Below, piece after piece: positions 1 to 64,000 of a stretch of 64,000 bases of DNA. A model generated the notes under the pieces. The model was not told the DNA's origin and did not search any database. It saw only the letters and a program-made list of their open reading frames with translations. Location: contig JAAOMT010000369.1 of NCBI GenBank assembly GCA_016748015.1, positions 124,001 through 188,000 of the forward strand, in the 5' to 3' direction. Origin of the DNA: Geosiphon pyriformis uo1 (lineage: Eukaryota; Fungi; Glomeromycota). The position numbers and the translations under genes were made by a program. The first letter of the stretch is position 1; each line of letters starts with the position of its first letter.

Positions 1-217
1 TAAATCAAAATTTAAACAACAATATAATAATAAACTTTAATAATTTGAATTTATTAAAAAATTTAATTAAATCTTTATTTAATAATATTAAATTAATTTT
101 GTAATTAATATTATCACCTCCAAAAATTCTCAAAAAAGCACATTTTCTGATAAAGAAGTTTTCTAATTTTTTCTTGCTAGTTTTTTTACTATTTCTTTAA
201 GTAATAACTCTTTCATT

Positions 218-2112
218 GTGGATTTAAAGGCTGCTTCAGATAGTGACATGTCAAAAAAAAAGGCACCCAAAGGAGCTTTCCATGGTCTTGCTGGTAGTTC
301 TTTTGCTCAAAAGAAAAAAGTGGTTCTTGGGAATGTTAAACACTCTGGTGATAAGAAGGATATCTTCTTAAGTAATTCTGGACCTAGTAATAGTGTGTAT
401 TCTAATATAGATAGTTTGTCTGGTAATAATAAAAATATAGGCATGGCTGGTGTACATGATAAGTCTCTTCTGGGTTTGGCTGTAACCATTTCCAAGGCAA
501 AACATATCAATATTAATGCAGTATTTGGCTCTTCACTTGGCTCTCCTGATTTTACTATAGATAATAATGAAATTGTGCTTCTCCTTCACTCATTTATCTC
601 TCTGGAAAAAAAGTAAAGATCTTCAAAACTCCAGTGGAAGTGTCAGTCAAAAAATCATTTGCTTTGAATATTGATATTTCTGCAGTAGAAGGCAAATCAG
701 TCACAGCAAAAACTCAGCTTGTTAGAAAAAATTTTTCAACTATCAATGGTTTTGGGGAGGCCACTACCCTCTCAAAATTTGAGGAGATCATTAGATCTAT
801 CTTCACTTCAGAAAAAAGCATGAATATGACCACTTTATTGGCTAGAAAAAAAGGTATCTCTGTAAACACTGATCTTAAAAAACAAAGTATCTATTCAGAT
901 CAGGCTGTAGTCATAAAAGAAATTCCCATGGATATGCCTAAGGAAATGATCATCGCTGTAGTATCTAAATTTGGTGATATTAAGTCAATCAGAGTTCAAT
1001 TAATTGGCATGTGGCAAAAGGCCATAGTAGAATTTGCTAGTTCAGATCAGACTGAACAACTGGCATTTAGATGGTCCTTTCTTATTGGGAAAAACTTTGT
1101 GCATGTGGCTATGGCTATAAAAAATTATGAGACATAGGCTTCTAGGAATCAGTTTAGAACACTTTTGTTTACTCTACCAATAAGAACAATGGCACATGAT
1201 CTTGGCACTCTCTTGGATAGAGCTGGTGGGAAAACATGTGTGATTAATTATTCTGTTGGTACTGGCAATAAAATCCGTTGTGCTGTGATTGGCTTTGAAT
1301 CTGAAGAGGATCTGGAGTCTGCTTATTGCATTGAACCAATATTTAGTGGTATTAAACTTTCTTGGGCAAGAATAGATCTGGTTTGGTGTGAATGTTGTGG
1401 GAAATTTGGTCATTCTGTTTTGAAGTGTGATGCCACAATTACATCCTCTTTCAAGCCAGTCAAACTATTTAAAAAAAGTACTTCAGAGGTTACTCATCTT
1501 CGTCTAGTTAAATTGTATGCCAAAAAAAATGTTTCCATCTCTCATTCAACTGCTTTTGGTAACAGGTCTTGGGCTCAAGTAGTTCTGGCTGCATCCACCT
1601 CTCATAATCATTCTGCCAAGGCAGGCTCTGGTCCTTTTCCTATTGTTGGTATGAATTCTAATGGCAAACACTCCTTTCTTACTTTATTGAACTCTTCTTT
1701 AAATGCATGTTTGTCAACATTGGAGTGTTCTCTTAAGCTTTTGTTTAATCAAGTATCGGACATTGTAAAACAGTTGAATGGTATTGCACTGGTGTCTTTG
1801 ACACCCGTCTCTGAACAGAGCCTTTCAACTTCTGTTTTTTAGTCTCTTATTCCAGTTCTGTTTGCAGTTGTGGATTCTAGTGTAAATTTGGATATGGTTT
1901 TGGATATTCCTGATGCTTGTTCTGCATTCTTTTTTCCTGTTGCTAATGATGCCTCAGTTCTTAATTCAAGTAACACAAGAGTGTTAACTTCTAAGGTTGG
2001 CAGTCTTGAGTCAAAATTAGTGGCTCTTGAGACTTCTGTTGGTTCTGTTTTGGGGAAGTTAGATCTGTTGTGTGCCAGCTTGGGTTTCCAGAAATTTTCT
2101 TTATCTCAATGA
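218..2112 (+). pseudogene. LINE1 ORF1 (gag-like: RRM, CCHC knuckle, C-terminal coiled coil)
   Basis: RRM-like EIPMDMPKEMIIAVVSKFGDIKSI..QKAIVEF; knuckle CECCGKFGHSVLKC; heptad-like tail SKVGSLESKLVALETSV; in-frame stops and one frameshift. Confidence 0.88.
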
Positions 2113-5100
2113 GTGATTTCATTTGGAAGGTTGTTACGTGTAACATTCGAGATATTAATGTCTCTGCTAAACAAGAAGATGCTATACATTGGCATAAAAA
2201 ATCTGAGAATATGGTCTTATTTATTATGGAAACAAAGTTAAAGCTTAGCACTAGGCCTTGGATCATGTTTAAAGGAGTTTGGATTTTTTCATCTGGTTTG
2301 GATAAAAGTTTTTTTGGAGCTGGGGTGGCAGTTATTATGAACAATTCTTTAGCTCACCATGTTTCTAAAGTGAAAGAAGTTTCTAGTCATCTTATTTTGG
2401 TTTGGCTTCTCTTTAAAGGCAAACTTTTGGTTACATTTGTGAGTTTATATGCTGGTGTATCTACTAAGGTTAGATTTGGGCTGGCTTTAGAGATCAATTC
2501 TCTTATAGCTAAAGTGGTTAATTCTAATAGTTTTGTTGTTTTGGGTGAAGACTTTAATAAGAACAGGTCTAAGAAGAATGCCAGTTACAAGTTTTGCTTA
2601 AACATAGGGTTGGTTAACTCGTTTCAAGGACATTTTTTAGTCAAGACTCCTACTTGAGGCAATTCTAGGGGCACTTTAAAGATTATTGACTTCATTTTTG
2701 TAAGTAGTAATCTGGCATCTGCAGTAGCATTGCATTTTGTCAATAATGTGTCAGAATTTTTCGATACAGATCATAAATTAATTTCGGTTTTGGTTGGTTT
2801 GGGTGGACTTTTAGACACTTGTCTTAACAGTGCTCACAAACAAGTCAATAAAAACCAGTGAAAATTTAAGTTAGGGAATGCCAATAAGATGCAATGGATG
2901 CACTTTAAGAAGCTCTCTTTGGCTGGATTGCTGACATATTCAAACAAGTTTTAAGAAGTAAAAAACAACAGTGACTTGGATGTAATGTGGAAGGTGTTGA
3001 GTGAAACCTTAGTGCATGCTGCTGATGTTGTGTTTTTCAGACATTGGTTTAGTGAATATGATTGCTCAAAAAACAGATAGTCTTCAAAAATTTTCAAACT
3101 TGAGCAGCTCATCTCAAGAATTGTAAAAGCTTTTAGTTCTGGGGATCTTTTGGAATCTGACCAGCTTGTCAAGATTTGGTTGGCTGTTGATATTGAAGAA
3201 GCTTCTAAGTTTTTCAGGTTGGTTTTAGGTGGTACTAGTCCATCGAAGTTATTGAAGCATTTGTCAATTGTGAAAAAAGGATATCAGAAGTCTAAATATT
3301 ATGAGTCAAGAGCATCCAAGGATGCTGTTATTAAAAAGGCTATTGATTGTTGTATGGAGAATTTCTGTTCTGACAAAGGGAAAATAATAAAGAGTGTTTT
3401 GAAGTATCTGTTTCATAAGATTGTTTTAGATCACTTAGTAGTAAATAATGAGTTAGTAATTGAGCCTAGTAAGATCAAACTTAAGGTTAATAAAATTATG
3501 GAAGAGTGAATGAGAAAATGGTCAATGCTCTCGCAGATGCCCGATCTTTAGTCTTGCCAGTATATGCTTTTGGACTATGTTGATGATAATGTTTTTACTG
3601 GTGTGATAAAGGAGATTGATATGGAAGAATTGTCCTTAGTTGTTGGCAGTCTGCTGAATGAAAAGACTGCTGGATTATTAGGAATACCTAATGAGCTCTG
3701 GAAACATTGTGGTTTGGAGGTTCTGGCTTTTTTCTTAAAGCTGCTAAATTCATGTTTGATAATAGGTGTAACTCCTGCATCTTGAAAAAGAGCATGGGTA
3801 TTAATGATTTCCAAGCCTTATGAATAGAATAGTGTGTTAACAAATATTAAATCTATTGCTTTGATTGAAACAGCTCGAAAAATTCTGTCTAAGATCTTGT
3901 CTGACCAAATTTTATTAGCTTGTAGCAAATTTAATGTTCTTTATGATAATAATTTTTCAGTGTTGAAGGACACTTCAACTTAATCTCTTATTTTTGCTGT
4001 TGGGTTAGTGGTGGAGGATGCTTTGAAGAAGAATAGAGAACTTTGGCTGATGTTGTAGGACATGCACAAAGCTTATGACTCAGTGGGCTGATATCATCTG
4101 CAGACCAGTTTGTGCTAAATTAAAATATGCAGTTAGTTTATCAGCTTCTTTGGTGGCATTCATGAAGGTCGAATTAACAAAGTGATGACAAATTTTGGTC
4201 TTTCAAATGGTTATAAAGTGGATAATGGTTTGGATCAGGGTGAGGTTTTTTTTCCATTTCTTTGGAGAATTTTTTATGATTCACTTTTGTGTGAAGTCAA
4301 AAGGCATAAACATTTGTGCGGCTATCATATTAATACCTGGTTTGTAGTTAGAACTGGTAGGGTTGAAACTGTTGGAGGGAAGACTTCCTTTTTGGCTGCT
4401 GGTGTATTTGTTAATGACACAATTTGGGTTGGGAGTAGTCAAGCATTGACACAGTATATTTTGAATATTGTCAGTAAGTTCTTTATTATCAATAATATCT
4501 TAATTAATAATGACAAAACAGTGGCTATTCCCATCAATTGAGGTGTCAAGGATGCTTCACTTTTGATTAATGGTCTGCCAATTTCAATTGCTAAGAAGGG
4601 TGAATCTCATAGGTACTTGGACATATTTCTGTCTATGAAAGGTCTTTTTAAGCCCAGTTTGGCTCAGGTTCATAAGGATGTCAGGTTCTTTTCTAATGTA
4701 GTGTTAAGAAAGGGTATTATGGATAAACAATTTTCTTATTTGGTTTCAGCTGTATTGCAACCCATTGTTGGCTATCGGATACAGTTTAGTTTTGTTTCAT
4801 CAGGTGTTTGTTATAAATAAGACGTTATAATTTGGAAGAGTCTCAAAGCCAAGACTGCTTTGTCATATAACTTCCCCAATGAGGTCTTACATCATTCATT
4901 TTTATATGGTTTAAAGTCTTTTGAACAGATCCAATCTGAAGAGAAGCTAGCTTCTCTGATCTTCTTTTCCAATGAATGTGGTATTTTTGGGTGTCTTTTT
5001 GAACATAGATTCTTGAATTTACAAGTTCTGGAATGGTCCCCTCTAAACCCTTTGTAGTACTCTGTCAAGTTGCATGTCAGTTCTGTAAACAAATTTTTGG

Positions 5101-6794
5101 CTGGAATTGTAAGAATTTTTTTGGAAAATGAGTTGTCTTTAGTGAACAATCTGCCCAGTGCTTTTTGTGGATCTTGTAAGTTTTCAATATCCAATATCTT
5201 AGAGAATTTAATGTATTATGACTCTGTTCTTTCTTTGAAGCATTTTGGTGTCGCATTTGGTGACAAACTTTTGGACAAAAAAGGTGTGGTAATGGATTGA
5301 AAAACATTTTGGTGGTAGAAGAGATTGGATCCCAGAAACTCTGTTTTTTACTGGTTTACATTGGTGTTTGAGTTTATGAACAATGTCATTACTCTGACAC
5401 CTGGGTCTGCTATTAGTTCTGGTCTGTCTGTGTTGAATGTTTTGGATTCCAATGATTTTTCAGGTGTACATAACAGTTTGTTGGATGTCTGGTTAGATCA
5501 TGTTGAAGTCTACACAAATGGGTCTTTGAAGGGTGCTGGTTTTGCTGAAGTAACTTGTGAGGCTGCGGCTTATTTTCTGGCAGCTAATGTGAGCATTAGG
5601 GTTAGAGTGTTTGGTTTATTGTTTTCTACTTTAGCTGAATTACAGGCCATTGCTTTGGCTTTGGAGTGTGTTCCAGCTTTATGTGATGTGGCTTTGTATT
5701 CGGAAAGTCAATCTGTGATTGATGCTTGTGTGTTTGAGGCTTCTTTACCTATGCCCAATTTTTGCAATCAGTGTTGAATTGAGCAATTGCATGTTGCCAA
5801 TCTCATCAAAAAAAAGGACATCTTAGTTAAGTGGATGAAGATTAAAGGACATTCAGGGGTTTTAGGCAATGTTAAGACTGATGAATTAGCCAATAAAGCC
5901 ATTGCCTCTTCTTTCACTTTGCCAGTTGGAATTCAGGAGCAGTTTCTGGTTGCTGAAGGCACTGCTGTGTCTGGTAATACCCATCATTTTGTCTGTAATA
6001 TATACCATTTAATTTGCCATGCTTGTTGGGAGGCTGGTCCTGATTATGATGTAATTCCAAGTGTTATGCTTAAGGAAGTGGACTGGGTGGTAACTGTTAA
6101 TGTTTGGCATCCCAATTCACACATGCTTTTTGGATTTACTAATAGAAAATCGGCTAATTTGCACACATATTTAATGAAGGCAGTGCATAGACAGCTGCCA
6201 GTGGTAGTCAAAAAGAGGTTGTATGACAAGAATTATCCTGGAGTTTTGTGCTTGCTGTGCAGTAAAGTGGAATTGCCTGATCATGTTTTTACTTGTTCTG
6301 GGAACACTGTTTTCCGAAAGGAAATCTTGGTAGAAGCTGCTAATAAGTGGACATTTTTAACTGGTTCTTTCCATTTACCTGGGTCAATTGTCCTACATTT
6401 ACTTTCATCATGTTCTTTGGATGTGGGTTTATATGCTGCAATTTGTAAGGGTTTTGTGTTAAAGAGTTGGCTTATTAAGGCCACTCTGGTTTTTAAGAGT
6501 AAAAAAAAGGCTGTTCTAGCTTTGGTAAGTTTTGTCAGATATGTGGTGAAGTTGCATCACACTAGGATATGACTCATTAGATCTAAGCATAGAGTGGATA
6601 TGGAGAAGGCCAGTTTGGCTAATGATGATAGTATGGTATCGGGCTTGTCTTATTGTATGGGGTTTTTGTTGTCAGATAGGGTGGTTTGTATGTTCGGTGT
6701 GATAGAGTCTTTTGCTGTTAGTTTTAATAGACATAGATTGTGCCATTTTTTTTCTGGTTTGGGTGGTGATTTGTGTATTAAGATAGATACATAG
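2109..6794 (+). pseudogene. LINE1 ORF2 (APE endonuclease, RT, RNase H, C-terminal Cys finger)
   Basis: APE: VTCNIR, ETKL, EDFN, IDFIF, DTDH. RT: DMHKAYDSV, GLDQGEVF, FVNDT (from FVDD). RNase H: VYTNGS, AELQAI, KIKGHSG..GN. Finger CLLC..PDHVFTC. Many stops. Confidence 0.93.
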
Positions 6795-7389
6795 TGTTGC
6801 TTTGACTGGTCTGAGTGGCTGGCCATATGTAAAAAGTGCATGAACTGCATTTAGTCTGATCCACTTAGTTTGGTTCTCTGTATTAGATAGCAATTGGGTT
6901 TCATTTGTTAAACTTTTAATAATAAAAAATATTATCAAACATAAATTAAGTTATTAATTAACATAAAATTATTTTATAATTTTTATTATTAATTAATATA
7001 TAATAATATTTTTAATTTATTATTTATTATTTAATTAATAACTTAATTTATATAATACACAAGTATAATTAAATTCAATAATTAAATTATATAATATTTA
7101 AAAATTTGCCAAAATATTTAAAAATTTATCAAAATAATCTATAATTTTTTAAAATATACATTTAATTTATTGAAATTTTAACAAAAAAAGCATTAAAATT
7201 TAAAATAATATTTTAATAAAATATATAAAAATGAAGTTTTTTTTAAAAAAAATATTGTTATTAATAAAAAGTTGAATTATTACTTAGTATAAAATTACTT
7301 TTATAATTATTATTATTAATTAATATATTAATTTAAATTATTACTTAATATTTTATTAAATTATTAAATATTACTATTTAATTAATAAT

Positions 7390-7770
7390 TTTTATTTTAT
7401 TTTTTTATTTTATAAGTGCAGTCTAATTATTATTTAAAGTAATACAATTATACAAAATTTTAAATTAAGCATAATTTATGTTTTTTTTTACATATAATCA
7501 ACTATTTAGACCAATTAAAACAATATTATATATCTAAATTACTTATAATAAAAAAATTTCGAAAAATTAAAACTTAATCTAAATAAACAAGAATATAATT
7601 CAAAACAAATATAAACATCTAACTTAATATTAAAACTATAAGTTATTTCAGAAAACCACACAGATAATAAATTAAAAATTAATAAAACAACAAATCTATT
7701 ATATAATAAAAAGTCATATTTTTTATAATACAACCTTAATTTAGTTATTGGTAATTAGATAACAGATCTA
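7390..7770 (-). mobile_element. Degraded LINE 3'-end fragment (ORF2 C-terminus + 3' UTR)
   Basis: Minus-strand peptide at 7539-7733 aligns loosely with the LINE4 ORF2 C-terminus, followed by an AT-shifted copy of the family 3' UTR. Confidence 0.6.
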
Positions 7771-7908
7771 TAATTCTTTTTTTTTTATTGTAAATTATGA
7801 GTGAAACCCAACTACTATTTAATACAATACAACTACTTAAAGTTCTAAATTAGATGTAGATCATACACTTGTTATATATAATCAACTACCTGGCCAGTTA
7901 AGACTATA

Positions 7909-10900
7909 CTATGCTATAATATTAATGATAACATCCTTTATTGCATTAGCAAAAAACAAATGACCTAATCTCGAACCAAAACTAATAGCATGACTTTTTT
8001 TCACTCTTAACAATCATATCATACCACCCAAAACCTTAGCAAGAAGACCACAAATAATATTAAACAAGAATTTATCCTCACTTAACAAACTTTTGTGTTT
8101 TATATTAGCCCAAAACTTTAAATTAAATGCTTTTCTTATGACCAGTAACCAGACTGTACACAAAATTAACTATTTTGGTTATGACAAAACCAGTGTTCTT
8201 AAAAAAAGTCCTGGCTTTAACCAATCAATTCTTAAGCACAAATTTCTTGTACAAGATAGAGTAAAAATTCAAATCATAAGCACACAAAGCCAAAGATTAA
8301 AGAACCACTGATGAAACCAAATTTGCTTCAATTAAAGACATTTAAAAAGAAAAGCAATTACTTAAAAAGTTCTGACAGACAAACTTATCTAAATAGCAAC
8401 TGAAACTGTGATTTGAAAACTCCACTTCTCTACTTCCTAACTGTCATAGATAATCTCTTATAAACTGCTTTCATCAAATATATACACAAGCCAGCAGTCT
8501 GTTTGCTTGTGCAGCCAGCTATTATGTAAGAATCAGAATGCTAGACTAATATAATAAGCTTCCAATTAATATTACTTACATGTAAAAAATCTACAGCATT
8601 AATACCAGGTCTTACCTCCCAATGAACACACCTTATAATATTATATGTAGTCTTAACAAAATATCAAATATTGCTAAAAATCATCACATCATTAGCCAGC
8701 AAAAAATTCTTCTAAATGTTTATTGGAAAAATAAGTCCTGAAGACACAGCTTAATCAGCCAGCCCATCAGCAATTTTATTGTCCAATATGTTAGAATGGC
8801 TCTTTACTTTTGTTTATCTTACAAAAATGCCCTTGTCTTTGACCAAATCATTGATGCAATACTGCTCAATTTAATACTTATTGTGGAAGTTAGGCATGAC
8901 TAACTTCAATTCAGTTTGACATATATTTATAGAGACTTAACTATCTGAAAAGATTAAAACATTAAAAAGAGCTAAGACATACTTAAGAGCCAGCACTATA
9001 GTCTGCAACTTAGTCAAAATTAATAAGAGCAAACTATAAACTCCCACTCTTATGTCAAGGCCCAGATCAGAAAAGTAAACAGCAATACTACCAATCATAT
9101 CAGAAGATCTGAAATTTTTAACAAAACTATCAATATAGATTGAGATTTCAGACAACAATGCCTTCTTTAACCAAGAATAAATAGCATAAAAGCCATCCAT
9201 ATTAAACACACTTATACCAGAATAGAGAACAGAAACAGACTAAAAACCACAAGTTAAACTCTTATTATTAATGAACTTTACAACCTGCTCAAACTAGGAG
9301 AGAACCAGACCTCTGGAATTCAATTATTTCTAATGAAAAAAATCTTTTCAAGAGAAGCACATGCCATAATAATTGAAAAATTGGTTTGCAAAAACTATGC
9401 TGAAACACTTATGAGACTTGTAAATCCAAAAGTATTCTATTTAACTCAAAATATCTATTACAGAGATACTATTTCTGAAGCAAAAAAGCACTGGACAGAT
9501 CAGTGCACAGACTAATTTTATTGTGTAGAAATATCTGAATAATTTTAGCAAAAAAGTTGTTCACCAAATCAATCTTTAACTTGACTGGAAACTAAAAAAA
9601 ATTGTAAAAAACACAGCCCAATACTTGCAAATTCATCAATCTGTGCTGAAAAAACTGACCAAAAACACTACAAGTATTGGCAAAGCACATTATGAATGCC
9701 ACCTTTCTTTTCACTTAAACTTGGTTAAAAGGTTTTAAATTATACAATGATAGATGGTGAATGGTCTCATTAGAAAAATTATTCAGCAAATTGGCTTTGG
9801 TTTTCAAGCCCTTTTTAATTAAACAGTCTTATTTATTAAATGTGCTTTTGTTAATGATGCTGAATTGAGTCTTGTACTTAATTATTGGCTGCAAAATCAC
9901 AGAAACCAGATATGAAAATTGCTTATTCAAAATAGTCTTGTGTAAGACTATTGAAGCAAAAAACTTTATGTTTGTATTTACTTTCTTTATACTAGAACCA
10001 AAGAGATCTTTAGTTGACAAAAAAATACCCAAATACTGATAAATTTCACCAGTCTTTACAATTAAAATAAGAAAACCACTTATATTCAAAAAAACACTAC
10101 TGAATCTTGGGTTTATTAAAATTACTACTGTCTTTTCTATATTTATTGAAATATCTATGATGTCAAAAAATTCACTAGCAATATTTAAAATGTTTTTCAT
10201 TGTTGTATAACAATTGCCAATCTAAATTGTATCATTTACAAAAACATTAGCAGCCAGATAAAAAGTCAAATCAATATTTGTCTCAATTTTGCCAGTTTTG
10301 AAAACAAATTTAGAATTCACACAATACCCAAAAACTGAATTATGTTTTTTTATTTTATACAAAAAAGAATTATAAAAGATTACCCAAAGAAAAGATAAAA
10401 AAACTTTATTCTGATCCAAGTTATCATGTACTATATAATTATTAGTCAAACCAAAATTTATTATCACTCTATTTCTATAACTATTGTGAATGTGACTGAA
10501 GAATCTAATAAATCTATTACATATCTTAATCCTTTTCAAACTCTTTTTTAAATGTGATCAACTCACTAAATTATATAATTTTTTTATATTTTGAAGTACC
10601 AGCCAAATTTTTCTGTCTTTTTTCAAAACATCTTTTATTACAGACCCAACAGCAAATATAGAAAATTGGATTGAAGTGCTTTTTAACACCAAAAAATTGT
10701 TTTTTTTTAAAACTTCATATTTACTACAGACTCCAGATATCTAATTAGACAAAACTTTTAAAAGAATTTTTCTTATAGTTTCAATAAAAACAATTGGTTT
10801 AGTGTTTGTCAAGACACTTTTCCATTCATAAGACTTTGAAATCATTGACACTCATGCTTTTTTCCAGGCATTAAGAACAGATTCAACCACCAAACACAAA

Positions 10901-11472
10901 TTAAACAGACATAAAAAAAGATCCAGAACATACTTATTATACCATTTTTATATTTTATTAGAAATATCAGACAGTCCAGCAGCTTTGCCATCAGAAAAAT
11001 CATTAACTACCAACATAAACTTATCAAAACCAATGTGTTTTATAATACCAGAAAATACTCTATTCACAATATACTTAAGAAATGCAAACTGTTTTCTCCA
11101 ATAAACAAGAATGATATCTCTAATTATATGCTTCTTTGTCTAATTTTTTATAATTGAATTAACTCTATATTTGACCAAATCAGGTTTTAAAATTAAATTA
11201 CTATTGTCTACCAAATAATCTAAAGTAACTTTTTTACCTTTTTAATCCATTTCTTATTATTTGTTTCTTGTTGTCGGCAAAGGCTTCTATATATTTGGTA
11301 ATAGCAGTTTTAATTCAAGAATTCTCAGTTATCTTAAATTTTGATAACTTATGTAATCTATAAAACTTTTTGGAATGGACCAGTAATTATTTAATTAGGG
11401 TCTTGTTATAATCATTATTGAAAACAATCCTGAACTTTACAGCCCAAACAAAGTTTAGTCTAATCTATTTGG
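7909..11472 (-). pseudogene. LINE2 ORF2 3' part (RT, RNase H, Cys finger)
   Basis: ORFs 10222-10539 (IKICNRFIRFF..NLDQNKVF..FVNDTI), 9829-10200 and 8937-9209 (ISIYIDS, RNase H). Confidence 0.85.
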
Positions 11473-12294
11473 TGTTATTTATAGAAGATAGAAATTATAG
11501 TAATATATATTAGCCAATCAGAAATAAATATAGTAAAATATGGAATTCCAGAATTCCTCTCAGAAAAATTACAAGATTTTAGAAATTACAGAATTCTTAT
11601 ACAAGGAATTGCAGGATTTCAGAATTCCAGAATTCTTTTCAAAGGAATTTCAGAATTCCTGGTGGAAAAAATAGAAAAATTGAAGAATCTTAAATATGTA
11701 TATATAGCAGTAGCATTAAAAGCAGAAAAGACAAATTTCACAGTTTAGATTTTATTTAAGCAATCTTCTAAATTCACAAATATTAATAAATAATTATTTG
11801 CTATCTTAATCTACTTTCTATTATTAGTACTTTATGTTGATAGTATCAAATACTTGATTATGCTGGAACAATAGCTCTTGATTATAGCTATTGATGGAAT
11901 ACTAACTTTTATTGCCTTGGTTTATTTCTTTATTTCTTTTATTTTATTTATTTTCTTTGTTATTTTTTGTTGTTGATTAATTGATTAAAAATTAAGTGTT
12001 GAGTATTAACATTAAGAATTGCTTAGTAAAAGACTTCTGTGAGAGGATAAAACATTTGAGATTAAGAATTGCTTATTAGAAGATTGCTGGCCATCAAGCC
12101 AAGAAAAAAATTGATGGAATTATGATTCCGAAAGACTATTGAAAACAACTATTGAATTTTTGTTTATTATACAAAGGACTTAACCAAAACCTTCAAACAA
12201 TCTAAATCTTCAGATTATAACAATTATAGCAGCTATTAGCACCAAGTTACGGGTTTGTTATTTAATTTGAAACTCCAAATAATTACCTGTAATA
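11473..12294 (+). repeat. Gypsy A 5' LTR (822 bp)
   Basis: Direct repeat of 20517-21482; U3 GGAATTNCA-type tandem repeats ~11540-11662; TATA-like GTATATATAG ~11698-11707. Confidence 0.95.
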
Positions 12295-12296
12295 TT

Positions 12297-12313
12297 TGGT
12301 GCTTCTTATAAGA
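12297..12313 (+). promoter_or_regulatory. Primer-binding site of Gypsy A
   Basis: TGGTGCTTCTTATAAGA 2 nt after the LTR; a transition-degraded form of the consensus TGGTGCTCCCTGTGAGG shared with B and C. Confidence 0.8.
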
Positions 12314-12358
12314 TATAATTTAACAGAGAACCAGCACCAACAACAATTATCTGAAACA

Positions 12359-15300
12359 GTGACAAAATTCGAAAAAACAAGGACAAACCATTTGGGATTT
12401 GCAAAATTCTTATTCCAACATTATCACACCCATCTCAGATTAACAAATAGTAATTGGTCAATAGAATCAGCTTTTAATTATTATGTTAATAAAAAAATTG
12501 CATACTACTTAAAAGATCAAGGAAATCCAAAATACATCTTTAACAATTTCTTCAGTGAACTACTTCAAAGCACCACATTGCCACAGAATTATTTATTTGT
12601 ACCACTAATCATGAAAATAAATAGAAAAATAGAAAAATACACCAAACAAAGATTTTTTATTATCTTTGCTAACAAAGGAAAAGAAAAATTACAAATGCCA
12701 ACAAAAATCCTAAAACAAATCCAACTACTCACTTAGAAAAAACAAAAATTTGATTCATCTGCTAATCCATTATATCATTACATACCTGGAAATACTATCA
12801 ATATAATAGATGCATCTATAGCAAGCATGATAATACCATTGAACAGAATCTCATTTCAAAATAAACAGAAGAAAACAGAGTTATTAGGAACATATGGCAA
12901 TTATTTTGAGAGATTTAAATTACAATTCCCAACACCATTAGGAACTCAATCACTACTACCACAACCAGATTTCAGACCCATTAGTTCTTAGGAAATAACT
13001 GACTCCAAGAAAAAAGAAAATAGCAATCAAGAAACTAATAAGCAAAATCCAATTCTAGAAAACCCAGAAATTCAAATTCCAATTATTCCAACTCAGCAAA
13101 ATCAGAACAATTCAAATACTGTCTCTATTGTTGCCCAAAACTTACCTCCAGTAATCATGATTGATCTACCATTAGTCTCATTAATCACTAAACAGCAATA
13201 GCAACAGCCACAACCACCATTCCAGCAGCAACCGCAACAGCAACCTTAACTCCAACTGCAACAACAATTACCATTAGTACTAATGGTATATACACCTATT
13301 GTCAAAATTGAAAAATTCACTGGCAAGAAGGACAATGCCCAAGTATAGCTTAACAACATAGAAAAAGCCATTGCAGTCAACAGATGAAATGACAATAGAG
13401 CTCTTTAAGTAATTCTTTATTTTCTCCAAAATACTGTCAATTTATGGTATTAAAGTTTAGCTGCAAACCACAAACTTTCCAAGAATTCAAACTTGAATTC
13501 TTGAGATATTTCAATAACAATAATAGCATTAACTACTTGGCAAATACCTTCACTACCATCAAGCAAGAAGAAAATAAAGCAGTCACTACCTACCTAGAAT
13601 GTCTCTACAGAAATTTGTGCCAAATTTAAGCCATTGATGCCAACTATTTTACAGTGGCCCAGATCTTGAATCAGTTTATCTGTAGACTATGTAGTAGCAT
13701 TCTTTAATGCATATGTCTATTACATTTAAGCACCCTTCAAGCTGCAGTTACATATGCCAGAGACTTTAAATCTATTGAACTAGAAGCCAATCATATCCAA
13801 ACCATAAATTTAGTAATTAATAGATTATCTGACTTGAATTCCAAATTGAAACAGTTCAGTGATTCAATCAATTAGAAATTAGAGAAATATTTAGCTAACA
13901 ATCAAGCAATCTATCAACCTTTACAATAATGTAATAATACAGAAAACTCAAATTATTTCCAAAATTAGGCATGCTCATCATTATCAACCAATTAATCGTG
14001 ATAACCAAAGATACATGCTACAATTGTGATAAACAAGATCATATTAGAGCTAATTGTCAAGTTTATAGCAATAATTTATAATTGGGAAATCAATATTAAA
14101 ACTCTAATCACAGATTTTAAGCTCTAAGTTATGACTCAAATCAAGATTAGTACCAACATAATTACACCCAAATGACACAACACCCAATATACATATCTCC
14201 AATATATCAACCACCACAGCCACAACTAATTTATCAACCTCAGCCCATTTAAATACTGTCACAAATAATTGTGTCCAACAGAAATCAGAGATCAAAAACC
14301 ATTTAACAAAACTGGAGATTAGCAATAGTTGTTTATTAACTAATTTTCAGTACATCCCAACAACTCTCAAAATCACATCTAAGAAATTTGTAAACTAAGT
14401 ACACCCAAAATCTGAGTTTCCAAAACTATTTAAGTCTCCTGGTTACCTTAGAAGATATCTTACCCAGCACTTAGAGACCAACCAAAAACCACTTACTAAC
14501 AATATTCTACCAATAACTATTATCAATAACAATTTGTTAGCAGCTATCTTTCAAAAAACAGTCTAAAATGTCTCTTTTTAGTGGTGCTGCTCTTGAAAAA
14601 AAACTTATAACTGCAATATATACTGATGCTAAAACAGATGGTTACCCTATCAAATTAATTTTGAACAGTAGGTCAGCAGACAGCATTATCACATAACAAC
14701 TTATGGACCAATTAGGTCGCCAAGTTGATTATGCTGCCAGCATCCAAATTATTATAGCCAATAGAGCAACCAAAACCCCTATTGGTGAAATTGACAACTT
14801 CTTTTTAGAAGTCAATGACATCACCATTCTCATCAAAATCTTAATTATGGAAGCCATCCAATACTAAGCTCTTGTTGGAAATAACTGGCTGATTAAAGCA
14901 AATGCTATACTCAATTGGACCACTTAGAAATTACAACTCAGTCAAAATAGACACTACACCTAAATACCAGTTATGTATGGTCATTTCAAATTACACACCA
15001 CATCAGCACTGTTAATTGATTTGGAAGAAGAAGTTTTATGGGCTGACAATGACCATAATGAACTACTGCTCATACTCTTATAAAACAACAAAAAAAAAGG
15101 AAAGCAAAAAGAGGAAGTTATCTGAAATAACAATCAAATATTGTGAACTGACAACAATTAGAACAAACAAACACCAAGTTGGATGTAAGAAGAAACTGAA
15201 AAAGGGAAAAGAAAAGAGAAAAAAGAAGAGCCAACACCAGCAACTACTATAACTTATATCTCATACATCTATACTCTACTACAATCTTCTAACTATTGCT

Positions 15301-18300
15301 GACCAAAACTAGTGTGCATTGATTGTGGCAAGAAGTTGTCATCAATAAGTACATACTGTGGCAATAATGAAAAATATCCAATGACAACAAAATTTTATTG
15401 TTGTTTTTGTGTTCTTGAACAGTTTGAATGACCAAAAAGATAAGAAAAATGGGACAATGAGTCTTGTTTTATCTGTGAAACTATCTTGCCCAATAAAAAA
15501 ATGTGGAATGACATTTCTAAATAGAGAGAAACTTGTGATAAATTGTGCCAATACATGATTCTAATTAGTGACTGAATAAGAAAAAGAACTCCCATAAAAG
15601 CAGTCTGAAGAAGAGCAGTCAAATGGCTAAATAGTTGTTCACATGATAACAATAAAATTTGACATATGGCCCTTACCAAAATTAAAAAAGTGTTATCAGA
15701 AGAAATAAAAATGATCAAAAACAACTTACCAAAATTCATAAAACTTGATTGGAGCCCAAATTCAGATATTGTCCTAAACCCTATGAACCCAAAACAATTT
15801 TATAAACATTACAAAAATTAGCATCCATCAGGAAAAAACAAGAACAATGTTTAGAGCAGTTGAATGCCTGATTGTGTTAATACTGCTTAATTCCCTGTGA
15901 CTTCCAATATTGTAATGAGTGTGACCTCATTTACAATCTACCACTGCACATGATCTACACAATCTTAGAAAAAGAAAAACCAATTAGCAGCTGTGTATTA
16001 AAATCAGAATCAACATTCAATTCCAATTCAAACTCCAACAACAACAATGATAAAAACAACAGTTTCAGCTCTGTCCAAAATAACAATAAAAATAACAATA
16101 ATTCAGATTTTAATTCAAACTCAGAACAATATATTGTGCTTTCTGATCTTACTAAGGAGCAGAAACTTAAATGGTTTAACAATAATAATAAAGATATTAT
16201 GTCAGAATGTGTACATAATACCAATGCCAAATTTGATCTAAGATATTCAGAAAAAAATGCCATTAAATTGGAACCATACTTGCACACATGCATTGATCTT
16301 AAAATAGCACTGGAAATCTTAGCAACAACAATAGTCTAATTAGCATTTAGGATTAGTTTAGCAAAAAGAGGAATCAATATCAGAAAAAGAATAATTGATG
16401 CAGAATATGTAAGAAATATTATTGCAATGCTACAAAATAACTCAGAAAAAGCCTATATCATAAAGCCAAATGAAAAGATAGCACAGACAATATTCTTGTT
16501 TCTGGTTAAAATAGCTCAATTGGTATCAGTAAGAAACAGAAAAGAATTAGGAATTACAGCTAGAAGAATTAGTGTATTCAGATCCATGAATAGAATAGAT
16601 GTATCAGTCAATATGGCAAAAGAGAAATTATCTCTATCTGTCAATCAATTTCTATTCCACCATATAACCAGTATATATTAGCTATAGAAAGGAGGTAAAA
16701 GATTAAGCTCAGATTTTTGAAGCAGAAATTACCATTTGTAAATCAGAAAAGATTGAACTTACCAATTTTTACATACCAGCCAAAAGCCCAAAACATATTA
16801 AAATTCTTATCTACAACACAACAGGAGATATCATTAAGATACTAAAAGGAACCACTATCAGATATTTAAGCATCAAAGTTAAAAAACAACCACCAAACAC
16901 CATTTCAGATTTTCTACAGCTTTGTGGATACATGAATATTACATTATAAACAATCTATGGATGGAATGAATGTTATTTGTTCTAACTAAAACAATTAGAA
17001 CAGATGAATTTGGGAAATCTAGATTCATTTCAACAGATACAACTCAAAATGCTACTCAACAATTTTACCAACATTTTTACAAGTGAAAATGAATTTAGTA
17101 GAACTAACATAATTCAACACCAGATTAAAACTGGAGATGCCATGCCAATAAAACAAAAAACATACCAAGTACTACCAGCCAGCCATAAAATTATCTGCCA
17201 AGAAATTAATAAAATACTGGATAATGGTTAATTTAACTATTAATAAGTTCATGGTTTTTACCAATTGTATTGGTTTGGAAAAAGAATGAAAAAATTTAGT
17301 TTTGTGTAAATTACCAAAAACTCAATAGAGTAACAAAAGAAGACAGCTACTCAACTCCAAAGATCCAAGAACTTTTTGATGCTTTTGGAAGAAAGAAATA
17401 GTTCTCAACTTTAGATTTAGACAGTGGTTATTGACAAGTAGCCATAAATTTAGCTAATAAAAAGAAGACCATATTCACAACAAGAGAAAGAAATTTTGAA
17501 TTTGAAGTTATGTCTTTTGGCTTAATGAATCTCTCAGCCACCTTCCAATAGTTAATGAAAATAGTTTACAGAGGACTATTGTGAAAATTAGTAGTTGTTT
17601 ACTTAGATAACACCAATGTGTTCTCTAAGATATTTAATAATTATTTACACTATTTCTAACAAATATTTGAAAGACTAAGAAGAGCCAGATTAAAATTGAA
17701 TACAATCAAGTGTTTTTTTGGAAAAACTAAATTTAAGTTTTTGGAACATATTGTAAGCAAAGATGACATCAAAACAGATCCAGACAAAATTGAGATAGTT
17801 AAAAACTTTTTAATACCTATCAACTTGACTAAATTACAAGCATTCTTAAAATTTGTGAGTTACTATCACCATTTCATCAAAAACTTTTCCAAACTGGCTT
17901 AGCCATTACATTAGCTCTAAACAAAAAACACCAAATATAAATGAATAGAAAAACAGTAAAAAGCTTTTGATATATTAAGAAAAAAGTTTATTCAAGCTCC
18001 AATACTAATCTATCCAGATTATAGCAAGTTATTCATAATTACAACCAATACATTAAGTCAAGCATTAGGAGCAGTATTATTTCAGAAAAAACCAAATAGA
18101 AAAGAACACCCAGTAGTATATACTAGTCACAGCTTAAGTCTAACTGAAAAAAACTATGAAACATTAGTATTGGAACACTTAGCAATCTATTGGACAGTCA
18201 TAAAATAAAAAAAATACTTAAGCCAAAAATTTAACATATACACTGACCATAAAGAATTGACTTCAATTCAGAAGCAAAAATTTGGAGATAATCACTATGT

Positions 18301-19816
18301 TAAATAAAAAATAAAACTTTTACCATTTAATTATACAGTACATTACAAAAAGAGAAAAGAAAATAGAAATGTTAACAGTTTGTTATGAATGAGACAAATC
18401 TAAAACTATTTCAATCCAAAAATATAACAAAAAATAAATACACAAAAATATCAACAACTTCAACACTATATTAATACCCAACAGTTTAAAAAGAAATTAT
18501 CTCTAAAGGAATAGAACAACATAAAACAACAATCCAAATATTTTATCACTTACCAAAATATATTATATTGAAAAAACAGAAAGGATCCAGACCAATCACT
18601 CAGAGTAATTACAGAACCAGAAAAAAAAACAATACTATTCAATATGCATTCAGATCTAACAATAGGACATTTCCATAAAGAAGCAACCATAGAAAAAACC
18701 AGAAAAAGATATTATTGGCCATTTATGTATCCAGACATCATTCAATATGTTCAAAATTGTGATGTTTGTCAGAAAAGAGAAGGAACAAGATCCAGTGAAC
18801 CATTAAGACCAATTAAAGTAAAACAACTATTTGATCAAATTAGAATTGACTTAGTTAGACCATTAACAATAACCAGTAGAGAAAACAGGTATATTGCAGT
18901 AGTCATAAATTATTTTACTAAGTGGCCAGAAACAAAAGCCATTCAAAGAGCAAATGCAGAATCCGTTGCTGAATTTGTTCATCAAGATTTGATTTGTTGA
19001 CACAGATGCCCAAAAAAATTACTATTTGACCAAGGAACTCACTTTGTAAATAGAATATTAGCAGAATTAAGTCAAAAATTTGGTATAAAAAGACCATTAT
19101 TATTATTATATTATCCACAAATCAATGGCTTAATCAAAAAGTTCAATAGAACATTGTGTGAAGCAATTGCCAAAATCAGCCAAAAAAATCAAGACAAATG
19201 GGATTTGTTTATACTATTAGTATTATTTACTTATCAGACAATGAAGCAAGACATTACACAAACAATACTATTTAAATTAATATATAATAGAACAGCAACA
19301 TTACCAGTTGAAATAGAAGTCAGCACATATCTAACTAAACCAATAACAAAAGACAATTTCCAAGAGACATTTTTAAGAAGAACATATAACTTAATGAGAA
19401 CACTAGAAAACAAACAGTAAAAAACAGCTAATAATATTCAAAAGTCACAAAAAAAACAAAAAGAAAGACATGATAATTAATTACTGGATAAACCAGTTGA
19501 ATTCAGGATTGAAGACAAAGTACTTTTACATTGTACCAAAGTGGAAAAACGATGGAGTGAAAAATTTGACTTCAAATGGGATAAACCATTTTACATAGAA
19601 GAAATTCTAAGGAATGAAGCTTATAAATTAAGATAAAACAACAAAATCTTAGCCAAAACAGCACATGGTAATTGACTGAAACCATATCACCATATAATAT
19701 TATCATTTACCAATAATATTTTACAACTGGAAGTACAACAAATACTAATTCAACCAAATAAGATTTTATGAGATCTGGAGCCAATTATAATCATTGAACC
19801 AAACATGACAAATTGA
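12359..19816 (+). pseudogene. Gypsy A gag-pol (CA, CCHC, PR, Cys-rich, dUTPase, RT, RNase H, IN)
   Basis: PR LILNSRSADS; RT YLDNT, KFLEHIVS; IN H..GHF..CDVCQ and IDLVRPL, FTKWPE; C-terminal SH3-like region; many stops. Confidence 0.92.
16166..16588 (+). pseudogene. dUTPase domain within Gypsy A Pol
   Basis: Degraded motifs AKFDL, RISLA, IIDAEY, EKIAQ, RRISVFRS, collinear (423 nt) with the B copy. Confidence 0.88.
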
Positions 19817-19829
19817 ATAACCAAAAGAG

Positions 19830-19839
19830 TATATAAAAA
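19830..19839 (+). promoter_or_regulatory. Putative internal TATA box for Gypsy A ORF3
   Basis: TATATAAAAA 42 nt upstream of the ORF3 start; the same motif at the same spacing in B and a similar one in C. Confidence 0.5.
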
Positions 19840-19871
19840 CACAGTATATGTGATAAAAGCAACAAAAAAAA

Positions 19872-20503
19872 ATAGAAATTACTGACAATATACACACACT
19901 GGCACAACTATTCTTCCAATTGATTCAACAACAGAATATGAAAATTACTATTAACTAACAAACCATTCGATATAAAAATACAAAAAAAAGACTTCAACAT
20001 GAAAAACAAAAAAAACAGAAAACACCATTGACAAGATAATAACAAAAGTAAAAGTGACAATAGAAATACAAACAGAAGGTGTATCATATTAAGAATTGAT
20101 AATAAAAATATGGAATTGGTAGATATAATAATTTTCAAGAAACTTTTGTTATTTCCACTTAGAATAATATCTGAATATTTAGAACTTATATATAGATAAA
20201 ACAAAACAATTATTTAACACAACAATACTACAACAACTTGAACAATTTGTGAGAAAAAACAATTTAACAACACTAGCAAGAGCTATTTATCAATTATATG
20301 CTAAATTTCAAGACTGACCAGAAATACTACTTAATACAGTAATGAACACAGTTATTACTAATCAAATGGGTAAAATAACCAATGCCCAATTTAAAGAATT
20401 ACAAACCAAAATAACACAAGTAATTCTTGAAAAAGAAGTCCAAGAAATAATCAAGAAAGAAGAATTAGAAAAGTTTAGAGATTTTGATAGAACTCAATAT
20501 TAA
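19872..20503 (+). pseudogene. Gypsy A ORF3, ~210 aa, unknown function
   Basis: Reconstructed (M)EITDNIHTLAQLFFQLIQQQN..CYFHLE*YLNI..LTTLARAIYQLYAKF..NQMGKITNAQFKEL..; start ATA (from ATG); ends at the PPT; homologous to B ORF3. Confidence 0.75.
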
Positions 20504-20516
20504 AAAAAAGGAATAA

Positions 20517-21482
20517 TGTTACTTATAAAAATAGAAATTATAGTAGTATATATTAGTCAATTAAAAATAAACATAGTAAAATATAGAATTCCAGGATTCT
20601 TCTTAGAGGAATTATAGGATTTCAGGAATTACAGAATTCTTATATAAGGAATTACAGGATTCCAGAATTCTAGAATTCCTCTTAAAAGAATTGCAGAATT
20701 TCTGGTGAAAAGAATGGAAGAATTGAGAAATCTTAAATATGTATATATAGCAGTAGTATTAGAAGCAAAAAAGACAGATTTCACAGTTTAAATTTCATCT
20801 AAGCAATCTTTTAAATTCACAAATATCAATAAATAATTATTTGCTATCTCAATCCACTTTCTATTATTAGCACTTTATGTTGATAGTATCAAATATTTAA
20901 TTATGTTAGAACAATAGCTCTTGATTATGGCTATTGATGGAATACTAACTTTTATTGCCTTGGTTTATTTCTTTATTTCTTTTATTTTTTTTTATTTTCT
21001 TTGTTATTTTTTGTTGTTAATTAATTGATTAAAAATTAAGTACTAAGTATTAACATCAAGGATTGCCTGGTAAAAAACTCCTGTGAAAGAATAAAACATT
21101 TGAGATTAAAGATTACTTACTAAAGAATTGCCAATTACCAAGCTGAAAAAAAATTGATGAAATTGCGATTCTAAGAGACTATTAAAAACAATCATTAAAT
21201 CTCTGTCCATTATACAAAGAACTTAACCAAAACCTTTATGTGTTTTTAGGCTAAGAATTCTGTCATATCGATTCTGTCTTTTCTGTTTCTAACACCAAAA
21301 TTGAAGGAGTGACTCCAAAAGAAATAAAAACACTGTGAATTGTTCAGTTAAACCAAAACCTTGGGTTCCTCTATCACTTTTTCCTCAATCCAAACCTTCA
21401 GATTATAACAATTATAGCAGTTATTAACACCAAGTTACAGGTTTGTTATTTGATTTGAAATCCCAAATAATCATCTGTAATA
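20517..21482 (+). repeat. Gypsy A 3' LTR (966 bp)
   Basis: Direct repeat of 11473-12294 with an extra ~150 bp (21236-21385). Confidence 0.95.
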
Positions 21483-21486
21483 CTGG

Positions 21487-22541
21487 TAATTAAAGCCTGA
21501 ACTTTCATTATATCACTCAGCTTATATGTTTTTAAAATCTTAAACATAAGCAATTCCAACTTGTAAAACTCAGAGAAAGCCATGTATTTGAGTACATTAT
21601 GATTCTGGAACCATGTTTTTGAAAATACAGTATTGGCAACAGAGCTCATTACCTAACTGAATAGTTTTCACATCCCATTAATATCAAGTCTTTTTTTATA
21701 GTTCTTAAAATCATTAGCAGCAGCCAGTGACCAATTTCTAAACTTTTCTTAAGTTTTTTTGCTAATATTATTAACTTTGAACTTCTATCTGTTTTTATAA
21801 GTCTGTTTGTGTATTAAAATAAGTTGAAAACTGAAGAGTCCCTTCAAACCAATATCCATTAAAACAACTAAGTAATTAGTATTGAAAAACTTATCTGAAC
21901 AGTAAATCTGCTGATTAAAAAAAGAACTCTTAAGACTATTACTAATTAAAATAAAGTTTATGCACTTCTCAACTCCCTTAAAGTTGAACCAAGTAGGCAT
22001 TTTACATATTAAAAAACTACTAAAAAAGTTATACAACTCTATGTCCAAAAGCTTTTTAAAACTAGCACTGTCATCAGACTTATTTTTATTGAAATCTCCC
22101 AAAAACCACAAAAAAACTATCATTTAATGCCTTAGCCACCATTGAGTTAACTTCATATAAATGAGCCAATTTTTTTTTCAAAGTGGCTCCAGCATACAAA
22201 CCCAAAATAAAAACTAAAAAACAGTCTTTAAACAATAAACATATTAACAAAAGCTGATCAGCCACCTTTAAAATCTTGTATACATATCTTGTAATATCAT
22301 TGTTTATTATCATAGTAACTCCAAAACTTAGATAATTAGAGTTAATACCAGAGGTAAAAACTCTAATCTCATCAAACTTGTTCATTATTCAAGAGTGAAC
22401 TTTGCTTCTGAACTTAGTTTCTATAATAATAGATATAAAATTACTCATGTTTTTATGTTAATAAATAATATTTTCCTGCTTTGCTAAATTGTTTATGCCT
22501 CTAATATTGTATGTGAAAATTTTCCAGATCAAACTACTTAT
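21487..22541 (-). pseudogene. LINE2 ORF2 5' part (APE endonuclease)
   Basis: IRVFTSG, GLYAG, LGDFN, PTWFN..INFIL; start ATA overlaps the ORF1 TAA. Confidence 0.85.
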
Positions 22542-23193
22542 TAAGATAAAAAAATACTAAAAAACTCAAACCAGCACATAACTGATCTAACTTCTTCAGA
22601 ACTGAACCAACAGAAACTTTGAGAGCCATCAATTTTGACTCCAAACATTCTACTTTGGTAGTTAAAACTTTTGAGCTACTTAGATCCAAAGCTGAAACAT
22701 TAAAGAAAACAAAAGAAGGAGACAAAAACATTGACTTAGAACTGTTCAAAATCATATCCAACTCCAAATCTAAATTGGCAGTTATTGAGGTAGCCAAGTT
22801 ATAAGAGAAAAAAAAGAAAGCCAGAGGCACCAATTTTATATTGTTAAACTTGTGCATTATGTCAGATACCTGATTCATTAAGAGCTTCAAGAAGTGTTTT
22901 AAAGAAGCCAAATAAGCATTTAAAGATAAATTATCAGTTGAGATAGGAGAAAAATTTTCACCCAAACCTGAGGCATTAAAAGGAGGAGAACCAGAACCAG
23001 AACTGAAATAAAAACTACCAGTAAAACCAACAAGTAAGATTACTTGGGCCCAAGATTTGCCATTAAAGACAGCAGAACAAGAGATTAGAACATTTTTCTT
23101 TTTATACAACTTGGCAAGCTAAAGACAATTTTCTTTAAAAGCAACTTTTTTATAGGGTTTTTTTAAAAATAGCAGAACAGACACATCTAATGC
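22538..23193 (-). pseudogene. LINE2 ORF1 3' part
   Basis: FNGKSWAQV and SSSKVLTTKVECLESKLMAL match LINE1 ORF1. Confidence 0.85.
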
Positions 23194-23951
23194 TGTTACA
23201 GATGTTTATTTGGGATTTCAAGTCAAATAACAAATCCGTAACTTGGTGCTTGGTTGGTACTCAGGTGTTGATATCTGAAGGTTTTGGTTGATCTGAAGGT
23301 TTGGTTGTAGAGTTCTTTGTATAATAGACAGAAATTTAATAGTTGTTTTTAGTAGTCTCTTGGAATCACAATTCCATCAAAGTTCTTTTTTAATGTAGTG
23401 GCCAGTAATCTTCTTGATAAGTTATTCTCAAATCTATGAGTGTTCTACCTTTGTTTCACAGGTCTTTTACCAGTTCCTATGACGTTTGTATCTCAGCACT
23501 TAATCCTTAATCAATTTAGTAAAACCAAAGAAATAACAAAAAAAAATAAAAGCAAACAAAAGAAGATAAAAAAATAAATGGAAGCAATTGCAAGTTAATA
23601 TCCTGTCAATAGCCATGATTAAGAGCTATTGTTCTAGTGTGGTTAAGTATCAAATATTATTAATATAAAGTATTAATAGTGGAGAGTGGGTTAAAATAGT
23701 GAATAATTATTTATTGATATTTGTGATGTAGAAGGTTTTGAACTAATAGATTTTGCTCTTTCTACTTCTAATACTACTGCTATATATACATAATTTGGGT
23801 TCTATAAGATTACTCACATTCTTGAGCAATGTGTTATAATTTCTTAACCAATGCTCATATTGCTCCACATTGCTGAGCAATGTGCTCACGTGCTAACTAC
23901 TCACTTATTGGTCTACTATTTTCTGTATTTGTTTTCTTTTTATGAGTAATA
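23194..23951 (-). repeat. Gypsy B 3' LTR (758 bp)
   Basis: Matches 32357-32950 + 40700-40894; PPT AAATGGAGGAGATAA adjacent (23952-23966). Confidence 0.95.
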
Positions 23952-23967
23952 TTATCTCCTCCATTTT

Positions 23968-24598
23968 TTAATATTAAGCTCTGTTAAAATCTTCATTTTG
24001 AATTAATTCTAATACTTCTTTTTCAAGTATTGTTTGTTCAACTCTGTTTCTCATGTCTTCTACTATTGTTTATTCTTCCTTATTGGTTAATGGTTATGGT
24101 TTCCATGTTAGAGTGTAGTAGTATTTCTGGATAGTTCCGAAATATGTTGTGTAGTCAGTACATTGTTTTAACATGTAGTGTTGAATTTGTTTTCTTTTTA
24201 ATAAATTCTTCAATTTGTTGTATTATGTCTTGGTTGAATATTCTCTTGAATTTGTCAATATACAACTCCTGAATATTCAACTTTTGACCTAGCTGATAGT
24301 AGCAATATGATATTGGAAGTCATTCTGTTCATTGCTTTCAATTTTTTTTTGTAAGCTTTTCTGTTAGTGCCATAATAGATATTTTCCCAAAAGTGTTTTT
24401 CACTTTTTCTATTAAGTTGTCTGTCCAGTTTTTATCATTCTTTGGTAGTTGCTGATATGGTGTATTCTTTGTCTTTCTTTTGGTGTTTTGATAACAAATT
24501 ATTTGGGTGTTAATAACAATTTCTATGTTTAACTGTTGTTGACTTAAGACCTGGAACAATTGTTGAGCTATAGTGTGAATGTGATCTGGTATTTCTAT
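23968..24598 (-). pseudogene. Gypsy B ORF3, ~210 aa, unknown function
   Basis: (M)EIPDHIHTIAQQLFQVLSQQQLN..YCYYQLGQKLNIQELYIDK..TLHVKTMY*LHNIFRNYPEILL; TATATAAAAA at 24632-24641 (minus) 43 nt upstream. Confidence 0.75.
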
Positions 24599-24654
24599 TT
24601 TTTCTTGGTTGCTTTTGTTGTGTATACTGTGTTTTTATATACTTTTTTGGTTGT

Positions 24655-27600
24655 TTAATTTGATGTGTTTGGTTCAATGACTATGATTGGTTCCAGATCT
24701 CATGAAATCTCATCTGGTTGAACTAGTATTCTTTGTACTCCTAATTGTGGAATGTTATTGGTAGGTGATGATGCTATCTGGTGATATTGTTTCAGTCAAT
24801 TACCATGTGCTGCTTTGGCTAAGATTTTGTTGTTTCATCTTAATTTATAAGCTCCATTTCCAAGAATTTCTTCTATGTGAAATGGTCTATTCCATTTGGG
24901 GTCAAATTTTCCACTCCATTGTTTTTCCGCTTTGGTACAATGTAATAGTACTTTGTCTCCAATCTTGAATTCAACTGGTTTATTTGGTAGTTGGTTATCA
25001 TGTCTTTCTTTTTGTTTCTCTTGTGACTTCTGAATGTTATTGGCTGCTCTTTGTCACTTGTTTTCTAGAGTTTCTATCAAGTTATATGTTCTTTTTAGTA
25101 ATGTTTTCTGAAAATTATCTTCAATTATTGGTTCCACTAGATAAGTATTGACTTCTATCTCAACTGGTAATGTTGCTGTTTTACTGTATACTAATTCAAA
25201 TGGTGTTGCTTGTGTAGTGTCTTGCTTCATTGTCTAATAAGCAAATAATACTGATGGTATAAACAAATCCCATTCATCCTGGTTTTTTTGACTGATCTTG
25301 GCAATTGCTTCACACATTGTTCTATTGAATCTTTCTACTAATTCATTGGTTTATGAATGGTATGGTGATAACAATAGTCTTTTGATTCCGAATCTTTGAC
25401 TTAATTCTGTCAGTGTTTTGTTCACAAAGTAAGTTCCTTAATCTGATAATAGTTCTTTTAGACATCTATGTTGACAAATCAAATCTTGATAAACAAATTC
25501 GGCAACGGATTTTGCATCTGCTTTTTAAATTGCTTTTGCTTCTGGCCATTTAGTAAGATAGTCTATGGCTACTGCAATATATCTGTTGCCTCTGCTGGTA
25601 ATTGTTAATAGTCCAACTAAGTCAATCCCAATTTGATCGAATAGTTGTCCTACTTTGATTGGTCTCAATGGTTTGCTGGGTTTTGTCCCTTCTTTTTTTT
25701 AACAAGCATCACAATTTTGAACATATTGGATGATGTCTGAATACATTGATGGCCAATAATATCTTTTTCTAGTTCTTTCCATGGTTGCTTCTTTATAAAA
25801 ATGTCCTGTTGTTGGATCTGAATATATATTGAACAATATTGTCTCTTTTTCTGGTTCTGTAATTACTCTTGTTGGCTGGTCTAAATTTCTTCTGTTTTTC
25901 TGGTAAAGTATATTTTGATGATTAATAAAATATTTTGATTGTTGTTTTATGTTTCTTTGTTCTTTTTGAGATAATTTCTCTTTGAACAATTGGGTATTTA
26001 TATAATATTGTAGTTGTTAGTATTTTTGTGTATTCATCTTTTATTATATTTTTAAGTTAAAATGTTTTTAAATTTGTCTTATTTACGACAATCTGTTAGC
26101 ATTTCCATTGTCTTTTTCCTTTTTATAATGTACTGTATAATTGAATGGTAAAAGTTCTATTTTCTATCTGACATGACAATTGTCTGCAAATTTTTGTTTC
26201 TGAATTGAAGTCAATCTCTTATGATCTGTATATATTTCAAACTTTTGGCTCAAGTATTTTTTTTATTTCATAACTGCCCAATAAATTGCTAAATGTTCCA
26301 GTACTGGTGTTCCATAGTTTTTTTTGGCTGGACTTAAGCTTCTACTAGTGTAAACTACTAGATGTTCTCTTCTATCTGGTCTTTTCTGTAATAGTACTGT
26401 TCCCAATGCTTGACCTGATACATCCGTAGTAATAATGAATAGTTTGCTGTGATCTGGATACATCAATACTAGAGCTTAAATAAGCTTTCTTCTCAGTGTG
26501 TCGAACGCCTCTTGTTGAGCTTCAGTCTATTCATACTTCACATTTTTGGTTTGTAAATGGTGAAGTAGCTGGGCTAGTTTAGAAAAGTCCTTGATAAAAC
26601 ATTGATAATAGCCTGTAAATCCCAAAAATGCCTTTAGTTTTAACAAGTTTGCTGATACTGGAAAGTTCTTTACTATTGCAATCTTATTTGGATCTGTTTT
26701 GATTCCATCTTTGCTCACTATATGTTCTAAAAACTTGAGTTCAGTTTTTCCAAAGAAATATTTGGTTGCATTTAGCTTTAGTCTGGCTTTTTTTAATCTT
26801 TTAAACACTTGTTGGAGATAATGCAGATGATCATTGAATGTTTTTAAGAACACATTGGTGTCATCCAAGTATATGACTACTGATTTCCATAGTAATCCAG
26901 TATAGACAATTTCCATAAACCATTGGAATGTTGCTAGAGTATTTATCAATCCGAATGGCATGACTTCAAACTCAAAATTTCCCTTTCTTGTGGTAAATGC
27001 TGTTTTTTCTTTGTTGGCTGGGTTCATGGCTACTTGTCAGTAACTACTATCTAAATCCAGTATTGAGAACCATTTATTTCCTCCAAAAGTGTCAAATAGT
27101 TTTTAGATCTTTGGAGTTGGATAGCTATCACTCTTTGTTACTCCATTCAGTTTCTGGTAGTCTACACAAAAGCAAATTTTCCTATTTTTCTTCCAGACTA
27201 GTACCACTGATAACGACCATGGATTTATTGATGACTGAATTAGCTCATTGTCAAGCATTCAGTTAATTTCTTGATGAATAATCTCATGGCTAGCTGGTGG
27301 TACTCTGTATGCTCTTTGTTTAATTGGCATTGCATCTCCAGTTTTAATTTGATGCTGGATTATGTTAGTTCTGCCAAATTTATTTTCATTGGCAAAGATG
27401 TCATTGAATTTGTTGAGTAATATCTTTAGTTGCATCTGTTAGAGTGGGTCTAGATTCCTCATGTTTATCTGTTTCAATTGTTCTGGTTAGAGCAAATAAC
27501 ATTTGCTTCATCCATAAATGGTTTGTAATGTGATGTCCACATATCCACAAAGTTATAGAAAATCTGAAATGTGGTTTGGTGGTTGATTCTCAACTTTGGT

Positions 27601-30600
27601 GGTTAAATATTCAATAATAGTTCTTTTTGGTATTTCAATAACACTTTCTGTTGTGTTGTAGAGGAGAATTTTGATATTTTTGGGGCTTTTGGCTGATATA
27701 TAGAGATTAGTGAGTCCAATCTCTCCTGATTTGCAAATAGTGGCTTCTGCTTCAAACAATTGAGCTTGATCCTTTACTTCTCTTTTTATAGCTAACATAT
27801 ACTGGTCATATGGCAGAATAGAAATTGTTTGACAGGTTGAGATAATTTCTTCTTTGTCAACAATTTTTTCTTCTGTCATATTAACTGGTATATTTATTCT
27901 ATTCATTGATCCAAATCTCTGTATTTCTCTAGCAGTAATCCCTAATTTTTTTTTGTTTTTCACTGATATTAGCTGAGCTACTTTCACCAGAGGTAAAAAT
28001 ATTGACTGTGCTATCTTTTCATTTGGATCTATAATATATGCTTTTTCTGAGTCATTTTGTAGCATAGTAATGATATTTCCTACATATTCTGTGTCAATTA
28101 TTCCTCCTCTGATGTTGATTCCTCTTTTTGCTAAACTACTTCTGGATGCTAATTGAACCATTGTTGTTGCTAGAATTTCCAGCACTATTTTCAGATCGAT
28201 ACAAGTGTGCAAATGAGGTTCCAATTTGATAAAATTTTTCCCCAGATATCTCAAATCAAATTCTGCATTAGTATTATGTACATGTTCAGGCATAATACTT
28301 TCATTATTATTGCTGAACCATTTCAGTTCTTGCTTTTTGGTAAGGTCAGGGAGGGTAATATATGTTTTGGAGTTTGAATCGGGGTCCAAATCATTGTTAT
28401 TTTTGTTGCCGTTTTAAGTGGAGCTAGAACCAGTGTTTTTGTCATCATCGTTGTTGGAGTTTGAATCAGAATTAAAAACTGATTCCAATTCTAATATGCA
28501 GCTGCTTATTGGTTTGTCTTCTTCTGGGATTGTGTAGATCATGCATGGTGGTAAATTGTAAATGAGATCACACTCTTTACAATACTGAAAGTCACATGGG
28601 ATTAAGTAATATTAACATAATTAAGTGTTCAACTGCTCTAAATGCTGCTCTTGTTCTTCCTTAGTGAGTGCCAAATGCTGGTAATGTTCATGGAATTCTT
28701 TTGAGTTATCTTCAATGTTGCCAAATATGTCAAAGATTTGGATGTATTTGGGTTCAGGAAGAGATAGAGGGTTGTTTTTGATTTCCAGTAGTTTGCTGGT
28801 AGTTGTGCCTTCTGCTTTCACATACACCATTCTCCAGAGTTCATGTTTGTTGTGGAGATATCCTTCCAATTGTTGCAATGCTCTTTTCTAGGTGTCATTA
28901 ATTGGTGTTCTTTTGCTTATCCAGTCATTAATTAGAATCATATACTGACACATCTCGTCACATATTTCTCCACACCCAGGAATGTCATTCCACATTCCTT
29001 TGTCAGACAAAATGGTTTCACATGCGAAACACAGTTGGTTGTCTCACTTTTCTTGTCATTTTGGTCATCCAAAACATTCTATGACACATGAGTGGCAATA
29101 GAATTTTGTTGCTATGGAGTATTCCTTGTCGTTGCCACAGCATATGCCCATTGACAACAATTTCTTGCCGCAATTGACACACTCTAATTTTGGTTAATGA
29201 TAATTGGATGGTTGTGATAAAACATAAGTGTATAAACTATAAGTGCTACTGGTGAGAGTGGTTTCTTTTTTCTTCTCCTTTCCCTTTCTCTTGTCTGTTT
29301 CTTTTCACTCCCAGTTTGCTGATTTGTCTTGGTTGTTATCAGTTTCTCAGGCTTGGTCAATATTTCAGGTAAGTTTTTCCTTCTGCTTTTTTTGTTATTG
29401 TTGTCCCAGAAGAGTATTGGCGGCAACTTGTTGTGGTTTTCATCAGCCCAAGAGACTTGGTACACTTCCCAAGTAGATTTCTTTTTTTCTTTTTCAAACT
29501 CGATGAGTGGTGCTGATGGCATGGTGATGGGCTTGAAGTGGCTACACATAGCTGGTACACATGTGTATTGACTATTTTGACTAAGCTGAAGCTCTTGGGT
29601 GTTCTAATTGAGTGTTACATGGGTTTTGGGCAGCCAGTTATTGCCAATGAGTGCTTGGTACTGAGTGGCTTTCATAACTAATACCTTGATTGGTACAATA
29701 ATGCCATTGACTTCAATAGATAGAGCATCTATTTTACTAATTGGTGTCTTGGTGGCTCCATCAGTGGTAATTATCCTTGCACTGGCAGCTCGATTAATTT
29801 GGTGACCTAATTGGTTCATGAGCTGTTTTGTGATGATGCTGCCAGTTGATCTACTATCTAGGATCAGTTTGATAAACTAACCATCAATTTTGGCATCTGT
29901 GTACATTACTGTAATAGGTTTTTCCTCGAGTGTGGCTCTACTGAACAAAAAAGTTTCTGTCGGTTCCTCAATTTTGAAAGAAAATATAACTGCTAGAGAC
30001 TTATCTTCTGTGACAGTGGCTGGCAGAATATTGGTAAGCAGTTACTTCTGTTTGGGTTCCCAGTTGTTGGATGAGGCATCTTCTGGATTAACCAAAAGAC
30101 TTAAATAGTTCTGAGAACTCGGGTTTTGAGTATACCCAGTTCCTGAACTCCACTGTCATGATCCGTATGGCTGGTTGGGTAAACTGAAGATTGGTTGGTG
30201 AACAACTATTGCCAATTTCTAGTTTTGGGTGACTCTCGATCTAGGGTTTTCTGATGTCATTTAAGCTGGGTTTGATGGTGGTGTTTGAACTGTAGGTGTC
30301 TGATAAATTATTTGTGGCTGTGGTGGTTGATATATTATCAGTGGCTGCAGTTGATAAACTGGAGATTAATATACAGGTGGTTGATATATTGGCTGTTGTG
30401 TCATTGGCAAGTAAGTTGGTTGATATGTTGCTGAACTTAATTGATAACTTGGAGTTGGAAACCTGTGATCAAGGTTTTGATATTGATTTCCCAATCATTG
30501 GTTTTCTATTTTTAATTGACAATCAATTCTCAAATGTCCTTGTTTACCACAGTAGTAGCAGATATGCATTTCTTGCTACCACGGCTAATTGGATGATGAT

Positions 30601-32294
30601 AAAGAATGCGACTGATTTTGTGGACAATTTGTGATTCCTAAATTATTGTGTTGTTGGGGTGGCTGATAAATTGTGCGATTGTCAACTAAGTATCTCTTTA
30701 ATTATTGATTGATGGAATCACTGAATTGTTTCAATTTGGAATCCAATTCAGATGATCCATTCATCATTAGGTTAATGGCTTGGACATGATTAGCTTTGAG
30801 TTTAGCTGCTTCAAAATTTTGGGTGTTGGTAACTGCGGCTTAAAGATTTGCTGGATGCATTAGACATACACGTTGGAGGATGCTACTGCACAGGTCTCTA
30901 ATAAATTGGTTTAGGATTTGTGGTGCTGTAAAATAGTTAACCTGGATTGCTTGAATCTGGTGCAAATTTCTATGGAAGCATCCTAGGTAAGTAGTAACTG
31001 TTTCATTTTTCTCTTGTTTGATAGTGGTGAAAGTGTTTGCTAGCTGATTAATATTATTATTGTTGTTAAAGTATTGTAGGAATGCAAGCTTAAATGCAGC
31101 AAAATCTTGGAGTTTGTTAGCCAAGCTTTGATACCATGAATCAGCAGTATCTTGGAGAAAATAAAAAATGGCCTACATGGCTTTGGTGTTATTCCAGCTG
31201 TTGGCTGTGATGGCTTTCTCCACATTGTTTAGCCATACTTGGGTGTCATCTTCTTTGCTGGTGAATTTCTCAAGTTTTGCTATCAAAACATAGGCTATTG
31301 GATCGACGTTTGGTTGTTGCAGTTGTTGTTGCAGTTATTGAAGTGGCTGCTGTGGTTGTTAAGGTGGTTGAAGTAACTGCTGTTGTTGTTTGTCAATTGG
31401 TAGAGCTGGATTAATCACGATTACTAGAGGTAAGTGTTGTTGATTATTGATGTTGGGGTTTCAATCATTCTGATTGTGCTGTGTTTGAAAATTTGGAGTT
31501 TCAATTTCCAAATTTTCCAAATTTAGATTTTGCTGAGTCTGAAAATTCAGGGTTTTAATGTTCAGGTTTTCTGTGATCAGGTTCTGGTAAGTAAATTCTT
31601 GATCTTCAAATTCTTTTTCCTCTTCTTTTTGTTCTTCTTCTGAATCCATTACTTCCCAGGGACTTGTAGTTCCAAAATCTGGTTGCAGTAATAGAGATTG
31701 AAGTTCTGATGACATTGGAGATTGTGACTTAAATCCTTCAAAATATGCACCATATGGTCTTAGAAGATTTTCTTTCTTTTGTTTACTCTGAAATGGGAAT
31801 CATCCAAAGGTTGATGTCACATGTGATGTGGACGCACCTGTTGATGTAATGTTAATAACACTTCCAGGTATATAGTGGTATGATGGATTTATTGGTAATT
31901 CAACTCTGGTTTTCTTTCAAGTGAGTGGTTGTATTTGTTTTGGTGTTACTGTTGGTGTTTGTAACCTTCCTTTGTCTTTGTTTATGTAGGTGATGGGGAA
32001 TTGTTGTTGTGTGTATCTTTCAATGGTTTGGTTGATTTCCCTAATAATTGGTGCAAAACTGTAGTTTCTTGGTAAACTGGTGTGTTTAAATAATTCTGTA
32101 TAAAAGTTTTCTCTTCCAGCTTCAATGTTAACTGTTCCTCCTAAGCAGTCTGTGATTTTATTATTGACATAGAAATTAAAGACTGATTCTGCTGAGAAAT
32201 GATTATTGTTCAATCTTAATTGTTGGCTATACTGTTGAAACAAAAATTTGGCAAATCCTAAATGGTTTGCTCCTATGATTTCTGATTCTGCCAC
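24655..32294 (-). pseudogene. Gypsy B gag-pol, ancestrally one ~2500-aa ORF
   Basis: CYYCGKQGHLRIDC knuckle; PR LILDSRS..IGNNWL; RT KTAFTT..MPFGL..YLDDT; RNase H TDVSG; IN GHF..CDAC. Only one frame change (~29390, A-run), at a point that is in frame in A. Confidence 0.93.
27904..28326 (-). pseudogene. dUTPase domain within Gypsy B Pol
   Basis: Five trimeric-dUTPase motifs: AEFDL, RSSLA, GGIIDTEYVG, EKIAQ, REIQRFGS; the frame is still open. Confidence 0.93.
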
Positions 32295-32337
32295 TTTTGG
32301 ATAATTGTGGTTGGTGCTGGTTTTTTGTAAGATTATA

Positions 32338-32354
32338 CCTTACAGAGAGCACCA
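32338..32354 (-). promoter_or_regulatory. Primer-binding site of Gypsy B
   Basis: TGGTGCTCTCTGTAAGG 2 nt from the 5' LTR. Confidence 0.85.
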
Positions 32355-32356
32355 AA

Positions 32357-32950
32357 TATTACAGATGTTTATTTGGAGTTTCAAGTCAAATAACAAATCT
32401 GTAACTTGGTGCTTGGTTGGTACTTGGGTGTTAATATCTAAAGGTTTTGGTTAATCTGAAGATTTGGTTGTGGAGTTCTTTGTATAATGGACAGAGATTT
32501 AATAGTTGTTTTCAGTAGTCTCCTAAAATTGCAATTCCATCGAATTTCTTTCTCAGCATGGTGGCCAGTAATCTTCTTGGTAAGCTATCCTCAAATCTAT
32601 AAGTGTTCTACCCTTGTTTTACGGGTTTTTTACCAGTCTCTATGACATCTGTATCTTAGCACTTAATCCTTAATCAATTTAGTAAAACCAAAGAAATAAC
32701 AAAAAGAAATAAAAGCAAACAAAAGAAGATAAAGAAATAAATAGAAGCAATTGCAAATTAATATTCCGTCAATAGCCATGATCAAGAGCTATTGTTCCAA
32801 TATGGTTAAATATCAATTACTATTAACATGAAGTGTTAATAGCAGAGAGTGGGTTGAGATAGTAAATAAGTATTTATTGATATTTGTGATGTGGAAGGTT
32901 TTGAACTGATAGATTCTGCTTTTTTTACTTTTAATGCTACTGTTATATAT
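32357..32950 (-). repeat. Gypsy B 5' LTR, R/U5 portion
   Basis: Aligns to 23194-~23787; ends inside the TATATATA box. Confidence 0.93.
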
Positions 32951-33630
32951 TGTTATGGGTTAGAGTAACAAGCTAATAGATAACAAGAGAGAACAAGATT
33001 GTAGGGTGATGGAAATAATCAAAGAGAATTTAACTTCAAAGAGTGAATTAAATAAGTATGGATTCAATGTGTGAGATCAGTCTCATAAAATATCTCAGTC
33101 ACTATATTTTTTAAAGATAACCGGGGAATCTGAAGGTAGAGGAATAGTCTATACTGTCAACAAATGATCACACTTAGTATAATTTTATGCCTTACATTGA
33201 CACTCTTAGAATTCAATATCAAGTATCAGATGTGTTCTTCAGTTATATTTTATTCAATAATCTTCAAATGTTACAATTACACATTTCAGGAAAAAAGTAA
33301 AAAATAACCAACAAGTAATCTTTTATCTTTAAGATGTTCAGATACTTGAAAGTAGGGAAAGAAAAATTAGCGATAAGGGAAGAATTGAGATAAAAGTTGT
33401 TATTTTATTTATTTAATTTCCTTGATTTTTTACATGCTTTTCTACAGCTAAAAAATTCATCGCTTATATAGCTGTCAAACGTAATTAATGATCAGGTCAA
33501 TGATCAGGTCAACAGTCAGGTCATTGATCAGATCAATGATTACTTTCTAAAAATAGAATGGCTAATTTTTATGACATCATTGGCTAATACATGTAATAAT
33601 TAATAAGAAGTATAAGTTTCAACTGTAACA
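32951..33630 (-). repeat. Gypsy C 3' LTR (680 bp)
   Basis: TGTTA..TAACA; ~5 copies of 12-bp GGTCAATGATCA at ~33485-33541; PPT adjacent. Confidence 0.95.
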
Positions 33631-34255
33631 TTATCCTTTCCAAAAAGATTGAGCTTCAGCAAAATCAAGCTATTCATGGGATAATCTATTTGAAGGGTTT
33701 TATCTAACTCAAAGCTAACTAGTTTGTTGAAGTTTTTTGTAGATAAGATATATAACACTTGAAGTGAAATGAGTTTTATATTTAAGAGACCAAATCTTTG
33801 TATTAGAGTTTTGGCTCTTTTAGCAATAGTTAAAACTCTTGAGACATCTAACCGTATAATGCCCAAAATTTCTGCCTGTATTTCTGAAGTTGTTTTTTTC
33901 ATGAGTTTCATATCCTCTATGATTTCACCAAGATGACCATAGAGTTTTAATTGCCTTCCATATGAAAGTTTTTGTCTATGGGTAAGATTTTTTAAAGTGT
34001 TTTTTCAATTGTGTTGGAAGGTAGAAGTATAGCTGCTGTTATACTTTTCAACAGATATTTATCTATTTTACTACCAATTCTTTCTCTTCTGGTAGTAGTT
34101 TTCTTTGGTCTAATAACAGTATGTGTTCTGTTGTTATCAGTTATGGTAGTTTGTTTTCCAATGATCAAAATAGCATTTGGATAGTTTTTGATCCAATACT
34201 CATAGAGAGTATAGAAGACATTTTGAATGTTTTGATCCAGAAAATAATTGTTCAT
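33600..34255 (-). pseudogene. Gypsy C ORF3, ~215 aa, unknown function
   Basis: ORFs 33992-34255 and 33600-33911 join via one frameshift (..RQLKLYGHLGEII..VLTIAKRAKTLIQRFG..ISLQVLYILSTKNFNKL); intact ATG; TATAAATAAAT at 34291-34301 (minus). Confidence 0.75.
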
Positions 34256-34349
34256 GTTGATTGAAAATACCTCTATTTTGGAAATAGTGCATTTATTTAT
34301 ACTTGATTTTTGCTAATCATTTGAGTCGGTATTACCACAACAAGCAGTC

Positions 34350-37300
34350 AATCAGGTCATTTATGATATTTCTTGAGTCATGTACCATGAACAGGATAAT
34401 CATTGAAGATTGTTCTGAATTGATCTTGAAGAATATAAGAACCATTGTTCAAAACTTTGTTGACTATAAAGGGTCTTTTCCACCAGCTAGAGAATTTATT
34501 ACCATAAACATTGTTTCTATCTAAATAGTATTCCAATACCAAGTCACCAATACTTAAAGAAAGTGTTTTATAGGTTTTCTTTTTCTTAAGCTTTTTTTGG
34601 AACTGTTTTATTTTTTCAAAAGCAATTATTCATGCTTCTACCAAGGAGTTAAGAATGGTACCAAGTTTTTTTTGCAAAATGTCTTTGTAATTCCTTATTG
34701 TGATCTTTTCAGAGAATATTGTTTCAATATCAGTTTCTATTGGTAGTGTTGTCATGTGTTCATAGAACAGATAAAAAGGTTCATAACTTGTTATGTCATG
34801 ATTCACAGTTCTATAAACAAACAAAGCTGAAGGCAGTACTTTGTTCTATAAGTTTGTTTCTTCACTGGTTTTGGCTAGGGTTTTACATAATGTTCTATTG
34901 AAACATTCTACTAGGCCATTTGTTTGAGGGTAATAAGAAGAAGAAAGTTTATGACATATTCCCATTTTTCTACAAAGTTCTTCAACCAGTGTACTGAGAA
35001 AAGCTCTTCCTCTATCAGATAAAAGTTCTTTGGGGCAGCCATGATGGCAGATGATATCTTCATAAATGAAATTGGTTATTGAAACTGCTGTTTGGTCTGG
35101 GGTGGCTCTTGCTTCTACCCACTTTGTAAGATAGTTGGTAGCTGTGATAATATATCTGTTGCCATTAAGAGTGATTGTTAAAAGTCCAACAACATCTATA
35201 CCAATTCTGTCAAAGGGTTGACCAACAGAGATTGGATGGATATCTTTTTTGCGATTGGGTTTGTCTCTTCTTTAGCAGATGTTACAAGTTTTAATGTATT
35301 CAGTAATGTCTTTTCCCAAGGTAGGCCAATAATAACGAGCTAAAGTTTTTTGAATTGTTTTTGTTTTTCCAAAGTGTTTAGCTAATGGGTTAATGTGCAT
35401 GTTATATATTATAATTTCTTTTTCTTCAAATCTGATGACTCTTTGGAGGTGGTTAGAATCTTTTCTGTTTCTTTTATATAATTGGTTCTGGTGGATCAAA
35501 TAGAAATTTGATTGTTTGTGCAAATGTTTTCTTTGCTGTCAAGTGTATTCTGGTGGGTATTGTCTTTTACCCAAAAATTCTATTAAGGCAGAGTAGTTGT
35601 CCAAGTTCATTATTGTGTTTGTTTATAAAAAAGTTACTAATAATTAAGTTGGTTTGGTTTAAAAGGTTGTACTGTCACTGGATGGTAAGTCTAGATAGAG
35701 CATCAGCATTTTGATAATTTGCTCCTTTGCAGTGTTGAATATCATAGTTGAATTCATCCAAGTGAAGTATCTAGTGAGTTATTCATTTGTGTTCCAGCTT
35801 CTTTTTATTGTGCAGCCAAACCAAGACTTGATGATCTGTTACCACTAAGAATTTTGCACCAAGAAGATATTGATCCCAGTAGCTAGTAGCCCAAACTACT
35901 GTTAGACATTCTTGTTCAGTAACTGAATAGTTTTTTTCTGCTGGTGTAAGGAATCTACTGGCATATGCTATTGTATGTTCTCTGCCATTTTCATCTTTCT
36001 GTGAAAGGACAGCACCAAGTCTATAGCCAAATGCATCAATGTGGAGAATAAAAGGTTGATTCAGATCAGGTTGTTTGAGAATTGGTTCAGTAATAAGTTT
36101 TTCCTTCAGAAATTCAAAAGCTTTTTGTTGATGAATGCCCCAGTGATAATTAACATTTTTTCTAAGTAGCTAATTGAGAGGAAAGGCGATTTTGGAGAAA
36201 TTTTTGATAAATTTGTGATAGTAAGAGGCCAAACCAAGAAAAGAGCATAGTTCAGGAACATTTATTGACTGTCTAATGTTTTGGACTTTTTCAACTTTAG
36301 CTGGATCAGGAAAGATTCCATCTTTTGTAATAAGATAACCAAGGAACTGGGTGGATTGGCATCCAAAGAAAGATTTGATTGGGTTGATCTTAAGGCCAGC
36401 ATTTCTGAGCAGGTCAAAAACCTTCTGTAAATGTTCAAGGTGTTCATCCCAGGTTTTTGAATATACTATTATGTCATCCAAGTAAACCAGAACAAAGTTT
36501 TTCTTTACTGATTCAAACACTTTATCCATTAGGTGTTGAAAGGTGGGAGGAGCATTGGTGAGACCAAAAGGCATGACTGTGAATTCATAGGTGTTGTACT
36601 TGGTGATAAAGGCAGTTTTTTTTCTGCTTTCTGGATCCATCTCTACTTGTCAGAATCCAGCAGTTAAATCAATGATTAAGAAGAAAGCAGCATTATTGAA
36701 TTTATCTAGCATTGCATCAATTTTGGGGAGTGGGTACATGTCTCTTATAGTGATGGCATTTAATTGGCAGTAGTCAATACAGAAGCATAGAGTTCCACTT
36801 TTCTTGAATACCACTACAACTGGAAAAGCCCATTTACTCTTGGTTTCTTGTATGAATTCAAGATCTTTCATCTAGTTTATCTCTTTCTTGATAAACTCAT
36901 CATTGTGTTGATTGGATTAATAAGGCTTCAAATGAATGGGGTGAGTTTCTTTGGTGATGATGGTGTGTTGTATCACATGGGTTCATTCAAGGGTGTCACC
37001 TTCTTTTGAGATAACTGGGCTATTTCTAGCCAACAGATTTTCAATGTCCACTTTTCTTTCTTTAGAGAAAGGTTCTCTTTGTTTTATAACTAGTGATTGG
37101 ATTTCAGGTGGTTTATTCTCAAAAGACTTTTGTACTTCTTTAAGTTTTTCTCAAGGTATCAAACTAATTGGTTTCCAATCTTTGTAATAGATCAGACAAG
37201 ATTTGCATTCATCACTTGGTGAATACAAAGGTTTATTGCACTAGTACCATGCACAAGAGCCATGCCACCAATAACTATATTTGGCTTTCTTGCTAGGTTT

Positions 37301-38368
37301 TCTGTTAAAGGTTTTTTTAAGAATATTATAATAGGGCCAGCAGATTAGCTTGCCATTTACCATGATTCCTTCTTTGTTAACTTTAACATTGTCTAGTGGC
37401 TTGTCATTGCTGATAAAGATGGTATAAGTAAGTTCAGTAGTTTTTTCTTGTTCTTTTTGATCTTCTTTATCATCACTTTCATTATCATCTGATTTATCTG
37501 ATTGTTCTTCTTCTTGGTTCTGTTTGGTTGCTGGAGGAGTTGTCTAATGATGGCATTTAACCACAATGGGTTTTTTACCACATCTGATGGTTAGCTCACA
37601 CAGTTCATAGTCAAGTAGTGCTTTGGCTTTCTTAAGCTACTTATTACCAACAATGATGGTATACTCTTTTGCTTCAAATACTTTCATATCTGTTTCAATG
37701 CTGATACTATTGATACGAACAGGAATAGCTTTGGCTATGCTCAGGTCTTTCTTTTTGTCACCATGTACATTGGTCATTGGTCTTGTGGAAGACTCATCAA
37801 TTTTTCTGCCAATTGCTTCAAGAAAGTGTTTGGCAATTATATTAACAGATAATCCACTGTCTAAGATCAGGTCAATGAAGTAACCAGCCACTTGGGCTTT
37901 ACAAATCAGAGAAGTGACATTGCTGTTGTCAGTGAGTTCAGCTTAGCAAGAGCATTTATTGGTTTTTGGTGTCTTTTTTTTTGGTATTAATGATTTGTAA
38001 AGATCTTTTCTAAACTGTAGATGAGTCATTAGTTGGCCAAATATAATGTGTACAGGCATTTCCATGAGATCTTTGACAACAAAATAGGGTCCAGATTTTT
38101 GTACAATTTCTGGGAGTTCCAATTTTGGAGGATTTTTAAAAACTTTAGCCTTTAGTGGTTCATTGTTATCAGCAGTTGATGTAGAGGCTTTCTTTGGATC
38201 TAGAACGAAATCAATCTTGGCTTTCTTCTTCTTTTTTGTTGATTTAGAGGTGTTGATTGCTAATTCATTCATGTCATGGTCATTATTAGTTAGGTTAAAA
38301 GCATAAAAGGGGTTTTCTTCTGGTTGGCTTGCACTCTCACTCTTTGGAGGTGCACCTACCAATTTAAA
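34350..38368 (-). pseudogene. Gypsy C pol (PR, RT, RNase H, IN)
   Basis: PR LILDSGLS; RT WAFPVVVV..CIDY, KTAFIT..MPFGLTNAP..YLDDII; RNase H NADALSR; IN H..HFG..CNIC. Confidence 0.93.
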
Positions 38369-39904
38369 GGCTGATAAACAGTGGTCTCAACCAGAGGATC
38401 CTCTCCAAAGAAATTGATGTTAACATAATTGGGTCTTTGATTGAGAACATTGTTGTTGCTGGTTCTGTTGTTGTCATTGTTTCTAAAAGCTGAAGGAGAC
38501 AGAGAAGAATTGTTACAATCTCTGAAGAAATGTCCAGTTAATTCACAATGGTAACACACAGGTGGGCCATGATTTTGTTGTCTTTGATATGGGGGTTGTT
38601 GAGTTTGATTAAAACAGGGTTCAAATTTGGGTCTTTGGAGTTGTTGATTTTCTCTGACAGCTTGGGCTAAGAGTTCCAGTAATTGGGCAAGATTAGCTGT
38701 AAGTCTATCTATTAACTGTTTATTTAGGTCTTGAGTTTGGGGAGCAAAAGAGACAGCAGCTATTTGTAGAGCTGGAGCCATGACAGAAGCAGGAGCAAAA
38801 ACTGGAAGTGTAGATCCCAAATGCATCTTTTGGTTATCTTCAATTCTTTGTGCCAGTTCAATAGTCATGTCCATTGTTGAGTTGTCTTTTAAAGCCAAGA
38901 GAGACCAAAGAGCATATGATAGATCAGTTTTTAATCCTTTTGTGAAGGAATGGATCTTTTGTTCTTCTGTCCAGTTTCTTTCAGAGTCTACATGTTTGAT
39001 TAGCTTTCTGATAGCTTTAACATATTCAGTCACTACTTCTCCAGGGCCTTGGGTTTTTTTTTTCTAATTCCATGTGCCATTTGGATATTAATATTGGGGT
39101 TCTGAACTTGGCCTCAAACTGAGTAGTGAAAAAAGTATTTTTTTCTTCAGCATTGGTTGGTATCCATTTGATTATTCAGTGTTGAGCATTGGCATCTGTT
39201 TCTTGTAAGAACCAGATAGCAGGAGAGCCTTGGAAGTAGCCACCAATGATTTGGAATTTGTACTCTTCATCATATTGGTTGGCTGTGGCAGCTCTTTCAA
39301 AATCATCCAACCATTCAATTAGATCTTGTGCATCATTTCTAAATAGTGGTAGTGGGGTATTGTTTCTTCTTCCTAGAGCAGTTTGTATATCTTGGAGGGC
39401 AGCCAGAATGTTTGCTTGCATGAGATCATTAACTATTGGTTCAAAGGTAATTGTTTGTATAGATGAGTCTGATTTGCTTGATAAAAGGTCAAAAACAGGA
39501 GCAGTTTGATAGCTTTCTTCTTCTGTTTCAAAGGGAGTTTCAGTTGCTTGATGGGCAGCAATCCAAATGTGGATTTGATGATTCAGATATTCGAAATCAG
39601 AGGGCTGTTGTTCAAAGATTGCAGAATATAAGAGCTGATTGATATTGTTGTTTCTTTCTTCAAAATTGTCTTTAAAATAAGCTTGGTCAAAGTAATAAGT
39701 TGTATAAGCTATATAGGTTTCAGCTGAATGCTTGTTCAGAAACCAGTTCTAAAAGTCTTGGAATTGTCTGCTGGATTGTTTTTCAATGGGGAAGCAAATC
39801 AAGCAGGAGGGCAAAGGATTGAGTTCAATAAAGTCTAGATCATTTTTGTTGTGTGCTTTAAAGTGTTCTTCTAATTGTTGTGGTAGGTATAAATAATCAT
39901 CCAT
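38356..39904 (-). pseudogene. Gypsy C gag
   Basis: ATG at 39904; EWLDDFERAATAN capsid-like region; knuckle CYHCELTGHFFRDC; TAG at 38356-38358. Confidence 0.88.
38362..38368 (-). promoter_or_regulatory. Putative -1 ribosomal frameshift heptamer T TTA AAT (gag to pol of C)
   Basis: XXXYYYZ in the correct gag phase, two codons before the gag stop; pol is in the -1 frame; downstream stem TGCAC..GTGCA. Confidence 0.75.
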
Positions 39905-39933
39905 ACAATAGGAAACAAAGTGGATTTTGACAA

Positions 39934-39950
39934 CCTCATAGGGAGCACCA
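39934..39950 (-). promoter_or_regulatory. Primer-binding site of Gypsy C
   Basis: TGGTGCTCCCTATGAGG 6 nt from the 5' LTR. Confidence 0.85.
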
Positions 39951-39956
39951 CTTTTA

Positions 39957-40695
39957 TGTTATGGGTTGAAGTAACAAGCTAATGAATAGCAAGGGAGAAC
40001 AGGATTGTAGGGTGATAGAAATAATCAAAGAGAATTCAACTTCAAAAAGTGAATTGAATAAGTATGGATTCAATGTGTGAGATTAGTCTCATAAAATATC
40101 TCAATTGCTATACTTTTTAAAGATAACTGGGGAATCTGAAGATAGAGAAATAGTCCATACTGTCAACAAATAATCACATTTAGTATAATTCTATGCCTCA
40201 TGTTAGCACTTTTAGAATTCAATATCAAGTATCAGATATGCTCTTCAGTCATATTTTATTCAATAATTTCTAAATGTTGCAATTACATGTTTCAGGAAAA
40301 AGGTAAAAAATAACCAACAAGTAATCTTTTATCTTTAAGATGTTCAGATACTTGAAAGTAGGGAAAGAAAAATTAGCAATAAAAGAAGGATTGAGATGAA
40401 AGTTGTTATTTTATTTATTTAATTTTCTTGATTTTCTACATGCTTTTCTATAGCTAAGAGATTTATTGCTTATATAACTGTCAAAAGTGGTCAATGATCA
40501 AGTCAATGACTAGGTCAATGATCAGGTTATTGATCAGGTCAATGATTAGGTCATTGATTAGGTCAACAATCAGGTTATGATCAGGTCATTGATCAGGTCA
40601 ATGCTCACTTTTTAAAAATAGAGTGGCTAATTTATATGACATCATTGGCTAATACATGTAATAATTAATAAGAAGTATAAGTTTCAATTGTAATA
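39957..40695 (-). repeat. Gypsy C 5' LTR (739 bp)
   Basis: Direct repeat of 32951-33630; 9-10 copies of the 12-bp unit at ~40489-40606. Confidence 0.95.
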
Positions 40696-40699
40696 ATAT

Positions 40700-40894
40700 A
40701 CATAATTTGGGTTCTATGAGATTGCTCACATTCTCAAGTGATGTGCTATAATTTTTCAAGCAATGCTCATATTGTTGAGCAATATGTCATATTTTCTTGA
40801 TATTGGTCCACATTGCTGAGCAATATGCTCATATGCTAACTACTTGCTTATTGGTCTATTATTTTCTGTATCTGTTTTCTTTTTATGAGTAACA
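40700..40894 (-). repeat. Gypsy B 5' LTR, U3 portion
   Basis: Aligns to ~23788-23951; TGCTCA..TGAGCA palindromic repeats. Confidence 0.93.
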
Positions 40895-42110
40895 ATGCAT
40901 TATACTTAAAAGCTAAATATCTAAAATGCCCATATTTTTTACAACAAACCAAATCCATTCTAGTCCAAGAAAACTTTATTCCACCAAAAATTGGTTCTAT
41001 TTAAAAGGCAGATTCCAATTTTTTATTAGAGTTAAAGCCAATTACAGCACAGCAAATTCTATTACCATTTTTCAGAAATTGATTTATAATACAAGTTTTT
41101 CCACCAGCTTTTTTCAAAAAAGTTCTAAAATTATGTGCAGTTATTTCCACTAGCAAGATAAACAAAAGCACCCTAAACTGGTCTCTTGACATCCAAACAT
41201 TATGATTTTCTACAGTTTTTGCAACACATATTGAATTTTTTTTAATTAGGAATAACTATCTAGCCACCAACTGATTAGCCTAACTCAGTTCAGCAAATTC
41301 TATCATAGTCTTTTATTACAGTTCAATAAGTTACAATTGGATTGATATTATATAACAAAGCTATAATGATTATTTCCTTTGGTATATATATAAAAATTTC
41401 TTTAATTACTATGACTCAATTCAAACAAATTTCTTGTTTTTTGAGATTACTGTTTATAATGATTTTTTTTTTGGCCAATAATATGGCCTTTTCTATGTTT
41501 TCTTTTAAGGTAAAAGTAGATTAGATAATTTTTTTAAATTTTGAAGGAGTAGTGGCCCTTTAAAACTGTTGACTACTGAAAAAATTTCTCTGATCTTCTG
41601 TGTTTTTGCCATTACTAATTTGTTCTCTACTGCTAAAAAATTGATGTTTAAAGCAAATGACTTCTTAATAACAACTTCTATCTAAGTTTTAACAATTTTA
41701 GGGTCAATCTATTTTCTATTTAAAAAGATTGGAAGACAGAAAGAAAAAGAAATCTCTTTATTATCATCCATATCAAAGTTAAAAGAACTAAGTAGAAAAC
41801 CAAAAACAGCATTAGTGTTAACACACTTTACTTTAGAAGTTGTAGTAGCTAAACCTAAAAAAGACTTATTATGAATATCAGACATATCAATATCTTTATT
41901 ATTACTAAACAAACTATCCACATCAAAATACATACTATTATCAAATTCAGATTTAATTAAAGAGACATTCTTCTTATCTCCAAAATATTTGATATTTCCA
42001 AGAACAACTCTCTTTTTTTGTGAAAAAAAGCCATCAACAGAACCATGAAAGATGTCTTTGAAGACTTTTTTTTTAGACATGTTGCTACTTGAAACAATCT
42101 CCAACTCTAC
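40895..42110 (-). pseudogene. LINE2 ORF1 5' part
   Basis: MSKKKVFKDIFHGS..FFSQKKRVVLGNIK matches the LINE1 ORF1 N-terminus; KAGGKTCIIN. Confidence 0.85.
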
Positions 42111-44737
42111 AAAAAAAAAATCATTAGGCAAAGAAATATTGATGTGTAAATTAAAAAAACAAAAAAACTTTTTTTTAGAAATATGTTCTTTGAAGAATTT
42201 TGGATAAAGGAGAGAAAAAAAGTCTATATATAATTTTTTGTAAATTTATGTACTATCTTAATAATTAATATATTATTATTAGACTCAATATTTACATAAT
42301 ATACTGTATTAACTATTTATTCTTTTAACACAAAGTTTTTAGCCAATAATATATATAAATTTTTTGTTTAATATAGCTTTATATAGAGATTAAACTATTA
42401 TATATCTATTATCAGAAACACTTATCAACTTATTCCATTTTTAAATAGTATTTAATATTAGCTTTTATTTAATATAATTATCATAAATATATAAAAATAT
42501 ATAATCGAAATTTTTAATTATCTCATATTAAATACAAATCACACTCAAGTAATTTAGATTGTATAATTTTTTTTTAATTACAAACAAACAATAGTATAGA
42601 GTTTTTATAAAATAAAATTTAAGTGTTATATATAATAAACTAATAAAGTCAAAGCAAATTTTGTTATTAAATTATCAAATACTAAAAGTTTTATTCATAT
42701 TAAAAAGACTATTATGATTCTTATTTACAGTATTATTGGCATATTTAGATTTTTAACTAATAAAATTAATAGTATTATATAAATATTTAATAAAATAACA
42801 AGTATTTTCAAAGATAAATCTGTCTTTAATGCTAAAAAAACAGCATGACACTTAAATAAGCAATATAAATTCAAACATAGTAATAATATTAGTGTAAAAA
42901 TTAGCATGTTTATTATTAATAATACCAGAATAATTTTTGATTTTTTTTTAAACAACTAACAAATTTTTCTTAGCAATAATTTGGTGGATCTGTTTTTTTT
43001 CTATTTAACATTTATTGTAAAAGTTGAAACTAATATTATTCTTGCTAAAATAATATATATTTAAAAATATCTGGTTGTTTATAAACAACATAACAAAACT
43101 AGAAACAAATACACATTTTAAAGCAAAAACAATAATCTACATTTTTATTAAAGTTAAAAAAAACAAATCATGTATTCTGATTTTAACATCTATATTAGCA
43201 TTCAAAAAATAAGCAATAATACTACTACAAATATTTACAAATCCCAATTTTTTGACAAAACTGTTTATGTAAATACTTATATTATTTAGCCCAGATTTTA
43301 GCAAATATTTATTAATATAATCAAAGTTATAAAAGCAGTCTGAAAAAAGAAAGCAAAAAACCAAAACACTATTGTTAACCAAACTTTTATTTTCAATAAA
43401 CTTGATCAGTAAACCAAACCAACTAAGAATTAAATTCTTAAAATTCAGTTTTTTTAATTTGCAAAATGTGTTTTATATAAAACATATGTCATACTAATTT
43501 AGAAATTGCTTTATAAAAACAATACCAAAACTTTTTAAAAACCTAATTATATCCAGATAGTATTCTAAGCCCAGAATATCTGTAATTATAACACTATTGT
43601 TAACTTAAAAAATGTTGAATAGATTATTACTTAAAAATAACTTATACAATATAAGAATGCTTATTATACTTATTAGAAAACAATTTAAAAGATTAATTAA
43701 TAGCTTAATTGAAAATTAAAGAGAATGCTAAAACAACCAGTTAACAGTCTGCAAATTTATAGCTTTGTATTTAAACAAATTGCTAAGAATATCTCTTAAA
43801 TTAGCAAAGACAACCAAATTAACTATCAAATTTTCAGTTTACATTTGGCCAAAAGTTTTCAAATCATATAATTTAAGATAAAATAAAGTTTTATTAAAAA
43901 AGTTTTTAAACAAGTTAACTTTAAGTTTTAGTTTTTTTTTAGCATTCTGTTTTATTTTTTATATATATTTATTAAGACATAACTAAACTGTATTTTATAT
44001 TTAATTATCAATTAAAAAATTATAAACACCAGATACAAAAATTGCTTGTTCAAAACTGTCTTTTTTAGAACCAGATTTGTAAAAAAAATCTTATATCTAA
44101 ATAAGCTTTAGCCAAACTTGGCTTAAAAAAATATTCATAGATAAAAAAATATTTAAGTACTTATAAAATTCATACTTTTTTGTTACCAAAATATTTAAGT
44201 TATTAATTAAAAAAAAAAAGTCTCTACTTTTTTATTAATAAATATAACAATTATTTTATCTGTATTAATTAAAATATTATTAATTAAAAAAAATTTACTG
44301 GCTATATTCAAAATACATTAAATTGTAGTTATGCTATTTTTAATTCAAATTGTATTATTCACAAAAATACTGGCTATTAGAAAAAATATTTTATTACTTT
44401 TAAGATTTTGTCTGTCAATTTTTATAAAAAACTTTAAATCTAATCTGTAAATACATAAATGTTTATGTTTTTTAATCTTGTAATACAAAAGATTATAGAA
44501 GATTCTTTACAACAAAAAAAAATCTTTTCTTGATTCAAGCTATTATAAACAATATATTTTTTTAAGAGTCCAAAATTTATTATTACTTAATTAACTTTAT
44601 TATTATTATTTTTTTATTCGTTTAATGAGTAAAGTCCAAACATGGCTTAGTACTATACATTATAATTATGATCTAAACTAGGTGCGAATTATGCATTTGC
44701 TACACATAACCAGCCACTCGAGCCAATTAAGACAACA

Positions 44738-47700
44738 CTATCTACCTATATAAACTGAGACCATGTTCTTAATATCTGAAAAAAACTGACAAGACTTATA
44801 AAACTTAAAACTAACACCAAATGCATCAGCAATATCCAATAACCTGACTACATCAGCTGAAAACACCACTGGAAGACCAGAAACCAAGACAGGAACAAAA
44901 CCATCAAATAGGATCAAGCCACATTTTTTCATAACAGCCCAGTGTTTAGTATGTACCAGCCAAATATCATCTCAGAAAGCAAAACAGAATTTGTGCACAA
45001 AAAACACAATATTCTGAACTGCAACTTTAGAGTCTTTAAAAACGGAAGCAGATTCACGATACCAAGACAAAGCCCTTATACAAAGCAGTACCAACTACAA
45101 TATCGGAAACACAAGCATGCAATAACTGCAATACACAAGAAGAAAAGCGAGATAAACCTGAGCGTGACTCTCATGCCAATGCATGAGCTTCCATCAAATG
45201 GGCATGATCAGCAACATCAAAAGGGCAAGAGAAAACATGGTCCAAGACCTTGACATTTCCACAGAACAAACACACCACATTAGGATAGCACTTATTATAA
45301 AGCCACTTACATACTACAACAAGAAGACGGCAATACAATGCCTTTATAAAGTATGAATGGAGGCCAGCAGTATGTGCATTGGTAAAACCAGCAGCCAAGT
45401 GAGAATCAGAATACCACACCAAAAAAGATCTGGACCAATCAATATCAGCATGCAAGCTATCTGCCAGGATATGGAAGCTGGAACCAACTTCCCAACATGA
45501 ATAATGAATAAATTGAAAAATATCATGAATGAAATACCAAGAATTACCAAAGACAATTGTGCCATTAGTTTGAAGAAACTGTTCATTAATCATGTAAGAT
45601 AAGCATTTATCAAAGAAAGTAGCAGTCCTAGCCAGAGCATCAGCACACTCATTGCCAGGGACACCAGAGTGACCTCTAACTTTAATCCAATTCACATCCA
45701 AATTCTTGCAACAAATGACATTAACAATATGATGACACTTGACCCAACACTGATTCCTAAAATCTGGATAAGCCAACACAGACTCTGATTTGCATGTGTT
45801 CAGAACAGTCTGGCTGTCTGAAAACAAGTTGACAAAATGTGAAGGAGGAATACACTCAAGAGCCAGAGCAATGGCCTGCAACTCCATCATAGTAGAAGAG
45901 ACCAAACTCAAAACCCCAACACCCAGGCCCAAATCAATATCCTCAAAAAAAACAGCAGCACCAGCCATCATATTAGAAGTACTCAGATTGTTCAAAGATC
46001 CATCTGTGTATACAAAAAGACAAGCAGCATTAACATGCAACAACTCAATGCCAATGACACCAAAATCAAGAGACTGAAGGACATCGAAGAAGACATCCAA
46101 AAGTAGGGAGCAAACAGAAGGAGAAATTCCACCACCAAGAAAATGCACAGAAAGCTTAAACCAAACAAAAACAGGGCCATAAGGGTTCAGTCATTTCCAT
46201 TGCTTGAAGGTTGGCCACCCAAAAATATTACCATGCTTGTCACACAGCTGGTCTACAAAAGCAACCCCATATTGCCGAAGAGAAGAAACACACTTAAAAT
46301 AACTAGGCTCTTTAAGAACAAGAGACATAGGAGTACAACCCCAATAATGAAATGCACTTGTCAGAGAGCTGCCCAAGGACAAATCACATCCAGAAAAAAT
46401 GTGGACCACACCAGCTAAAAAATTGTTAGAGGAGTTGACTCTAATACAAACTGGAAATTGTAGAGGATGGCGAAAACACCAGCTAAGAACCTAAAGATCA
46501 TGAGACTTATGAGAAAACAACTGACCCAAAACACCCAAAAAATTCGCAAAAAAATAATGAAGGCCGATTTGCTCTCAGCCTGAATTTGTTCAAAAGTCTT
46601 TAAACCATACAAGAAGGGATGATGAATTGCATCAGTAGAGAAATCATCTAGGAGACCAGACTTAGACTTCAAGCCCCTACAAATCATAGCATCTCATTTA
46701 TTACAAACACTGAAAGGAATAAAACTAAACTAGATCCTGTAATTGACAATAGAAAAAAGAACTGCTGACACCAAATATGCAAATTGCTTATCCAAAATCA
46801 CCTTTCTCAGAATGAAATTGACAAAAAACCAAACATCCGAATGCACTTTTGTCATGCTAGGTTTTGACAGACCCCCAGAAGACAAAAAAATACCCAAATA
46901 ACAATGAGGTTCCCCCTTTTTGGCAACAGAAATAGGCAAGCCACTGACAGTCAGATGAGAATTAGAAACCCGGCAGTTAATGGGAATGGCCACAGTCTTG
47001 TTATTATTTATAGAAATATCATTCAACCTAAAAAACTCATTAGCAACATTGAGAATGTATTGTGTAGCAGTCTGACTACTACCAACCCAAATTGTATTAT
47101 CGACGAAAACATCAGCAGTAAAAAATGATGTTAACCCAGTTTAAGATTCCACCTGGCCCGACTTGGAGACAAAATGAGAATTCAGTCTGTAATCACATAC
47201 ACTTTCCTGCCTTTTAACTTCACATAGAAGCAAATCATAGAATATGCGCCAAAGAAGAGATGAAAAAACTTCCACCTGGTCTAAACTATTATGAACTCAA
47301 TACCCATCAGTTAAGCCAAAGTCTGTCATCACTCTGTTAACTTGACCATTGTGAATATTTCCAAAAAACCTAATAAACCTGTCACACATTTTGATCCTAA
47401 CCAAACTCTTCCTGAGATGTTCCCAATTCACAGAATCATAGGCCTTATGCATATCTTGCAAAACCAGCCACAGTTCATGGTTTTTTTCCAATGCATCCTT
47501 AATTACCAAACTGATGGCAAAAATAAGCAACTGTGTAGTTGTACTCTTTAACACAGAGAAATTGTCTCCATGTAAAACATCATAAGTACTGCAAGCTGAA
47601 GAAATCCTGTCTGAAAGAATCTTGAAAAAGATCTTGTGAGCGGCCTCGATCAGCACAATAGGATGGGTATTTGTAAGAACATCTTTCCACTTATATGGCT

Positions 47701-49408
47701 TAGAAATCATCAAGACCTAAGCCTCCCTCTAAGGCCCAGATACTGATTCACAAGTTAGACACAGATTCAAGAGCACAGAAAGCATAGCCAAAACTGAGCT
47801 GTCATAGTGTTTCCACAATTCATTAGAGATGCCAGAAAGTTCAGCTGTTTCCATTAGGCAGATCAGAGATCACCACAAACAATTCATCAAAACCAATCAG
47901 ACACATTACACCAGAAAATGCACCATTAAAAACATAATCCAAAGACTAATATTGGCGAATCCAATCATCAGAGATATCTGACACTACCCTGCGCTTTCTT
48001 GTCCAACTTTTCATAATCTCATCTACTTTAGATTTAACCAAATTGGGCTCCAAAACCAACTCATTATCTACAACTAAATGATCCAATACCACTTTACAAA
48101 AAGGATGTTCCAGCACACTTCTAATAGTACGATCTTTATCCAATTTGAAACTTTTTATTCTATTGGCAATGGTCTGTCTGATGCAAGATTCTTCAGCATA
48201 CTTGAATTCCAGAAACTTGAAAGAACAGTAAAACTTCCACACTCTCGCCAACCCAGAACAGATAGCATCAAAAGTAGAACCTGAAAAAAAAAGAGACTTC
48301 ACTTCAGCTGCACCACCAGAGTTCAACCCATTCCATGTACCCAGTAGTGAAACAAAATCATCACTCAAAACCAAATGAAAAGCTTTCACCAGTCTGAACA
48401 CCAGCAACTCCAGTTTATGAAACTTAAAAGACACTTTGGTAAAAACACTGTCATAATCTTTGAACCATTTCCTCTTGAATGTCTTATCAGCCAAAGAACA
48501 CATGATACCATGAATAATGTTCCACATTGCATCCAGATCCAAAAACCTCTCAGCCATCTTGAATATACTCGAAAACACAGCAACATTAGCAGCTATGGCA
48601 TTCCTAAATTTGCACCACTTTTTTTCATTAACACCTTTGACGTTGTACTTCTAACAATTCTTGTTTGTCTGTTTGTGCAGTAATGACAGCTGAACATCCA
48701 ACAAACCACCCAGGCTTACAAAGACAGAAACAGCTGCATGATCAGTATCAAAATAGTTCACAACACCAGCAACACTATGACCCACCATTGCATTGACCAA
48801 ATTTGAGGAGACAAACACATAATCAATCATCTTAGCAATTCCACAAGAATTGCACCATATAGGTATCTTGGCAAATGCACTTCCAGCCAAAGAATTAACC
48901 AGACCCAAATCAAAACATTTCTTGAAACTGGCACATTTGCGAAAGCCATCCTCATTAAAGTCACTATTAAGAATAACAAAAGAAGACTCATTTATAGCCT
49001 TTGCGATAAAAAAATTGATATCACCAGCCTGAGAGAACCGAACCACCAAGGAAGCACCAGCATACAGTCCCAAAATTGACACAGAAAGCTTATTCTTAAA
49101 AAGCAACCTGACACAGAAGATCTGACCAGGCACCTCAGAAACTTTGCATACATAACAAGCTAGAGAAGTGTCCATAATAATAGCTATACAGAACTCAGAT
49201 AACTAGAATCCACATCAGAAGTGAAAACACGGACACCATCAAACCTGTTTATGATCTATGAACGGATTTTATCTTTCAATTTAGTCTGGGTAACAATAGA
49301 AATCAAATTGTTTATTTTCTTATGCCAATGAACTATATCACCCTGTTTTGCAGAATTATTTATTTCTCTGACATTGCACATAGCAATTTTCCAAATTAAA
49401 TTAGTCAT
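44738..49408 (-). pseudogene. LINE3 ORF2 (APE, RT, RNase H, Cys finger)
   Basis: IAMCNVR, SDFN, IDYVF, DTDH; LQDMHKAYDSV; VYTDGSL, ELQAI, FSDSQ, KVRGHSGVPGNECADALA; CLFC..DHVFSC. Confidence 0.94.
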
Positions 49409-51364
49409 TGAGATGGAAAAGGAGCTGACAAATCCAAACCAGAACACAAAGAATTCAATCTTGTTAAAACCAAACCAACCGATACCTTCAGAGCCATTAT
49501 TTTTGATTCCAAACTATCTACCTTAGTGGTAAGAACCTTTGAGCTGCTCAAGCTTAGTTTAGAGATGGTATTTCCAACCACTAGAGAAAAAAGTGGAGAG
49601 GGCGAAGGCACTACCACACTATCCACAGCCATATCCGAAATCAAAGCTGAGCCCATAAGAGAATCAACAACAGAGAGAATGATACAAGAAGAAGAAAAAA
49701 TTGGCACCAATTTTACAAAGCTTAATTTCCTCAGAATTTCAGAGACTTGATCTAATAAAATCTCCATGACATGCTTCAAAGAAGCCATGCAGTCAGTCAA
49801 ACCAGAATTATCAAGAGAGTCAGAAGCCACCACCAAAGGCTTTGCACTCAAAGTTGAACCAGCACCAGAAGGAACTGATGAAAACACATGAGAAGATAAG
49901 TCACTAGCAACTTGCACCCAAGTTTTTCCACCAAAAGATACCAGACAGACAACTGGAGCCTGTTTTCTCTTATAAATATTAGCCAAACAGATCTGATCTT
50001 GAGAAGATACCACCTGTCTATGATGAACTCCAGAATTCTCACCAACCAAACACATATTAGAAATATGACCAAAACACTCACACTTGGCACAATAAGCCAA
50101 AGAAAGACCAGCCCAATGTAAATTCACACCTTTATAAACAGGAATAGAACCAATAACAGCCAATTTGAATGCCTTATTAGCAAAACACACAATCACACAT
50201 CTATTATACATGTAAGAACTAGGATTACAGCCAATAAAACAAGTTTTCCCACCATAAAAGTTTACCAAATCTGACAAATCATGAGCAGTGGTGCCAATTG
50301 GAATTGTGTACAACAAAGTCCAATGATGATCTCTAGCCATTCACAAATTCTTGTCATTTAATGCCAATACTACACAAACAGAATCTTTACCCATGAGAAC
50401 TGACTATTTGGAAGCAACCAAGCTAGCCACATTTGATGACTCAAATTTCACTAAAGCTTTTTGCCAAAGTCCAATCAGTTGCATCCTAATCGAGATCACA
50501 TGACCAAACTTAGAAAAAACTGACTCAATTACCAATCTGAGAAGATCCACTGGGATTTTCTTGACTATTACTTCCCAATCTGAATGGATGTTTGGCTTCT
50601 TAACATCAATATTTACCAGAATTTTTTCACTGACTGCCAATTCCTTGGCCTTAATTAAACTCAACTTGAAAGTAAAAGAAGATCTAATGATGCCTGAAAA
50701 CTTTGAAGGAGCAGACACATCCCAAAACCGTCAACTCAATAGAAAATCTTTTTCACAGCAATTAACTTGTCATCAATAGTTTTGCCAGACAAGGCAGAAG
50801 TTCTAATATCCAATGCAAAAGACTTAACAGGATTAAAAATGTGTTTTTCCGATGCACGTGACCCGATAGAGTGTAATTTTTTGGAACCTGCAAACTTAGG
50901 AGACGGAAGAGCCACCATATTATCATCATCACTCAAAACATCAAATGAAGGAGTCTTTGGGGGTTTATCTAACATGTATGTGCAAGTGTGTGTTTTCTTG
51001 AAAGTTGTGTTATCCTTCATGTTATTGACCACAGAAGCATTTGAGTCAGCATAACTAATTTCCTTAGTGACAGTATTTTTCAGGTTTTCTAAGTCTGATA
51101 GACTGCTTATACTACTTACTTCACTTTCCATTTCACTGTCCCAAGATCTTGAAAACTTATCATTAGCATTACCAATATCGGTTAGGCCTAGTGAGCCAGC
51201 AGACAAATCTACCACTCCGACATTGACTTTGGGATTTCTAGGCTTCTTGTAAGACGCACTATGAGAGTACACACTATTAATTCTTTTTTTTTTGCATCAG
51301 GCTGGGTCCTCATATCAACAGAAGTAGAACCAAAGCCATCAGCAACAAGACTTGCTGGTTCCAT
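49405..51364 (-). pseudogene. LINE3 ORF1
   Basis: RRM IPVDL..SKFGHV..WQKALVKF; CAKCECFGHISNMC; TGA overlaps the ORF2 ATG. Confidence 0.88.
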
Positions 51365-54300
51365 GTCCACAAACAAAGGTACATCTGAAAAAATAGTTGA
51401 AAATATATAAAGGGAAAAGGGAGTAAGAAAAAACTTTTCCTTCAGTAACAACTTGCTTTTATTGTGACCGGGGGATCAACAAGAGAAAGTTTTTTATGTT
51501 TATTTTTATAATTATTACTTTATTATTATACAAACTTCCAAAAAATCTGATAAAATACAAACACATTTTAATCTTAATTAACAGTTATATAAATGATATC
51601 ATCTAATAAAATTATAAGCTTTTTACATATTCTAAAAAACTAATTATAATTTTTTGCTTTCTTTTAAAGCATTTTCAATTATTAAACCAATAACAAAAAT
51701 AAGTATTTATGTTAATATGTTTTTTAAAACTAAGAAATTACTACTATACAAAATATTAAATCTATTACAAACAGAATTTTCTATACTGTTTTAATTAAAG
51801 TTATTAGTTTGGTATTATTTAAAGTTTTTTTTTAATCATATAGTTTTAGAATTATAAAAACTCAGGTTTTTTTTACTGTACAAAAACTTTATTTAATATT
51901 AAGCACAAATTAATAATGTTTAATAAGCAATCTAAAATTTAAGTATCATCATGCTTTCAAAACTTATTAAAAATACCAAATAAGCCAGCAGTTTTTTTAT
52001 CAAACCACTCCTTAATAATATATAATAGCTTATTAAATATAATTTTATTTATTATCTCTAAAAACACTTTATTATTAATATAGTTTGAAAAAACATATTG
52101 ATGATTTTATTAGTCAGATAGCATATTGAGCACTAAGTATTTTCTTGTTTATTTTTCTATAATTGTGTTAATTTTAGATTTAATTTTATCTGGTTTTAAA
52201 ATCAGTTTTTTATCTATTACTAAATGGTCAAATACTATTTTGTGAAATAATCATTTCAAGATATTTTTGATTATATATCCTTTATTAGAACAAAAATTTT
52301 CTATTTACTTATCAATTGTTTTTTTAATAAAAACATCTCTAACAGTCTTTGATTTATAATACTTGAACTTTTTATATTTTTTTTTAATCTTTAACAAATG
52401 ATTGATAATATTAACTAACTCTTTATTATCATTAATTATGATACAAACTCTAAATGCTTTATTATTATTAATAGTAAATTATATTCTAATAAGACAATTG
52501 GCTTTTAAAATATTATCTAAGTTTAAATTTTTCATAATTTTAATTATTAAAAATTTTAATTTAAAAAACCTAAATAATTGTTTATTTCTTAAAGAACTGA
52601 ACTTATTAAACTAATATTTAAAAAACATTTAATTAACAAAATTTACTACTATTTTTCTTAATATCTTTTATATTACATTTAAATTACCATAATTTTTGTA
52701 TTATCAAAATTATATTACTATCAAAAATTTAACTAATAACTATTTTCTAAAATATAACTACTTAATTTTATTAGCATATTTAATTTTAAACTTCCAATAA
52801 TTTCTATTAACTTGTTTACAGATATTATTAAAATAAATATTTAAAAAACCACCCAAACCAATCAAAACCAAAACCACTTTGTAATTAGTGTTAAAAAAAT
52901 CAAACACAGAATTGATTCTATAACCTACAATCACAAATATTAAGCTTATACTTACAAAAATATAACTTAAAATCTTTTTAACATTTCTAAAATTGCTTTA
53001 AATAGAAGTTTTAATCAAAAAATATTTATTAAATATATTAATCAACTTTAAATTCAAACAGAACTTGTAACTTGTATTCTTTTTAATTTTAGTTTTATTG
53101 AAATTCTTACTCAAGATCACAAAAAAGCTAAAGTTAACTGTTTTGGCAATAAAAAAATTGATTTTTAGAGTCTGACCAAATTTAGTCTTAGCAAAAGTAC
53201 CAGTATACAAACCAAAAATCATAATTAAAAGCTTGTTTTTAAACAAAAAACAAACTGAAATAATATGGCTTAAGATCTTTTTTATTTTTAAAACATAACA
53301 AGCCAATAAACTATATATAATAATAATAATATTAATATCATAAAAACTTTTATTTAGACCAAATATAAAAATATAAACTCTATTTAACTTATTTATAATT
53401 TATAACTAATACTAGATTTTAATTTTGTTTCTGTAATAATAAATATTATGTTATTTAAATTAATATATTAATTTACTAATTTGTTTTGCAAAATCAGTAA
53501 AACTGCATTTTAAAACTGCAAATCTATTATTAATATCTAATATAACTAGTAAACAAAACTTTATTTCAAAAAAAAAGCCAATTTCAATAAATTATTTTAT
53601 ACAGAAAAAGACAAAAATAAAGAATTACTAATAATTTCTGTTCAAAAAATGTTTCTAAAAGACATTAGACAAGTAATATGAATAGAATATTTGATATAAA
53701 TAGTTACTAATCTGCTTTTATTTGTATTTAAAAAAACTTTATAAAAAGAGCTGTCTATAAAAATTTTTTTACTTTTAATACAGTTAATTAATATATGTCT
53801 TATTTTTTTATATTTAGTACATATGATTAAATCTAAATAAAACCAATACAAATTGATGCTCTTTAATATTAATATGGTTTTTTTAATAATATCCAATAAA
53901 TTAGCAGAATTAAAACTTACTACAGCATATTTAACTTGAACATAAGTAATTAAATAACAATTTATTATGTTTTTTTATTAATTAATTTAATAAAATTTTA
54001 AATATTATAAGTGTTTGTTTTTACTAGCAATATATAGAACAGTGTTTTATTATAGTTTTTTGCATTTTATGTTTTCTTGTTTACATTAGTTCTAGCAATA
54101 TATATAGTATTTTTTTTTATTAAAATAAATTATTTTGCTGTAATTAAATAACATAATTTAATTAAACAAATTCTATTACAGTTTTCTGCTATAGCTTTAC
54201 TAATTGTATTTTAATTGATTTAATTATGTTAAATTCAGAAAATACAGTATACATATTTTAATAAATGTTCTAATTAGTATTTTTTTAATTATTACAGTTT

Positions 54301-55821
54301 AATCTAAGCACTTAGCCAATTTTTTAAAATTAGTGTTTACCAAAATTTTTGTATTTCTTGTCTTATTTAATGTTAATACTATACTTAATTTAAAAGTGAA
54401 CATTACTTTAATAATTTCAACAAATTTTAAGAAAGTAAATATTTTTCTAAAACTATTAATGCTTGAAAATAATTTTTTGATAATTTTAAGTTTTTTTTGG
54501 GCCAACTTTTTTTTAACTGCTTTCAAATTTAAATTTAAAGCAAATAATTTTTTGATTAAGACTTAAACCAAATTTTTAAAAAAAAAACAATATAATCTTA
54601 TTATTTGTGTTATTATTATTACTTTTGTTAAAAAATTTAATCTTTCTCAAAGACTTGTTAACTATCAACTTGGTAACTATTTTTTTGTTTTTAAAAGTTA
54701 TGTTAGTATTAACTATATTAATTTTATTTTTATTACTATAGCTTACACTAGTATCTTTGACCAAATAGTTCTTTTTTATGTTTATATTTTTTGATTTGAT
54801 TATATTATTTGTTATAACATTCATAAATTTACTTTAAAAAACAGCAAAACCAGAACTATTTTTATTATTATTTAGAATATTGTTCTTATGTTTTTTTTTT
54901 GAAAACAAATTTTTTTATTTAAGTTGATATTAATATTCTTAATAGCTTTTTTTATAATTACAATATTACTATTATTAATAATTTTGTTATTAAACATAAA
55001 TAGTTTAAAAATATTAAACTAAATAGTAAAAAATAAATAACAAAAAAAAAATATGATAAAAACAAAAAAACTTTTTCTTTAAAATACAGTTTTTTCAAAA
55101 ATTTAGAATAAATAAAAAAAAAAGTTTTTATATTATAATAAAATAGATAATATTAATATATTATTATTATTTAAAAAACTTAAAAAATAATGATAAAAAA
55201 ATTTTTTTAGTTACTTTTAAAAAAAAAATTTATTTTAGTTAATTTCTATAAATTTTATAATTAATAATTATTTTAAAAATTTAAAATTTTCTTTAATAAT
55301 AAAAAAATAAAAAATAAAAATATTATAAACTGTTAATTAATACAACTAATAAATTTGTAATAAAAATAATAAATATTATAAAAAATAAATAAAACAATAA
55401 TACATAATATTAAAATTAAGTATTTAATTAAATAAAAAAATATTTATTTCTAATATTATTAATTATGTATTATATATTAAAAGTATAAAAAAATTGGAAT
55501 TTTTATTTTGTAATTAATTAATAATTAATATATAGTTAAAAAATAAAAATAAATAAAAAAATAGGTTTAAAATAATTTAAAAAATACAAAAAAATTCTAA
55601 TTGATTTTTAATCTAAAATATTTCTTAATAATATTATTAATACAAAAAATTAATATAATTAATATAAAAAATACCAAAATATTAAATATAAAAACTTCTT
55701 TCTTTTCTTTGTCCCAAATTCCTAAAAAAGAGTCACAAGTTTTTTGAAAGAAGTTTTTACAATTCAATACAATAAATTAAAACCATTTCTGCTCAACTAC
55801 AAGACCATTGTTGATCCCAGT

Positions 55822-57632
55822 ATGGCTGCAATGAAGAAGTCTGTTAAGGGCTTTAGTGTGGATACTGTTAGCAAAGATGTTGTCTTTAGGAAGAAAAGAA
55901 AAGAGGGTGTTCTAAAAAACAGTATTGTTCATAAAATGGTTTTACTTGATAAACCAGTTGGTAGTTCTTGGGGGTCTGAAACTGGTGACACCACTGAATC
56001 AGACAGTATAGATATGGAGAGGAAATTCTTGGTTAAGGAAACTAATATGGATTATGGAGAAAGAGATGTTCTTGAAGGGATAGACAGTAACCAAATGCCA
56101 AAGGATCCGAGATTGGTTACCAAGCAGGCTTTGAGTAAGCCTTTGGACAAGATCAACTTTCTGGGTGACAATAATGATAATGACATTCTCCTGGATAAAC
56201 TTGTAGTACTTTCCCCTCCTCTCAAAAAGCTGGTCAATGTGTTTGCTAAGAAGTCTTTTACTTTGGATATTGATTTGATCAATGTTTCTGGAAAATCTGC
56301 TCAGGACAAGCTGGCTGTGGTCAGGAAATTATTTTCAAAAATCAATGGTTTTGGGGGGCCTCTACCCTCTTAAAATTTTTTGGGATCATCCAGACAATGT
56401 TCACTTCCGAATCAAGTTTGATGAAAGCTACTGAGTTGGCTACTGATGTGAAGATCCTGGTAAACACCAATCTTAAAAAATTGTCTAAACATTCAGATCA
56501 GGCTGTGGTGTTAAAAAAGATTCCAATTGAGACATCAACTGAGACTGTACATGTTGCGCTATCCAAGTTTGGTTTAATTAAGTCAATCAAGATACAATTG
56601 ATGGGGCTGTGGCAAAAAGCTGTGGTCAAATTTGAACAGATTGATCATGCTGATTTGGTCGTAGCAAAATGGTCTATCCTAGTTGGAAAAAATGCAGTGC
56701 GTGTTGCCAGATCAGATTTGGACAAAGAAACTTGGAATGTGAGAGACTGTTATAGGACTTTGCTCTACATTTTACCAATGAGCATAAATGCTCATGACAT
56801 TTGGGACTTTGTTTGCTTTGTGAGTGAGAAAACATGTGTAATTGATTATCACCCAGTTACTTATACTCAGACCAGATGTGCCACTGTCTGTTTTGACTTG
56901 GCTGAATTGTTGAATGCCGTCATGGGAACCATGCCTGTGCTAAAAAGTGCTCATTTCCGCTGGTCTTATCTTGGTTCTGTTGTATGTGCAAAGTGTGGGA
57001 AATTTGGTCATTCTTCTCTAGACTGTGTTTTAGGTGGAAAATCTTCTTCTGGTGGCTTGCCACGCTGGGTTTTTTCAGTTACAGATAAAAGCAGGCTGGC
57101 AGCCATTTATGCCAAGCATTCAGCACCTATTGCTTGTTCTGTCTCTTTTGGCAGTGTCTCATGGGCCAAAATTGTTGGTAGATCCTTTTTTTCTCCTCTC
57201 CCTGTTCGGAATGTTTCATTGAATAATGGCTCCTCTTTGGAGATGAAGCCTACCCTTCCTGTTGTGAGAGATTTAGAAAAAAGGTTCGCTGTTTTGGAAA
57301 GCAGTATCACCAACTTTGCAGGATGAATAGGTGAGTTGGCTAAGAGGTTGGACTCATTCATGCCAACAGTTTTCCAGCCTAGCCCTGAATGTCAGCTGTT
57401 GGTGACTCCCCCCCCATTACAGGATCAGGTGGGTAATATAGTGATGAGAGAGGGCTCGGATAAGGCCACTGGTGGTAATATTGCTGCAATATCAGTTTCT
57501 TTTGCATCGTCTGAGGTGAAAAGGCTAGAGAGTATGTTGGAAGGACTTTCTGCTTCAGTTCTGAGTCTAATGGCAAGATTTGATGGTTTGATCCTGGCTA
57601 GTAGTGCGCTTCCTATATCCCTTTCTCAATAA
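55822..57632 (+). pseudogene. LINE4 ORF1
   Basis: RRM IPIET..SKFGLIKSI..WQKAVVKF; CAKCGKFGHSSLDC. Confidence 0.88.
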
Positions 57633-60600
57633 CAGATCTAGTGTGAAGGATTACAACATGTAATGTTCAGGGCATAAACAATTCTGCAAAACAGGATGAC
57701 ATTATTCGGTGGCATTCGGAAATAGGCAGTTTGATTTCAATTGTTACTGAAACTAAGTTGAAAGGCAGGATCTATTCTTAAATCATAAACAAGTTTAAGG
57801 GTGTCCAGATTTTCACTTCAGGTTTGGATAATGGTTATTTGGGTGTTGGTATGACAATTATTATGAACAATTCTTTGGCTTAGCATGTAAGTAAGATCTC
57901 GGAGGTTCCTGGCCAACTCTTCTCTATCAGATTGCTTTTCAAAAATAAACTTTTAGTGTTGATTTTGGGGCTTTACGCTGGCACTCCCTCATTGGTTCGG
58001 TTTTCTCAAGCTGGTGACATCAACTCTATGATAGCTAAAGCCATAAACAAAACTTCTTTTGTCATTCTTGGTGGTGATTTCAATAAGAACGGATCTCATA
58101 ATTGTGCCAGTTTTAAAAAATGCTTTGATTTAGGTTTGGTCAACTCTTTGGGTGGGAGCTCTTTTGTTAAGTTACTGACTTGGTGCAATTCTCATGGTGT
58201 CGCCAAGATGATTGATTACGTGTTTGTTTCCTCTAATTTGGTTAATGCTATTGTGGATCAAGGTGTAATGGGTGTTATTGATTTCTTTGATACTGATTAT
58301 AAGGCTGTTTCTGTTTCTGTGGATCTGAGTAGTTTGTTGGATGTGCAGCTTTTTTCTCTGCGCAAGCAGACTAACAAAGATTGTTGGAAGTTTGACATTA
58401 AAAATGTCAATGCTGCGAAATGGTTGGAGTTCAAAGATGCTTTAGCTGCTAATGCTTCCATGTTCTTGGATGCATTTGCTATGGCTGAAAGGTTTTCAGA
58501 TATGGATATAATGTGAAACATTGTTCGCAAAATTGTGGTTATTTTAGCTGATAGAACATTCAAAAAAAATGGTTTAAGAGTTTTGATAGTGTTTTTAATA
58601 AAGTGTTTTCTAAATTTCACAAGCTGGAACTGCTTGTTTCTAAGCTGGTGAAGTCTTCTCACTTGGTCTCTGGTGGAAATTTTGCTTTGCTGTTAGATAT
58701 GTGGGACAGGCTTGACTCAGTTGGTGCCTTGTCTGTGAAATATTTTTTCTTTTTAGATTCTAGTTTTGATATCATTTGCTCTGAGCTGGCTAAGGCAAGG
58801 AAGTCTTACCACTCTTCTAAGTTGCTAGAATTTAAGTGTGCTGGGGAAGCTCGTATTAGGCAGGCTATTGAGGGTAGGATGGAGAGTTTCGAAATAGACA
58901 AGGGGCATACTATTAGGAGTGTTTTGAAACGTCCTTTTCATAAAGTGGTACTAGATCATTTGGTTGTGGGTAATAAGTTGGTCTTGGAGCCTGAATTGGT
59001 TAAATCTAAGGTTGATGAAATTATGGAAGGCTGGACTAGGAAGCGCATAGTAGTGTTAGATATCTCCAACTGTTAGATTACATCTTTGATGGTGCATTCT
59101 CCGGTGTGATGTATTCAATTGGCTTTGATGAAATGTTTGATGTTGTTTTAAGTTTGCCTGATGGGAAGGTGGCTGGTCTCTCTGAAATCTCCAATGAACT
59201 GTGGAAACATTGTGACAGAAGGGTTCTGAATATGTTTTTGGTGCTTTTGAATTCTTGTTTGGAATGAGAGTCTGTGCCTGGGCCCTGGAGGGAGGCTTGG
59301 GTCTCCATAATTCCTAAACCATATGAATGGGAGGGCGTTCTTACAAACACTCATCCTATTGCCTTGATTGAAACGGCTCACAAGATTTTTTTCAAGATTC
59401 TTTCAGACAGGATTTTTTTGGCTTGCAGCAAATTTGATGTTTTCCATGGGGACAATTTTTCTGTTTTGAAGGGCATGATGACACAGTTGCCTATTTTTGC
59501 CATTGGATCTGTGATGAAGGATGTCTTGGAGAAGAACCAGGAGCTGTGGCTGGTGTTGCAAGATATGTATAAGGCTTATGATTTTGTTGGTTGGAAGCAT
59601 CTTGAAAAGAGCCTGGTCAGGATCAAAATGTATAACCAGTTTATTAGGTTTTTTGGCAGCATCTACAATGGTTGCACTAACAAAGTAATAACAGACTTTG
59701 GCCTAACTGATGGCTACCATGTCCACGATGGCTTGGATCAGAGTGAAGTTTTCTCACTGTTTTTTTGGCAGATATTTTATGATTCACTTTTGTGCAAGGT
59801 TAAAAGACAAAAAAGCTTGTGTGGTTATAGACTGATTTCTCATTTTATTTCCAAAACTGGTCATGTAGAATCTCAGGCTGGATTGACATTATTTTTGGCT
59901 GCTGGTGCTTTCATTGATAACACAATTTGGGTTGGCAGCAGCCAGGCTGCGATGCAATACATTCTCAATGTTGCTAGTAAATTTTTTAGATTCAATGACA
60001 TTTCTATTAACAATGACAAGACTGTTGCTATTCCTATTAACTGTCAGGTTGTGAACTCTTATCTGACTGTCAGTGGCTTGCCTATTTCCATTGTGAAAAA
60101 GGGGGAATCTCATTGGTACCTAGGAATTTTTTTGTTTTCTGAGGGCCTTTCGAAGCCTAGTTTGGCTAAGGCTCACTTGGACATTCAGTTTTTTGTCAAT
60201 CTTGTCCTAAGGAAAGCAATTTCAGATAAACAGTTTGCGTACTTGGTTTCTACAGTTTTTTTTTTATCATCAGCTACAAGACTCAATTCAGCTTTGTTTC
60301 TATTAGTGTGTGTGCCAAATAGGACTCTATGGTTTGTAAATGCTTAAAGTCTAAGTCTGGGCTTCCGCTTGATTTTTCCAATAACGCAGTTTATCATTTT
60401 TCTTTATACAGTTTAAAGACTTTTGAGCAGACTCAAGCTGAGAGTAAATCAGCATTCATTATAGCTTTTGCTAATTCAGTTGGCACTTTGGGCCATTTGT
60501 TCTCCTACAGGTCTCATGACCTTTAGGCTCTCAGCTGACATCCTTGTTACTCTTTGTTATTTCCGGCTCACATTAATGTTAATCCTTCGAATAACTTTTT

Positions 60601-62294
60601 GGCTGGCATGGTTTGTATTTTTTCTGGATGATTTGTCTTTGGACGCCTTTTTTGCTAGTGTCTTTTGCCTTTATGATAGTACTCCTATGTCTCTTGTCCT
60701 TGGTAAAAAAATTTTTTTCAAATGTGTTTCATCGCTCAAGCATTATGGTATTGCTTTTGTGGATCAACTTTGTGACCAGAATGGTGTTATTTATGATTAG
60801 AAGTCCTTCAAGTGCTGGAAGAGGCTGGACCCCCGTGGCCTGGTTCTCTTCTGGTTTGATCTCTCTGTTCAGTTTCTCAATGGTGCTGCTCCTTCATCTG
60901 CTTGCTCTTCCTCTGTGAATGGTTGTGCTGCTTCTGATATTTGTTTGTCTTATAATTTTGGTATTGTTTGTGATGATCTGTTGGCCACTAATGTTGCTGC
61001 TCATTTTTCTGTATATATGGATGGATCTCTGAGTGGTTTGGGTACTGTTGATATGAAGGCTGGTGCTGCTGTGTTCTTTGAAGACATTAATTCAGGTTTG
61101 GGAATAGAAGTGTTTGGCTTGGTATCTTTTACGCTGATGGAGTTGCAGGCTATTGTTCTGGCTCTTGAATGTGTTCTTTCTTTTTGTTCAGTTGACTTGT
61201 TCTCAGACAGCCAAGCTGCTTTGGATGCATACAAAGCTGAATTTTTGTTGGCTCATTTAGACTTCAGAAATCAGTGTTGGATCAAATGACGCCATATTGC
61301 TAACATTGTTTGTAAAAAAAATTTAGATGTAAATTGGGTCAAGATTAAGGGTCACTTGGGCATCTTGGGCAATAAACAGGCTGATGCGTTCACTAAAATA
61401 GCTGCTTCTTCTTCTTGGCAGCTACCCCATGTGGTCAGTGAATGTTTTTTGAGGGCTAGTGGCTCTGCAGTTTCTGGTAATTCATGATATTTTGTTCATG
61501 ACATTTTCTGTTCAGTTCACCATGCACATTGAAAGGTTGGTTCTGGTTCTAGAGTCATGGTAGATAGGCTGTATGCTGACATTAACTGGTCCAAATCTTC
61601 TTTGGTGTGGTATTCAGACTTCCACCTAGCTACTGGTTTTACTAGTGCTCGGACTGCTGGTTTTTGGATGTATTTTATGAAGGCTTTGCACCATTGCCTT
61701 CCAGTGGCTGTATATAAGCGTGTTTATAATAGGTGTTACCCCAGTGTTACGTGTTTGTTCTGTGGGGATGTTGAGGTCTCAGACCATGTTTTTTTCTGTT
61801 CATCTGATGCTGCTGGTCATGCTCATCTGGTGGATGTTCATGCTTCTATTTGGGAATTGTGCTTGGGTTTATCTCAGTCTTTCTCTTGTGTTTTACAGTT
61901 GCTGTCTACTCACTTCTTTAATGTTATTGTTGGTACAGCTCTGTATAAGGGCTTTGTTTTTTGTGAATGGTATTATGAGTCTGTTTTCATCTTCAAGGAT
62001 CCTAAGGTTGCAGTCCAGAATATTGTGGCCTTTGTGCATGATTTCTGTCTTGCATTCCGGAATGATATCTGACTAGTGTGAACTAAATACCGAGCTTTTA
62101 TGGAGAAGGGTGGGTTGATTCTGTGTGATGGTTTTGTTCTTGTAACTGTATCTGGTCTTTTCTCTGTGCTTTCGGCTGGTGTTGTTAGGTTGCTAGGCAT
62201 TGCTGATGCTTTTGGTGTTGGTTTTGGGTATTATAGATGTTGTTTGTTCTTTTCGGATATTAAAGATGAGGCTTCTGTTTATATAGGAGTGTAG
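57629..62294 (+). pseudogene. LINE4 ORF2 (APE, RT, RNase H, Cys finger)
   Basis: GGDFN, IDYVF; PIALIET, LQDMYKAYD, GLDQSEVF, FIDNT; VYMDGSL, FSDSQAA; CLFCGDVEVSDHVFFC. Confidence 0.94.
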
Positions 62295-62629
62295 TGTCAT
62301 TCTGATTAGCTCAAGTGGCTAGTTATGTGTAGAAAATGCATAATTCGCATCTAGTTTAGATCATATATTGATGTATTGTACTAGTTTGCATTTGGACTTT
62401 ACTCAATAAACGTGATTAAAAAAAATATATATATTAAATAATATTAAAAAAAATATTATAATTTTTTTTTATATTCTTAAATTTTTGTTTTGTTAATTTT
62501 TTTATTATTAATACAATTTAACGAGCAAAATTCAACTGTTACTTAGTATACTTAAAATATTTATTATTTAAATTTATTTAAAATACATAAATTTTAGCTT
62601 AAATTATTTAAATTGTTTAAACCAAAAAC

Positions 62630-62630
<1 letters not shown>

Positions 62631-62663
<33 letters not shown>
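62631..62663. repeat. (TTA)11 microsatellite, possibly the tail of a minus-strand LINE relic
   Basis: Direct reading; the adjacent 62670-62760 resembles the AT-eroded family 3' UTR. Confidence 0.6.
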
Positions 62664-62665
<2 letters not shown>

Positions 62666-63039
62666 TAATACAATATATTATATTAAATAATCTAAATTAA
62701 ATATAATTTACATGTTTTTTACATATAATTAAACATAAATTTAATTTAAATTATATATTAAGTTTATAAAAAAAAATTATTTTAAAAAAACATTTTATAC
62801 ATAATTATAATTAAAAAATTATTATTTATAATAATATTACCTAATTATTTAATAGTTTTATCTGTATTTAACTTAATATTAACTAATTAATATTTTTAAA
62901 AAGCCAATAACTAAGTATTAATATCTTTATTAAAAATATTATTAAAATTTTTTATATAATTAGTTGTAATATTATATTTAATTTTAATTATTTTTATATT
63001 AATTTTATTTAAAACTTACCAAATTGAAATTAAATTAAA

Positions 63040-64000
63040 AATAAACTTTTTTCTTTATTGATTTTCTGATTACAGTAAAAACATAAAATAGTCAAAAAAA
63101 AAAATTTTTTTCTTCTTTTCTCTTTTGTTTTTTTAATTATTTTTTTAATTATATTTTTATTTTCTGTTATAAAACCAATAAATTCTGTTGCCAGTAGTTT
63201 TGATTATGCTTTTGCTGAATTAGAAACTCAGTTTAGCACTAAGAAGAAGTGAATTAAAAATGTTTACTCTTATAATATGTTCTATAAGAAACTGAAAAAA
63301 CCTGAAGCCAATTTTAGTATAATTAATTTATTAGCTGGCCTTTTAAACAATTAATATTAACAGTATTGATAAAAAAATTGCAAAGTCTTGAAATAACAAA
63401 GTAAATAGTAAGATAAGCAGTATAAGTGATTTGTTAAACATAAAAAACATAAAAAACATAGTTGCAAAGAAAACTAATTATGTCAATTTGAATGCTTTAG
63501 TGATTAATAAAATAGTAAACAATACTATTTTTAAGAAAATATGCACTTAAACATATGTTTTAGGTTGCTTTTTAAAGACTTTTTTGTTTGATATATTGAG
63601 CAATAATAACAATGTTTTAGCACTTTTGTCTTTTAAGTTTGCTGGTTTTAAGCAATTACTATTGGTTAAATTATATGTCTTAAAAAAATAGAATTTTAAT
63701 TCAGTAAAATTGTTCACATTGAATATTAAGCTGTCTGCTGTTTTTGACAAAACTAATAGTAATAAGTTAATTACAGTAAAAAAGTTTTTATATTATATTA
63801 ATAATTTTGGGAAAAGTATTTATTCTTTTAAAATTTTCAGAAATTATTAGATTTACATTTATATTAGAATTGAGTTTAAAAAAAACTAAAAATATGACTA
63901 TTAGTAAGAAAATTTTGGTGAATAATAATGTTAAAAAAATAAACAGTCATATAAATTGGAAAATAATTGTCAAGAAAATTCTAGTTAATCTTCTCAAATT
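63040..64000 (+). mobile_element. LINE6: degraded 5' end and ORF1 (LINE3-like), running off the window
   Basis: 5' hairpin remnant; residual similarity to LINE3 ORF1 (NTIFKK..TYVL, FNSVKLFTLNI..LITVKKFL). Confidence 0.75.

What the first reader, a model, noticed from the sequence alone, without database searches (positions are those of the whole stretch)
19830..20503. Conserved non-Env third ORF with its own internal TATA box in two Gypsy lineages: candidate self-encoded transactivator or anti-silencer
Seen: A (19872-20503), B (23968-24598) and C (33600-34255) each carry a ~200-215 aa sense ORF between the pol stop and the PPT. Each has a TATA box 42, 43 and ~46 nt upstream. The blocks align by eye even between the distinct A/B and C families: CYFHLE*YL / CYYQLGQKL / LYGHLGEII; LTTLARAIYQLYAKF / VLTIAKRAKTLIQRF; NQMGKITNAQFKEL / QVLYILSTKNFNKL. 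There is no signal peptide or TM helix; the protein looks helical with a basic patch. Known: Ty3/Gypsy 3' ORFs are usually env-like and spliced; foamy viruses express the Tas transactivator from an internal 3' promoter; VANDAL VANC proteins are sequence-specific anti-silencers. Inference: ORF3 is a separately transcribed regulatory accessory protein.
Basis: partly seen in the sequence, partly recalled or inferred. Interest (0 to 1): 0.85.

Follow-up and report, generated by a model that had tools for sequence, protein, structure and literature searches.

The report
Extra non-envelope genes in fungal retrotransposons
Three decayed jumping genes of a soil fungus each carry a small extra protein gene behind a TATA box, where retroviruses keep their envelope gene; the protein is likely a separately expressed helper that may bind and switch on its own element, but this is untested and the two versions are not shown to be related.

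Summary
Real, but less unified than claimed. Elements A, B and C are decayed Ty3/Gypsy retrotransposons; named relatives are all from the glomeromycotan fungus Geosiphon pyriformis. Each has a TATA box 42, 43 and 46 nt before an extra sense gene after pol. All three genes are broken here, but intact natural copies exist (211 aa for B, 218 aa for C). A and B are homologous under purifying selection (dN/dS about 0.25-0.3). C has distant full-length metagenomic homologs. C's gene overlaps the PPT and ends inside the LTR. No Env features or family, PDB or fold match were found. A three-helix module is predicted in the C family. New here: each family's U3 holds its own tandem motif array, as for VANC targets, which makes a transactivator/anti-silencer role testable (about 30%). 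Transcription is untested. The scan noted similar genes in two other genomes. Extra 3' ORFs are a known kind; these are new variants.

The parts
11473..12294 (+). Element A 5' LTR, with U3 array (period 39, 11543-11657); PBS-like TGGTGCT follows
12400..19816 (+). Element A gag-pol region, decayed (gag, dUTPase, RNase H, integrase hits); end at 19816 uncertain
19830..19836 (+). TATA box TATATAA, 42 nt before ORF3 of A; lies in a 20-nt block identical in B
19872..20503 (+). ORF3 of A, broken (ATA start, 9 stops, 1 frameshift); 38% identical to P0087
20504..20516 (+). Polypurine tract of A
20517..21482 (+). Element A 3' LTR; U3 array of GAATTCCA-type motifs 20585-20700; LTR TATA at 20742
23196..23951 (-). 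Element B 3' LTR; U3 cluster of ATTGCTC/GAGCAAT motifs about 23814-23887; LTR TATA at 23788
23968..24598 (-). ORF3 of B, broken (ATA start, 6 stops, 1 frameshift); 76% identical to intact P0087 over residues 1-180
24635..24641 (-). TATA box TATATAA, 43 nt before ORF3 of B
24650..32300 (-). Element B gag-pol region (gag, zinc knuckle, protease, dUTPase, RT, RNase H, integrase, weak SH3_Tf2-1)
32359..32950 (-). Element B 5' LTR, part downstream of the C insertion
32951..33630 (-). Element C 3' LTR; 12-nt tandem array 33487-33540; LTR TATA at 33470
33600..34255 (-). ORF3 of C (1 stop, 1 frameshift near 33965); overlaps the PPT (about 33631-33641) and ends 31 nt inside the LTR
34295..34301 (-). 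TATA box TATAAAT, 46 nt before ORF3 of C; includes the likely pol stop; no variant at 5% or more among 733 contigs laid on 34245-34355
34351..34359 (-). One copy of the C U3 motif TGACCTGAT, 58 nt upstream of the internal TATA
34320..39900 (-). Element C gag-pol region (gag, protease, RT, RNase H, integrase; no dUTPase hit); RT-RH 42-44% identical to A/B
39957..40695 (-). Element C 5' LTR; 12-nt tandem array x10 at 40489-40607
40696..40894 (-). Element B 5' LTR, U3 part upstream of the C insertion

Best explanation
Each element carries a third, protein-coding accessory gene after pol that is likely transcribed from its own TATA box and whose soluble helical product would bind the element's own LTR repeats to keep it transcribed in a heavily methylated genome. 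Shown: the gene, the TATA spacing, purifying selection between A and B, long-term conservation of the C protein, absence of Env features, CpG loss, and family-specific U3 motif arrays next to each LTR TATA box. Inferred: a short 3' transcript from the internal TATA to the 3' LTR (about 0.6); DNA binding by the three-helix module predicted for the C family (about 0.4); the U3 arrays as its targets and activation or anti-silencing as the effect (about 0.3). The A/B and C proteins are treated as two families that may or may not share an ancestor.
For: Intact natural copies. A vs B dN/dS 0.25 over 179 codons, pol domains 0.12-0.24; on a DNA-level alignment transversions fall 34/32/53 on codon positions 1/2/3, p 0.007. 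Four distant C homologs at 29-34% identity, collinear from Met1; the two complete ones end like C in a F-x-E-G-D-D-V type tail, which in C is the PPT and LTR start read as protein, so they are likely 3' genes of LTR elements too. TATA at 42-46 nt in two lineages whose RT-RH is 42-44% identical; family state in C. Third-position A/B differences fall to 8 of 100 in the last pol codons before the TATA against 63 of 300 before them, p 0.002. AlphaFold: helices 94-109, 117-128, 132-148 at pLDDT about 80-87 from residue 101; the third helix keeps a basic IA-x-RA-x-K/T-L pattern in all 6 of the 10 rows that cover it. U3 arrays are family-specific: motif counts in the A/B/C 3' LTRs 11/0/1, 0/6/0, 0/0/4. 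CpG observed/expected 0.04-0.15. VANC proteins bind motifs that pile up as tandem repeats (PMC5735166, passages).
Against: No fold match: 0 hits at E<=0.001 in PDB and BFVD, best VIA Z 5.0; the DNA-binding rows (CHD1 C-terminal domain 4.3, DnaA 3.7, Spo0J 3.7, TnpE 3.4, CENP-B 3.3) are in the noise band. Whole-model pLDDT 55, pTM 0.46; the A/B protein was never folded. The basic patch is not kept in distant homologs. The drop in divergence before the TATA is not significant for transversions alone (2/100 vs 15/300, p 0.26), and in A/B the TATA may be pol coding sequence. A YAG lies 20-31 nt before each start, so splicing is possible. The U3 motif recurs near the internal TATA only in C; it also has two other non-LTR hits in the window. 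U3 repeats are common in LTRs and may simply bind host factors (established knowledge). ORF3 dN/dS is higher than that of RT.
Confidence: 0.33

Rival explanations
1. The accessory gene is real and separately expressed, but works after transcription or in the particle: RNA packaging or export, nuclear entry, integrase targeting, or blocking host RNA silencing.
For: All evidence for a selected soluble protein fits equally; no significant DNA-binding fold; proteins are basic, pI 8.4-9.7; bdelloid ORF3s include unrelated enzymes (PMC5408684, passages).
Against: No chromodomain, RNase or other known domain hit; it does not account for family-specific U3 arrays, though it need not.
Confidence: 0.35
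2. ORF3 is expressed like env, from a spliced LTR transcript (or by read-through or re-initiation after pol), and the TATA boxes are by-products of AT-rich pol tail sequence.
For: CAG at -30 (A), -31 (B), TAG at -20 (C) before the start; 4 of 94 proteins held are gene models that join integrase sequence to C ORF3 just before its start (P0063, P0081, P0082, P0085); the C box holds the pol stop; the A/B box may be coding. ORF3s are typically spliced (PMC5408684 passage; PMC7264820).
Against: Same spacing in two distant lineages at a 4-7% chance each; the gene models are predictions, not transcripts; TATAWAW occurs only 0.8-0.9 per kb in the element bodies.
Confidence: 0.25
3. The 3' ORFs are neutral captured or accidental frames amplified with the elements.
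For: All three copies here are broken; named homologs come from one species only (85 of 85, 8 of 8).
Against: Codon-position bias between A and B; collinear C homologs at about 30% identity; pol is as broken as ORF3 in the same copies.
Confidence: 0.04
4. ORF3 is a diverged Env or movement protein.
For: Env position and sense orientation; 4 of 20 C copies reach a 19-residue hydropathy of 1.6-1.8.
Against: P0087 peaks at 0.44 and 16 of 20 C copies stay under 1.6; 0-2 cysteines; no hydrophobic N-terminus; no Pfam, PDB or BFVD match.
Confidence: 0.03

Closest known systems
Sense additional ORFs between pol and the 3' LTR of Ty3/Gypsy elements (aORF-3S; PMC7264820, parts 1-2 of 3 read)
   Same: Position, orientation, presence across copies of a family, unknown function.
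   Different: Described aORF-3S are mostly env-like, often with TM segments and spliced; these lack Env features, have a TATA box upstream and are fungal.
Maize Grande gene23 (aORF-3R; as reviewed in PMC7264820)
   Same: Accessory gene in the 3' internal region with its own promoter; nuclear protein; regulatory role proposed.
   Different: gene23 is antisense; these are sense. Own promoter is shown for Grande, only predicted here.
Foamy virus Tas from the internal promoter (PMC4929722 abstract; listing)
   Same: 3' accessory gene in sense orientation with an internal TATA-type promoter predicted; a copy of the U3 motif near the internal TATA in C.
   Different: No env, no sequence or fold match; binding to LTR and internal promoter is shown for Tas and untested here.
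VANDAL VANC anti-silencers (PMC5735166, passages)
   Same: Fast-evolving accessory protein beside family-specific tandem motif arrays in a methylated genome.
   Different: VANDALs are plant DNA transposons; no sequence similarity seen in Pfam scans; demethylation untested.
Bdelloid non-envelope ORF3s (PMC5408684, passages)
   Same: Family-specific ORF3 of about 210-230 aa in dUTPase-bearing Gypsy-type elements; unrelated ORF3s in the same slot.
   Different: Those are GDSL, DEDDy, coiled-coil or TM proteins; none of these matched here.

Membership tests
Ty3/Gypsy LTR retrotransposon (elements A, B, C) | LTR pair, PBS, gag, PR-RT-RH-IN order, PPT | tested here: met
   (A: RT and protease had no Pfam hit but A aligns to B)
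aORF-3S | Sense ORF between pol and 3' LTR | tested here: met
   A and B end just before the PPT; C overlaps PPT and LTR start
aORF-3S | Present in many copies and conserved as protein | tested here: met
Env / env-like | Signal peptide and transmembrane anchor | tested here: not met
   hydropathy scan of P0087 and 20 C copies, (no dedicated predictor was available)
Env / env-like | Similarity to a fusion protein family | tested here: inconclusive
   no hit; absence from a list does not exclude
Env / env-like | Spliced subgenomic mRNA | not testable with these tools
   no RNA run listed
One ORF3 family shared by A/B and C | Significant sequence or profile similarity | tested here: not met
   hhalign probability 0.1-0.6%; pairwise shuffle p 0.045-0.88 over 12 tests; 0 of 10 HMM cross-scores above shuffles, fraction 0.17-0.87. 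Alignments are shallow
One ORF3 family shared by A/B and C | Same fold | not tested
   both fold jobs went to the C family
Foamy-virus Tas-like transactivator | Internal promoter active upstream of the gene | tested here: inconclusive
   TATA box present; no transcript data
Foamy-virus Tas-like transactivator | Binds and activates LTR and internal promoter | not testable with these tools
   shared motif near the internal TATA in C only
VANC-like anti-silencer | Family-specific motifs in tandem arrays in non-coding parts | tested here: met
   not specific to this mechanism
VANC-like anti-silencer | Binding to the motif and loss of methylation on cognate copies | not testable with these tools
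   needs EMSA/ChIP and methylome
Helix-turn-helix DNA-binding domain | Three-helix bundle matching a known HTH fold | tested here: inconclusive
   three helices predicted; matches only at Z 3.3-4.3, rmsd 3.1-5.0, 60-89 aligned

The most novel reading that the evidence does not exclude
Fungal Ty3/Gypsy elements have evolved a foamy-virus-like circuit: an internal promoter drives a small DNA-binding protein that recognises tandem motifs in its own family's U3 and activates or unsilences only that family, with protein and motif co-evolving as in VANC.
Probability: 0.25. Interest if true: 0.8.

Novelty: new variant of a known kind. Interest (0 to 1): 0.47.

Why it matters
The function of extra 3' ORFs in LTR retrotransposons is an open question (PMC7264820). 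LTR elements cover 41.2% of the G. pyriformis genome (PMC11952901 passage), and these genes sit in databases as host 'hypothetical proteins'. Intact natural copies plus family-specific U3 arrays give a direct cognate-versus-non-cognate test. A positive result would show a self-encoded, family-specific activator in a retrotransposon and help explain such an expansion under methylation.

Tried and rejected
No whole genome is held, so multi-copy dN/dS and TATA surveys across families could not be run. One search queried B in the wrong frame and found P0087 only through its C-terminal 16%. No RNA holder listed; runs X2 and X3 gave 3 and 0 laid contigs, which says nothing on expression. A/B-C homology: blastp, global/local shuffles, HMM cross-search and hhalign all at chance. 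First fold of C was unusable (pLDDT 42). Fold searches gave no significant match. Pfam, PHROGs and PDB sequence searches gave nothing above cut-off. ESM Atlas: P0087's first and third hits were unnamed Mucoromycota clusters (0.94, 0.93) but recognition was below threshold; P0024 gave no usable hit. Locus scans of metagenome, viral (92, 109) and prokaryote genome contigs (110) found no relative, so the DNA context of the distant homologs is inferred from their C-termini only. The single deep HMMER search used the C profile; the A/B family has had no such search. I recalled a widespread orphan helical family of mycorrhizal fungi with a similar basic helix; one search returned no such proteins, so that lead is unsupported. 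U3 motifs near the internal TATA: absent for A and B. Literature searches listed no paper on such an ORF in Glomeromycotina; the library is partial and no supplements were read. The five LINE/flank frames were not scanned against Pfam.

Full report
Setting. The window is an AT-rich stretch of decayed retroelements. Pfam scans of nine sense frames show three Ty3/Gypsy elements: A (+, LTRs 11473-12294 and 20517-21482), B (-) and C (-); A and B carry dUTPase, C gave no dUTPase hit. RT-RNase H is 69% identical between A and B and 42-44% between A/B and C. C is inserted in the 5' LTR of B. LTR pairs differ almost only by transitions (91 of 93, 66 of 69, 52 of 52) and CpG is nearly gone (0.04-0.15 of expected). 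All named homologs are Geosiphon pyriformis hypothetical proteins (85 of 85, 8 of 8).

The observation. The TATA boxes are where stated: 19830, 24641, 34301, at 42, 43 and 46 nt before the first codon. Shuffles of the upstream 200 nt give such a box in a 20-nt slot 7%, 3.5% and 4.4% of the time. In C the box is the family state: 733 contigs of run X1 were laid on 34245-34355 and none of the 11 variable sites falls in it; since A/T sites rarely vary anyway, this shows it is old, not that it is selected. The ORFs are not open in this window (A 9 stops, B 6, C 1, one frameshift each) and A and B begin with ATA. Intact natural copies exist: P0087, 211 aa, 76% identical to B over 180 residues, and 20 copies of 218 aa among 85 C hits. 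Two placements need correcting. C's gene runs over the PPT and ends 31 nt inside the LTR, and its TATA holds the likely pol stop. In A/B the apparent pol stop may be decay, as 24 other pol codons of 1357 aligned are stops in both copies.

Selection. A and P0087 align at 38% over 162 residues, E 6e-31. Pairwise A-B dN/dS is 0.25 over 179 codons (0.31 for the core), against 0.12 for RT-RH, 0.19 for dUTPase and 0.24 for integrase; decay after insertion pushes all these towards 1. A DNA-level alignment gives 34, 32 and 53 transversions at codon positions 1, 2, 3 (p 0.007). For C, a profile search of 1.84 billion representatives gave 27 hits, four of them distant and unnamed (E 1e-18 to 8e-6; 29-34% identical). 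They align from the first Met; the complete ones end in a tail like C's, which in C is the PPT and LTR start read as protein. I infer that they are 3' genes of related LTR elements; their DNA could not be fetched.

A/B versus C. No test supports homology: hhalign probability 0.1-0.6%, pairwise shuffle p 0.045-0.88 in 12 tests, 0 of 10 HMM cross-scores above shuffles, blastp with the distant homologs E 2 and 12. Similar length, position, TATA spacing and a roughly collinear global alignment leave remote homology open, perhaps at even odds; unrelated ORF3s in one slot are known from rotifers (PMC5408684, passages).

The protein. Not Env-like: P0087 peaks at 0.44 hydropathy, 16 of 20 C copies stay under 1.6, cysteines 0-2, pI 8.4-9.7. 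No family or PDB hit above cut-off. The model of a distant C homolog (27 rows; pLDDT 55, pTM 0.46) has a low-confidence N-terminal helix plus three strands and a confident three-helix module at 94-148. Fold searches found nothing significant; of 16 of 50 VIA rows on the C-terminal module, 9 are by my reading DNA-binding proteins, all at Z 3.3-4.3, which is noise level. The basic patch of C (residues 49-63) is missing in the distant homologs, while a basic third helix is kept.

Cis elements. Each family has its own motif array just before the LTR TATA box: A a 39-40-nt unit with GAATTCCA, B ATTGCTC/GAGCAAT, C a 12-nt unit in 4.5 and 10 copies. Counts across the three 3' LTRs are 11/0/1, 0/6/0, 0/0/4. 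A and B LTRs align at 74% only from the end of U3 onward, with slight residual U3 similarity. The C motif recurs 58 nt before the internal TATA, but also at two other non-LTR places, and A and B show no such copy. Third-position divergence between A and B drops in the last 100 pol codons (8 of 100 vs 63 of 300, p 0.002), not significantly for transversions (p 0.26). A YAG lies 20-31 nt before each start and 4 of 94 proteins held are gene models joining integrase to C ORF3 there, so splicing stays possible.

Mechanism. Most likely single account: the internal TATA drives a short RNA ending in the 3' LTR, the protein enters the nucleus, binds the family's U3 array and sustains LTR transcription under methylation. 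The gene and its selection are shown; promoter use, DNA binding and target are inferred; overall 0.33. A post-transcriptional or particle role is about as likely when all its forms are summed (0.35). No RNA data were obtained.

Known systems. Extra sense ORFs after pol are a recognised class, mostly env-like; Grande gene23 has its own promoter but is antisense (PMC7264820, parts 1-2 read). A fungal Gypsy figure legend lists an additional ORF of unknown function (PMC2864245, passages). Tas binds LTR and internal promoter (PMC4929722, abstract); VANC motifs accumulate as tandem repeats (PMC5735166, passages). Passages of 10.1101/2021.03.30.436303 and PMC11952901 mention no such ORF for the terms searched. 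Seven searches listed no description of these genes. The scan's own notes e1-7557680 and e1-7507750 report similar genes on other genomes; they are unchecked, and sequence look-ups found no look-alikes.

Verdict. Real accessory genes, two undescribed protein families, one plausible and testable regulatory model, no functional proof. New variant of a known kind; interest 0.47.

Noticed in passing
window 32951-40695 within 32359-40894 (-): Element C is inserted in the 5' LTR of B, inside B's LTR TATA box, with ATAT duplicated on both sides; this splits B's promoter.
   Followed up: partly
window about 15000-16100 (+, A) and 28400-29500 (-, B): A long cysteine-rich and acidic insert lies between protease and dUTPase in A/B pol; no Pfam hit. 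Possibly a zinc-binding domain.
   Followed up: no
window 19547-19846 (+) vs B: Synonymous-position divergence between A and B falls in the last 100 pol codons, hinting at an overlapping cis element or recombination.
   Followed up: partly
window 1-7000 (+), 44600-51300 (-), 55700-62400 (+), fragments near 9650-11220 and 21800-23100: Decayed LINE-like elements with endonuclease-, RT- and RNase H-like stretches, read by eye from the translations printed and from repeats; not scanned.
   Followed up: no
proteins P0091-P0095, P0101, P0102, P0104, P0108: Many database gene models fuse ORF3 pieces to gag, integrase or LINE-like sequence; they are probably annotation chimeras of nested decayed elements.
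   Followed up: no
window 21237-21385 (+): A's 3' LTR holds about 145 nt that its 5' LTR lacks.
   Followed up: no
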